DNA of 64,000 nucleotides from Paramecium tetraurelia (taxonomy: Eukaryota). The translations under genes and the position numbers were made by a program. How positions within the stretch are numbered: position 1 is the first letter of the stretch; each line of letters starts with the position of its first letter. The stretch is taken from positions 186,001-250,000 of the forward strand of contig CT868274.1 of the NCBI GenBank assembly GCA_000165425.1, in the 5' to 3' direction. Positions 1 to 64,000 of this stretch are shown one piece after another. Under the pieces are notes generated by a model that saw only the letters and a list, made by a program, of their open reading frames with translations, ran no database searches and had not been told where the DNA came from.

Positions 1-1
1 A

Positions 2-904
2 CAATAACATTAATAAGATTTGAAAGGCTAAGTTGATACATTATAAAATGAATTAGAAAAATTAAGAACTCTTAATAGATCTAATACTTAAGAGACAGAA
101 AATAGAATTGCCAAGTTAGTAAAGTAACAATAATCAGAAGTTCAATTGTTAGTCAATCAATTTCAAAGAGAATAGATTAAACTTAGATAAGAATCGACTG
201 ATCTAAAGGATCAAGTATCTTAAAATGAAGAAATTATACATAAGTTATATTAATCACTTGATGACGTGAATTAGATTGTGAATTAAAAGGATAAATAATT
301 ACAGAATCTGATTGAGGACATTGAACAAGAAAGAGCATCTGATTAATAAAAAATAAATGAACTATAGAATAAGTTATATATTTAGATTAATATTAGATTG
401 AGAAAAGAAGAGGATGAAATGAAAGTGGCACGATAAAAAGGTTAAAGAGATATCGAAAAGGTTCAAATACAAATAGCCTCTGCTGAATCAGAAAATAGTT
501 AGTTTAAGATAGAGAATAAATAACTAAGGATGTAATGTGAATAATTAGCAGATGAATTAGAAAAGAAGACAAAATAATTTGATCAATTGAATCGTGAATA
601 TGAAGATTAGAAAATAATTTAAAATTAAGAAATAGCTGATTTACACAGGTAACAATTGAAATTAATAATTAGATTGCTTAAAATACAAGTGTAAAACGAT
701 GATATGTCAAATTATTATAGTGAAAGTAAGGAGTTGGCTTAAAGAGTTAAGGAATTATAAAAAATTAACTCATAATTCTCAGATACGAATTATCCAAGAC
801 GTTAAGAATCATCTGTATAAAAATTTGATAGTTCTAAAAAATTAAATTCAAGTAACAACTTGAAGCCTCGCCTGCCTAATTATACTCCAATGACAAAAAA
901 ATGA
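2..904 (+). CDS. 3' part of a coiled-coil protein (runs off the window start)
   Basis: Continuous frame from nt 2 with TAA/TAG=Gln (QQHQQDLKGQVDTLQNELEKLR...PNYTPMTKK), E/Q/K/L-rich heptad-like composition, TGA at 902-904. Confidence 0.75.
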
Positions 905-1534
905 GGTGATAATTAAATATATATAATAAATATTTAAATCTTAAAATTTAAGATTTGATAAAATTTTCTATTTTCTATATATAATTTATTTTCATAATTA
1001 AATGAAAAAATATAATTATTTATATTATATATTACTTAAGTTATATTTGACTGTTATTTAAATTTAGTTTTGATATTTTCAACCTTCTTACCTAAATTTT
1101 TATGGGATTTTAGCTCCAATTATTTGTTCTCGAAATTGGCTGATAATTACTGTTCTCATTACCATTTGGTAAATTGTAATATAAAAGTTAGTTTGATATT
1201 CTAAAATAACTGGTGAATTAAGAACTTTATGAATCTTCATTTTAAAATAGTATAGAGGGGATTTCCTTAATTTTTAAGAATAGATTCATGTTAAATTACT
1301 ACATTTTTCGGTTTATTTTAAAAGGGAATATGATAGCTCGTTATTTGGTGTATGAAAAAAAATGGAGAAAATTGAAGTCTGAACTTGGTATTATAGGAAA
1401 TTTACGATAAAATTTATAATGATTAAGATTTATAAAAGAAAATATCAGATTATATTTTCTTTTATAATTGTGGAGATTTATATAGGAATTTCAGAACGAT
1501 TTAAAAAATTAATATTAATAATAAATTATTTCTT

Positions 1535-4500
1535 ATGTAGAAAGCAGAACAAGTTGAAGATAATCAACTACTTACAAATAAATCGACTGCAAAACCTAGT
1601 TAATAAACTGAATCACTTGCAACTTAGAAGATGGTTCCCTATAAGGAGCTTTTTAGATATGCCACATCTTCAGACAAATTTTTAATTTTGGTTGGCATCA
1701 TATCATCAGCGGGCAACGGAGTAACAATGCCAATGTTCTCTGTGATATTTGGAGATATGACTGATGCATTCTCTGGGGATGATCCAGATAAAATGCTTAG
1801 AGCTGCAGGAATAGCTGCTATGTATACATAGAGAATTAATATTTTATAGATGGTTCTTAGTTCTAGCTGGATGTTCTTGGGTGCTTTCTTTCTTAAGTTT
1901 CTCAACATTCATGATATCTGGAGAAAAACAGTGTATTAGAATGAGAAAAGAATATTTTGGAGCAATCTTGAGATAGGAAGTTGGCTGGTTTGATTCAATA
2001 AATCCAAATGAACTGAACACTAAAGTGGCTGACGAAACTTTTGCAGTAGAGGGCGCAATTTAAGAGAAGGCAGGAACCTTTATAATGACCTTTTCCACAT
2101 TTATTTGTGGATTTATAATTGGATATTCATAGTATAAAAAATTTAAATAATTAGTGGTTGGTAACTAGCCTTAGTAATTACAGCGGCAATGCCATGTTTG
2201 GCCTTTTCTGTGGTTATAATGACAGTAGTAGTGATGAAATCTGTAAAATCCACTTAGGAATGCTACTCAACAGCTGCAGCAGAATCTGAACAAGCTTTGA
2301 ATGCGATAAAAACAGTGAAAATGTTGGATGGAGAAGATTTTGAATGCGAGAAATATTCAAGACAACTTGTGGTGGCAGCCAGAACTAATGTTAAATATAG
2401 TCTCTTCTCAGGAATGGCTCTAGGATCTATATTTGCATTTATGATTTGGACTTACGCATTAGGCTTTTATTATGGGGCTAAATTATTATCTGATTAAGTA
2501 ACTAATACAAATACTGGACTTATTTATACTGTAGGAGATGTTATGACTGTTTTCTTTGCTATTTTGATGGGTAGCTTTTCTATAGGATAAGCTGGTCCAT
2601 GTTATTAAGCATTTGCAAAAGGAAAGGTTGCTGGAGCATAGATCTTTTTCATTATCGATCGTATTCCAAAGATATAGAATCCTATTAATCCAAAACAATT
2701 GAAGAATTTCACTGGTGAGATAGTCATAGAGGATGTAGACTTCTTTTATCCAGCTAGACCAGACACTTAAATTTTAAATAAATGCTCTTTAAAAATACCA
2801 AAAGGAAAGAAGGTGGCTCTTGTTGGAGAAAGTGGTTGTGGAAAGTCTACCATTTTACAATTAATAGAAAGATTTTATGATGTTAACGAAGGAAGAGTTT
2901 TGGTAGGCGATGATAAGATTGATGTAAGGGACTTGGACTTAAGAGATTACAGAACTTAAATAGGTTTGGTAGGATAAGAACCTATGTTGTTTGCAACTAG
3001 TATTAGAGACAATCTTTTGTATGGAAAAACTGATGCTACTGAGGAGGAAATTAATAGATGCATTGAAAAAAGTGAATGCTTGGGATTTTGTTAGTAAAAT
3101 GGATAAAGGACTGGATACTTATGTAGGAATGGGTGGAAGTCAATTAAGTGGTGGTCAAAAACAAAGAATTGCAATAGCAAGAGCAATTCTCAAAAAACCT
3201 AAAGTGTTATTATTAGATGAAGCAACAAGTGCATTAGATAGAACAAACGAAAAGTTGATCCAAGAGACTCTTGATGAAGTCTCACAAGGTATTACAACCA
3301 TTGTTATTGCTCACAGATTAAGTACAATTTAAAATGCAGATATCATTTATGTGTTTGCAGGGGGAAAGGTAGTTGAAACTGGTACTCATTAAGAACTTAT
3401 GAATTTACATGGTAAATATGAATAATTGGCAAAAAATCAAATTACATCTCATTAAAAAGAGGAATAATAGGCACATAATTTGAACCAAAACTAGCATAAT
3501 CATTAAACAAAGGATTAAAATGATCAATAGGATGTAGATGTAGGTTCCGTTCTGTCTGTTAATTAATTTGGTTCAGATTAACCACATGTTGTTGAAAAAG
3601 TCATTAAGGAAATCAAGGATATTAAACAGTTGAACATTCAACTTAAAAATAAAGTTCAAAACAACTTTGAGGAGATGAAAACTTAAAGTTCTTAAAATGA
3701 TTCTAATGATGCTTAAATTATGGGAAGGTTGTTTAGTTATGGAAAAGAAGAAAGATGTGTTTTGATATTAGGATTAGTGGCTGCTCTCATTAATGGTTGC
3801 ATCTTCCCATGCTTTTCTTTATTTTTCTCTGACATGATTACATTACTGGCTGAAAGTGATCCCAATCTGTATCCTAATCCTGAAATTAGAGATGTAAAGA
3901 TGGAAAAAGTAAAGAATGACTCAGCTGATATAGCACTATGGTTTTTCTTATTTGGTTTAGGATTCTTAGTATTCTAGACTTTGGAGAGCTTCTTTTTATC
4001 AATTGTTGCAGAGAACTTAACAATGAAATTGAGAAATTTCACATTCAGGAAATTACTTAGAATGCCTATTCCCTTCTTTGATAAGCCAGAAAACAATGCT
4101 GGTACCTTAACGGCTAGATTAAGTGTAGATTGTAAAACAGTTTAAAGTTTGACTTCAACAATTATTGGATTCAAACTTTAAAATGCTTCTGCACTTATTT
4201 GTGGTATGGCTATAGCCTTTTCTTCGAGTTGGGCCTTGACTCTAATAGTGTTAGCTACTGCACCATTCAGATGGATTGGTATGAAATTGAGAACTAAATA
4301 TATGGGAGCTTTGGCTGGTTCTAATAAGGGAGAAAGTTTCAAGGATGCTGGAAATCTAATTATGGAGGCTGTCACAAATATTAGAACTGTGTTTTCGTTT
4401 GGAAATGAAAACATCATTTTGGATGTATTTATCATATCTAATAATTTAGGATTACACAAAAAGAATCCAAGAACCTTTAAAAGAGTGTACATCAAAGGGT

Positions 4501-5631
4501 CTTTCGGCTGGTAGTGCTTTTGGATTTTCACAAATGCAACCAATGCTCATCAATGCACTGGTCTTCTATTGTGGAGCTTTATTAGTAAAATATGAAAACT
4601 TGGATGTAAATGATATGTTTAGAGCAATCTTCGGAATTACATTTGCTACTATGGGTGGTGCTAGAGACTCTCATTTTGTAGGAGATGTTGAGAAGGGTAG
4701 AACAGCTGCTAAAAACATTTTTGAGATCTTGGATTCAGTTGATGAATTCTAAATTGAAGAATGTAAATATTTGCATATTATATTTAGAAAAATAATTCAA
4801 GAAGTTAAAGACTTAAATTAAAGGACATATTGAATGCAAAAATTTGACATTCAAAATACCCAACTAGAGAAAAGAATGTCTTTACTAATTTAAGTTTAAC
4901 AATTCCTTCTGGCTAAAAGGTTGCCTTTGTTGGATCAAGCGGGTGTGGTAAATCAACCATTATGTAAATGCTTATGAGATTCTACGATCCAGATTAAGGA
5001 GAAATATTGGTTGATGGATTGGATATTAGGGATTACGATATTAGGCATTTGAGAAAATAATTAGCTATTGTATCATAAGAACCAGTTCTATTTAATGGAA
5101 CTATTAAAGAAAACATCCAGTATAATAGTCAAAATATCACTATGGAATAAATCGAATAGGCTGCCAAAAAGGCTAATGCTTATGACTTTATTGTTAATGA
5201 CTAATTTGAAAATGCTCCAGATGAGAAACAATAAGACTTTGGAAAAGGATTTCATAAAAGAGTAGGACCAAAAGGATCACAAATATCAGGAGGATAAAAA
5301 CAGAGAATTGCTATAGCTAGAGCAGTACTTAGGAATGCTAGCATACTTTTACTGGATGAAGCCACAAGTGCATTGGATGCTAAGTCTGAAGAAATTGTAT
5401 AAGAAAGTCTTAATAACATAATGAAAGAAAATACTACGTTGTCAATTGCTCACAGAATTTCAACTATCAAAGTAATAAATAATATAATATACTTAGGATT
5501 CTGATATAATCTACGTGTTTGATAATGGTATGATCGTAGAATAAGGTACTTACAATTACTTGGTTGGCCTCAAATAATTCTTTTACAGAATGGAATAAGG
5601 GATAGCCATTAATTCAACAAAAAATTCTTGA
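1535..5631 (+). CDS. Full-length ABCB/MDR (P-glycoprotein-like) ABC transporter, TMD-NBD-TMD-NBD; two apparent +1 frameshifts
   Basis: Walker [10 protein letters not shown] and GSSGCGKST, signatures [14 protein letters not shown] and [14 protein letters not shown], Walker [11 protein letters not shown] twice; about five short GT..AG introns (e.g. 1822-1849, 2132-2154); extra A near 3050 and near 4855. Confidence 0.95.
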
Positions 5632-5914
5632 TTTCGTTTATTTTTATTAGATTTTATATTGAAATGTAATTTAATTAAATTTCATCTTTGATTTTATGAA
5701 TGAGCTTTGAGGAATAATTATTAATAATTTTGGTGAATACCTTTTGAAATTAGGCATAATAGACCATTCCAAAATTACTGTAGGTTCTAGTTAAAAAAAA
5801 GGGATTAGGGGATATATTATTTAATATTTTTTATTATGTTATTTTACTAAAATTCATTTGTCTATATATCTTCATTAAAATCATAAAAAATCTAATTTAA
5901 ACAATTAAAACCAT

Positions 5915-6472
5915 ATGGGTTGTGCAGCTGGTTATTCTCTATAATAGGACGAAGATTAATCTCTTTTACTCTAACATGATTAAGTTTTACTATTAGAGAG
6001 TCCCGTAAAAAATTTATACTAACCAAAAACAATCGAATTTACTTCCAATTGTTAATCTCTTCAATGGTGTGATGATGATGATGATTTGGAGATTCTTTTT
6101 TAAGAATGTAGTAGAGTAGAGGAAGACTTGGTAAATGCAAATTTAAGAATTCTTAAGAAAGATTAAAAATTACTATAGCAAAACTAGTACTAGCATTCAT
6201 AGTCGAATACATTCTCTTAAACTTCAATATGTCTAAACAGAAAACGAAATCAATTTTCAAATAATTGCAAATTTCCAGATAAGAATGATTAACTTCCAAA
6301 AAGCATTTTGAAGAGAAAGAGATTAAAAGAAAGTAAAATATATTCAGGCAAGATACGGAGTAAGATAACACAAGAAAAAGTTGTAAGATTTAGTAAATGC
6401 TATATAAGAGTCATACCTAACATCCTAACTTCAAAGGGCACTATTAATGTTTAATAATTAGTTGATTAATGA
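5915..6472 (+). CDS. 185-aa hypothetical protein with MGC acylation start and SILK plus RVxF-like motifs
   Basis: Intronless frame MGCAAGYSLQQDED...LPKSILKRKR...QEKVVRFSKC...; ATG 5915, TGA 6470-6472. Confidence 0.7.
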
Positions 6473-6688
6473 TTTTAATATTATATCAAACTCTTAATCA
6501 ATTTTATTATATAGAAAATTCGTTTCCATTTAAATTAAGAAATGCCTTAAGAATGATATAAATAAAAGCATTTATCAAGGCTTTCTTAGTTCCATTTACA
6601 AGGTCAATTATAAGTAAAAGTGAATTATATAAATTTTATTATGACTTATAATTCGATATAATAAATACATTCATTATAAAATAATTTT

Positions 6689-7946
6689 ATGTACACTGAT
6701 CCTGTGGCAGAATTACTGAGACCAAAGCAGTCAAATTTAATTAAATCAAGTGACTCTGTAGGATCCTATCGTCCAAAAAGTATACAATCAAATCGCAGCA
6801 ACAAAAATATCATTTCCCAATAATAATAACGCCCTCCCTCTTAATAATCTTAAATTGGGAGCAATGGTGGAAAACGAATAGTTCATATTGGTAGGAATGG
6901 AAAAAAAATTGAATAAATATAGAGCATTGCGCCAGCTAAGAACACTTATGATCTTTGTTATGAGTTTGATCCATTTGTTTTAGATCAGATCAGTCCAGAA
7001 GATCCAATTTGGAGATAGATTTTGCCAGACAATATGCCATTAGATGAATAAACTTTGGAGAAATTATTGGAAGATAATCCAGATTATTTTTATCATCATC
7101 TTGGATTTTGTGCATGCTATCGATGCAAATGTGGTAGATGCAGATGTGATGTCTCGAATTAAGTTAAATTGAAGATAAATGGATCTTTTTTAACTATTTA
7201 TGATAAGGATTTTATTCCTCATAAATCAAGCTATAACAATCTAACACCTTTGAATTCTAAGACCTATACAACAAAGTTTCTCGACTAAAAGACCATCGAT
7301 TTTACCACATCTCATCAATAAGACTATAAGGAAATGCCACTACAATCAACTGAAAGTTTCAAACCTCCTTATAGACCATAATTAGGATCAATGTCCAATC
7401 TGACTAGTTACAGGGTATATGCATTGATCCTATTTAGTCTAATTATAGTAATTGGGGCAACAATTATTAGAGATTCAGCAGATATCCTCATATAAGTACA
7501 AGTACAGATATCAAGTTCATTGGTAAAACACAATATCAAGATTCTTTTGTTCCGCCTTCCAGTTGGAAAGTCGAAAACCAAAATTACTTTAAAAGTGAAC
7601 TGTAAATAATATATTCCATATAAAAGGTCTCCTATGCCTACAGGTCCCTTTGTAGGAATGACCACAAGTTAATAGAACTTTTAACCATTTAAAGTAGCAA
7701 GAAGTCCTTAAAAACCCACACATCATGTATACTAATATTATATAATATCCATAGAAATATGAAACTACTCCATCCTTCGATGGATAATTCACATCTACAG
7801 GAATGAAAGACTTTACTCAGTAATAGGATGATTATTGTCCAGCTAAACAATTTCAGAAAATATTTAGAAAGAAATTGGCATAAAAAGTCGAGAAGAAAAA
7901 AGAGAATTTTATAGAACGTAGAATAAATAATGCAATGAAAGTTTGA
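6689..7946 (+). CDS. STOP/SAXO (FAM154)-like microtubule-stabilising protein
   Basis: Cys motif CACYRCKCGRCRC followed by repeated Mn-like motifs (TIYDKDF, TSHQQDYK, TSYRSNY, TQYQDSF, TTSQQNF, STGMKDF); three introns (23, 25, 28 nt) restore a 393-aa frame. Confidence 0.7.
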
Positions 7947-8497
7947 TTGTTTTTTATTCTAAGTTCATTCATAAAATTATCAAATATTATAGTATTATCA
8001 AAAAATCAATATTTAAGCAAAATTAAATAATGTATATTCTTGCTTCAATTTGTTTTCAAATCTTTGTTTCTATTGGGTCTTCATTTATTTAATAGTATAA
8101 TTAGAGCATTTATTATTGATATATAATTATTCTAATATAAGAATTTTTTGTATATATTAAAAATGTAATCTAGTAATTAAGTGTTATAAATAAGACTATA
8201 TGTTACAATTTAGATAATTTGTAAAAAGAGATTATAATAATTGTTATAACAAATATTCATTTAAAAGAATTAATTATATTCACTATTTGTTTAAACTAAA
8301 ATTATAAAAACTGAAGAAAAGTTCTAATAATGTTTCAATTAATATCATTATATATTCTTTCTTCAAAGAGTATCTTCTTAATAATTATGAAACTATCGTA
8401 AAACTATATCGATACAAGAAATCTTACATATTCAGAGAGTTTAATTCATATATTCAAGATACACTGATATATTAATTGAAATTAAATTATATGATTT

Positions 8498-10455
8498 TCA
8501 AAATGAATATATTTGCTAAAATTTTTAAGCTATCATCTCTTCCTTTTCTTTGCTAGTCAAGAAGTTAAACTTCTCTAGATAGTCATCAACTTTTTAGTTC
8601 AATAGCTAATAATAAAATACATATTGATACTTATTTTTTGACATCTCTATCAAATAATATGGTATCCAAAACATAAATAGACAAGTTATTTATAGCATTG
8701 TCTTAATCTTCACTCTCCCCCTTTTCATCTTATAATTGCATGTAATAATTGATCAAAATATCACGGTAATTCTCTTCAAATTATCCAGTTGGTGCAGGTT
8801 ACAATTCTGATATATATTTTTCATTGGCTTGATTCTACATTTGAAACAATATAGTTCTAAATACAAAAATAGAAAATACTGCAATTATGATTGAATAACT
8901 TAGAAATGAGTCATCTAGATCTAGAAATCTTCTTCGCATAATTTAATGAAGGCAATGAATTATGGGAAGGTGTAAAGCTCAAAGAAATATGAGCATTAAT
9001 AAATATTTCTCTGTGTTTTTAAAACTTCTAAGAAACGATTCATTTCAATAATTAATTTCTTTGAAATAATGAAAGCAGGAAGAAACACCTAAAATAATGA
9101 AAGTCATTACATTAGTATTTTGAGTGTGTTTCCTTTAATGAATTTCATTTAGGACAGTGCCCAAAAATACAAGTGTATTTCTTTCATTAAGATATTTCTC
9201 AAATACATTGTTGAGATCATTAGTCTTCTATTACTAAAGTTATTTTTATTAAAGAGCCTCCTATAATAGTTTTTCATCATTAGAATTATCCATGACTTAT
9301 TTGTGTTCTAACTTTGGAACATCAAATTATAATTTATTTATCATATCCTAATTTGTGATGTTCTCGAATTTTTATTTGTTCTACTAATAGACTTACTTAT
9401 TCATTTTCAAGTCTACTTATTTGGCCACCACTTATTCCACTGTTAATTAACACAAGGCTATAAATTATAATTTAAAAATCAATACCTGGGTTTACAACTT
9501 GGTTGGAAAACAAAGGTGACTCATACAACTAATTCCATTACAATCTTAATTTAGGTTCTGGATTTAGCATTCTAAATAATAATTCCTAGGATTCCTTAGA
9601 TATTTTAATGTTATTTCTTGTAAAATTAGGCTAATCTTTAAGTATATTGCTATAGATTTACTTGTTTTGACATCTTTCAAGAAATCATTGTAGCTTTTAA
9701 TACTGAAGGGAAGAACTCCAAAAAGCATTTGATAGTAAATGGCTCCGATAGAAAACATATCAGCAAGAATTCCATATGGTTTAAATTCAATGATTTCAGG
9801 TGCCATAGTGCCTAAAGTACCTAATGCTTCTTTGACTACTCCATCCAAACTCTCCATTCTTTTGGCAAAGCCCAAGTCTCCTATTTTTAGAACATTATTA
9901 GAGATTAGTATATTTGGCAATTTTAAATCTCTATGAATTACATTCATTTCATGCAATCTACAAATTTTTTATGTTTTTACCCCCTCATACCATTTAATAT
10001 CTATTTGATATACTGGATGGCCTCCACTTCTGGAATTATTCTATTCTTTTTCTTCCACAATTATTCAAGATCTCCTTCTAAATAAATTTCAAAATTTTCT
10101 TTACAATTGCAATATTCCATCACTATATAGCAATTATTTTCACTCTCCAAGTATTTATTCATTTTAACCACATTAATATTGCTGCATTGAGCTAGCACTT
10201 GAACTTCTGTCTTTAATAATTATCCAACCAGCCCATTATGTTCCTTCCTAAACATACTCAAATCAATTACAATTTGGATTTTGGCACAGACTTTATGGCC
10301 ACTGATTCTTTGGTAATTATATTCTAAGCTGAAAAAACCTGCATTAATATCAATCAAAGTGTTACTTATCCAAAGGCTCCCGTGCCTAATACATCTACAA
10401 GGATATAATCATCAATCTTCTTTCCTACGAAGTTCCTACTCTATAAATTATTCAT
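8498..10455 (-). CDS. Ser/Thr protein kinase (ULK/Atg1-like ciliate family) with a long C-terminal tail
   Basis: LGTGAFG loop, HRDLKLPNIL, DLG in place of DFG, GTLGTMAPE, ADMFSIG; several short introns. Confidence 0.9.
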
Positions 10456-10552
10456 AAAATAATTATTTAGCTTTCTATAGTAACATTAGAAATAAACGAA
10501 AACAATTCATATAGATTATCGATTCAAATTATAATTATTATAATATAATGAA

Positions 10553-13500
10553 TCACATCTAAAACTTTCCAGTGCCATCTGACATCGGCCTGATTTGAGA
10601 CAGCTTTAGATTTCTAAAACTCTTTTTAATCATGCGACTTCTTTTTAGAGTACGTTCAGAATCTTACTCTGAACCTCTTCTTGATTCTTCTACTTCAAAT
10701 TTTGGAATTATAACTTATTAATACCTATATTTTTCAAAAAATATTTCAGGATAAATCATATATTGTAGTAATTTAGATTAGTAACTCTTTAATTAATTAT
10801 CGAATGTATTTTGTTGCTTATAAAAGTACATCTTTTCTAAGATTTAGTCTAAGTTATTTTAAATCTAATAATATTTATACTTCTTATAAGATTCCATAAT
10901 CTAATCTTGATCTTTCTGTTGATATTCATTTATTTACTCAATTTCCATTTTTAATTTAATCTCTAATAACAGAGTATCTTAGATGTCCTTTTCTTGCAAG
11001 ATTTGTTTCTTTCCATCCTATATTTGCTTTATTCTAATTCGAACTTTTGCTAATAATCCTTTAAGTAATTGCTAAGATTGCATCACCTCTAAGAATTGAT
11101 TGATAATTGATTTTGTTTCCTTTTTTAATTTTTATCTTTTTTTCATTCTATTCATATTCGTAATCATTTAAACGACTTTCTTCATTTTCTGAAAGTTTTC
11201 CTTTGGTTTCTTCTTAAATAAATCTAAACTAAAGGATCCCCTACTTTAACCACCTAACATAGGTTTCTCCCTTGGGGAGTTTTCTTGATTGTCTTCTTCT
11301 TTTATTATCATAAGATTATTATTGAAAATATTCTAATTTCTAGCTTTACTCATAAGAGTAGCCTTAAGTTATTTATCATCAATATCTAATAATTCTATTG
11401 TTTTTGTTCTCTATTTGAATAATGTGGCCTTTTTTTTTATAGTTGGAAGTTCTAAATTGATCTTGGAATTGGAGGATTGATCAGACACAGGCTAAATGGT
11501 GTTTATGATATTTTGTGATTATTATAATAATTATGTCTACAAATTTTGATTACTTTATTCTTAAACAGGCCCAATTTATTACTAATGATTATCGCTCTTC
11601 TTTAAGGAATCTTCTTCTGGTTCTTCATAAAATTCTGCCCACTTCCAATTATTATTATTAAATGAATTGGCTTCTTGTTCTATTACTTCTTAATCAAAAC
11701 GGGCTGCAAAGTATCCTCTTTACCTAAAAGGATTTCTCCCATATTTAGAATTCCTATTTTATGATTGACTGTAACAAAATCTTTTTATAATCAATTCTTT
11801 ATCAGGAATATAATGCAACAAGGGACATTAAAGAACTCTATGAGCTTTTGAATTGCAACTAAAACATTTCATTTGTAAAGCGCTTAGGTCTTCAAATTAT
11901 AGACTATCATAAAGATTCCTAAATCTTTCATAGTCCTCTGGGAAATCCTGTATGACTTTTAAAAAGTCATCTCTAGAAAGCATAAGCAATTTAGAAAAAC
12001 CTACACTCCTAAATCTCTCCTAGGATTATTTGCCACTTATGAAACTAATAATACCTAAGCTAGAACCTTTGCCAACCTTAAATACCTCAGCAATTTAAGG
12101 ATTATCAAGAACTTAATCAACTGAATCATTTTAAATAAAGATTTGGATCTCTCCATATTCAACAAAACATACAAATAACTATCCTGGTGTTTATTAAGGA
12201 AATATAGAATCAAAGTTTATAATATTCTCAGGTTGAATTACTGCTTATTTTATTTTATTAACTAATTTTGATTTTAAGGCATCACTAAAATTATTCTTAA
12301 AGAGTGGACATTCTTGGAAAATCAAAGAATTAGATTGATTCATCAATTTCTCTTTGAGATTCTCTGATAATTGATTCATGATATCATTGAGTTCATCATT
12401 CTCAACTTAATTTTATGATTCCCAATAGTAATTTAAGTATTCTCTAATCTAATATTGCAATTGATATTCAATCTTTCGATTTTGCATGTATGAATTTATT
12501 TTTCTCATTTTTCTCATCTTCTCCTGTCCATAAGCAGAAATAGTATCAATAATCGTCCCCACAGTACTGACACTGTAACTCAATTGAATACTGCATACCA
12601 TCATATACAGGATAGCTACCACTCTTTCTAAATAACTGATTGGTACGACATCTCCATACCCTATTGTAAACATTGTAACTGTCGAGAAGTAAAATGAATA
12701 CAAATATTGTACTTACCAGGTTTCATGTTCAACATGGTAGAATTCTAACCAACTTCCTTTTTCAGAATATAAATAACTATAATAACCAACCTAAGAAAAT
12801 ATTAAATTAATAATTTACAAAATACCAAAGGCATGAGTAGCAATGTAAAACAAAAAATAACACTAATAGTAATTTGAATAATTCCAATAAAGAACTACTT
12901 GGTTTTGATAAATTGAGAGTTTCTTCAACTTGGCTAATCAATTTAGGAATATTCCTACATTATACATAAAACAATAGCATTAATAAATCCCACCAATCTG
13001 TTAATAAATTGAATTCATATTAAGATGATTTTGAAATCATAGCATATATGATAAGAATCAATATTGATATTGCTTCCAAACCATAGCTTTTACTGATTAC
13101 GTTCTTAGCTATGGTTGCTCTATTGCTCACAATTTATCCAAATTAATAAAAGGAACTATTGAAACTCAAAATGAAATCAAAGACTAATAGGAGAATCATA
13201 AGTATGGTTGGTATATAGAGTTCACCATATATGATCTAATATTTATCCCATGCTAGATCAATTGGAATTACAAAGAGAAAATAGAGTCTACTCATCATTA
13301 CTATACAATCCCACACTATTTTCAATCTGGATTCAGGAGTAATCAATGGAATTTTCTCAATTTCTTATTCTAATTTTTTTATTAAGTTATCTTTGCAAGT
13401 CTTTAAATACGTGATTTACGTTTTGATCTTATTTGATAATTCTCTATTATTTATAGATAGACAATTCTTACTTTTTTTTAACAAATTACTACAACCCTTC

Positions 13501-13998
13501 AGGCGATTGGCTAAATTAGCTTACCATGGGTTTCAAGTTCAATGCACTATCACGAAACAGTTTTAAATTAAATGAAGACCCTAAATCTTGAATAATATTG
13601 TATTAATAAAGGTTGAATTACGAATTGATTTTCTTTTTCCAACTTATTCTGTTAATAAATCGTTTTATAAAACAAAATTAAATTACACTAAATATTTATT
13701 GCTATGGGAATTATTGAAGTTCTGAAGTTTTTAAGCTTTTCTTATTCATCAGAAACTTATTCGTTGGGCTGCTAAGAGAAGAATCAAAAGTAACTCTCTT
13801 AGATTCATGAGCTTTATGTTTAGAACTTTAACTAGGAATGTTATTATTAGTGTTGACTCTTGAGCCTTGAATTGAGAAATTGCCATCTGATAATGAGTAA
13901 TTGAGAAAATCTTAAATTTCACCGATTGGCTCATCCGTTAACATCAACTGATTTAATTTTGAGATTGGCTCTTCAGTGTCTTACTAAATTTAATTCAT
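10553..13998 (-). CDS. EAG/KCNH-like voltage-gated K+ channel with cyclic-nucleotide-binding homology domain
   Basis: Pore YLYSFYFSTVTMFTIGYGDVVP, N-terminal ITPESRLKIVWD, C-linker and CNBD-like region, ciliate-type FxCFSC...H...xCP motif after the CNBD. Confidence 0.93.
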
Positions 13999-14690
13999 AT
14001 TTAAAATAATTATGTTAAATTCTAATAAAATAATTTCAGATTATCGCATGTAATAAGTATTTTATCATCTTTATCTGAGCATTTAATTTGCTTACCTTAA
14101 ATCAGCATAGAATATAAGTAAAACTAAATAATTTTATATTCACTTAATTTATAAATCTTCTATTAACACACTTATCATTTATCAAGTTTTGCTATATAAA
14201 AATTGAAGGATCAAATAGTTTACAAACAATTGAAAGTAAATAATAGAGGCTCTATTTAGAACTACTTAATCAAGTTAAAAGAGAGACAATTATAATTTGA
14301 AATTATTTTATCATATAGGGAATCCTGTAAATGAACAATTAATATAATAGATATGTAAAATAATTACTAAATTCTAAAAGCTACATGGTAGTCTACTTTA
14401 ATAAGAATAATATTTCAGTATTTAAATTAAAATAATTTAGTAAGTAGAAAACAAACGATAATTAAGGAATTTATGAGTTATTATAAAAGAGTTTGAACAA
14501 ACTCTATACCTTGAAACTATAATTATTGTTGTTTAATTTATCCTTTTTCACCCTGAGAAAGGTTATCTAATTATTGATAATTAAATTTGAGATGATATTA
14601 AGTGTACCCTTAACATCATTTTGGCTAATGCTATTCTGTTATTTTATATCATTTTTACTAAATTAAAATATTTAGGTATATATATGATTT

Positions 14691-15796
14691 TCAAATTATT
14701 TTGATTTTTAGCAAGACCCTTCCTATTTATATTTCTTAAACTTCCTTTAGTAGTTGTAGTTTGTTTTAAATGATCCTCAAAGTTCCAAACTTACTGCCTT
14801 GATCTTATATGTACCAGAATTTTTCATATGAGATATTGGCATGATTTCTTGAGACTGAGATATCTTAACATCTAATCTCACTATTGTGTCCTCTACCAAT
14901 GGATACAGAACATGTCCCAAAAGCATGCATAAATGTCAGACTTTTTGATAGACTCTCCTGTCGTGTGATCTATTCAAGAATAATGTAAGGACCGTCTAAT
15001 TTTTCGACTTGTATCATTTGAAGGGGTTCTGGTTGATTTTCAATATAAACACGAGCGGGGAGGGGATCTTTGCAAACCTGCCTGAATTTGAATAACTTAC
15101 ATCGCATTCCAAGACCTTATTCCAATGATATTGAACTGTATTCTATGTTTATTTGCATGAAATTCGATTTTGAAAATTAACCCATGACTTCAAACATTCA
15201 AAATGAACATAAGCCATTAATCCCTTACAACTACACAAATCTTGGAGAAATGGATTTTTTGGGTCTTCGGTTTATTCTTAATCGTCCATCAAACAAAACC
15301 TGCACTGTCTTGGGTCTTTTTTCTTTTGGATTGTAATATGTCTTTCTAAATTATAATGATCGTCGGCCATCATTACTTTATCGCCATTGTTCAACTCAGA
15401 TACAAAATATTCCCTTGTATTTAGGGTAACTTTTACATTCTTCCAAATTTAAAAAGATCACCGACTAATAACTATTGTTTTTATTTTGGATCTAATTTCA
15501 CATACGCATCTTAAAAATCTGAATTACTTTAAAAATCTACAAATGCATTATCTATTTACATATAGCATTGCCTTCAAAACTTATTGAGCCAATACAATCG
15601 CCATAAAATTTATCAGATTAGACTATTGTGTCAGAATTATCTTCTGTTATAATATAAATTAGATGTATGTACCATTTAAAATTAAGTTTGTTGTGTTTTT
15701 TACATTAATTTTAGAAGTCTTTAGTTCTTTAGATTCATAATCGAATAATCCATGATTGTTGTGAGTCCAAGTTGCAATTTCGATTGAAACCTGCAT
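14691..15796 (-). CDS. RINGv (MARCH-type) zinc finger plus FHA domain protein, putative E3 ligase
   Basis: N-terminal TWTHNNHGLFDYES; RINGv CRFC...CSCKG...VHFECLKSW...CDVCK; FHA IGRGHNSEIRCQDISVSRNHA...DQGSKFGT. Confidence 0.85.
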
Positions 15797-15833
15797 TAGA
15801 ATATTAAAATTATTTTATTAAAAAAATATTTAA

Positions 15834-16542
15834 ATGAACGAAGAATGGGAATATCGTAACAACTTGTAGTACACTAAAAATGAGATATTTCAAGTTCTTC
15901 TACTTAAGAACAACGTGTGGCTTAGTATAAGGGAAATTGAAGACATTCTGAAACAGAGACCAGATTATGGCTCAATTCATATTAAAATTAGAGATGCCAT
16001 TGAAGATTCAATGAACAACGATAAAAATAAAGATGAGTATCAAATTGTTAGTAACAAATTGTCCATTATGAATACTAATAATACTACAGGCAAATACAGA
16101 CTTAAAACAGAAAACATCAATGACAAAAAATAGTTGGAAGAATATTTCCAAGATAAAAAATGCATCTTGTATGTCAATCATATTTGGTTTGAATCAGTAA
16201 TTAATGATCAAAATTAATTAATAGTGTTATCCATAAATGAGATAAGACATCATTGCATTAGAATCGGAGGCTAAATTATTAGTTTCAAAGGGAAGAGACA
16301 ACAAAAAAACCTATATATACATTAATTCCAATTTTGCTAATTTTCAAGAAAAAGTGTAATTTAAAAAAGATAAAAGAATGATGTAGATGATTGATGAAGC
16401 TAAGAGTAATAACTAAGAAACTGTTGCTTCCAATCAACATCAGCGTTAAAATTAAATCAAAGCTTAAGAAACTTTTCGAAGAAACACTGCTATCTAAAAT
16501 TATTGGATTGCAGAATTATAGTAGGAATTATAAAGAAAATGA
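15834..16542 (+). CDS. Putative divergent TFIIE beta subunit (tandem winged helix)
   Basis: GKYRLKTENINDKKQLEEYF...ESCYPQMRQDIIALESEAKLLVSKGRDNKKTYIYIN resembles the TFIIE-beta/Tfa2 second winged helix as I recall it; one 28-nt intron. Confidence 0.5.
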
Positions 16543-16612
16543 AAATTAATTATAAATGAACCAAAATTCATTTTTTTATTTTCAAAAATGATTAGTAATT
16601 AATATAATCCAG

Positions 16613-18781
16613 TCACTTTATCGATTTTAATGAAACATTAGACTTTAGTCGCAATTCTTAGGAAGTTTTACAATTTGGCTTAGGATATTTGGCAATATGA
16701 TATAGATTTGAGGACTCTTTTGAAGGTGTAATACCCTTGACAACACTATTGTTAAAACTATTCACTGTTGGCTCTTTACGCAACTTTGAAAATTGATTTA
16801 AAGATTTTGAAATTGCCAAAATGCCTCCATTTGAACTTCTTCTACTAACATCATTCTTTTGAGGGGATTTGCTAAACTAGAATTAAGAGGCCTCAATCTA
16901 TTTTTTCTATTCCTACAATTGAATCAACATATTGTTGAGTTGCAATATTTCTTGTTCTAATAAAGCCTTATTAGGTTTGTCCTTTGATAATAGTTACTCT
17001 TGAGTGTTCTCAATAGCTAGCTTAGTTGCACTCAAACATCTCTATAATTCTGCCTCTTAACTATTAAAATAATCAATTTTTCTCTTAAACTCCTACTCCA
17101 AATATTAAATGTCCAATTCTATTTTAGTTTAACGATCTATGTACGGTCTTTCGCTTCCACTTAATTTATCTAATTCTTTTTTTGCATTATTTATTGATTA
17201 TCCAATATTCTTTAATTATGGGAGTATCTCCTAATCAACCATTTAAATATTTATCTTAATTGCTTAATCGAAGAGATAATACTATTAAAGTACTTTATAA
17301 GTGTTATTAAATTATTCCTAATTAAATAGAATTCTATTTTACTTCTTCTTAATCTTGCATTAATTGCTGCATCTATTTGAAGGTCTAATCAAGAATAGAC
17401 CTGTATTCTACATTCCCAAATTCATTTAAGATGTGAGTAAGTTCCTGTTCATTTTAATCCTAATATTGTTGAAATGCTTCCTCGCTTTATTAACTAACTC
17501 TTTCTTAAAATTAATCATATAATCTATTCTAGAAATAGATAGTTACATTTCTCTTCTATAGAGTGCTTAAGATTTTTCCTCTTCAAATTCCTTAATCTAT
17601 TATTTTTTCACTTCCACTTAATAATCGATAGTGCAAACTTCATTTGATAGTAGTTACTCATCACCATATTGCTTTAAACTATGTTTTAAATCCTATTTTA
17701 ATAATTATTCATTACAGACAATTAGTTTTAGCTTTGTCTTTGGGATAAAGAAGCAAAAATGAATTGTTCCAATTGAAATACAAATTCCTTCATGCTTCCC
17801 CAATTGTTTCCTTGGTTTCCTTATTTAAATAGGGTATTTCTAAATTACTATATAAAACTAGTCAGTTTAGTCTGAAATTCGATTGACTCCAGATGAATAG
17901 GCTAACTTCCATAGTAAACTATAAATTCATTTAGAATAGAATCTGGATGTTAAAGATTCAAACTTTTTTAAATAGGTACAATTTTGTTCTTTAAATATTT
18001 GACCTTCTGGGTTTATTAATGTACTTAAACTTCAAGTAATGTAGTTTGATTATATGAAGATAATTATTTCTTTTTCTCGTCCTATTGAAAATAGAGCAAT
18101 TAAATTTGATTTGTTATATTATTAATATTTTTAGCAATATCTTAGGTCTTTTGATCACATTGATAAATGGATTCAACAATTTCAGTGAGTTAAGGATGAT
18201 CATTTTTAATTTGCTCCACAAATTCTTCTAATTCCTCTTTCTAACCAACTAATTCTGCTCTTTGCAACAGTTTTGCATTCAAATCTTCTTTTAACATTGC
18301 TTTGGTTTCCAAGATTGAATTATAAGTTTGATGAACTTCACCTCTGTCTTTGATGAATTATTGATGTTCTTGAGTGACTAATTCATATTGTGATTTCAGC
18401 TTATTGAATTCAGTTTCATAATAATCATAAAGCGTAGATTATTATTTATCAATATCACTTTGCATTTACTGATAGCTAAATTATACATTCATAGTACTTT
18501 TATTCCTCCATGCGCAAATCTTGAAGTTTGTTTTGAAATAATTGTTAATCAATTGAGCAAGTTGATTCACCAAGTAAAGTAGTTATCTTCTACTTGATAT
18601 TGCATTAATATTAAATTATTTTGTGATCAATCTACTCCAATTAATCTTGCAGATAATCAGATCCACTGTTTAAAACCTCATTGATAAGCTTATGTGAAAT
18701 GTTGCTTTTTCTGATGATTGGACAATGTTTTGGAGAGTTCTCCTTATTTGAATGCTTATAAGATGGACTATCTGTTAGCAT
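16613..18781 (-). CDS. Long coiled-coil protein of unknown function
   Basis: ATG 18781 (MLTDSPSYKHSNKENSPK), Q/E/K/L-rich frame, S/T-rich tail ending at TGA 16613; internal intron structure not fully traced. Confidence 0.7.
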
Positions 18782-19059
18782 TCAATTTTAACGATAATTA
18801 ATAAAATTTTGCTCCTTTTTTTCTAAACAAATATACAACAAAACATTTTCAAATTGAAATTCCCCAATCCAAAATCCGTATTAGTTGAGCACAGTTCTTA
18901 CTTTTTTGTATTTTGAATTCAGCAGTGTTATCAGAAATGGTAAAAAATTATATACATCCATTTTTAAATAACATAGATTAGATCATTCATTCAATAGTAT
19001 AAGCAGAAAAGAGAGGGAATAAATCTGAGCACGATTTTATTTTGTTAACTTTAATTAAA

Positions 19060-20578
19060 TCATAATTTGAATGCTTTCATTAAAGGATATAAATTCAAAC
19101 CTTGTTCTCTTGTTTCCTCAACCTACTATTTCGCCCAACTTATAAATGTATCTCTATCCTATTAAGCCCTCTATTCCATTTATTTGGATTACTTAAGTTC
19201 ATTCATATATTAATCCCTTCTCGCTTATTTTTTTTGTTCCTTAATTTAATAATCACAATACTATTTAAATTTTCTAATAATCCAGTAATTCTTTATTGCG
19301 TTATCTCAGGATTTCTTTTTATTATTCTTCTATTTCAGTCAATTATTGCAATGCATTTATTTTGGTCACCTACTCTTTTTGTACATCAACCTCATCCTTC
19401 TCTTTGGCAGTTTCCCTCAACTTCAATTATCTTTATCGAAAAGCTGCTCCCTCTTTTATCATTTAAATCTTCTCCAATTCCTTTTGTCTTACTACTTCTT
19501 CCTCGTGTCTTTACAACTCCTCAGCATGCTTCTGAACTATTTGCATATAATTATCTTCTTATTCTTTCAATTGCACTACTCTCATATCATATATCTTTTA
19601 TTTAAGTTGCATTTAACGCTCTAATTTTTATGCTTCCTAATAAATTAGATTAAAATGTACTCTTTATTTTCTCATCTCTAGAACTCTTTCCTTTTTACTA
19701 TCAAAATGATCTCTATCCTTTGCTTCCTTATCTAACATTTTATATTCCTCTTCCTGTATAGATTATTTAACTTCCATAAATTTCTATCTTTCTGCTAATA
19801 GTTTTTACTTCTTCAACATCTCCTCCTGCTTCTTCTTTCTAATAATATATTCATAGATACTCTTTTTCCTATTCTTCCTGTTCTGCTTATCTTTTTATCA
19901 ATTAACCTTCCTATTGCAATTTTGTATATTCCTTAAAATACTTCTCCTTCATCTCATTATGTTATTTTGCTAAGACAGCATAATTCTCTCTCTTTAATTA
20001 ATCTTTTTATTGAGTCGTCTCTAACTCAGCTTATTCTTCCATTAACCTTTTCTCTTCAAGATCCTTTTACCTTTCAGCTTCAAGGGTCATTTGCATTTCT
20101 TGCCTTTCCTTATTAAACCGAAAAAGAGCATCATTAATTTTCTCATTCTCACTCATTAGCATTTTTGACTTCATATTGCGTACACTAAAAATCGTTTTTT
20201 GAATTACTCTCCCCTTTGACTAAATATCTTGTTATTAGCATCAACAACTTAATCCTACTTTAATTTCTCCTGATATTCAGTTTCAACCTTGTCCATCTTC
20301 CTTTTCTCTTCCTCCTCAATCTAAAATTTCTCGAACTTCTCCTTCTCCTTCTAAGATCTTTGTTTCTCAATTCTCTATGCCCAAACCCTTTGGTTATTGT
20401 CAATACTCTAATTGAAATGATTAAGTTATACTTTCTTAGATTTTTGTTCAGTGAGACTAATATGTGATCTAATTTATTCAAGTTCAGAAGCACCTAAAAC
20501 AGTATGACCTTGCTTAATTGAAGGCAACTAAACTGACTTTAATTTTGCATCACTTTCTTCAGATTTATACCTTTACAT
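19060..20578 (-). CDS. Trichohyalin-plectin-homology (TPH)-type ciliary coiled-coil protein (CFAP210/CFAP45-like)
   Basis: Highly charged E/K/R/Q helix-forming sequence; C-terminus EETREQGLNLYPLMKAFKL resembles TPH microtubule inner proteins; family call tentative. Confidence 0.6.
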
Positions 20579-21132
20579 TATATAATAATAAATATCGATT
20601 AATGAATTCACATACTTTCTAATAATTCTAAGCAGCTAATCAAGGCATTCTTAAAATAGTGTACCTTTTACAATATTGATACTTAATATTAATGTTTTTC
20701 CTATATTATTATTTAGTTAATAAAATGAAGTAATTTGTCTAAATAGTTTCCAATAAAAGATAAATTGTGCTTTTAAAAGGGAGAACTATTAATCTTGTTA
20801 TCCATTTTTTTTTATATAGACAGATCTGGTGTTCGAAATTGTAGATTAGCAATCAATTAATCTACAGAAATGCCCAAATTTCAACAATTAACGTTTCAAT
20901 TGTTCGTAAACAACTTTAGTTAAAATGCAGATAAAGGAAAACTTGATTGCACAATATTTCCATAAATAAATATCTCAAATATAAAATGAACATTGAACAT
21001 TGAACAATCATTCCATTGAAATAAATACATGAGAGGATAGTCATAGAAAAAGCGATGGAAATCTTTCATTGATGATATTAATTATCATTATATAAATTGA
21101 TTGAATACAATTTAAAATCTTAATTAAATATT

Positions 21133-21485
21133 ATGAGTAAAAAGATTACCCTTTTCGTATTATTGGCATGCGTAGTTTGCATAGCTACATTGATGTTTTC
21201 CTTCTCAGCCCAAGGTATGGATCATAAATATAAGTAGATGGAGAATTAAAAATGAAGAAAAGTCATTCTTTCTCTGCATCAAAGAATCATGAATGGATGG
21301 ATGGATATTGGTCATCAGATACAGATTGTTAAGCTAAATGCAAAAGTGCTGGAGGAATGAGTTGTGGTAACTACCAATAAAATTGCTGTGTCGGTGCTAA
21401 GTGCAGAGAAGAAGAAAATTTCTTCTCTACATCTTTGATTTGTGATCAAAGAATTCCAGTACAAGGATGTACAACTCCAAAATGA
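21133..21485 (+). CDS. Small secreted cysteine-rich peptide precursor (109 aa)
   Basis: Signal-like MSKKITLFVLLACVVCIATLMFSFSA, 23-nt intron 21215-21237, mature region with 8 Cys including a CC pair, TGA 21483-21485. Confidence 0.8.
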
Positions 21486-22416
21486 TATACACATTAAATT
21501 ATGATATTAAAATTCCCTCAGTTCAATGTTACTCAAGCATTTCCTCTATTTGTTCGATTCTGTAAAGAATGGAATAATCCAATTATAGATTATTATGAAA
21601 AGGCTTAAAATTAACATAATTACAATTGTCGTTTATCATAATAATTTATATATAACATTCTTATCAACTAATTAACTGTCTTTGCGCATAATAATCCTAT
21701 ATAAATAAATGTTCAAATGCATGTTCTGTAGGGATATTGATTGAATAATAACAGAGAAGATAAAATTGTATGAAACAATTATTAATTAGACAAAATAAGT
21801 AACCATAAGCCATATTTTACCTGAATTATATAAATATCAAGACCTAACTCACGATTAATTTAATAATCTAACTTCATAATTACTATACCTTGATATTAGC
21901 GTAATACAACTAATTTTATAATAAAGATACTACTATCAAATTAATATGTATCCTCAGCTTTACATTCAAAAATTCTCTTTCTTTACATTTAATTGAAAGT
22001 TAATTCGTAATTTTCCTATTATTGAATAGATAGGATTTTACATATTATACTAGCTTTTAAGTGGATCCTAGAATTTCAAACTAACACTATCACGAATTTA
22101 GTTAATCATCAATTTATCCCATAATTAAGGTTTAAAACACTCTATTATATTTTATAATTAGATATCTCTTTATATGATATGCATTTATCTTCGCTATTAT
22201 TATTATTTGATTAATAATCAAAATTCGCTTATATCATCATTTTACAATTAAGGATTTACGTTTTTTTAGGTTAATTTATAGAGTTTTTAAAATGTTCATA
22301 GTAAAAAGATTAAGAGGCCACTTATAATATTAATATTGATTCAATAGAGGATATTTAATAATAAATATAATTAATTAAATTATGAATCCTTGATGAGGAT
22401 ACTTGTTGGTTTGCCA

Positions 22417-22683
22417 TCAATACAATTCTTTCAATTTGTAATAAACCTATGGTTGCAATTAACTATCGAGGAATTTATTGATGTAGGATCCAATTTTGAT
22501 CTTTTTGACATATCCAGCACTTGATGATGATTCAATTGAAGCAGAAGTAGATGTTTCATTTGGTTCCCATACTTACCGAATAAAATCAAACTCATTCTTG
22601 TTTCCAGAGTCAATAATTTCTTAAATAATCTCATCATTAGTTTTCTTGGCTGCTTTTCTCAAATTATTTGCCTCTGAATTCAT
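22417..22683 (-). CDS. Small hypothetical protein (88 aa)
   Basis: MNSEANNLRKAAKKTNDEIIQEIIDSG...KLKELY*; coding-like composition inside otherwise very AT-rich spacer DNA. Confidence 0.5.
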
Positions 22684-23494
22684 TATAATAATAAATAAAA
22701 TAAAAATCAGAGTTATTTTTGATTTCATAGCACACATTCATCAGATAAATTTTACGATAAATAAACGTAGTTTGAAAATATTTAACACAAAAAATTAGAT
22801 ATAAATCACCTAAGCCTTTTTTATAATCTCCTTTTATTATATGTAATGATGAGAAACTCTAATCAAAAACTAAATTTATTAGGAACTCATAAAATAACCA
22901 TTTATTCAATAAAATAGATGCTAGGATTGTTTCTAATTTTATTTAACAGTGGAATATCAAAATATTGCTTATCAATCATTTAGAAATTCATTTAATCAAT
23001 TAGATTAAACTCCTGTTCCTATTTTTAGATAAAAATTAAACCTCATTCAAATTTGAAATTGTTTAAGTTAAAATTAGTAGTATCTTCATATACTTTTGAT
23101 TTTGATATATTCCTTTTCGTCAAAATTGTACTCACAGAAGGGAAATTTAAGACATTTTTGATTAAAACAGAAATAATATTCATATATAAAAATCATTAAT
23201 TTTTATTTATATTATAAATTAAATTAGTGATACTTATTCTTTTTTTTGATACTGTCTTAGGTTTATAAACCTTATAGATTTATATAATATTTTTACAACT
23301 TATAAGTTTAGATTTAATTTCTTTATTATAGTTTCTATTATTCTTAATGTTTTAATATGCATATTGAAATGGTTATGATTTTTAGAATTAGATAATATTC
23401 TCTTTATCTAATTATGACTATGCAACACAAAAAGTAGTCCCTAATAAAAATTATGATTTTAAAATAATTTAAAAAAGTATTTTATTTTTCTTTT

Positions 23495-25475
23495 ATGCTC
23501 CAACAACTAAATAAAGAAGTAATATAAGATGCGATGAATAGGTCTTATTGAAAAGAAGAGAAGCTTTGGAATAAGTAATAAAAAGGAGATTTATTTATTA
23601 ACCTGCTTTTTCACTTTATGGAGGAGTGGCAGGATTATATGATTATGGACCTGTAGGATGTGCAATTAAAACAAATATTGAGCAATATTGGAGAGAGCAC
23701 TTTATAATAGAGGAGGACTTATTTGAAATAGCTGCAACCATCCTAACTCCAGAACCAGTATTGAAAGCATCAGGACACGTGGATAGATTTACAGATCTCT
23801 TGGTTTGTGATAGTAAGACAGGAACAGGATACAGAGCTGATAAGATAGTGACCGAGGTATTGATATTTGAATTGATTCATTAGACATTGGAAAATAGAAT
23901 AGCAAAAGAAGGAGATAAGTTGGCTGCTGATGTCAAAGCTAGATATTTGGCTGTCATTAAGGATGTGGATACCTTTAAGGAAGATAAGATGAAAGAAGTC
24001 ATTGCTGAATTATAGATAAAGGCACCTGAAACTGGAAATGATGTAAATAAGATGTGAAATGATTTTAGTTAACAGATCCAACTCCATTTAACTTAATGTT
24101 ACCCACTATTATTGGACCATCAACAAAGCTTCCTGCTTTTTTGAGACCTGAAACTGCTTAAGGAATGTTTCTTAATTTTGCTAGATTATTGGAATAGAAT
24201 GGAGGAAGGGTGCCATTTGGAGCAGCTCAAATTGGATTGGGATTCAGAAATGAAATAGCTCCAAGAGGAGGACTCTTGAGATGTAGAGAATTTTAGATGG
24301 CTGAGATTGAATACTTTGTTGATCCTACTGAGAAATCCACATTTAAGAAATTTAATAAATACATCAATTTAGAAATACCTTTGTTATCCAGATAATTATA
24401 AGCTGAAGCAAAATAACATCAACCTTTTAAGATGGGAGATGCTGTCAAAGAAGGAATTATCAATAATGAAACACTTGCTTATTTCATTTGCAGAACTTAT
24501 CTTTATTTAGTTGAAATTGGAATCAATCCAGTTAACATTAGATTCAGATAACATCAAGCAGATGAAATGGCTCATTATTCATCTGATTGTTGGGATGCAG
24601 AAATTGAAATGTCTAGTGGTTGGGTTGAATGTGTTGGATTAGCTGATAGATCTGCTTATGATCTCAATGCTCATTCAGAAGCCACAGGATAAAAGTTATA
24701 AGCAGCTCGTAAATTCAAAGTTCCATAACCAAGACAAGTTTTATAAGTCACATTGGATAAATAGAAAATTGGAAAAGAATTGAAGAAGGACGGAATGGCT
24801 TTGATTAAATATGTTGAAGCATTGCCTGATGATGAAAAATAGGAATTATCTGATTATTTCTAAAATCATGAAGACAAAGTCTTCAATATTGATGGAAAAG
24901 ACTTAACTCTCAACAGATAGTTGGTTAAATTTGAATAGAAGACCATGAATGTTATGGAAGAAAAGTTTATTCCTCATGTAATTGAACCAGCATTTGGAAT
25001 TGGAAGAATATTATAAGCTATCATTGAGCATTCATTCAATTAGAGAGATGATCCTCAAAAGACCTTTTTCAAATTCTCCCCAAGAGTTGCTCCAGTCAAA
25101 TGTTCAATCCTTTCTGTTGTCCAAAGTGAAGAATTTGATAATGTCATCTTTGAATTAAGTAACCATTTATATAAATCTTTAGCTTCATCTCTTAAGAAAT
25201 TGGGAATCTCTTGCAAAACTGATAATGCTGGAGTTGCATTAGGAAAGAAATATGCCAGAACTGATGAAATCGGAATTCCTTTCGCTATCACAGTAGATAA
25301 AGAAACACTCACTGCTTAATCAGTGACATTAAGAGAAATTGAAACAACTAAATAAGTCAGAGTTCCTATTGCTGAAGTACCAAGACTTATTCTTGAATTG
25401 AGTGCTGGACTAATTCTATGGACTGATGTTTTAACTAAATATCCTCTTTTTGCTGCTAAAGAAGAAGAAGCTTGA
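23495..25475 (+). CDS. GARS: Glycyl-tRNA synthetase (eukaryotic homodimeric type)
   Basis: [69 protein letters not shown], anticodon-binding domain [14 protein letters not shown]; three short introns. Confidence 0.97.
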
Positions 25476-25789
25476 GTATTATTAAACATTAAATCATGTA
25501 TGTTCTTTAAATTTCAAATTCCATTACTAATTTTATTTGATCAAAGTTAAATTAGGAAAATGAGTAAATACTAAAATTATCCTAAATCCAATCGGATTAT
25601 TTAAAATACAAGGTGAGAAGCATCCATTATTATTGATATTAACTTAATGATGAGGGTAGTTAAGAACCTCGATTGAGATTTTACATAATCATGATTGTAT
25701 CTTTAAAGGTTATAAAGAAATAAACAGAAATGTGAGTTATGTTATATTAAATATCGTTATATTGAAATAAATTAATCATATTAATTATA

Positions 25790-26696
25790 ATGAATAATAA
25801 AAAAGATCAAAATCTAACTGCTTAAGGTACATAATTAAAAGGAACAACCAAATAGCCAGCTCATCAAGTGCAATAATAAAAACCTGCTCAAGGTCATGCT
25901 CCTTAAAATTAGGCAGCTAACAAACAATAATAATAAAAACAAACAACTTAGCATCCTGCAAATACCAAGGTCCAACCTAAATAATAGTAGGCATAAGCAG
26001 CTTAACCTAAATAATAATAAGCATAAGCCCCTTAACCTCAATAATAATAACAGCAGTAATAATAATAGGTTCACCAAATTGCTCCAAAAAAGTTAGAACC
26101 AAAGAGAGCTATAAAGCTTTAGGCTATGTTAGGTGCTATGGATTAAGATAAAGAAGAGGGAAAGATTAGTTTGTTACTAGATAAAACAGGTAAATAATAT
26201 CAAAATGATATGTTAGGAAATGCCTATACTTTTTTTAAATATAAAGGAACCATCATAGATATATCTTAATTCGTGATTTCTGAATAGAATTAAGGTAAGA
26301 ATCATGAAGATAATGTTGAAAAAGCTAGAAAAGCAGTAGTATATGGTTTAGAGGTTGGTGATAATTTGGTATTCTCAACGGATCTTTAAACTACAAATTT
26401 GAATGAATTTTTTAAGTAAATGATAAATAAATTTCAGGTCTGATTGGTACAAACCAGAAGCAATCTTCAACTATCAAGAAATCACTAACCCAAAGTATTT
26501 TAGAGCGCATCTTTTAAAACCTGAAGAGGATAAGGATGGATTTGGAAATAAGGGATAATTTTGGCCTAAGAAAGAGTTACATATTGTCATATTATACACC
26601 TAAAAAGAGGGTGAATTAGACTTTGATTAATTTTTGACTAATTTGGGATTGGATAAATTGAAAAATCAATTTGCTATAACAATTATCGAAGATTGA
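25790..26696 (+). CDS. Protein with Q/P/A-rich N-terminus and an alpha/beta C-terminal domain (resembles the IQANK1 C-terminal region)
   Basis: Frame with two introns: ...SLLLDKTGNAYTFFKYKG...ARKAVVYGLEVGDNLVF...LLKPEEDKDGFGNKGQFWPKKELHIVIL...; TGA 26694-26696. Confidence 0.7.
25860..26070 (+). repeat. Low-complexity poly-Gln coding tract built from TAA/TAG/CAA/CAG codons
   Basis: Imperfect repeats such as caa cct aaa taa tag tag gca taa gca gct taa cct aaa taa taa taa gca taa (QPKQQQAQAAQPKQQQAQ). Confidence 0.8.
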
Positions 26697-26963
26697 TTTA
26701 TTAAATGATACATTGAAAAATATACAAAATAATTTAATTATTCAACCAAGTAAACTTCTAAGGTAGGATCAAAGCTTAAAAGTCTATTTAATCATTTAAA
26801 TTAATTTTAGTTTAAAAATTTTAAACTTTCATTAGATTTTGATGTTATCCTTCTTTTGCATATGTATCTATTGGTGGCTCTAAATAAGATGTTGGTATTT
26901 AAAGGCAATGATGTGAATTAAGGGTAGATTTATTAATTTTAATAAATTCGAATTGATTTTTAC

Positions 26964-29900
26964 ATGAACTTGTTTAGCCATGATGAAATTAATTTATTGG
27001 AGGTATCCAAATAGAGGATTGCTAGGCAGCATAAGATGGAAAGTTAGAATTCATAAAAAATCAGTTAACTTCTTTGACATCTCGACAATTATAAGATGCT
27101 TGTAAGAAAACAGATTATTATGGCAGAAACGCATTGCATTATGTAATTGAACCACTAAATTAGGCGGCATACCGAGGACATTACAACGTTGTTGAGTATT
27201 TTCTTGATTTACAATGCATAAATATTAACTCATCAGATAATAAGGGTAAGGTTTCATTCACTATTATTGAGGTAACACAGCATTGATGCTTGCATGTGTT
27301 CGTGGGTATAATTCAGATATCAACACTTTGAAGGATGGTTAGAAATTCGCTATATGTTCTTTACTGATAGAAAGAGGAGCATCAGTTGAATAATATAAGA
27401 AAAAAGGGATAAATAATCCATTGCATTGGGCTTGCTTCTTTGGAGATCTAAAAACAACCAAATTGTTAATGTATATAGAGCCTAGTTTAAGTAATCCTAT
27501 TAATCAGTTTATAGTGCTTTTTACAAATGACAGGGATTAGTTTCCAATTGATTTATCACTTATGACAGGAAAAGAGCTGGATGACAGGCAAGAGGATGAA
27601 AGGGTTTTGGAGTACATGATAATGAAGTTTTTGGCTCAATATCTCGATAATGAAGAGCATAAGAAAAAATTGGATGCTCCAGATGAAGAATATGAATCAT
27701 TTAGAAAATTGAATAAGCACTCCCTTAATCTTAAATCCACAAAGTAATTAGCTTAGGTTGGCCTTAGATATCTATTTTGGGCAAGTACTTAGGGTAGATT
27801 GGATCTAGTAAAACCTCTATTGAAATGTAAGTATTCGCCTTTTGAACAATCTTATAAAGGAAGAAATGCTCTTCATGCTGCTATCTATCACAATAGATTA
27901 GAATTAGTAGTGTTTTACTTGGAATCAGAAGAATCCAGAATGTTTCGAAAAGAGAATGTAATCAATCTTGTGACAAAAGATAAACCATAGACAGCTTTAC
28001 ATATTGCAGTTGAGAGAGGTCATATAGAAATTGTGAAAATATTAATAAAAAAAGGAGCAGACCCAAATTACTATAACTTTCGTAATCACAGAGCTTTTGA
28101 TTAATCTAGGTTGAATGAAATAAAACAACTAAAGAGAGAACTATTCCATAATGATGAAAAGAACTATTTAAGATCAGGATACAATCACATATTGGTAGGT
28201 TGGGAAAAGAGTAAAAATTAGTTATTGGAATAACAATTTAATAATATATCAATCAAAAAGAATATTGAAAAAGGATAATTTAAATACATATTTTATGAAT
28301 CTATTGATAAGCAATTTACTTATTATTGTTTAAAGGTGGATGAAAGACTTAAAAATGTAGTTGCTGATGAGAACAAGATGATGATTTATAATTCAAGAGA
28401 AGGATACTTATCCCCTTTTAATTTGAGTATCTAAGAATAGTTTGAAAACTTTCATCACATTCACAACCAATAGATTCTTCTGACATTACTATATGATGAA
28501 TTTGATATTGAATAATTTATAAGCGATGGATTACTTTTAGAATAGTTTCCCTTGCATGATGAAGAAGAAAAAGAGTTAATCATTAAATTTTGGAAAAATG
28601 AGAGGATAAATATTTTATTTGAGCCATTTCAATTAAAATAATCAACAACTCGTACCTTTAGTGCATTATCAACTTATTTTGGACCAGAAATAGGATTTTT
28701 TTTTGTATTTCTATGTTTCTTTTCAACTTGGCTATTTTTACCTGCATTTCCAGGATTAGTCTTAGGAATATACGCATTTATTGATAAAGAAACCATTTTA
28801 GCAATTTCTCCAATCTACACCATATGCATGGCTGTTTGGGCTACTATCTTTTTTGAATTTTGGAAGAGAAAATAGAGTGAAACTATGTACAATTTTGATA
28901 TGCATGTGACAAAAGAACAAAGAAGAAATATCCCATAATATAAAGGGTCATTTATAATAGAGGATGTGACACATACCATTGAAATAATGGATACAAGGAA
29001 TGTATAGTGGAAATACTTTAAATCAAATACTCCTTTAGTGATTTTGGCAATTATTTTAATTGGCGGTTAGCAGACTGGCTATTTTTATTTGAAACAAGTT
29101 TATGAGGATGATGATTTTTATCAAACGTTATGGGCCATTCTTTTAGCTTTCACAGTATTAATTACTAATGAAATTTTCAATTACTTTGCTAAACACACAT
29201 TAACTTATGAGAATCACCAATTTCAAGATGAAAGAGAAAATGTTTATATCTTAAAGGTTTTTGCCTTCACTTTCCTTAACTCTTTTGGTCGTCTTTTTTA
29301 CAGAAGTATAATAAAACCTGATCAAGATGAGTTACATCTCTTCAGCATTTCCTTTACCATAACATGGTCTCTTGTTCATCTAATCAGGTACACTATATTA
29401 CCATGGATATCTTTTACATTCATTAAATTCAAATTCAATAGAGACTTCAATAGATATAAATAATAAAACAATAAATCAATCAACACACTCTAAAAGATAG
29501 GAGATACAGAAACCAGTGGAATCAATAAATCATTTGATAAGGGAGTATCTTCTTTATATTTCCTTTAGCAAATTGAATTAAATAAAAGGATGATAGATCC
29601 ACCAGATCATGTTGAACAATTCACATATTTTGTAATTATGACATCAATAACTAGATGACTTAATTTTGCATGGTTACAATGTTTAGCGCAGGTTCCTAAA
29701 TTATACCAATCATTACTCTGTTTTTTAATTTACTCAACATTGAAGGATTGTTATATGGCTACAGAAGGTTTGTCAAGAGACCCTTAGCAGAACCAAAAAA
29801 GAATATAGGAGTGTGGAATGACATCTTATAATTAATTGGCTATATTGGTATAGTTTCAAATTGCTTAACTATATATCAAGCCAATTAGTCATAGTTAAAT

Positions 29901-30177
29901 TACTTGGTTGGAGCTAGTGAAAGTTCTAATCAAGATTAAACAAATGTAAATTTATCATTAAAATTAGCTCGGATTGAGAAACTTTTTATTATTAATTGTT
30001 GCTGAACATATAGTAATTGGAATCAAATTTGTAATAGAAGGAGTAATTCCAGATGAACCTGAATGGGTTGAATTAGTCTTGAAAAAAGAAGAATATTTAT
30101 CGGAAAAGAATAAGTCGAATAGCAAAAGGAATGAATCATCAATTAAACCCCTAGAAAATAAAATAAAAAATGATTGA
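26964..30177 (+). CDS. Ankyrin-repeat plus anoctamin (TMEM16) domain membrane protein
   Basis: Ankyrin motifs GRNALHYAAYRGH, GNTALMLACVRG, NPLHWACFFGD, GRNALHAAIYHNR, TALHIAVERGH; anoctamin motifs FPLHD, TYFGPEIGFFF, FFEFWKRKQ, LTYENH, NIGVWNDIL, VIPDEPEWV. Confidence 0.9.
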
Positions 30178-30663
30178 TCTTTATCATATATATATAAACA
30201 ATTTTTTTAAATTAATAATTTAAATTCCCTTATTAAACAGGACTAACAGTTTTAGAATTTTATGATAAGAGTGGAGAAATCTAATTTGACAGAGTTATTG
30301 TATGTTGATTTTACTAGTTTATTCACATGTGTCTTTAAATAGAAAAATATTGAGCACAAGAAAATAAACAATAATTTTAAATAAAGAAAGATAAAATTTA
30401 ATAAATATATTTGGAATATACATTCAATTTGATATTAATATAATATATGATAGAATAAAATATGAGGCCGATTAAGATTTCATATTTACTTTTAATAACC
30501 TTAACTTATAATAAAAATGATAAGTTTTAATTATGAAAGTAATTATTAATTTATATTTTGAAAATTAAGAATACATTTATGAATTAGTTAATAAAATAAG
30601 AATATGTTTCTTATAATTTAAATTATATTGTATTCTAAGAATAATATTAGATGTGAATAAGTC

Positions 30664-31372
30664 TCAAGTCTTCATTTACTTATGCTATTCACCAAGAATC
30701 TTTAAAATTTATGAGTTTAAACTATACTTTAACATTAATGGAATTTTATTAATATTAGAACATTTTTCTTGATTTTGAGTTCTTGCAAATTAGATTTATT
30801 GTTTTTCTAAGCAATTTAGAGTAGAATTGGGAGTTATGAAACTGAACTCATTAGTGATGGTTTTCTGTTGAAGAATTGTGTTTATATCATTTGTAAACCG
30901 TAGCACAGCCTACTAGTTACTTAACAAACTTAGAATTTGAGATTGTTTTTTTTATATTAACTCTTTTAACATTTGTTCTTTAAACTCTTTTGCTGAACTA
31001 TCATCATCATTACTAACTTTAAATTCCTCAGTTTAGTATCCTAAATTAATAAGCTTTTCGTTCCTTTAAACATTAGTATAATATTATACATATCATCAAC
31101 AACAAATAGTTGTACCTAGGCAATTGAGTTTAAAATTTTATCCCTCTTTTCTTTTTTTTAGATTCTCCCTTCCTTTTTATAAACTTAATAAATGGCTTTT
31201 ATTGTTGAGATATTGTGCCCTGTTATCAAAGAAACCTGAAAATAAAAAAATATTGTACATGAGAGGTCGAGTACTTGTACTCTTCAATATACTAAATAAT
31301 GAGCGCTCTTTCACTAGAATTTAGGCATTTATATTTAGATCTTTAGTTTTTTTATTTTTTAATTTTCATCAT
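30664..31372 (-). CDS. Homeodomain-like helix-turn-helix protein (ciliate-expanded type)
   Basis: RSKYKCLNSSERALIIQYIEEYKYSTSHVSLITGHNISTIKAIYQVYKKEGRIQKK after splicing a short intron; ends ILGEQHKQMKT*. Confidence 0.7.
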
Positions 31373-32219
31373 AAAATAAATCTAAAAATGGAATCCCTTT
31401 TTAATATGGTTTAATTATTAATTAAGCTTGGAATAAATCAATAATATATATTTCAACATTGGACAAAACTTATAAATTAGCATAATTAAAATATATAGTA
31501 TAGTTTTAATCTTAAGTATAATATAAGCTTCGATAACTATTTTTAATAAAATAGACTGTAACTAATATTTAAATAATTTGTATTACTCAATAATAAAGAA
31601 TATTTATTATTATAAATTTTAGATAAATAATTATCTATCCTTAAACTTTTCAGTTTAAAAATTGGCGTTCTAAAATAATGAGTATTTAACATGAATAATG
31701 TATAAGCATGATTATTTCTGATTTTCACAATACTTCAAAAAATATAGATACCTTTCTCAATTTCCTAATTTAGATTTACTTTTTGTCATTATTAAGTAAT
31801 CTAGATAGTATAGAATGATAGTAAGATTATTCATTTGTTAATTTTGATTAAAAGAGGAAGTTTTTAAGTTTTCTTCTAATTAATTAATTCAAGTTAGAAA
31901 TATACATTTATAGAATTACTTTAATTTGTTTATAAATGCTCTCAATCCACTTTAAAAATTATTTAAACAGGCAACCAATTGGTTTAATATTATTAACCTT
32001 TTAATAATTGAAATTAAAAAAAAATAATAATTTATATTTTCTCAAATTGATCTTAATGTTTATTTTTCTTAATTTTCCCTAGAATTTTTAGGAGTATATT
32101 TTTGAGTCTTATAACAATAATTATACTCTCAATTTAAATTGAATAATTTAAAGAATAAAATGGAAGTAATTAAACATCCTTTATGACAATAATATATTAT
32201 GATATAATGATTTAATTAT

Positions 32220-33713
32220 TCATTCCATTCCGAAAACTCCTTCGAGATCATTAAGAACAATAGATCTCAAAAATTTTCGCATAAGTTCTTAGCTAGTGTA
32301 TTTTGGAAGTTCGAGCCTATTGAAGCATGTGTGAGCTATTGGAAAAGAATTGCCATTTTTATAATCAATAGGAACGATCTAGAATTTTGAATACATTCCT
32401 CTATTGGACTCAAGTTTACTGAAACCACTATATAAAATGCAATAATTAATTAAATACTTAACTGGTATCCTGTAAGAACCAGTACAATAATGTAAGAACT
32501 TTTTTAATTAATCTTGATCGAATTCTGATAATACCTTCCAAAACCACTGTATTTATTGAGAATTTTCAGCATATGGTGTTTTATATATTGTATGTTATTT
32601 CCACTCAGCTAAATCTACGACAGGTACACCGTAAAGTATCATTTCAAATTCTTCAGCTGTGAAAATATTTAAATAATCCTATGGAACATATTTATATAAA
32701 GAGTTTTAGATTTAAGCAAGCTATTTTGATATTAATTTTTCACTATAGAATTAGATGCTTCATAATAATAATAATAATAAATGATACCTTAAATCAACGA
32801 ATTCTTGTTTATTTTAGTTTGTTACCAAAATATCAGCTCCATTTTACTTTAATTCAATTATTTCATCATCTTTACATATGATAAAATATTATTATAATTG
32901 ATTTTCATCAAATTAGTTTTCAAGTAAGTATTTCCAACTCAAAAACAAACTTTTGTCATAACATTGCATGTCTTAAAATGAGATTTCTTAACCAAGCAAT
33001 TTCTTAACTAAAGGTCTATCAAATTCAACACAAATAGTCATTCTTTCAAAAAGAGCCTTTGCTATTGCTAAGCCAGCTAAATCAAAATATTGACTCTGTT
33101 TAGCAATTTTATAGGTAACATCATTAGTTTCTGTCAATGTAAAGATGTCCTTACACATTTCTTTAAAAATCAGAGTCAACCATTCTCTTAATAAACCTCC
33201 TGCATCTTAGACTTTATCGTTCAAAAATACTACTTTGACTTCCTTATAAAAATTAACACTCCTTGCTGAAACCAAAGAAGTTTATAATAAATCATTAAGA
33301 TTGACATTCAATTTGTCTGATCCTAATTGCCAAGGAATACGAAATTTTTCAAGTTAAAGATTGAACCACATTTATTTCTCAGGAAAAGATCGATTCTTAA
33401 TTTCTTGAGCACTTAAATTCTAATAAAATTGATAAAATGTTCTTACATATATCTACCCACCATTCACTTATGATTGAATTCTCTTCCATTGATTGTTTTA
33501 CTTCACCCAAATGTAATTATCTCCCAATTAATCTTAAGTTTAAGGCATTTGAAATTCAACATTATGTATTGGTTATTAAAGAAGTAGACAATGGTCTATA
33601 TGACTATTAAGAACAAAGTAGGTAGTAGAGGGACCAAACTTACGATCGCAATTTGGACATTTGGCTTCTTAACCAATTTTTGAATGCTAATTATTTGAAC
33701 TTCTGTTCCCCAT
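32220..33713 (-). CDS. HECT E3 ubiquitin ligase with N-terminal UBZ-type zinc finger
   Basis: MGNRSS start; CPNCDRKF...LNSHIDHCL; HECT DAGGLLREWL, FLHYCTGS, catalytic FPIAHTCFNRLELPKY, terminal GVFGME*. Confidence 0.93.
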
Positions 33714-33805
33714 TTTAGAACTAATAATAATCAATTTCAGAGATAAAAACTCATAAATAACAAATAAAAGATATATAATTCTATAGGTATTTATGTTCTT
33801 AATAC

Positions 33806-34655
33806 TCAAACAACAGTTTAAGTGATTTATGAATCGCACAAATCAGCTTCTTCCACAGTTTAATTCAAATTCGTAATTGGTCTTGGAGGAAAACCTGAAA
33901 TTAACTAAATTTATTTTTGAGGAGGCAAATTCATCATTCTTGACACTTAAATATATTGAAATACTTTAAAAGATGCTATTGAATGGCTGTCACTCTTGTT
34001 GTAGTATTAACTGTTAATGTAATTGTGTTTCCAGTTGATAGTCTAACCTAGATATTAGTTGTTGGTTGATTTGGGTTAATTGGTATTTAACCTTATTTAC
34101 TCAGATCAACCTTAACTTATTGTTATTATTAAACAAATTATTATTAACCCAAACTAACACCAGCTCCTCCGAATTCCACATATTTTGGTGGAGGAGGTGG
34201 GACATATTTTTCTTATGTTCTATCTTCCAATTTTACACTCAATCCTTTTTTGGCATATTATTATCGCAGCTATGTTGGTACTTAACTTTTATCATAATTA
34301 GTATCATTTACTTTTATTTTAATTCGGCAATGAATTTCTTATTTTCTGGGTCATTGATGTCTTTGAATTCTCCATCATTTATTTAAAATCCATTATTCCA
34401 TAATGTTATTTTGCACCACTCTTTTGGATCCTCCTCTCCATCAGGGCGAGAGCCTCCTTGCTTTCTATATACATTTAATAGAATAATACGCTTTATTGAT
34501 CAATTCATCAAAATCTGGAGGATTTTCTATTGAGAGTCCACTTAGAAATTTAATTTAAAAACATACCTCTTTTCACCTCCGGCATAAGAATTACTGGTTT
34601 TCTTTTGCTTTTCATCTTTCTCATTTTTCTTTAAATCATCTAAAGTTCTAAACAT
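33806..34655 (-). CDS. p47/Shp1-like SEP-UBX cofactor of p97/Cdc48
   Basis: SYAGGEKSGL motif, SEP ITLWNNGFQINDGEF...DPENKKFI, SHP box FGGAGVSLG, UBX SGFPPRPI. Confidence 0.9.
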
Positions 34656-34693
34656 GCCCAAAAAATATTTATATTTAATAAAATAATAACATT

Positions 34694-36023
34694 TCAATCA
34701 AAACATGTAAGTAACTATTTTGCTATACTTGATAGATCTTCGTTTTAGGACATAAACAAAAACTCTACCTTAAAATAACATATATAAAGATACCTTATTT
34801 TTATATTTATACAATATATTGTAATACACATCATCTCTCATTGTATCTCCAAATTCTAATATTCTCTTAACATACTTTAGAATAGCAATTTAATTATTTG
34901 GATCATCTGCATTCAAATTAAGTAATTAAGAACAATAATAATTTTCATCTATAAGTTAAGGGTAATCATGTAAGAATTCATCATCTTTCATTAGACATTC
35001 TAAGACATTTAAACTTTTTTCTAAGTATTCAGAATCCAATGAAATTTCTATTATCAAATTTAACACTTCCTTCTAACATACGTAATATTATATTTCCTCC
35101 AATTCTACTACATTATAAAATAAAGTTAATAGAGCTTTAATGCAATGTGGATTTTTTGATGTCAAAAATAAATTACAAATAAAACTATTAATTTCTTTTT
35201 GTTAGAATATCTAATAGAGTAAATAAGAATCCGTAATTTCTTGTAAAATTCTTAAGATTATTGAAGTGATATTATCATCATTTTTTAGTAAATATCTAAT
35301 AGCATGAAGAACCAAATGATGATTGCTGAATTCCATTCTTGATGTTAGAATGTAAGCACATTGAAATGCTATATGTTAAGGCATTAATTAACACAATGTT
35401 TCAACTAAATAATTACTCAATATTGACTTAAATTAAACAATTTTAACACAAATATGGACTAATAATTTTTTGTATGTTTCCTCTGAGATAATATTAGCAT
35501 TTTTATTAAGGACTAATAATAATTCATCATCTTTCATTAAATATTCGAAAACGTCAATATCATAATCTGCTAATAAATTTTAAATGATTTCAATAACAAA
35601 TTCATTGTATATTGGATTTCGAATATCGGTGTAAAGTATTTTTAAAAAATCGAAATTCGTATCAAATAGAAATCTAGATCCAACTTTATCTCCTAAAGTA
35701 AGATTGCAAAGGATCCAATAAATGGTAATTCTATAATTTTGTTGACAATTCAATTCAAATTAGAGAAGCAAATCATTCATGAGATCTTGCTCTACTAAAT
35801 AATCATAATATTTGATCATAGCTTTAGGAAAATCATTTTCGATATTTTCTTGAATGGCAATCATTTGTTTTTTAATAATCCTAAGTTTATCATTCAGATC
35901 AAGATCTTCTTATTCTGGTATAATGATTCTCTTTTTTTTGAGTTATTATTCAATGAACTCTTTTCTAATGGCAGTTCTGAACTTCTCCCTCTTGACATTC
36001 AAAATTGATGAAGATTAATCCAT
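34694..36023 (-). CDS. Divergent importin-alpha-like ARM-repeat protein
   Basis: IBB-like KREKFRTAIRKEFIEQQLKKKR and ARM-like IIWILCNLTLGD; helical Leu/Ile-rich body. Confidence 0.65.
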
Positions 36024-36059
36024 TATATATATAATTGTGTTTTTTTTGGTATTATTATA

Positions 36060-37119
36060 TCAAATTTAGATGGCTTATTTTTGGAACACATTTTAAGCCT
36101 TGTTGACATCGCCAACAGTGAATAAGTTTTACAGGTTGCTAACATCAACAGACTAGAATGATATTAGAAGATTATCATACTTATTGTTATTCACTGAGAA
36201 CTGAATCGTCTACTACAAGACTATAATTGTCATAATACTTCAGAATCTATTAGACTTTGTTTACTTTCTCTCCTCCAGTCAAAACTGTGTTGTAGCCTCT
36301 TTCCAATCCTCCAACGACTATGATATTAGAAAACCTTAGACTTACCGATGCTGAAGTTGGTTACAGTTTAAGGATCTCCTGACACTATTACATGTTTGGA
36401 TCCCTGCACTTTGTCACTCAATTTTGCTAAGTCCTAGTAAGTGTAGGTTTAGAGTTATCCATTTCTCAATTGAGCTGTGACTGGTCCTGTAACAGTTGGG
36501 AGAGAAAGGCGATTGAAGTTCTTGGAGGCGTAAACCAATGATTCCTAGGGGCTTCAATAGTTTAATACTCTGAATTTATAGGTGCCTGGATATGAGTAGA
36601 ATCCAGTATGAATTAACCATTTCAAATTAGTAAATTTACTACTCTTCAGACTTTCTCCTGAGTGAGCTTGGGACAGATTAATTTATAATAGATACTCTAT
36701 GTGGTTTCTGGGACGAGGTTTTTAAGGATTTCAATGAACTTGGTATCTCCGACTAGTTGATTTGGTGAAAACACGATTCCTTTGGGGTTGACAATACTAA
36801 TAGTCTTTTCAATTTCATTTCGATCATCGGATCTGAAGGGTACTGTAATTACTCCAGCTTTGGCTGCTCCAGCAAATGTAGTGGCAGCTTCACTTGTGTT
36901 GGATCTACCAAGCAAGAGCAATAGTTTGTCCCCTTGTTTCCAACCTTATTCAATCAATCCATATGCGAATGCACTTGAATGTGTCTCTCAATAACAACTA
37001 TTGTATACATCAAATTCGCCGAAAGTCCAGGTGAGATTTTAATTCTCAAATCTGAACCCATTCTTAAGTGGATTTTATTTTGCTAAGGTTGAGAATCCTT
37101 GATAAATAAATCGTAGCAT
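36060..37119 (-). CDS. Truncated acyl-CoA synthetase (AMP-binding)-like protein with a mitochondrial-type presequence
   Basis: MLRFIYQGFSTLAK start; TWTFGEFD..HSSAFAYGLIEQGWKQGDKLLLLL...AAKAGVITVP matches the ANL-family N-terminus; no intact (S/T)SG(S/T)TGxPKG P-loop seen. Confidence 0.7.
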
Positions 37120-37153
37120 TTTTAATAAATAATTTAAATATATATAAATATAA

Positions 37154-38277
37154 ATGTTTCTTCTTAATTGGTTTGGAGGTAATAGCAATTAGAGTGGAAA
37201 GAACAAGAAAAAGAAGAAGAAGTAAAATGTGGTGTAGAATCTCAACAAGACTTTGATAAATCCAATGAAAGAAATCAAATTATTTGGACATTCAAAGATG
37301 GGATATGGTCCCAAAAAGACTGAATGTCAAGATTCTTATTGTACTATGGAAAGATTTACTGAAGATTGTTATTTTTTCGCAGGTTTAACTTCATTTTTAT
37401 AATAAGTGTATGATGGTCACGGTTCCTCAGGCAAAGAAGCATCCTAGGCAGCCAATGATTATATTTAAACTTTCCTCGAGAAAAACCCAAAGAGAATCAA
37501 AGCATTATAGAATGATAAACAAAGAGAGAGTTTTTTGAAGAGTGCTTTTAAAAATGCTGAAGCTAAACTAAGATCATCTGGTATAGATTACAGTAATTCT
37601 GGAACATGTGCAATATCAATATTTGTAGTTAAGAATATGTGTTATATTGCCAATCTGGGTGATTCTAGGGCAGTACTATTTAGATAAACTGCAAAAGAGA
37701 AACTGGCCATTGAATTATCCTATGATCATAAACCAACAAGACCAGATGAGAAGGAGAGAATCATAAGATGTGGGGGTAAAATCGAAAGGCTGATTCATGA
37801 TGGTTAGCCAGTTGGACCATATCGTATTTGGGCAGACGATGAAGGGCCAGGAATTGCCATGACTAGAACGTATTGAAATTCAAATTATGTATAGATTGGG
37901 AGATTTGCAAGCTAAGAAGATTGGTTTGATTTCCGAACCAGAAGTCTAACATATTGAATTAACAAAATAAGACAAATTCATGGTAATTGGATCGGATGGT
38001 GTTTGGGATGTGATGAGTAGTGCAGAAGTCTGTGGATTTGTTTTAAAACATGAGCCTAAGGAGAGTGTGGCTGAAGCTATTGTAAATGTTGATATTTATA
38101 TAGGTTACTGAATGTAGATCCAGATGGGATGAAATGAACAAGTAAAAGAAGACAAATTCTAAGATTGGAGATTTACCATACCTGAAATTCGGTTGTGATG
38201 ATATTACTGCTGTAATTGCTTATTTCACATTTATTGATGAATTGGAAGACAACTATTTCCAATAACAGAGATATTGA
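37154..38277 (+). CDS. Protein phosphatase 2C
   Basis: CQDS, VYDGHG, SGTCA, ANLGDSRA, DHKP, GIAMTRTLGD, GSDGVWD, GCDDITA; three short introns. Confidence 0.95.
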
Positions 38278-38334
38278 ATCATAAATATAAGAAAATAATA
38301 TTTTATGATTTATATTTTTTGATAAATATTGATA

Positions 38335-41300
38335 TCATTTCAAAGCCAATCTGACTTAAGGGATTCCCTTGATAATCTCTTAACTCTCCTAATTCAATGT
38401 GAAATTGATAGTCAAATCAACATATTTCTAATAAAATTAATAGTATATCATACCTGTATTTCTAAAACTTTAATAATTGGTTGGTCCAAGAAGTGCTTTT
38501 TCTCATCTGGCTTTTTAGCATACATGATCTCCATGTACACAGGTTAAGCCTTCAAGAAAACATCTCTTGGATGCAAATCATATTATTAATTCAGAATTTC
38601 AAATAATTATCTGAAAGTAGTTGACTTTGTAATTTCATGTGCCCATATATCCCATAATGTAACTGTGACTTTTTCATTGATTTTCTTCTTTGGTACTAAC
38701 CCTGGCTCAGTCAATTTCACAAAAGGAATTGCTAAATTGACAAAGGCGTTTTTCATATCTGAAATCTAGACATTCTTCAAGGTCTTAATCAACTCAATTG
38801 TCTATAGGCCAGCAACAACAGCAGTAGTAGTAGCCAAAGCAGGTACAATACGTCCAGCTTTAATTTTCACAGTCAGCCAATCCATAGATTCTAATTTATA
38901 ATTTGCAGCCCTTAGATTGCCGAAATGAATGAATGAAGTCGATGTGTCCATTTTAATCGTTATCCTTTTCAAATTCATCAGATGCTAAAGTGATGGGTAA
39001 TAAGGATTTAAATTATTTGAATAACAGTTATGTTTCTTCTTAAGTGCTTTGGGCTTGAGTAGTCTCATTCTCTTCAGGTTCTTCTTTTTATCCTTGCTCT
39101 TTAACCTTATCAGAAATAGACTAAAATAATTATCAAACTCATAAATACCTTCTTCTTCTCTTCGCTTGGTTGCCATTCAGGGAAAGTGATAAGATTGGCT
39201 TACTTAGCTACTTATTGTCTATAAGCTTTAGTTCTCCAATCTTTATCAGTTTCGAGACCGAACATTTTGGCTCTGAGGAAAGCAAAGGTTGATACAAATT
39301 ATTGATGAATTTCATTTTCAGGATCAAATTAAATAGCCTTGGGAGGTCGTTTAGGCATAGTCCAAAATAGATTGCCATCCTTAGTCTTAGCATCTTCTGG
39401 ATATGTATACATCAATTATTTAATGTCATTAACAAAGTATTTCTAGAATTTCCCTCTTGCCCACTTAAGACAATCTTCTAAAGAATTTGGTTTGTTCTTC
39501 AACAATTTGATGCCTTCTCTCAAAGGCTTATTGTCTTCTAGACTGGGCAAGTAATCATCTGCCATCATTTTTATTAATTGCTTTGGTCTTGCTGAAAAAT
39601 GTTTACCAAACTTATCCTTTGCAAACTCAACGCAATGGAAAGTCTCTTCTGGGAACATCTTTAGTGTGCAATATGGAATTTCTCCTTCTTCGACAGGATC
39701 ATTAGAGCTACCATATGATTCAGTTTAAAATGGAATGATGCATTGTACATGACCTTTTGGTCCAAGAGTACCTGATTCTAAAAGTGGCTTGCGAGCATTT
39801 ACACATCGTTTGTCGACATATCTTCTAGCAGCTACATTGTCAAGAGCATTAGCAATAATGTCTTAGTCTTCAAAGAATTGATCTGTGTATATGTGTTCTG
39901 TTGAATCATGAACCTTATCAAGTCTGGCTATGATGTGATCTCTCAAATATGGGTTCATTTAAATAACAGCAGCAGCAGCTGTCTAAGACTTTGGTTTTCT
40001 TAAATGTTTCTCCCTGAATAAGAATTACCTATTTAGATTACTGACCTCGATGTGATCAGGATCAGTTATTGTGATAGATCCCTTCACTCCTAAGTTAAGC
40101 ATAGCAAAATTCTTGAGTAGTTCACAACCTATTGCACCACATCCAACCATGAATATTTTAGATTTCTCTAATTTTTCAGCAATTTCTGTACCCAAGAATC
40201 TACTTAAAGACCTTTCACTTATTTTGACATCCTTGGATATCTCTTTTTGTAACACTTCAGTGCAATCCACATAAAATAGTTGTTAAACTGGAGTAAACTT
40301 ATTTGTTATTCCCTTAATAGCCTCTTGTGACACGAATCCTCCAAGATAAGCAGACAAAGGTGAAAATTCTCCTTAAACAGAGTAATGTTTGAATATGGAC
40401 TCGAAATCCTAATCTTTGGTTTACTTATTGTTATAAAGATTATGAAGATGTTCAGTATTTTGCAATTTGATAAAATCGTATTCTGACATATTTGGATCAT
40501 AAATTGGCTTATCAATGAATTCTTAATTGTAGGGTTGGAATGATAATTCAACAGGTACTTTAACCAATTTAATAGTTCCATTTCGAATGTATTTTTGAAT
40601 ATCCATTCTAATTGTATCTCCAAGACTGATTTACTAATTACTTTAACCTTTTAAATGGTTTTGTTAATTGAAATTCCATTTGAGTCTACCATTCCTTCAA
40701 TATTATCAATCATTACAATATCATTATCCTAAAATTCATGTTTACCTGTGATTTCAAAGTGCAACTTATTTTCCCCTTTATCAGTAACTGATTTAACAAT
40801 ATAATCAACAGTTTGTTCCCCATTCTTATCCTCAACTATGAATGATTACCCAAAGTCATTGAATACTCTTCCGAAGACTCCATCAACTGAACTTATAATT
40901 AATTTCACCTTATTTTAACGACATAATGTAGATAATTTGAATAATACATCATTTGGATATGTAGCACAGATTACTACAATGCTGTATTTAGTGAGATCGA
41001 TATTAAGGAGTTCTGAGGTTTCATAATTTACTCTAACGTATGAATTGAGCTATTGCAATTTTTCCCAACTTACTTCAGCCCTGTTTTTGCCAATATCTTT
41101 TTCTTCAATGAAAAATTAACCATTAAGATCATATTAAGTGCATTTCTATTGATCATGAATAGTTAACATTTTGACTCCTGATAATACTATGTTTTTGGCT
41201 ACTTCAATACCCAAGGCTCCAATGCCAGATACCAAAACACAACTATTTGCCTATTTCTTCACTGCATCCATACCCATAGCACCAATGTATCTACTCCATC

Positions 41301-41385
41301 TATCTAAGACATTTTCATCATTTGCTTCGAATTCCTTCTATTGAATCTTTGTGTATGTAACATCTACTTCATCTAAATTGGCCAT
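38335..41385 (-). other. Ubiquitin-activating E1 module (IAD-FCCH-AAD-SCCH-UFD) of the giant gene
   Basis: [91 protein letters not shown], catalytic [11 protein letters not shown] (Cys codon 39668-39670), [25 protein letters not shown]. Confidence 0.97.
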
Positions 41386-44300
41386 TCCCTCTTTTACATT
41401 TTTAACTTTAGGTTGTTTCTTGACGTGAAGTCCTTAGTACCCTGGATCCTTCTAAATCAGCAGCAGAAGGTGGCTAAATCTTATTCAATTCTTCCTCTAA
41501 TTCTTTAACAGCCTCTGACAACTTCTTATGATATGCTTTCTTGCTCTTTTTGAATTCACTGCACCAACTGGAATTGTGATCATTTAGTAACCCAGTATAT
41601 ACTGCTTCTTTGGTATCTGCAAGTTCAACCCACTTATTGCATTCCTCCAAGATTTCCTATTTCTTAAGATAGAAGTGTCTCCTAATAATAGTTTCAAATC
41701 CTTTTGGTGGATCTCTAATCTAGTCTATCATAGCATATTTAATGTTGCAATATCTGACAATATTAGAATATCCTTCATTTTTCTTTTCACCTTCATCTGT
41801 GTTTGCTTCCTATTCAAAGCCTGGTTCATTGAAATACACCTCTTCACTCATAATAATAGCTTGAGTGGACACTAAAACTTAAAGGAGAGTGGAGATTTTT
41901 GGATCCCAATTTTCAGATGCATTTCCTCTCCATGTACCTAAGAGTGACAAACATACTTTTCCACAACTATACAAATTAGGATTGAATCTGACTTTTCCAT
42001 TTCCTGTAGTAGATAAATTCATTTTAGGGGGAGCATTCGGGTATGAATCATCAGCATAAATATCAAATAGAAAGGCACCATGTGCATAAGGAGTTCCTTT
42101 TGCACCCATAACAAGTGCCTTCATCACATCTACACGTTCTTTGTCAGCTCTTACAAATATGGCATTAGTGTGTTCAATTGGTAAGGATGTTGACATATCT
42201 GCAAATTCTTAGGCTAATCTTACGATCTTATCTTGATTTATCTAAGTAGAAATGTTTCCTGAATAGTGATGCTTATATCTGCCACCCACCTTCATATCAA
42301 TATAGCTGAATCTCAAATCTGACAACAAGGTTCTGTATGCTTCAGGTAGATTTTTGGATAGAATCTCTGCGATCAACTCATTTGCTAATTCTTTCTATTT
42401 CTTGAGTTGTTCAGTCTCATCCTCTTCATTGCTACTACTACCACTATCATTCATCTTATTGATGCAATTTTCCATTCGTTTATGAGTATCTATAATCATT
42501 TTGGCAATCTCAAATGAGTGTTCTTCCTCTTCATTCTTCTTTCTATTATTTTGGACGCAATTCATAAAGATTCTGGATGTGTCAGCCAATGCACTTAACA
42601 ATTCAAATAATGATTATGTTTAAGGAGGATAATACTATTCTGGAATCTTTAAGAAAACACTGGCCAATACTTTGTGTTGTGACATGGATTAAACTATCTT
42701 CAGATACTTACAATACAACTCGAATTCCTTTGATATTTCCAAAAGTGAACCACTTCTGAATGCACTTTCTAACAGAGGCAATAATGCACTTTCAAACAAT
42801 GTATTCTTTAATTTATGTAATAGTTCTTCACTTGGATGCCAATGTTAGAAATCAAAGAATGACTCTACTATACCCAGTAATCCAATTAATTGTTATGACT
42901 TTTAGGTTTTCTTCTCCACATATTCTATCGTATTCCATTTCTAATTTTACCCAGTATTATCACTTGCATATCCTACTCCTCTCTTCTACTTTGTTGATTT
43001 CTGCAATGTGTTATTTTTCTAAGGTGATTCTTAAACCACTTATTCCTCAACCTTATTTCTAAATTCTCTCTTAGTCTCCCTACTAACCAATGCTATTCTA
43101 TCTAGGATTTGCTTAATTAAATTCTATTCCAAAGCCTTTATTCTTACTTCTGGTCCACTACTAGCACTGAATACATTTACGAGGGTGGTATAAATGAACT
43201 TAACAGCATTCTGTTCCTCCTCTTCTAATTTCTTGTTATTACTTGAATCAGGAGGTCCAGCAATTAAATCAAACAATAAATTGACACATTATTGATTCTT
43301 CATGAACAAATTAAAAAAGTTAGGTAATTGACAGAATGATTGCAATTCATTTAAAAATTATAGCCAAGAATTGGCTCGTTGTTAATTCTTCCATTATCCA
43401 ATTCCTTCTCTAATTACAGATAACATAGCATTTACACCATTTAGTTCTTCAAACAAGGGGAATATTGTTAATTGTTATGGATATGTGAATGATGATGTTT
43501 TAGGGTGGATGTTATCAATGAACTCTCTTGCATTTATTACCAACTCAATAATATTTTATTAATTTGTAGGTAACTCATTCAATTTTTACTGGTTCTCAAA
43601 TATATTGCATTCCTGTTTTAATCCATATTTGTTGAATACGATCAATTGTTTCAATTCACATAATTTCAATTAACTTGGTAATTAGTAAACTGGAACAACA
43701 CTGTAATATAGGAGTGATTGATTGGTTTCATAATTAGGGAATAGTAAACTAGTAGTTTCTTATGGTATATTAATTTAAGGCAATGTCTTCTTTTACTTTT
43801 AAGGTCTGACTCCCTGAAACATAATATTCAATCTTTAAATTGTCTAGACTTCCCTAGTCTTTTAGATTAAATGATGCCAAATTGATTCTGGATGGTTCTC
43901 CTGGGACATATTCAATTTCCAAAAATACTTTATCATTATTTTAGAATGTTAAGGTTCCTTGTTCATCATATATTTCAATTTAAGCATTGATGTCAATTTC
44001 CTCATTGACAATAAGATTATTTTCATTGAAATAAAACACTTTCATCTTCCCTTGATTCCAACTGTATGTTAAATCTAATTTATCTGATTTTGTGCATTTC
44101 ACATTATGATACAAGATAATAGTTTTGTCTACATTATTGATTCTATAATTGATAACCATCATCTAAGGAGAGGAATTAAAGAATTTATCTTCCAAATGTG
44201 GTAACATGTCTGAATCTCCATCATTCTTCTAAAAAGCCACCTTATTCCAATAGGTCTCGCTTATATGAGCAAATAATTAATCTCTTTATTTAATTGTTAG

Positions 44301-47300
44301 TAATAATGATTCGAATACTAATTCATCCTGCTTTTGAGTATTGTCTATTTATTTCTAAGCAATAAACTTTGGATCCAAAATAAATTTGCCTTAATCTTCA
44401 AATTGAATCTTCAAGAAAACATAATCCTCACTGTTCAAAATTGGAACCAACAAGGATCTCACGAATTTCATATCTTTGTTTCCTTCCAATCTGCCAATAT
44501 CTCGTATCAAGGCTTCGATTATGAATTTTGCATGATACTTCTACACCATGTAGCTGATGAATTTGGCTGCCAATTCTATAGTTTTATCATCGAATTGTTT
44601 CAAGATGGTTTTGCATGAGGGTTCTTCGATTAATGAATTATAGAGAGGGAGAAGGTATTTGAGTAGATGATCAGCAATCTTCTTATTCGTCGATAGAGTA
44701 TAAAAGAATTAGATGACGTAGTTCAATTCAAATTTACCAAAAATTGAATCCAACTGATTGATAATCCAATCAATGCTTACTCTATTTCCCAAAGCTAATG
44801 GTCCAAGCACTTCAAAGAAGTATGGTTAGGTTCTACTCTTATCCAAAGTAAACTACAATATCTATTCCACTTCTTCAAAATCTATTCATAAGGATGTGGG
44901 AGATAAGTGATGGTTACTATCAGTTTGATTAGCAAATGTCTGGCATGTTTGTTATGCAACAATTAGAACAATTCAATCAGATGTATGATATCATTTTTGC
45001 TGATATTTAGTGAAAGTTCCCTTTATTTCAATTTGCTCTTTTGCAATAACAGAACATTGCAATAGGATTCAATGAAATGCTAAGCCAATTTTTCATACCA
45101 TAATAGATCTTACTGCTGATGATTGTTGATCTGTAGAGCCAGCAATTTCTGAAATAGATGGTTGTGCAATTTCAAGAACCTTTCATGAACATGTTCTCCT
45201 TCCAAATATTATCTAACTCAGTAATTTACTATGTGATTACTCAGGGTATTCCATCAATTTGACTACTAACCAATCTCCGACCTCGTGATTATATTTAGCA
45301 ATTGCCAATATCAAAGGACTCAATTGAAATGAATAAGAATTGAGTGCATTCATGAACTTGTTGATATTGTTTTGGAGTTGTTCTAATACGATGGAATCAT
45401 TGGCCAATTGTTGCAAAGTCTTTTTGGTAATTGGGTTTACAGAACTTGGATAGAATATCGATAGCCGTCTTCTCTTATAATGTATAGATGAAATCAACTT
45501 TTTATCTACTAGAAGCATAACCCAAAACTGAAATAAAACTGATGCCTAAGCACAGCTTTTTAATAGCTTTGGATACATCCAATTGTTCTACATATTGTTA
45601 TCTCATTCTAAAGCTGATGAATTTGACAGATTAACCAGGAGGCAATTGCTGCTTATTCATGAGTTGAGAATTGTAACAAAATACTTTGACTTGGTATTGT
45701 GAATAATATTCGTCATTAATTAATTGCATCTCAGCAATTGGATATAGTTCCTCCAATGATTTTCCTACTTCTAATAGGACACTACTGGGAGTGCCTAAAT
45801 ATTTGTCAGCAAAATCAGCAGTGAATGTTTGAATACCCAATCTGATATTTTTGATTTCGATTTCATTATCCAACTAGAATACCATTTAATATTCACTTCT
45901 CATTCCCTCATGGGAGAGTGATTAGAGCTAATCTACTCTTCGCTCCTTTCTTGTGCAATGGCCAATCCTAATTGGATATATTTTGTCCTGGCAAATTGAA
46001 AACTTTCATCTTATTGCCGAACTCCTCCTCCAAAAACTAGACTTGTGTGATTTGTTTCTCCTTGATGATCTTATTTATTAGGTAATGATAGATGTCTGAT
46101 TGGAATTGTTATGCAACATCATCTGAAATTAAATACTTATCAAATTGTTATTGGATCACTTCCAAAATCTGAGATGTGTATGTGAAAGCAGTGTATGAAG
46201 TGATCTAACTATTCTCATATTGATTAACTATCACATCGTCAATGTAATATTGCTATTGGAATATTTACTGTAACATGTATTATTTGCATGGCAATAATTC
46301 AAATAATTAATCCAATGAATCGCTCACTTATTTGAGTAATTTTCCAGCATAGCTATGCAATTTGTTCCCAGAATAAGAATTCAAGCAGTACCATTCAAAT
46401 AAACGATTTAAGTCTGGACTCTCACTTAGTTGTGCTAGTGTTTATTCACTTTGCAATAGTAAATAGATCATTGATTAACAGAGTTCCAATTATTCGATCA
46501 ATCGACTATCAGCATTGATGATTCCATCCATTCCTCCTAGATAAGGTAGATACGATCCTATATATTTGAGTAATATGTTGACATTATTCAAATAGATCTG
46601 TTATACCTCTTAGGAGAATACTATGAAGATATGCTTGATGTCATTTTAGCTTAAATGAGGCAATAAGGCTTCTATTATTTAAGAGCATGTCTGATTTTAT
46701 TGCACTTATTGTTATGCCAAATTCAAGGTGAATTATAGCAATTCATTCATCAATAATTTCTATTTGCATCCTAAGTAAGACTGGATTACTCTGTGATAGA
46801 TTTGTAATTCATTCTACAATTAAGGAGTTATCATCAATATCACCTTTAGTACTTTATTCCAAATTATATATTTCTCTGACTTCTCTAATAGGATAATTAA
46901 TCTATTTATTGTATCTGGATAACAAATTTGGATATGTTATCTTTGCAAGAAGTCCTCAAAGTCAGCTAATTGTTTATTATTGCCTCTGGTCTTTAATTTA
47001 TTTACCTTCTTAACACTTCTTGTCAGAAAGTCGAATAATAAGAGCAAATTATCGATCGTTAATTTTTCTACGTTGTTTTTTATGTAGATTTAACAGAAGT
47101 ATATTGAGGTATTTTTGAAATGTAAATCAAACTATCCTTCTCAATTTATAAAATGTTATTAATTTGATCACTCAATAAGAGTGTGGCTGCCCAGTCTGTA
47201 TATCTACTTTCCAATTATTTGGGTTAGAACAGAAGGTCTAACAAAGTTTTGAATTTCTCTGGGTACTGCATTCCTTTTGAAAATAATTCTGTTAAGACGT

Positions 47301-50300
47301 TTTCATTCAATGAATTCTTAATTTAAAGGGTACTGCATTTTTGTAATGCATTTTACAATAAATTCAATCTAAATTTACTATCATTGATTAGAAATTCAAG
47401 AATAAATCCTAACATCCTTTCATTTTCTGGATTCCCATCTTCTGTTTATTTTATTTATGGCAATCTTTAAAGTTGAGTTACTAGTGCATCATACAGAATG
47501 TCATCATTCAATTCAATTAGTTTCTACAGTGATTCCAATATGGGTATTGGTAACTAATGCAATAACTTTTTCTTTAGACTGTTTTCACTTGTAAATTATT
47601 CTATTATCAATTAATTCCATTGTTCCTCAGGTATTTACATTTTAACCTTCTTTTGAATAAATTACAAAGCTATATCAGTAATTCCTTTCAAATCTCCTAG
47701 TGATATGATGAGATGGATGAATTCTAATGCGTCTGGTACTCTGCCAGAGATGGCAATCAGCATTCTCATTAAAAGAGATGAGAAGACTGTCAAGAAATTG
47801 GAATTGTTTTCGTAGTTTCTTGGGGGGGCTACTTTCAAAAATTCAAGTTGAGTTTATTCAATAAGACTCTGAAGATGACTAGTTTGTAATTTACACTTCT
47901 CCTTCAATTGCATTTCTGATTACAATTTGTATATTGCTTGTTCTAAATAATCAGCATTTCTCCTCAATGATTTAGTTGACATCACTATGTAATGGTCAGT
48001 CAAATCAGTCTTTTTAATAACATTGTATGAGTCCATGAGTATAGATTTATCTGACTAATACACATAGTAGAGGGTTTCTCCTATTGATAAGGTAGTCTTA
48101 TATCTAAAATCTTCTGTGATATCTAGTGGACACAATTCAGCATTTAAAAGAGACCCGTAGAATTCTGGAATGACAGTCAAGTAATTCTATGGAATCTACA
48201 ATTAAGCTGCTTATTTGGAATAATAATTATCACTTCCCAAAGTTAATTGCACTAATAATTTACGTGCTCTAACTCCATTAAGTCCAATGTGAAAACAATT
48301 GTAATTATGATAATTGGCACATTTATGAACATAATCTGTGAATTGTACAAAGGTCCATTCATCATAAACTTGATCCAACACCAAATTGTCTACCCAAACT
48401 TAGACTCTAAATTTGACTGAGTTTGATGTCTATTAAAATCTTAAAGACAATTTCTCAATCTCAAATTCCCCAAGAAGATTGACTTCAAATCTTCTAATTT
48501 ATTATTTATTTGACAATTGCATAATTAGAATCTAAGACAGAGGGTCTTTTTAGCATATTAAAGATTTCTAATTGCCAGTTTATTCAACTGAGATTTCATC
48601 AATTTCTTAGATTTGTACTTATCCTTGAGGTCCTCCATATTTAGTAGAAAATAAGAACATGTCTTTATGTTACATACTTTTCAACTTTTGTAATGCAAAC
48701 AACAGAGATTTCATAGCAATATCTATGATTTCTTGTGGTTTAAATTTGGCTGTATATGTTATTAATCCCAAAAAGTACTCTAAGCCACTTTCTGTTAAAA
48801 CTACTTTTTCAATCTTGTTAAATATCTGTTAAGCCACCTACAACAATATATCATGAAATTCATCGTGTTGTTGGAGTTGTCTGAAGAATTCTGTGACTTA
48901 TTCATTTACATCCTAGGATAACACATTTCCAAGGATGAATTTAGATAGGTTAATAACTTCTAACACTTTCTTGGATTCTTTCTTCATGAATAAATTAAGA
49001 ACAGTCAAAGCACCTGGTTTTTTTTGGTATACTTATTCGACTAGACTATCTAATTGATTGATTTATAAATTGTTGTATTTCTTACCAGTCACAGTCACCT
49101 TTAATAATTTATATTGTGAATCATCATGTGGTTTAATAGTGAAGTCTCCTGAATAAACAGTGTCAAATTCAATTATACCATTACTTGGATATCCATTCAT
49201 TCCTTGATATTTACATTGAACAGCCAATTTCTCAGGTAAATCAATTCTTTTCCTAAGTTAGTTTAACAATTGGCATTCTTAGATTGCTCCAACAGTTGAA
49301 TGCTCACTTTAGGTCTTAGGTATTTCTTTTCCGAAAGCAGCAAACCCTTTGATTTCAATGGAGTTAGTCTAAAAATGAGCTGTATGATCATGAGGTGTTT
49401 TTCTAAAATTGGTTGGTTTAAGCATGATATATTTGCATGGTCTTATAACTTCCAATTGACAGAATGCTTCTTTGGATTCTGCTTCAAATTCAAAGTATCC
49501 AACTGGTTCATTTGCATGTAGACTTTAATGAGTTGATTTCCACTTTTCATATTGTTGTTTGTCAAAGTTATCAAATTCTGAAGTGTCATTCAACTCATGT
49601 TCTTCTTTTGATATAAAGATCAATCCCATTCCAATGGGGAATCCTCTGAAAACATTGGTGACCTCACTTTTAATTATGACATGATCCACAAGCATAGCCT
49701 CATCAAATTGGCTTCGGAATATAAATTAGGTCTTAGGATAGTTACTAGAGAAGGGTTTATTACTATCAAAGAGCATTTAAGTAACAAATGTTTAATCATT
49801 AAAGGAGGCTCCTTTAAAGGAATGGACAGTTAAAGGTAATTTTTAAGGATCACTAACAGTCAATGGACTATTCATCAATAGGATTTGTTTTGGTTCCTCA
49901 ATGGGTCCTTCAAATACAGCCTTAATGTGGATGTGAGTGAAATTATCTCCTATATGAATTCCCTATATATGGATATCATCCGTAACTGTTTAGAAGATCT
50001 GCACTTCTTCACTTTGAATGATGTTATTCTTTAGGATTTCAGAATTGTCTTCAATTTACTTGTGTTGAGTGTTACTCTCATACCAGATGATATTATCTTT
50101 AATGTAAGCATTTGAAATGGGTTCTTAAATTTCAGAGACATTCAATTGAGAGTCAATGATGAAATTTTTTGATTGACTATAAATTAGGCATTTAGTTTTG
50201 GAAATGACTAGATCATAATTGACTCCAATGAATATTTACTTCTAAAATTCAATTTTGGAGTTTTGAGTGATCTCATAAATGCTTATAGCTTGATCACCAA

Positions 50301-52662
50301 TCAAGAAGACATAGAGTCTATTATTCCAAATGGCACTCTCAATGGTCTTAATATCAAATTCTGCTTAGATTGCCTTGTGATCAGCCTTAATCATCTCCAA
50401 TCTTTTGCAATGTTTACTATACAGAGGAGCCAGAGTCTCAACTATTTATCTACTTGTTTCTGATTGCAACAATAATGAGTAATCCTTATTTTTACTCCAG
50501 CAATTTGTTAATACACAATAATAGCCATCGTCATTGATAAAAAATTGATCCAAATACTTTTATGAATATGATATGAATTTAATAGAGAGTACATTTTTAT
50601 TATGTATACTGGCAACTAGAACTGGGAACATGGTGTTATTGCTATTCCAATGGATAACAGTCACATAATCAATAGCACTTTCTGTAATTTTATCTTTTAA
50701 ATCCTAACTGATCTCTTCATTCTCATCGACTTCAACCAAATCTTATTGAATTTACAATTATTATTTGATAACAAATTACTCTATCTGTTCATCTGGTTTT
50801 TGAGCATTACAAGCCTCACAATTTTGATTGGTCTCCTTATTAACCAAAGTGCAAATACTGCATTGCCATTCTCCACTGGTGCTCACAATGTCAAGTGCTT
50901 TATCGAAATTGTTATTAGTTTGAATAAGAGCCTCTTTACAAGCTGATTCCTCGAAATCCATTGCAACTAACTTCTCAAGCATTGCTTAATCATATAATGG
51001 TAGTTGTTCAGTTTCGCCAGTAATATAGTTTTCCAATATTTTATATATGTGACTTGGTGTTTCTTCTGATTGAACATCAATTTTCTTCTTGTTTTTCTGA
51101 TAGGGTCCCAATTGTCTCAAATCTACATCAATGACTTTAAAGAGTTCAGCTTCACCGTTGTAAATAGATATTGAATCTTGATATCTCAATGAGAAGTAGC
51201 GATCACTTTTGCTTAGGATTCTTTCACCCTAAGCCTGTATTTCACTTCGCAATATTAACTTGGAATGTTTGGTTCCATTGTTATTGATTTCATCATCGCA
51301 ATATGCATATTTGACTCCTTAAACCTGGTTATAAGTATTTTCCATATTCAACAACATTGAATGGATTTTCTGTTGCTGGATGATCTGCGAATGTTAACAA
51401 TCTCATCTTTGCAGACTCTATGCTTCTAACCTCTTCAAATTATTCTATCAATTAAACAAGTATTCTCTCTGCTATTCTGCATTGTTCTATAGAATATTTG
51501 TATTAAAATTCATCCTTTTTTTCTTCCTGAACAATCTCCTCATTTATTGGCAACATCTACGTTATTTCCCTGCAATAATTAATCATTCTCCTTTCTCTTA
51601 GGGTTTGCTCTCGAATTTCTCCTTCAACTTCCTCACATGATGTTTTAAATATTGTCTTATCCTTTTAAGTTTCTTTGATGCTTCCTCGTCCAAAATTAAA
51701 TATACTATCTCATTGTCCTCCTGATAATTGCACATCACCAACTTCATCTTTATTAGTACCTCTAATTCTGCCTTGGGAATTTGTTAGCCTACCAATGGAC
51801 AATTTCGAACAGACACTAATCGATCTTGCAATTGGTGAATTTCATTTCTATCTATATCATATTATCGATACTTATTCATCGTGAAGGAGGCATTCGAATG
51901 CTACATTTACTAACTCTAAAGCTAGACTTGTTCTAATTGCTCTACTACACTGCGATCCTCATACTTCATTGTCAAATGCACCGAATTCCCAAATTGCGAT
52001 AGTCTAACACAAGGGTACCAAGGACCTGAAATCAGAGTGCCCTTTGGTATGCCTTTGTTAGTGCTCAGATTGCCATTCAAGTAGAATTACAGTGATTGCT
52101 CGTTGAAATTAAGAAGCACACCCACCACTCTCTGCGTTGTCGTTTTAAATTCGAATAGGTGTCCCTCAAAATTTTCGCTTGGAGATTACTATTTGGATAT
52201 GCCAATCTGCAATTAGGACTACGCCTTACTTTCACTCCTTCTGTATTAAAAGGGCATACGATTTCCCAATAATGAACGCCCTCGCTGAAGCATATATTCG
52301 CTATTGCTAGACCACTGGAGTCCTTTGCTGGATTAAGCTGCTAAATTGTTGTGCCTTAAAGCGATGCCACTGTATGTGGTGTTAAATGTGAAAAGAACAT
52401 AAATTAAATAATTCCCCTGATACTTTCTGAACAGGTATTTAGATTAATGTTCAAGAATGAAATACACTTATTTATCTATATCATTTTTTATATCCTAACT
52501 CAACATCCCAATCCAAGACTCTCCCTTCTTTTGTACCATACCAAAGAATGACTTTAAATTTAATTATTCATTCTGAATAAGGGGAATTCTATTTATTAAA
52601 TTATAGCCTTATGTATATTATAATAAAATGCTTCTATTTGAGTATTGTGAACTAACCATCAT
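38335..52662 (-). CDS. Giant multidomain ubiquitin enzyme: SPRY-UBA-RanBP2 ZnF-scaffold-BIRC6/BRUCE-type E2-UBA6-like E1 fusion (about 4,600-4,700 aa; several apparent 1-nt frameshifts; start approximate)
   Basis: Uninterrupted coding-like DNA with no AT-only intergenic spacer over 14.3 kb; domains listed separately below; TGA at 38335-38337 after the UFD-like tail KGIPQVRLALK. Confidence 0.75.
41640..42990 (-). other. BIRC6/BRUCE-type UBC (E2) domain with its conserved upstream helical region
   Basis: KRGVGYASD...[95 protein letters not shown] (Cys codon 41951-41953), [19 protein letters not shown]. Confidence 0.93.
50790..50990 (-). other. UBA domain followed by a RanBP2/NZF-type zinc finger within the giant gene
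   Basis: [32 protein letters not shown] then [25 protein letters not shown], which carries a TL at the NZF ubiquitin-binding positions. Confidence 0.88.
51960..52340 (-). other. SPRY/B30.2-like domain near the N-terminus of the giant gene
   Basis: [46 protein letters not shown]. Confidence 0.85.
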
Positions 52663-52688
52663 TCATTAAATTAAATAATTTTTAAAAT

Positions 52689-53247
52689 ATGTCATCAGAT
52701 TCAGGATCGCATAAAAAAGAGGAGGCCAATCGAATTTATGTGACAGGATACTCTGCTAAAGAATCTGAAATGGAAATCAAGAACGCATTTGCTAGACATG
52801 GCGAAATTCAAGAGTTTTCTTGGAAAGGGCGATTTTGTTTCATCGTAAGACATGGACCGTTTGGCATTTAGGGTACAGGCTTATGCCAAGCCTGAGGACG
52901 CATCTGATGCAGTTAGATTAATGAATATGCAAGACTTCAACGGGAGAAATCTAATTGTCGAGTTGGCACGAGCGAAGAAAAAAGATGGTGCATGCTATTA
53001 ATGTGGGAAATAGGGGCATTTGTATTCATTCCTATCATTCTTTTTAGTGCTCGCAATTGTCGTTAGAATCGACGCTCCTACTCTGACTCCAGGTATAAGA
53101 AATTGTGACATTAGGCGCCATTCTAAAAAGAAAAAAAAACATCCAAAGCATCGATCTTCTAGCTCTTCCTCCAGTAGTGAAAAGAAAAAGTCAAAGAAAA
53201 AAAGGAGAAAGAGTTCCTCGAGTTCTCATTCCCGATCAAGTGATTGA
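52689..53247 (+). CDS. SR-type splicing factor: RRM, CCHC zinc knuckle and K/S/R-rich tail (SRSF7/RSZ-like)
   Basis: RIYVTG, GRFCFIAY (RNP1), FNGRNLIVELAR, CYQCGKQGHFARNC, tail RSSSSSSSSEKKKSKKKRRKSSSSSHSRSSD; three introns. Confidence 0.88.
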
Positions 53248-53293
53248 TAATCAAATATTCAAATATATTAATAGTAAATTTATAATATAAATC

Positions 53294-55719
53294 TCACTCC
53301 TAAAACCTTTGATTTGTGATATGTTATAAAATTGTGGTCATCGTTCGATCCTCATTCCCTCCCTTTAAGTCCTTCTTGAATGTTGGCATCTTAGATAGAT
53401 TTCGTTTTATATTCTGTTGACTCACTTCATTGTCTCTGATGAACTTCCTCTTATCCACTTTAATAATTTACATGAAATCTTACAATCAATCACTCCAAAG
53501 CATTTCTCATTATGCATCAACAAATTGCTTTATATCATGAATGTCTCCAATACTTTGTGTCCAAAAGTAACAAATATTCTAACAGATTCCTCTGCACAAT
53601 AATTGTTGATCTTTTATGCTATTACATCACTCTCCTATCTCACAAATGTCTTAATTTCTGTTTACATTACTCTCGTCTTTAAGAACATCTCATTCAAATT
53701 AACAGTCTTAAAACAAGATGCCTTTGCTGCACTACTTACTCCATTTTCTTTGCATTGTGGAGATAATGGTTCTTAACAAAGTAGAGTACGCTTTGGCTTT
53801 TGATTATTAATGAAGAACTAAAAGCAATTATCAGGTAAAAATGGATCCAGTGATTAAACATGAACAGAAAAGTTCCATAACATTGTCTACTAATTAATTC
53901 TATTTATTTCTAATTTTGACTTCATCACATTATGCTATCTGTTTTTGGAATCTATCTTTGTACCATCTTTAATAATAGAATTAATTAAATACCTGGACAA
54001 ACAAGTGCAAAGTCTAATTAAAAGTTATTCTTATTTGGAACATATATCAATATATGATATTGATTGATAAGACTATAATAGTCTGGAATCATAGGAATAT
54101 TGAGTAACTACCCTGTAGAATTAGCAAGCACATCAAAATCATATGATACTTACAAGAACCCTTTTCTTTATGCATGAACTCTCACTTATTTAAACATCAA
54201 TCCTGGACAACTAAATTACCCTTAGTCATTGGTCATACCAATAAGTGGTTCTTGATCTGTTTAATCAGATTAAAATATTTCTAGTCTGCAATTCTCAATA
54301 TCTTTGTGTTGTCCACCTCTTAAGAGAATATTATATGCTCTAAATTACAAGGTAGTTTCAACACAACTAACCAAGTCAAATTCTATTTTCACATCAGTAT
54401 TCCCCTGTAAAAATACTGTTCTCTTTTAAGAAAAGCAATCTTTTTTACTCACATCAATGACATATTCTTATTTGTCTCTTCCGTAAAATACAAATGCTTA
54501 TTCATTGCTGTCAAAAGTCAATGTCTCAGTAATATTCTTAGTCACATTGACAGTAGCATCTTCTGGAGCTTTAACAATACATTTGATAACATCATTTCTT
54601 TCTACTCTGGTTGAAACATAAACAGTATCTGTATTATCATCGAGGAGCTCATCAACATTTAGCTGAGTTTTCATAGTTTGAATACAATTTCCAGTAATTT
54701 CTATTTCATATGCATTGACTTATTAAACTAAATCTATAAATTTGGCTTCATCAAAACAACTAAGTGGAACTGTTTAACTGAACAATTTCACAGTAAACTT
54801 TTTCTCTGGTGATTAGGCTCTCTGTTTTTATCCTGACAAATCAATTTAAGAGATGTTGGTTTGAGTCATCCATGCTTAGGATTTAGTAGGTGAAAAATAA
54901 ACTCTTACTGATTTCTCCATATCTCTTATATTTTCTGTGCTCTTGTAAATATCTAATTTAGAAGCACTTTTTTAAGCACTGCCTTATTAACAAAACGAAG
55001 TTCTTATGACAATTTATTTTGTAGGAGTTTATGCTGATTATAATGTAGGAGCTTCTCTCTAACGGACAGTCACTTAAAGTCCCTCTAAAATATTTCTTTA
55101 CTATCCTTCTTCACTAACAGGAACCACATTTTTGATTGGACAATCAACATTGACTGTTAAATTAAATTTTCTAAGATGGAGCCATACCAAATCGGCTATC
55201 AATTTAGGTGAGATTTGCTCTTTTGAATATTACCTAGAATACAACACAACTGAATGCACTTCAGGTTGATAGAGTTGGATTTATAAGTAGTGATCAGGAT
55301 GACTTATTTGTTATCGGAATACTTTTATGAATGGATACCTATTAAATAGACATTAAAATTTTACTTTCTATTGATTGTTTATTTTATTTCATCAAGCAGA
55401 TCTTAAAATGCTTCCTTGGTTTCATCTACACCTGTACTCTTAAATTTTGGATTATAACAACTTTAAATGGATACTCCTATTTGTTATGACTTAAGTTAAT
55501 CAAACTCAAGAAAATTCACAAAGGAGGTCTTCTCTTGAATACTAGAGATCATATTTCTTAAAAATTCCTTGTATTATAAAGTAATTTTAGTGGTCATTGC
55601 TGGCATCATATTGTCATTAAAAAAACTAAATCTCTACTAATAAGGTACCTCACTTTGGATTTGAACTTAAATCTATTTGGAGACTGCTAAGAATTAATGC
55701 TGCTAGTTGTTTAGAACAT
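53294..55719 (-). CDS. Hypothetical protein, possibly with beta-sandwich (carboxypeptidase-regulatory/transthyretin-like) domains
   Basis: Long open frame with ciliate code; segment IENCRLEI...GMTNDQGQFSC...VRVHAQRKGFLQ resembles CarboxypepD_reg-like folds; function unknown. Confidence 0.65.
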
Positions 55720-55972
55720 AAATTTATATTTGATCGTTAAAAAATTAAAAGGAGAATTTCATTAGTCATCATTGAGATTATCTAAACTCCATAATAAATT
55801 AACTATATATCATTTTTCAATTAATAATCAGATATCCACATAAAAAAAGATTCTCTTATTAATGATTTAATAATTTTGTCACATAAACTAATTGCATTTT
55901 AGTTAACACTTTGTTAATTTAAAAAATCTTTAAAAAATCTAAAATAATACATAATAAATTTTGATACTCATT

Positions 55973-58083
55973 TCATACCTATTACTAACTTATTATTGCT
56001 GATCTTTTTTCACTTTCTATTTAATAACTCTGAACTTCCATGCTCCAAGCAGAATCCTTATCTATTGAGTTTTTATCTGAACTGTCAATCTCATTAGGAA
56101 CATTATGCATAGCTTATTGTTATTAAATGCTCTCATATTAACTCTAAACCAAACGAAACAAGCTCGAATTTTATTTGGCAAAGCTGAGCAATTTTTAATT
56201 CAATATAAAATTTTGGTTTTAATTCTCATTGATTCTTTAAAATGTTCGAACTAACCCCTCGGCATTTGAAGCTCCTAATTAAGCTTTGAAAAATCTAGCC
56301 ACCTTTGCTAAACGAACATTTATTGGTACTATTAGTTGTCTATAATATTATACTCTCAGAACTAGCAACAAATGTTAAATCTAATCTTTTATCTTTTTCT
56401 TTTTCAGTTTATTAAGAATTAGATAACAATTTTTATTACTATTATTGGTTAGTTAAGATATCAAACAGATCTTTTTAATTGATCATTTAATCTTGAAATA
56501 CAGGAGAACAAAATGTATTGAACAAGACTAATTGATCATCATCAAAAAAGAATAACTTCAAGCAGTCTATTTCATAAAGCTTTTTAAGGATATTAGTGAG
56601 ATCTAAATCATATTAAATCTTTGATTTTGCTATCTAAGATATTATAATTTCTTTTTCTGTCTTAACAGATTAATCACCTTAAATCGACCTAAACAATTTG
56701 TAAACCAAATATTTTATATACTAAATAAAAGAATAGGCTATTTCAAAATTTAAAATCTAATTATAATTATCTAATTATCATACTTGCTATAATTATCCTG
56801 TTTGACTTATATTAGTTGGTCTTTATTATTAAAAAATTGTTTTTGTTTTATCATGATAATGTATCGAAGATTATCTCTTTTTCTGAACGCTTTCTAAGTC
56901 AAATTTAAAAACTGAGTTCATAAGAACAGCGAAAGTTTTGTGTTAATTATAGCTACGATAAAAAATCTTTAAGAAACTCATTATGGCTACTGCTAAGGCT
57001 GTGGCTTAAGATAATGAAGCACTAAATATAGAAAAGAGGTCCGATTTGGAAATGAAGAAGTATTATCTATTGGGTGATGATCTTATGAAAAAAGAGCACA
57101 AATTTGACCCCTCGGTAAATTCTGTAGGTTCCAATCTTCTCTCTTATTTATCAAAAGTGGTAGTTTAAAATAATAGTTCTTCCAATTTCAGACTCAAAAA
57201 GTCATAAAATATTGAGTTACTCTCTTATCATTGATATATACGTTACTTAAGTCCATTGAGAATGGCATTATAAAAATATCTTCATTATTTGACATTCCAA
57301 TTACAAATTTCCAAAAGATATTAATTGGATAGTATTCTAAGGGAGAAGAAAGATTAAATTATTGTTGAAGTCTTGACCCTCTTACAAATAAATCTACATT
57401 AAGTCTTAATTAATTAATCTAATAGATACCCGCTTTTTATGAATGATTAAATTTCCTCTATGGGTTTGCAATTGATATTAGTAATATTTTTGCAGACCTT
57501 AATTTAAATCTTTAAGTAAGAAAAGAAGGCATCAAAATATTACCCTTTGATATAATAATCACCATCTGCGCAATAAAGATTTTGTTTTTATTAATTCGAA
57601 ATTGAAATAACATCGAAGTTAAATTAGTTAACTGTGGTAGTTTGGCATTTTTTCAATAGTAAATTAGTTGAGTTTTTTTCGAAACCTATTTTTTAAGCAT
57701 CCCTCTTTTGTTCAACATACTAAACACCTATTGAGATATATCTATTATTAATTTTATATACTATTAAATTTCTGATATGTTTTCAAAAATATTTCCATTT
57801 TAATCAGAAATCTCAAATGCAAATATTGTGTTGTTGCTATTTATATATGTTGAATTTAGAATTGTATTTTTCGTACCAACATAGACAGTTTCTTGATCTG
57901 AAATTGCTTTATAAATGACTCCAATTATGTAAAATATACTAAATATTCCAACTAATATTGTTAGCACTCCACCTTGAATAACAAAATCTAAGTACCAATT
58001 ACTGTTAATGATTTTTGCCTCTAATTGATGTTGAATTCGTAAGGAGTTACAAGCAGATCAGCCTTCTTTAATAAATTTCTCAT
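55973..58083 (-). CDS. Ciliate-type two-TM membrane protein with a Cys-containing extracellular loop (paralog A)
   Basis: TM1 TVIGGVLTILVGIFSIFYIIGVIY, loop LYCADGDYYIKG...IKVCKN..NCKPIEEI, TM2 ALAVAIMSFLKIFY, C-terminal motif DLDLTNILKKLYEIDCLKLFFFDDDQLVLF. Confidence 0.75.
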
Positions 58084-58439
58084 AATATAATTATTATTCT
58101 TGAAATTATGCGATCTAGCTCTTTGTGAATTGTTTTTGGTGAATAAGTTCTCACCAATTGTTTAAGAATAATGAACGATGCATGTTAAATTAATAATATA
58201 ATCATAATTGAAAGGGAAAAATAGCTTGCTTCATTACTAGTATAAAAGGATAAATCAAAATTTAGAACAAAGCAATACTTAAATGAATATGAATATTTAA
58301 TTTTTAATATTTGTTATTGATTGTGAAATCGTTTTAGAATGATCACATGGTTGTAATACAGATATAATAATATAGACAAGATACTCCATTTTCGAAAATA
58401 AAAATTGTCTAATTGAATTTATAAATATTTGTACTAATA

Positions 58440-59632
58440 TCAATTTACTAAATTCAGTACACCCAATTTACCATCTGAAGTTCCATAACTTAGTTTATTG
58501 TAACTTGTATTATGATCGATTGTCATTACCCCACTTAATGAACAGCAATATGTATCAACACACCTATACTAGGAATCAAATTGTCTTATTTCAGAAAATA
58601 CACTTAAATGATATTATTGATTACCTTCCAGCATTTGCCGCATAAATATAATTGGTTCTCTTATCAAACTTACAAGCATACAATTTACTAACATTGTGTT
58701 TAGGTAGTAATCCTTAAACATTATTTGCATACTCAGCCCATTCAATAGTCTATAATTTATTTAAAGTTCTGGTGTCCCAAATTTCTAATTGTTTTTCATC
58801 TCTATAGGATGCAGTGATCAATTAAAACCCTTTTGAATCCATAGAGTCTCCAAAGACACAAGGACCAAAAATATAACCAGTTGATTTCTTTTGTCTCAAA
58901 TCCCACTAAATCACCATTTTATCCCATCCTCCTGTATAAAGTTAATTATGATCGCCTTAATTAAATTTCATACCAAATATTCGATTCTAATGAACAGCTG
59001 ATTGACCTTCTACAAAAGTAGTAGGAGCCTTACTCAATTTTCCGCAATCATAAAGTTTAACATGACAATCAGAACCACCTATTACAAACTTATCTCCATC
59101 CAATGAAAACTCACAACAATTGATTTGATTATCCTTATCTTCTAAATTAAACAATGATTATTTAGATGTCGCATGCCAATATATAATACTTCCATTAGCA
59201 TATGTTGACAACAATGTGTGCTTTAATTGCTCTACGACTTAACCAGGTCTCCATTTAACGCATGTGGCAGGACCTGGTTTCTATTTGGGATCTACTAATG
59301 GAACTATGTTGTAATCTTTCCCCAAATAAGCAATATTTACGAGACCATCAGAATTAGCTGAAGCTAAAAATTATGTTGTATTATCGAATGCGCACGAAAG
59401 CACTTTTGTAGGCTTGTAATATAATTACAGTTTATACTTCTCCTGTTACAATATCATTCTAGAATTAGTAATTTTTTAGTTATGAAAATGAGGATTGAGT
59501 AAAAGTATCCTTATACGCTGCTCTTATTCTTTCTAATAAGATAGTATCCTCAACTCCTCCATTTTCATTTGTATCTGTTGATTGTGAAACTTGGGTAGAA
59601 AAATTTCTTTGTCCCTCTTTAGAACTTTGCAT
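58440..59632 (-). CDS. WD40-repeat protein
   Basis: VLSCAFD...LASANSDG, ATCVKWRPG, YANGSIIYWH, INCCEFSLDG, LYTGGWDKMVIQWD, VFGPCVFGDSMD. Confidence 0.88.
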
Positions 59633-60495
59633 TAAATTATGATTGAATTGAATTTAAATAAATGTCATCTTTCTAATGAGAATATGAGGACATCAATTTT
59701 GTATCGATCACATTGTATTATAATTAAACACGATTCATATAAGAATTCCTATATAAATATGTAATCCCTTTGAAAAATAAACTTTTATTCCTGCCTTTCA
59801 CTCGTCAACTCTCAGGAGTATTTACTTATGATGAATAAAAGACTTAAAAAGAATGCATCTTCTCTACATGAGTTTATTACTGAATGATACATGTAAATTG
59901 AATTTCAGATTAAATAATCAAAATTAATAGCAAACTTAAATAAACTCTTGAATTTATAAAATTATGCTCTTGTTTTGCATCATTAGAATTAAATTTATTC
60001 AATTAGAACAGAGGATAATAATGTACGAGTTAATATAAATTTAATGATAATTTACTAAAAATAATTATTACCAATATCAAACAGCAACATCAAGTATTGA
60101 ATTAAACTGCAATCCAAAAACTGATCACAGAAAAATGAAATAGTCAAAGATGTACAAAATGAGATTCCTATACATTCGATATTCTAAAGATACAAAATTG
60201 AAGGCTCAATTTATTTTGACATCAAGATTATTTTACAGTATCATACCAATCAAAGTCCCTTATTTCTATTCAATTTTGTTTATTAATATCTCTCTCCTAA
60301 TCTAATATTAAAAAATCATTAGAGTACATATAACTATATGAGTTAGTTATAAAATATTTTATTACCATAGTGATTACAACTCTTAAATAATAATAGGAAT
60401 AAACATTGCTTTGATATAGAAAACTTAATCACATAATTAAGGAACATCAATAGTTAAAGAATAAACCAAAATTTTTTGAATATTCATATATAATA

Positions 60496-61599
60496 TCATA
60501 AATATTTTCCATATTTAGTTTGAATGTTTTTCATTAAAGTGGCTTCAATTTCTTTGAGAGTGGATGAGTAACTTTTCTTAGGTATGTACATTAATTTCAT
60601 GTCTTCTTCTGCCACATAAGAAAAGGATTCAACTGTGCCAGCTACAATACTTTAATCTCCAAAATAATCACCTAGTTTAATCAATTCAAACAATTTTTCT
60701 ATGATAAACTGAGAGACATACAATTATTTTTATTCACACTCACTCTTCCTTATTCTAATATAAATATTTCAGTGCTTTTTTATCCTTATTGTAGAATGAC
60801 GTCTCCTTTTTTGAATTATTTTTCAAATAATGCGTCACTCATTTTCAATTTATCATAAGGATCCTTAATTTCTTTTAGCAAATCCCAATTTTCAAGAAAG
60901 CTAGACTTATGAATATTGTAAGTACGTTTCGAATTATTATCTCTTTTTGATAGATGCTTCTTTTACAATAAGATTAAATGTTTCTCTATCTAATTGCCAA
61001 AGAATAGCTTTATCACTTTTTACAATGATGGATGCAGCCTAAGGAATTCAATAGAATAAGATACTCTTGGAGATTGAAATAACAATGCGAGTTCACCAAA
61101 GCTCTCTCCTGGATAGTATGTTTTAAGGAAGACATCTCCCTTGCCATAATTCTTAAAGCAATCTAATTCTCCAGTATCAACAACAAAGAGTACATTTCCT
61201 TCCTCTCCTTACTTGATTACATATTCTGATTTGTGAAATATCTTCTCTTCCATTGCTCCAACCACAATTTCAATTTCCTTTTCATTTAATGCACTAAACA
61301 TGAATCCTGCCTGCATTCTTTATTTAATTCGTTCAGATTGATCTTTACTTTTAGGAATAAATTTGGCTTTGAAATTTTCCTTTTTATTAAATTGACCATA
61401 AGCTTCGGCCGAGACTGAGAATCTCTAAATTAATTAGGAATATGATTACTTATTTTTGTACATCTTTTTTGATGGCAACAATTTCTTCGACTTCATCATC
61501 AGAGGAATCAGAGTTTGAACTCAAAGCACAATCTACATGTTTTTTCTTGTTGACTTATTGCATAAAATTGGGACCATTTCTAACCTTTTAAGGATTCAT
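60496..61599 (-). CDS. cAMP-dependent protein kinase regulatory subunit-like protein (second CNB domain degenerate)
   Basis: RFSVSAEAYG inhibitor region, IPKSKDQSERI, FMFSALNEKE, VIKQGEEGN, phosphate-binding cassette A FGELALLFQSPRAASI; cassette B reads YFGDQSIVAGTVESFSY. Confidence 0.9.
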
Positions 61600-61619
61600 A
61601 AATTAAATAAATAATTTAC

Positions 61620-62787
61620 ATGAAAGAATAACTCCTTGGTAAAATAGCAAGATATAGAATATTTCTGTAACAAGGTTTGTAGATTCCTGATGAAAATGGT
61701 GATGATTTGAGATGCATAGATTTTAATTTTGATAATTACATAGAATAACAATTATAGATTGAACAAGAATAAAAAGTTGATTAAGAAGATTAAAAAATAG
61801 TATAAACCGATAAAAAAATACCAGAATTAGAGTTAAAATTGAATGATTAAGATTTAGAAGGTTTGTTAAAAGATTTAGAAAATGTACAATTTGATGGCGA
61901 AATTGATTTCACTAAATAAAATATTGGTGATTAAGTATTAAATTCATCTAACCATATCTATTAGACTCTGATTAGATTATCAGTATTGATCTAAAAACTT
62001 CCAATTTCATCCCTCATTCTAGCTGATACCAAAATTTCTTATATAGGAGGTCTAGAATTAGGCAAAGCTATTTCTAATAGTAAATTAAAGAAGTTGATAT
62101 TAACCAATTGTAATCTAGGTCACAGCTCCAAGTAAGTGTATGACTATTTCATTTAGTATTTTAATGGAACAATTGCAATTCTTAGATGAAGTAGATTTTG
62201 GAGTCCTTGGAAATAAAGCACTTCGCTATTTATCTTAATAAAAACATGAATTATCGCATTTAGGATTTCAAGAAGATCCAAAAGAAGTTTGGGATGTTTA
62301 AACCAAAGAACTATTCTTGAAATCAATACCTAAATCGTTATTAAGCATTCAATTTTAAATAGATAATGCTGATCACAAAAAGTATCATTATTATATAATA
62401 AAGATTCGTAGGAATTGCAGAAATCAAATGTTAGGAAAATAGAGATGCATATTTACGAAAAAAGGCTAATGAATATAAGAGTAAAGATCTAGATCCAGAT
62501 CATCCAGACTATTATGACTGGTAAAATTAATCAAATAATTTAGTGATGATTTCAAAGTCAATGCATTTAAATTTAGTGTTAAATCTTATCTATCCAATGT
62601 TTTTGAATCATTACTAGATGAGTCTTTGTATTATTTGGAAAAAGAAAGGCAAAATGTGCTCAGAGATGAAGCTATTTATCATGTAACAAATGAGTTATTA
62701 CCCCAATCCATAATGGAAGATATTTGCCAAGCAGATGGCTCTTTGATTGTTTTAGCTAAATATCTTTTGACCAAAATTAAAAAATGA
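61620..62787 (+). CDS. Protein with RNI-like leucine-rich repeats
   Basis: IDFTKQNIGDQTLIRL, ISSLILADTKISYIGGLELGKAI, LKKLILTNCNLG, LDEVDFGVLG; TGA 62785-62787. Confidence 0.65.
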
Positions 62788-62827
62788 TATAAAAATATAA
62801 ATTCATCTTATAAATATCAATTGCGAA

Positions 62828-64000
62828 TCAACTTTATTACAGTCTATTTTATAAACAATCTGGAGATTGATGAATCTCTAGATCCTTTAAACTTTACACT
62901 GATTCCTTACTACCCATAGCTTCAGAAATCTTTCTATCATCTAGTTCATTAGGCACATCTAATCTTATTTGATCTTCTAAGATTCTTTGTTCATCTTCAT
63001 TTTATTATTGTAAAATAGTTGTATAATTTTATTAAACAAGGTTAAACAAGCTTTTATTCTACATTGCGAATTGTAATAATTGGTTGTTCAATTACCAATT
63101 TTTATTCTTGTTTTCATTGATCTTCTAAAAATTGTCAACTAAATCTTAAGCATTTTCTGCTCCAAGTTAAGCTTTAAAAAACCTTGTAAGTTTAGCTAAT
63201 CTAACATTGATAGGTACTAAAATTGATTTGATAGAATAATACTTGTTGATGTAGCTGCATATCTAATGATATTTTAATTATTATCTATATGACTCTAATT
63301 ATTTTATTGTTATTGTAGTTGATTTATTGATTTGATCTATTTATTACTTGCAGTTAATATATCAAATAATTCCTTTTAATCAGTCATTTAATCTTAAAAG
63401 ACAGGAGAACAAAATGTATTGAAAAGCATAAGCTAATCATCATCAAACAAAAACAACTTTAAACAATCAATCTCATATAACTTCTTTAAAATGTTGGTTA
63501 AATCTAAATCGAATTCAATCTTTGATTTAGCTATTTATGATATCACTAATTCCTTTTCGTCTTCAATATTCTTTTTACAGCTTTTGAAGTATTTTCTAAT
63601 AATGTAAAGTACATATTAATAAAATGAGTAATTAATTGTATAATCAAAGATCTGAATAAAAGATGCAATATTACTTATTGTAATAATTTCTTTGAATTCT
63701 TTGCTGAAGCCTACATTTTCCCTGGTGTTTATGATTAGTTAACGTATGACAATTTCCTTTTCTGAACACTCTTTAAATCAAATTTAAAAACAGAATTCAT
63801 TAATATTTCAAAAGTCTTATGTTGATTGTATACTTTATAGAAGATTTTGATGATCTGCATCACAGCTAAACATAAAGCTGTAGCTTCTGATACTGCTGAT
63901 AAAATAACTGAGGGTAAGTCCTATTGAATAACAAAATAAAATGAAGTGTCAGATGAAGCTCTAATTTATTATTTGTTGATACCTTAAATAAAAAGTACAC
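62828..64000 (-). CDS. Ciliate-type two-TM membrane protein, paralog B (5' part beyond the window end)
   Basis: YNQHKTFEILMNSVFKFDLKSVQKR, IAKSKIEFDLDLTNILKKLYEIDCLKLFLFDDDQLMLFNTFCSPVFQDQM and PINVRLAKLTRFFKAQLGA closely match 55973-58083. Confidence 0.8.

Follow-up and report, generated by a model that had tools for sequence, protein, structure and literature searches.

The coding region of a giant E2-E1 gene occupies positions 38335..52400, minus strand, of the window, i.e. the 64,000-nucleotide stretch of Paramecium tetraurelia DNA that was analysed. It runs from an ATG at 52400 to a TGA at 38337-38335 and, once three introns and 15 extra letters are removed, encodes a product of 4,657 aa. 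Its public model, CAK77506 (GSPATT00012991001), shares 99% identity with the window's version; it is 2,601 aa long, truncated and mis-spliced because of assembly errors in the window sequence. Three intact single-gene relatives (from P. pentaurelia, P. sonneborni and P. tetraurelia; 88-90% identity) are colinear with the read-through model over its whole length: its residues 1-4657 align with 1-4625 of P0328 (89.6% identity), and alignment to P0330 covers its residues 1-4650 (88.4%). Three short stretches of low identity are left, two of them at the two frame-break sites whose position is approximate.

Continuous minus-strand coding DNA at 38335..52662 had been described in the original prediction. 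Strand and stop codon, exactly at 38335-38337, are confirmed, but the sequence as written contains 13 frame switches and three tiny introns. The start, too, is not at 52662: end-to-end alignment with the three intact relatives places it at the ATG at 52400, and the upstream stretch, 52401-52662, is a chance open frame, easily obtained because the code has one stop codon. With an RNA depth of 0-2 reads past 48 kb, only the relatives position the start codon and intron 1 (52207..52229, minus strand, 23 nt, GTAAG...GCAG). Removal of intron 2 (39121..39148, minus strand, 28 nt, GTA...TAG, A+T-rich), also used by the public model (P0001), gives a gap-free local alignment to the homolog P0006; this intron is not visible in the RNA comparison rows displayed. 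The 26 letters of intron 3 (38428..38453, minus strand, GTATGA...TTAG) are left out at full depth in X1 (depth 99) and X3 (18.7) contigs, and both sets are taken as RNA because they lack this intron. The poly(A) addition site is at 38288..38289 (minus strand), about 46 nt past the stop codon, where an X1 contig ends in a loose stretch of 20 T (plus strand).

As written, the window breaks frame at 13 places, by one or two extra letters each. At 11 of them RNA contigs and reads lack these letters, while the window carries them at all 11, in 10 cases within short runs; the remaining two sites are inferred. Two sites near the 5' end of the gene are an A run (coding strand) at 51592, where the letter is missing in 1/1 reads of X21 and 4/4 of X22, and a GGG run at 51568 (X22 4/8), both contigs lacking the letter in each case; at the TTT run at 51321 the letter is missing in contigs X1 and X3 only (raw reads X21 0/0, X22 0/1). 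Both contigs also lack the extra letters at 45421 (AAAAA run; X21 2/2, X22 3/5), 45204 (TTT; X21 0/1, X22 1/2), 44877..44878 (two letters, TTTT; X21 2/3, X22 0/1), 43812 (GGG; X21 0/0, X22 2/3), 40608 (not in a run; X21 4/4, X22 7/7), 40592 (AAAAA; X21 8/14, X22 15/26) and 38923 (TTT; X21 15/21, X22 23/31). An extra T at the E2-E1 junction, 41428, is missing at full depth in X1 (67.4/67.4) and X3 (31.6/31.6), while in raw reads it is missing in only 5/16 (X21) and 3/10 (X22). Such partial read support, at 41428, 40592 and 51568, could reflect alignment effects of read ends and nearby variants. The two inferred sites, with two extra letters within about 8 nt at 47104..47111 and one within about 7 nt at 45908..45914, are placed by frame logic and best fit to P0328; their basis is the X1 contig over 43462-48048, which features 8 gap letters, 5 of them at listed sites.

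Thirteen frame breaks within 14 kb, together with a same-species paralog at 88.6% identity, might suggest a pseudogene, i.e. real mutations in a decaying duplicate, with the intact paralog P0334 doing the work. We regard this as very improbable: every change is an insertion, the transcripts lack the extra letters, no in-frame TGA (the sole stop codon) is left after dropping them, and the pattern is a known error class of this assembly. Still less credible is that the DNA does contain the letters and that they are lost from the RNA, by site-specific single-nucleotide deletion or polymerase slippage, as might be considered given that the window was compared with RNA only and that all differences go in one direction, mostly within runs. 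The runs are merely 2-5 letters long, too short for known polymerase slippage, and the frame is intact in the P. tetraurelia paralog from the same assembly. Moreover, polishing of this very assembly, as described in PMC3464196, corrected 10,339 insertions of 1-2 nt, compared with 929 deletions that were filled, and used DNA reads, first from the DNA sample of the Sanger assembly itself; more than 10,000 such insertions were thus taken out on the basis of DNA. What fits less well is the density: with about 13 sites in 14 kb, the gene has roughly 7 times as many as expected from the genome-wide mean that follows from this count (PMC3464196). RNA, relatives and the published polishing together make it most likely that the 13 frame breaks are not mutations but errors of the 2006 Sanger assembly, each an insertion of 1-2 letters.

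Because of the extra T at 41428, the window's E2 frame stops at a TGA at 41372-41374. Two adjacent genes, a giant E2 ending there and an E1 starting from the ATG at 41383-41385, joined only by annotation, might be read from the sequence as written: the E1 frame begins with this ATG, 11 nt upstream of the E2 stop, and the public model bridges the two parts by an atypical 34-nt GTC...AAG intron. This reading is already contradicted, and we give it hardly any credit: the RNA contigs lack the T, so that the two parts share a reading frame, three intact relatives have an uninterrupted frame here, neither a poly(A) end nor a depth step is listed at the junction, and fusion is the rule among relatives. 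The linker between UBC and E1 (41323..41623, minus strand, aa ~3582-3681) is open throughout without the extra T, and its junction peptide is read in frame by the three relatives with the same residues, bar conservative substitutions. It measures about 100 residues, from the last BIRC6-aligned to the first E1-aligned one, rather than about 85 codons.

RNA across 41300-41700 and the whole locus shows transcription to be continuous through the junction. In two stranded oligo-dT RNA runs, reads lie in one orientation, that of minus-strand RNA, from 38.4 to 52.3 kb; depth declines smoothly from 3' to 5', with no step at 41.4 kb. Over 40730-42241, from the UBC into the first E1 module, an X1 contig is identical to the window except for one gap; the depth of X1 contigs amounts to 67.4 on the side of the E1, compared with 61.8 over 43462-48048, and the sole poly(A) end listed at the locus is that at 38288. 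Contigs and reads, none of the latter full-length, thus support one gene and one transcription unit across the E2-E1 junction. The E1 may in addition be made on its own, from a transcript with an internal start or by cleavage in the linker; a Met is conserved 34 residues before the E1 core in 4/4 Paramecium proteins.

The minus strand of 38.3-52.7 kb was translated with code 6 and submitted to a Pfam domain search. The overall order in the protein is SPRY-like, UBA, RanBP2/NZF, discoidin/DOC-like, scaffold, BIRC6-like C-terminus with UBC, linker, E1; SPRY, UBA, NZF, UBC and E1 were thus found in the predicted order, SPRY and NZF with scores below the Pfam cut-off. The SPRY-like domain (51958..52328, minus strand, aa ~25-140), split by intron 1 and featuring an HYWE motif at aa 41-44, matches PF00622 with E 1.2e-4 and 22.6 bits (cut-off 26.3); the match is weak in P0328 too (17.3 bits), and PF00622 is present in non-fused relatives, according to precomputed Pfam assignments. 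The UBA domain (50890..51000, minus strand, aa ~459-495; PF00627, E 3.9e-10, 39.8 bits) is found at the same place in P0334 and P0328. The RanBP2/NZF-type zinc finger (50788..50874, minus strand, aa ~501-529; PF00641) scores 26.8 bits (cut-off 27), reaches 32 bits in P0328, and matches the fingers of Nup153, RanBP2 and HOIL-1, with a best E of 0.0019.

What follows had been considered an uncharacterised scaffold; it holds, between the zinc finger and the BIRC6-like part, a discoidin/DOC-like (galactose-binding-like) beta-sandwich (49249..49881, minus strand, aa 832-1042; AF2 mean pLDDT 87.6). This region matches the muskelin discoidin domain (E 4e-7), and also the DOC domains of APC10, HECTD3, HERC2 and CUL7. 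Nothing else in the N-terminal scaffold is widely conserved, apart from the UBA/zinc-finger stretch: most of the 112 matches found in a search with the scaffold fall on query positions 470-690, the discoidin/DOC-like stretch. The scaffold between the sandwich and the BIRC6-like part, about 1,900 aa, is fast-evolving.

Homology across the fused proteins begins at the BIRC6-homologous region (41624..43468, minus strand, aa ~2967-3581), composed of a helical part and a UBC with N- and C-terminal extensions. The proposed BIRC6-type UBC, with its catalytic Cys, is borne out: the UBC module scores 244 bits to the human BIRC6 UBC vs 133.5 to UBE2O and 107.6 to UBE2Z, the Pfam UQ_con match is 69.5 bits, and a fused-protein profile matches BIRC6 residues 4162-4782 with 444 bits. 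The codon of Cys3472 (41951..41953, minus strand), in [16 protein letters not shown], is aligned with the KVCLS cysteine of BIRC6, and the residue is invariant in 12/12 fused proteins.

The E1 module (38338..41322, minus strand, aa 3682-4657) is complete and canonical, with IAD, FCCH, AAD, SCCH and UFD; its Pfam matches are two ThiF modules, FCCH, SCCH and UFD, in order. It aligns to residues 11-1007 of a 1,016-aa UBA6 and is colinear with P0006 up to the last residues. The ATP-binding loop GCGAIGCE of the active adenylation domain lies at 40121..40144 (minus strand), with G, G, A, G, C and E invariant in 12/12; the GxGxxGCE loop, the NLxRQFLFR motif and the NALDN aspartate are likewise invariant in 12/12 fused proteins. 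As predicted, the catalytic Cys motif is present: the codon of Cys4232 (39668..39670, minus strand) is in [12 protein letters not shown], aligned with the catalytic-loop Cys of yeast Uba1 and invariant in 12/12 fused proteins. The UFD (38338..38738, minus strand; PF09358, E 1.1e-5), the usual E2-docking module, is split by intron 3 and aligns to the P0006 C-terminus.

Greater proximity of this E1 to UBA6 than to UBA1 holds for profile similarity (human UBA6, aligned through the UFD, 1053 bits vs human UBA1 965), but not for the tree, where the fused E1s form their own clade, not nested in UBA6. Single-sequence scores are about equal (yeast Uba1 376.4 bits, UBA6 375.2). When the AAD-SCCH half was used as query, the named stand-alone proteins among the best 120 matches bore the name UBA6 or a generic E1 name, and none was named UBA1; for the N-terminal E1 half, the best named stand-alone matches are UBA1.

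The architecture is widespread. Of 127 giant proteins with a BIRC6-type UBC, 75 carry an E1; conversely, UQ_con is carried by 81 of the best 120 E1 matches. The UBC is N-terminal to the E1 in 14/14 sampled fused proteins, and of the 12 sampled proteins in which FCCH was matched, 10 have a UBC-to-FCCH spacing of about 490 residues. Fused forms lie on one side of one branch both in the UBC tree (support 98) and in the E1 tree (support 100); eight proteins inside the fused E1 clade have no UBC domain. Named members include Tetrahymena, Ichthyophthirius (EGR33396, same architecture), Euplotes and a Picozoa single-cell genome. The suspicion that such proteins may be catalogued was correct: T. thermophila Q22N18, a 7,545-aa "ubiquitin-activating enzyme E1", has the same architecture, and several Paramecium species have database entries of 4,620-5,132 aa. 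P. pentaurelia P0328 and the 4,620-aa, intact-frame P. tetraurelia paralog P0334 share the architecture; whole-length identity to the window's protein is 88-90% for P0334, P0328 and P0330 alike. Separate transcripts, relatives that are always split or a pseudogene had been named as evidence against the fusion: none was found, since the relatives are fused too. It is an ancient fusion of single origin, and a large protist family is defined by it. No paper on the E2-E1 giant architecture was found in the literature, and it has apparently never been studied at the bench.

Overall, we consider it probable that the locus is one expressed gene for a protein of about 4,657 aa, in which recognition modules, a scaffold, a BIRC6-type E2/E3 C-terminus, a linker and a UBA1/UBA6-class E1 would act as a self-charging E2/E3, the frame breaks being assembly errors and the fusion ancient. 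The E1 module would adenylate ubiquitin with ATP and load Cys4232; the UFD would then dock the tethered UBC, whether in the same chain or, within an oligomer, in a partner chain, and ubiquitin would be transferred to Cys3472. By analogy with BIRC6, ubiquitylation would be E3-independent, the scaffold modules presenting the substrates or ubiquitin chains. Such an E2/E3 would charge itself and be independent of free E1. Activation, transfer and ligation may thus take place in cis, insulated from the cell's general E1; instead of ubiquitin, a UBL could be the modifier.

It is rather unlikely that the E1, although fused, mainly does not serve its own UBC, working instead in trans as a second, general, UBA6-like E1 for several E2s, or after release by linker cleavage, with the fusion providing only co-regulation or co-localisation. 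The linker of about 100 residues, the Met conserved just before the E1 core in 4/4 Paramecium proteins, the eight UBC-less members of the fused E1 clade and the ability of human UBA6 to serve several E2s (PMC12999496) are compatible with such a role. Yet fused UBCs and fused E1s each form one clade, as expected if the pair evolved as a unit, and their spacing is held near 490 residues in 10/12 sampled proteins; besides, the entries with an E1 alone may be gene calls cut short, since P0008 and also the truncated P0325 are from a contig listed with 24,801 nt.

The self-charging E2/E3 reading may be set against known systems. UBA6 and UBA1 share with the fused E1 the full domain set (IAD, FCCH, AAD, SCCH, UFD) and the catalytic residues; the fused E1s, however, are nested in neither, forming their own clade in an unrooted tree, and are covalently preceded by an E2. 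UBE2O is likewise a large E3-independent E2 with a related UBC (133.5 bits), clearly less similar than that of BIRC6; it has no E1, and its scaffold is unlike that of the E2-E1 fusion. BIRC6 and the window's protein are both giant (4,600-4,900 aa), the UBC matches with both extensions (244 bits) and has NPN in place of HPN, and about 360 more residues upstream of it are homologous at the level of the fused-protein profile; SPRY, ZZ and discoidin domains are also borne by BIRC6-like non-animal relatives. Searches with scaffold aa ~359-1789 and ~2852-3354 gave no sequence match to BIRC6, and neither a BIR domain nor the Pfam BIRC6 domain was found by Pfam search in the window protein or in its relatives P0334 and P0328. 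The window's UBC, moreover, is not C-terminal, as the E1 comes after it, whereas in 52/52 non-fused giants the tail past the UBC is 1-261 residues long; fused UBCs also form a clade separate from 35 animal BIRC6. BIRC6 is described as an E2/E3 hybrid charged by UBA6 via tight UBC-UFD binding, and several E2s are charged by human UBA6 (PMC12999496).

The bacterial CBASS protein Cap2 features the same logic and order, with E2 N-terminal and E1 C-terminal; accordingly, in PADLOC "E1-E2" models the E1 match is in the C-terminal half for most listed profiles. Only the adenylation core matches these models (17-37 bits over about 120 residues), with 0 matches for the UBC piece. Cap2 is described as ATG7-like, modifying a cGAS-like enzyme, and as conjugating in an E3-independent way (PMC12355090). 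Cap2 and the protist E2-E1 proteins are independent fusions.

The G+C content of the window is 25–34%, and its long frames stay open solely if TAA and TAG encode glutamine. Within the E1 part, a stretch of 528 aa shares 99% identity with the P. tetraurelia macronuclear protein P0001 (CAK77506.1 / XP_001444903.1 / GSPATT00012991001 / UniRef A0D389), the public model of the giant gene, 2,601 aa in length; the window accordingly derives from the P. tetraurelia assembly of 2006 or from a copy of that assembly. This model starts mid-gene and crosses frame breaks by means of odd predicted introns, such as a 34-nt GTC...AAG at the E2-E1 junction. Minus-strand ORF pieces of the locus overlap in differing frames at about a dozen places. 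The original prediction spoke of continuous coding DNA; as written, the locus is not a single frame, as indicated by the overlapping pieces and by gaps in the aligned RNA.

RNA only was placed on positions 37400-53400: raw reads from two stranded oligo-dT runs labelled as P. tetraurelia (X21, X22) and the contig sets of two older data sets (X1, X3). X1 and X3 represent RNA, since both lack the 26-nt GT..AG intron at 38428-38453, and one X1 contig ends at 38288 in a T run, the poly(A) tail of a minus-strand RNA. Among the splice joints listed for the four sets, none falls inside the locus. The RNA lacks one or two window letters at at least 11 places: among those listed, one letter is absent at 38923, 40592, 40608, 41428, 43812, 45204, 45421, 51321, 51568 and 51592, and two at 44877. 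The gap accounts for the entire depth at every listed place in both contig sets; in raw reads its share ranges from 3/10 (41428, X22) to 7/7 (40608, X22). The extra letter is always on the window side, and 10 of the 11 listed sites are located in runs of 2–5 identical letters. The X1 contig covering 43462-48048 carries 8 gap letters, 5 of which are listed, so that three further letters are required; frame logic and the best fit to a relative place two of them at about 47104-47111 and one at 45908-45914.

Removal of these 15 letters and of three minus-strand introns generates one ORF of 4,657 aa, from the ATG at 52400 to the TGA at 38337-38335. Besides the 26-nt intron, observed in RNA, the model contains introns at 52207-52229 (23 nt, inferred from relatives) and 39121-39148 (28 nt, GTA..TAG, common to the public model). 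Three intact relatives align over essentially their full length: P0328 from P. pentaurelia (4,625 aa; model 1-4657 vs 1-4625, 89.6% identity), P0330 from P. sonneborni (4,650 aa; 1-4657 vs 1-4650, 88.4%) and P0334, encoded by a second P. tetraurelia gene (4,620 aa; 1-4616 vs 1-4604, 88.6%). Identity to the relatives is lower than one quarter in three short stretches alone, two of which coincide with approximately placed extra-letter sites. Of the span originally predicted, 38335..52662, the 3' end is exact; the 5' end overshoots by 262 nt, since 52401-52662 is open by chance. In practical terms, GSPATT00012991001 (2,601 aa) is due for replacement by the 4,657-aa model.

The extra one or two letters match an error class of the 2006 assembly documented in passages of PMC3464196. 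Frame breaks are dense at this locus, about 13 sites in 14 kb, or roughly 7 times the genome-wide mean; uneven assembly quality, the sole explanation offered, may account for this. Paramecium-type introns were considered at the frame switches and none was convincing, the RNA showing single-letter differences instead. Ribosomal frameshifting of the Euplotes kind was ruled out as their cause, because the RNA itself lacks the letters. That the letters are present in the gene and are deleted at the RNA level is contradicted by several results, and several results likewise counter the reading of the locus as a pseudogene.

Window and RNA also differ at other positions. At 49949-50347 at least seven positions differ, every one being C in the window and T in the RNA (plus strand); all seven listed are found in X1 and X3, and two also in 2/2 raw reads of X21 and 2/2 of X22. 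The X1 contig over this stretch also has 2 gap letters, and the window frame is intact there. This one-directional cluster may derive from assembly substitutions, from a strain difference or from a paralog-derived contig. Within 39112-42167, and in the flanks 37420-38115 and 52724-53193, many positions differ in 15–65% (mostly 30–50%) of X21 and X22 reads. Most of these mixed positions are not shown by the contigs, which date from 2013 and 2019, X21 and X22 being runs of 2026; possible sources are a further haplotype, a culture that was mixed or heterozygous, and reads of the 88%-identical paralog mapping here.

At the E2-E1 junction the window, as written, might be read as two separate genes instead of one fusion: the E2 frame stops at a TGA (41372-41374), and 11 nt upstream of this stop the E1 frame has an ATG. 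Several results contradict this reading. When the T at 41428 is dropped, the junction reads ...[31 protein letters not shown]... in a single frame, and its residues are identical in the three intact relatives, save for V/I, V/L, R/K and E/D changes. RNA across the junction, a check suggested along with the original prediction, agrees with one gene: an X1 contig (40730-42241), identical to the window except for one gap, bridges the UBC and the first E1 module, with a depth of 67.4 at the junction vs 61.8 over 43462-48048; raw-read depth declines smoothly along the gene, being about 20–28 at its 3' end and about 1 at its 5' end, and shows no step at 41.4 kb; and no poly(A) end is found at the junction among those listed for X1, X3, X21 and X22. 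The fusion is therefore expressed as one unit, the junction being spanned by contigs, which need not represent single molecules; an additional internal transcript at the locus is possible. In raw reads the 41428 gap is seen in 5/16 and 3/10 cases, a second haplotype or paralog with nearby differences overlying the same place. An X3 contig (depth 9.8 of a total of 31.6) features six differences within 100 nt at the junction (41343-41441), and is probably derived from an expressed paralog, the P0334-like gene.

The genes surrounding the locus were also inspected. The divergent upstream neighbour (52700-53400, plus strand) is expressed and contains a 34-nt GT..AG intron at 52845-52878, supported by 27 + 22 reads and one contig. 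By eye it appears to encode an RRM and zinc-knuckle protein with an arginine/serine-rich tail; its ORF pieces have no Pfam match. The 262 nt between its region and the ATG at 52400 would hold both promoters. Downstream, a convergent PP2C phosphatase gene (37103-37873, plus strand; PF00481, E 8.7e-24) is well expressed. A piece of a HECT-domain E3 ligase (32763-33842, minus strand; PF00632, E 7.9e-21) is found 4.5 kb from the giant gene, an observation of adjacency only. The other genes of the window encode an ABC transporter (2703-4592), a K+ channel with a cyclic-nucleotide-binding domain (10556-12937), a class II aminoacyl-tRNA synthetase (24063-25472), an ankyrin-anoctamin protein (27271-29655) and a WD40 protein (58594-59664).

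When the eleven minus-strand ORF pieces were scanned against Pfam, matches were found, in this order, to SPRY, UBA, RanBP2-type zinc finger, UQ_con, ThiF, FCCH, a second ThiF, SCCH and UFD. The domains anticipated from the sequence are thus present, up to a full E1 set in order, and both motifs quoted in support of them were found in the translated pieces. The SPRY-like match (aa ~25-140; E 1.2e-4, 22.6 bits) is under the 26.3 cut-off and that of the RanBP2/NZF finger (aa 501-529; 26.8 bits) just under the cut-off of 27, this finger being also matched by PDB zinc-finger entries; the UBA domain (aa 459-495) scores 39.8 bits and is found in Pfam scans of both the window and the relatives. UQ_con, with 69.5 bits, belongs to a region homologous to the C-terminus of BIRC6 (aa ~2967-3581, from sequence and profile matches), which includes the UBC and, as indicated by alignment and family conservation, the E2 catalytic Cys at aa 3472. 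A linker (aa 3582-3681) separates the UBC from a complete E1 (aa 3682-4657), defined by Pfam and by alignment to residues 11-1007 of a 1,016-aa UBA6; its ATP loop (aa 4074-4081) and catalytic Cys (aa 4232) are located by alignment and conservation. The two cysteines, like the GxGxxGCE loop, NLxRQFLFR and the NALDN aspartate, show no variation across 12 of 12 fused proteins.

Within the N-terminal scaffold, a beta-sandwich of the discoidin/DOC kind is predicted at aa 832-1042 (mean pLDDT 87.6, from a 25-row alignment). Structural matches are best to the discoidin domain of muskelin (E 4e-7), to galactose oxidase and CBM32 modules, to APC10, and to DOC domains from HECTD3, HERC2 and CUL7; E3 ligases commonly use domains of this kind to recognise substrates. 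An exhaustive search with a 1,200-aa scaffold query found 112 proteins at E<=1e-3, 30 at 1e-10 and 3 at 1e-30, nearly all of the 112 matching the discoidin-like domain or the UBA/zinc-finger stretch. The few matches elsewhere indicate that the remaining scaffold evolves too fast to be traced. Against PDB (phmmer), aa ~2852-3354 had no match and aa ~359-1789 had zinc-finger matches only; the protein atlas search with P0009 gave no usable match.

The fused arrangement is not confined to this locus. A search with the E1 piece, limited to longer proteins, found 2,818 at E<=1e-20, and UQ_con and E1 domains occur together in 81 of the best 120. In all 14 re-scanned proteins the UBC precedes the E1; of the 12 that have an FCCH match, 10 have 486–495 residues between the starts of UBC and FCCH, and the window protein, with about 491, resembles the rest of the family. 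A search with the UBC region, using a 4,621-aa member as query and targets of 2,541–8,087 aa, found 187 proteins at E<=1e-20. The giants examined were 127, namely 118 newly listed by this search, eight fused proteins already found and the window model: 75 of them carry an E1 in addition to the BIRC6-type UBC, and 52 do not. In all 52 non-fused giants the UBC is at the very C-terminus, with tails of 1–261 residues.

Named fused members come from Paramecium (two genes in P. tetraurelia; P. pentaurelia, P. sonneborni, P. octaurelia), Tetrahymena, where the architecture had been suggested as worth searching for (T. thermophila Q22N18, 'ubiquitin-activating enzyme E1', 7,545 aa; T. utriculariae; T. 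malaccensis), Ichthyophthirius multifiliis ('ubiquitin-like modifier activating enzyme 6, putative'), Moneuplotes crassus (5,403 aa), Platyophrya macrostoma and a Picozoa single-cell genome. The 90%-identity cluster of the latter includes metagenome proteins of 4,621 and 5,319 aa, the shorter of which features ankyrin repeats and an APC10/DOC match ahead of UBC and E1; other fused members are mostly environmental proteins. The suspicion that the architecture might already be catalogued proved justified: the family is real, ancient and widespread, and is already a database object under generic names. The non-fused proteins with the same UBC type include those of the choanoflagellate Salpingoeca helianthica and of the amoebozoan Echinamoeba exundans, among others, protist relatives with SPRY, ZZ and F5/8-type-C in their precomputed Pfam lists; animal BIRC6 proteins form the other non-fused group.

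A few single proteins deserve mention. P0325, a giant UBC protein of 5,018 aa, ends one residue after its UBC, and P0008, an E1-only protein of 1,146 aa, adjoins the fused homolog P0006 in the E1 tree; the contigs of both have the same listed length, 24,801 nt, and the two proteins represent one gene split in annotation or a genuine split form of the family. P0147 (P. sonneborni, 508 aa, on a contig of 6,785 nt) joins a scaffold fragment to the first E1 half, skipping the UBC, and probably represents an incomplete gene model from a small contig. P0392, a non-fused JGI metagenome protein of 4,253 aa, has BIR, F5/8-type-C, ZZ, SPRY and UBC in its precomputed Pfam list, and bridges the accessory domains of the Paramecium protein and the BIR-bearing animal type.

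Trees were built for UBC (127 rows, 295 columns) and E1 (63 rows, 1,004 columns); both are quick LG+G4 trees with flagged long branches, and support is SH-aLRT only. In the UBC tree the 75 fused proteins, together with P0325, make up one side of a branch of support 98, and the 35 animal BIRC6 proteins form a clade (100), separated from the fused one by a branch of support 100. In the E1 tree 24 fused E1s and 8 UBC-less proteins are on one side of a branch of support 100. Seven of the 8 UBA6-named rows, all animal, form a clade with one unnamed row (100); UBA1 and UBA7 make up a second group, to which the Balamuthia 'UBA6' group attaches (92). Fused, UBA6 and UBA1 groups join at a single node of an unrooted tree, so that the fused E1s may or may not be sister to UBA6. 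Both the E1 and the UBC of the window are found inside the fused clades, and one clade per tree is consistent with one ancient fusion event, after which both parts evolved together.

The observed architecture combines intact catalytic residues with a deeply conserved linkage. Passages of PMC12999496 describe BIRC6 as an E2/E3 hybrid that receives its charge from UBA6, whose UFD is tightly bound by the BIRC6 UBC. In the fused family the covalent tether would replace such tight non-covalent pairing: the E1 module would adenylate ubiquitin and accept it on Cys4232, the UFD would dock the tethered UBC, of the same chain or of a partner chain, and ubiquitin would be transferred to Cys3472. Substrates may be brought by the SPRY-like and discoidin/DOC-like modules, and ubiquitin chains by UBA and NZF, two domains whose presence suggests that the modifier is ubiquitin. 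From its covalent linkage we infer that the fused E1 charges the BIRC6-type UBC, through UFD/SCCH contacts; the 100-residue linker would in principle be long enough for the UBC to reach its own E1. In the main rival reading the fused E1 acts mostly in trans, or cleavage releases it. A predicted complex of the UBC region (950-1235) and UFD (2278-2384) of P0006 scored 0.26, relative to a mark of 0.34, with the alignment unused, a score that is neutral as to binding.

Textbooks describe the E1 and E2 of eukaryotes as separate proteins; in this family at least 75 giant members, the named ones from five ciliate genera and a Picozoa single-cell genome, join a BIRC6-type E2/E3 to a full E1. The family is a Rosetta-stone record of the BIRC6-UBA6 axis and, since ciliates are genetically tractable, a compact natural model for studying E1-E2 specificity, possible cis thioester transfer and what a private ubiquitin supply might bring to a cell. 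Full-text literature searches found no account or test of a eukaryotic BIRC6-type E2 fused to an E1; two comparative papers, Burroughs et al. 2008 on the E2 fold and 2009 on the E1-like superfamily, may mention such fusions. In the 2025 UBA6-BIRC6 structural paper (PMC12999496), conservation is discussed in animals only, and the word 'fused' is not used. A broader and rather unlikely scenario is that the fused proteins are a third ancient ubiquitin-type E1 lineage, welded once to one BIRC6-type E2/E3 into a closed circuit bypassing the general E1, and that the animal UBA6-BIRC6 pair arose from the same unit by fission, or from an unfused precursor. If this were true, the exclusive human E1-E2 pairing would be a relic of a once-covalent link. 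The exclusive UBA6-BIRC6 pairing was reportedly worked out in human cells in 2019–2025.

Among known systems, the E2 part is most similar to BIRC6. The window UBC piece aligns to human BIRC6 4524-4777 with 244 bits (E 1.7e-71) and the catalytic Cys kept, vs 133.5 bits for UBE2O and 107.6 for UBE2Z. A profile of 12 fused proteins matches BIRC6 4162-4782 with 444 bits, thus including about 360 residues upstream of the UBC domain, and the database protein P0139 on its own matches residues 4287-4811; the window's own scaffold piece has no BIRC6 match upstream of the UBC. Pfam finds neither a BIR domain (PF00653) nor the BIRC6 domain (PF12356) in the 11 window pieces or in intact P0334 and P0328, whereas PF12356 is listed for nearly all animal BIRC6 rows of the UBC search. 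Moreover, the UBC of the window protein falls outside the animal BIRC6 clade (branch support 100) and is not C-terminal. As judged from its sequence, the protein is therefore BIRC6-like in UBC type and adjacent homology, and differs from BIRC6 in BIR, PF12356, clade and UBC position.

The E1 part shows all the domains of a canonical single-chain E1, catalytic Cys and ATP site included, as in UBA6. Its description as UBA6-like holds in part. The fused-family profile scores higher with human UBA6 (1053 bits) than with human UBA1 (965), and for the AAD-SCCH half the named stand-alone matches among the best 120 have a UBA6 or generic E1 name, none being UBA1. In contrast, the best named stand-alone matches of the N-terminal E1 half are UBA1, single-sequence scores tie (yeast Uba1 376.4 bits, UBA6 375.2), and in the tree the fused E1s form a clade of their own. 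CBASS Cap2 shares logic and domain order with the fused protein, but only a weak adenylation-core match is found (<=37.5 bits), and the UBC piece has 0 PADLOC matches; Cap2 is an independent fusion. Of the characterised proteins, BIRC6 and UBA6 or UBA1 are closest.

Follow-up and report, generated by a model that had tools for sequence, protein, structure and literature searches.

The break between the E2 and E1 reading frames in a 64,000-nt stretch of Paramecium tetraurelia macronuclear DNA (contig CT868274.1, positions 186,001 to 250,000, called the window here and analysed as a whole) is in all probability an assembly artefact: we put the probability at about 0.92 that the window has one spurious base at 41428/41429 and that the gene simply reads through. 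The extra T, on the coding minus strand, would belong to the class of 1-2-nt insertion errors of the Sanger macronuclear assembly, and a BIRC6-like E2 module would run directly into a UBA1/UBA6-like E1 module via an uninterrupted, conserved linker of ~150 residues. The real gene would then be free of any intron, stop or internal start here, leaving nothing for splicing to switch.

The window is AT-rich (21-34% G+C in 2-kb steps), and its long frames exist only if TAA and TAG are translated as glutamine, TGA being the sole stop codon in its genes. As written, the E2 frame ends at a TGA, and the first ATG of the E1 frame, which is open from further upstream, precedes that stop (Table 1), in agreement with an original prediction made from the letters alone. 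Excision of the 22 nt at 41440-41419 does join the two frames, yielding exactly the peptide quoted in that prediction, and the G+C content given there for this candidate intron (10/22) is also correct. The junction had been said to need either this atypical intron or a single indel, the two being held equally plausible. Our evidence supports the indel and speaks against the intron: the 1-nt error is favoured by all four sequencing runs compared, by the frames that its removal joins and by the linker of the ohnolog.

Table 1. Coordinates of the gene, its domains and frames, and the candidate features at the E2-E1 junction, as positions in the window.
Feature	Position	Strand	Details
Whole gene	38487..52400	-	tblastn of the 4620-aa ohnolog P0123: 12 segments, 72-96% identity
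UBC (E2) core, BIRC6-like	41756..42220	-	PF00179, E 7.4e-20, residues 95-249 of the translation of window:41429-42502(-)
First ThiF adenylation domain of E1	40861..41286	-	PF00899, E 2.6e-21, residues 48-189 of the translation of window:40609-41427(-)
FCCH	40612-40746	-	Pfam, unaltered window translation
Second ThiF domain of E1	39653-40204	-	PF00899, E 1.6e-50, in window:39149-40591(-)
SCCH domain of E1	39152-39652	-	PF10585, E 4.2e-46, in window:39149-40591(-)
E2 frame	41369..44041	-	890 codons, final TGA 41371-41369
Apparent E2 stop TGA	41369..41371	-	out of frame after removal of the extra letter; the 1923-codon frame passes through
E1 frame	open from 41484	-	first ATG 41385-41383
Overlap of open E2 and E1 frames	41372..41484	-	113 nt; the frame change must fall here
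Extra letter, most probably spurious	41428..41429	-	either T of a TT pair in the coding strand (plus-strand AA); context ...GGACTTCACG...
Broken frames fused	44885-43731, 44041-41372, 41484-40087, 40696-39113	-	by deletion of five letters
22-nt candidate intron GTACTAAGGACTTCACGTCAAG	41419..41440	-	GTA..AAG; in fact coding linker
34-nt pseudo-intron of P0003	41391..41424	-	GTC..AAG; P0003 reads ...GSRVLRTS then QGMANLDE...
Convincing intron	39121-39148	-	28 nt, GTATTT..TTTTAG, 4/28 G+C; joins ...EEKKK to SISDKVKEQ...

The base is missing from independent sequencing of the same locus. A search listed 24 runs, of which 20 contain the stretch or part of it and 3 are RNA by record, and we compared the contigs of four of the 24, from four different studies, with the window over 38700-44200. 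Run X18 is RNA-Seq by record and carries a different organism code; X15 and X1 were guessed to be RNA and X5 is of unknown kind, the records of these three giving none. X1 and X5 carry the label of the main organism, and contig totals of 35-53 million letters make the runs compatible with transcriptomes. Letter 41428 is missing from the contigs of all four runs at 100% of contig depth (91.2/91.2 in X18, 44.2/44.2 in X15, 71.6/71.6 in X1 and 201.4/201.4 in X5): the molecules sequenced in these runs lack the base. Among the observations that would refute it, the original prediction had named DNA reads with a 1-nt indel that makes the linker continuous without splicing; such an indel is what the four runs contain, although none of them is DNA by record. 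Record 4 of X1 (1766 nt, 40473-42241) has 0 other letters and three one-letter gaps relative to the window, and record 28 of X5 (1511 nt, 40730-42241) has 0 other letters and one gap. The lack of any substitution in the two contigs indicates that this locus, and not the ohnolog, is their source, and that the missing base does not mark a diverged allele or paralogue. From the ohnolog, the gene models of sister species and published polishing of the assembly, we infer that the base is likewise missing from macronuclear DNA of the reference strain. Metagenome contigs searched with the window letters around the site and with a 1-2-letter gap gave 0 matches.

Two other features of the run contigs were observed. 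X18 differs from the window at full depth at 10 listed positions, in 40971-41038 and 41720-41781, whereas X1 and X5 do not; X18 is a distinct strain or a close sister lineage, likewise without the extra base. X1, X15 and X18 also have a second contig over 42491-43019 (529 nt) with 37 other letters, and X5 has a 479-nt contig over 42491-42969 with 35 other letters. These second contigs, ~7% diverged, occur alongside the exact-match contig, and the one at 42491-43019 is probably a transcript or DNA of the ohnolog.

Four further letters, at 38923, 40592, 40608 and 43812, are missing at full depth in four of four runs, and at each of them this gene changes frame. (X15 and X5 have nine-letter loose ends at 40593, which consist of the preceding window letters and were clipped owing to the gap at 40592.) Deletion of all five letters by script turned four broken open reading frames into one frame of 1923 codons, which, with TGA as the only stop, is not a chance product. 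In the unaltered window translations, the frame that ends in ...GSRVLRT stops at 41429 and the next begins at 41427, with exactly one letter between them, and tblastn of P0123 against the window places frame changes at 43813, 41427, 40609/40594 and ~38936, the sites of the missing letters. Once the letters are removed, a long open frame in agreement with the homologues is regained, and its linker is a single residue different from that of the ohnolog. Beyond the compared stretch, the same tblastn search gives more frame changes in this gene on the minus strand, at ~52190, ~47108, ~45907, ~45430, ~45206 and ~44878, several of them without an obvious AT-rich GTA..TAG intron; some of these six may be additional 1-2-nt assembly errors.

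A base that was real in the Sanger-sequenced DNA, as a strain-, clone- or macronucleus-specific frameshift in an ohnolog decaying in that line only, could also be missing from other material, and the runs leave some room for this reading, since none is DNA by record and X18 is differently labelled and has its 10 listed differing positions. We nevertheless regard it as highly unlikely. Natural divergence would yield mostly substitutions, whereas X1 and X5, from the main organism, have 0 substitutions over 1.5-1.8 kb and single-letter gaps only, and all five gaps correspond to window insertions that break an otherwise open 1923-codon frame. Strains d4-2 and 51 differ, moreover, at only a few loci, while the assembly had more than 10,000 such insertions, according to the available passages of Arnaiz et al. 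2012 (PMC3464196).

The base therefore appears to be an assembly error and not a genuine variant in the DNA that was sequenced. The P. tetraurelia genome measures ~72 Mb. Illumina reads, some of them from the same DNA sample, served to polish the 13x Sanger assembly of strain d4-2; in the process, according to the available passages of Arnaiz et al. 2012 (PMC3464196), “10,339 insertions of 1-2 nt were removed”. The insertion errors of this 2006 assembly, which the polished strain-51 reference no longer has, resemble what is found here: a single extra base that breaks an open frame, is missing from short-read data and has no substitutions beside it. All five sites are single insertions without adjacent substitutions and fit the class that was polished out, although their local density, 5 in 5.5 kb, exceeds the genome-wide average that 10,339 errors (PMC3464196) would imply for a genome of the size given above. 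The public model P0003 includes residues that are possible only with the extra T, indicating that the window is the unpolished sequence behind that model. Imprecise excision of an IES was considered as a cause and set aside, there being no TA at the site and the five sites being left unexplained by it.

Protein homologues read the linker without a break. Among 1018 candidates, the translation of the E2 frame matched 244 proteins at E <= 0.001, 120 of which were listed; P0003, a P. tetraurelia (macronuclear) protein of 2601 aa, covers 93% of the query part at 100% identity. A second protein search gave nine proteins among 78 candidates of 4553-5000 residues. The original prediction had proposed an alignment to the ohnolog and to sister-species orthologs, and this alignment bears out the indel: the linker is continuous in the P. 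tetraurelia ohnolog P0123 (4620 aa, 92% identity) and in P0124 of P. sonneborni (4650 aa, 90% identity) and P0125 of P. pentaurelia (4625 aa, 92% identity), the last two with only R/K, V/I and E/D changes. Among the first 24 aligned homologues that span the junction, the motif x-[IV]-N-[IV]-x-x-G-[VM]-A-N-L-[DE]-x-[IV]-D-V lies just before the E1 domain, which assigns the corresponding residues of the window to coding sequence and rules out candidate introns that remove them, including the annotated 34-nt one; the alignment of the motif fits excision of the 22-nt intron as well as an indel upstream of ~41408. We then scored the readings of the junction against profiles. With 75 homologue segments, the sequence with 1 nt removed scored best, at 301.3 bits, followed by the 22-nt intron at 295.4 bits and, at 284.3 bits, the annotated 34-nt intron; in a profile of the 12 closest homologues, 1-nt removal scored 332.5 bits versus 327.9 for the 22-nt intron. 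The margin of 1-nt removal over the 22-nt intron is modest, at 5-6 bits, and has the same direction in both profiles.

Paramecium introns average 25 nt, and low G+C goes with efficient splicing, according to the available text of PMC8997360. The 22-nt stretch shares with these tiny spliceosomal introns its GT..AG ends (GTA..AAG) and its length, which is within ~20-35 nt and near the 25-nt mean (PMC8997360). It could be a real tiny intron, 21 nt long in the reads, that is spliced in some transcripts to give two linker isoforms or a regulated product, and contigs could miss a minor spliced form. The other attributes of the stretch differ from those of Paramecium introns. Its G+C content is 45%, as against 14% for the intron at 39148-39121, the only convincing one in the compared stretch. 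It is retained in RNA, the X18 RNA-Seq contig including it at full depth, and any contig with the 1-nt gap at 41428 necessarily includes it. It is conserved as in-frame coding sequence: P0123, P0124 and P0125 encode VL[RK]TH[VI]K there, so that the seven residues lost by excision (VLRTHVK) are conserved. In the reads, that is, without the spurious base, the stretch is 21 nt long, in frame and stopless, and splicing is therefore unnecessary. Finally, the 113-nt overlap contains 12 GT..AG pairs of 12-60 nt, eight of which are of length 3n+1 and repair the frame by chance; the 22-nt candidate is no better than this chance expectation. No splice joint was seen over 38700-44200 in any of the four runs, in contigs that may miss minor forms or tiny introns. 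The convincing intron at 39148-39121 likewise has no joint in these runs, indicating that the contigs are seemingly blind to tiny introns, or unspliced, and missing joints are consequently no evidence against splicing in general. Taken together, a real intron at 41440-41419 has only a very remote chance of being correct. The suggestion that splicing or retention of this stretch switches between the full fusion and an E2-only or NMD-targeted product finds no support, since the stretch is in the RNA-Seq contig, its residues are conserved and no splicing is needed.

Other candidate introns in the overlap fared no better against the conserved sequence. The 25-nt candidate at 41397-41373 (GTAAAAG..TTTAG) has better-looking ends than either the 22-nt candidate or that of P0003, but it deletes the conserved GMANLD, as do those at 41406-41373 (34 nt) and 41424-41373 (52 nt), in which the same residues, conserved in the closest homologues, are lost. 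The candidates at 41424-41391 (34 nt), 41406-41391 (16 nt) and 41440-41389 (52 nt) lose some or all of KNVKE and score below read-through, and the profile scores of the 19-nt candidate at 41424-41406 and of the 22-nt one are also lower than that of read-through. The first of the KNVKE-removing candidates is the 34-nt intron of P0003, and its one recommendation as the true junction is that it is the deposited annotation. It begins with GTC, removes KNVKE, which is conserved in homologues, scores 17 bits under read-through and is needed only owing to the extra base; we give it next to no credence.

If all four runs are RNA, as they may be, a difference between DNA and RNA is formally possible, in which the five letters are real in macronuclear DNA and are removed or skipped by single-base deletion editing of RNA, by transcriptional slippage or by +1 frameshifting. 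Such a process would amount to RNA-level single-base deletions at five sites, including the junction, within one gene. We know of no such editing in ciliate nuclei. Ribosomal frameshifting works only on an RNA that carries the base, and a programmed +1 frameshift on an mRNA that keeps the extra base is contradicted by the RNA-Seq contig, which is without it. The gene models of the ohnolog and of the two sister species are derived from DNA and are also without an extra base, and the published polishing removed insertions of this kind using DNA reads (PMC3464196, in the passages available). An explanation at the level of RNA or the ribosome is, in our view, barely credible, and a spurious base in the assembly remains the preferred reading.

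With the spurious base removed, the falsely broken linker follows the UBC core and precedes the first ThiF domain in a single chain. PF00179, PF00899 (twice), PF16190 and PF10585 are found in abutting translations that lie in one frame after correction. The E2 side of P0123 matches BIRC6 chains over ~570 residues (E 3.1e-72), and its E1 side matches UBA1 (2.5e-161) and UBA6 (4.6e-155). PF00179 and PF00899 occur together in 78 of 120 proteins among the matches listed, and the listed homologues with both domains include Tetrahymena, Ichthyophthirius, Pseudocohnilembus and many environmental sequences. Judging from these domain combinations, the fusion of a BIRC6-like E2 to a UBA1/UBA6-like E1 in one chain is widespread.

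A literature search found no eukaryotic E2-E1 fusion; in the passages it returned, only bacterial Cap2 is described as an E1-E2 fusion. Its matches on E1-E2 concerned bacterial Cap2/CBASS or viral E1-E2 glycoproteins, with none on ciliates among the matches listed, and the available passages of PMC12999496 and PMC12355090 contain no mention of a eukaryotic fusion. Cap2, the E1-E2 fusion of CBASS (PMC12355090, in the same passages), has both activities in one chain, as predicted for the Paramecium protein; it is, in contrast, small and bacterial and has a cGAS-like enzyme as its target, whereas the protein described here is eukaryotic and ~4600 aa long. In its modules, the protein resembles BIRC6 (BRUCE), a giant E2/E3, and its E1, UBA6, whose E2 and E1 modules both have a match in P0123. 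In animals, E2 and E1 are separate proteins, whereas in Paramecium both reside in one protein of ~4600 aa.

The E1 part of the Paramecium protein seems to end within the ubiquitin-fold domain (P0123 residues ~4530-4620; window ~38487-38900, minus strand). The match of P0123 to human UBA1 ends at chain residue 996 of 1058, and Pfam did not find PF09358 in P0123; the domain is present in many relatives among the matches listed. A fused E2 might make an E2-recruiting domain dispensable.

These results also bear on the public annotation. P0003 covers only 46834-38797 (minus strand) of a gene whose ohnolog has 4620 residues, and the model is wrong at the E2-E1 junction, where it uses a non-existent 34-nt intron. 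Elsewhere, too, P0003 seems to have been patched, as it changes frame at places (near 43928-43913 and around 40716-40637, for example) that differ from those of the extra letters defined by the reads. The break at the junction represents an ordinary, known class of reference error and not a splicing switch, and any other frame break in this assembly calls for a comparison with reads before a biological reading is given to it. The E2-E1 fusion is obligate, its conserved linker being part of one continuous frame, and this junction consequently gives rise to no E2-only product. The fusion could serve as a natural “Rosetta stone” for the pairing of BIRC6 with UBA6 in animals.
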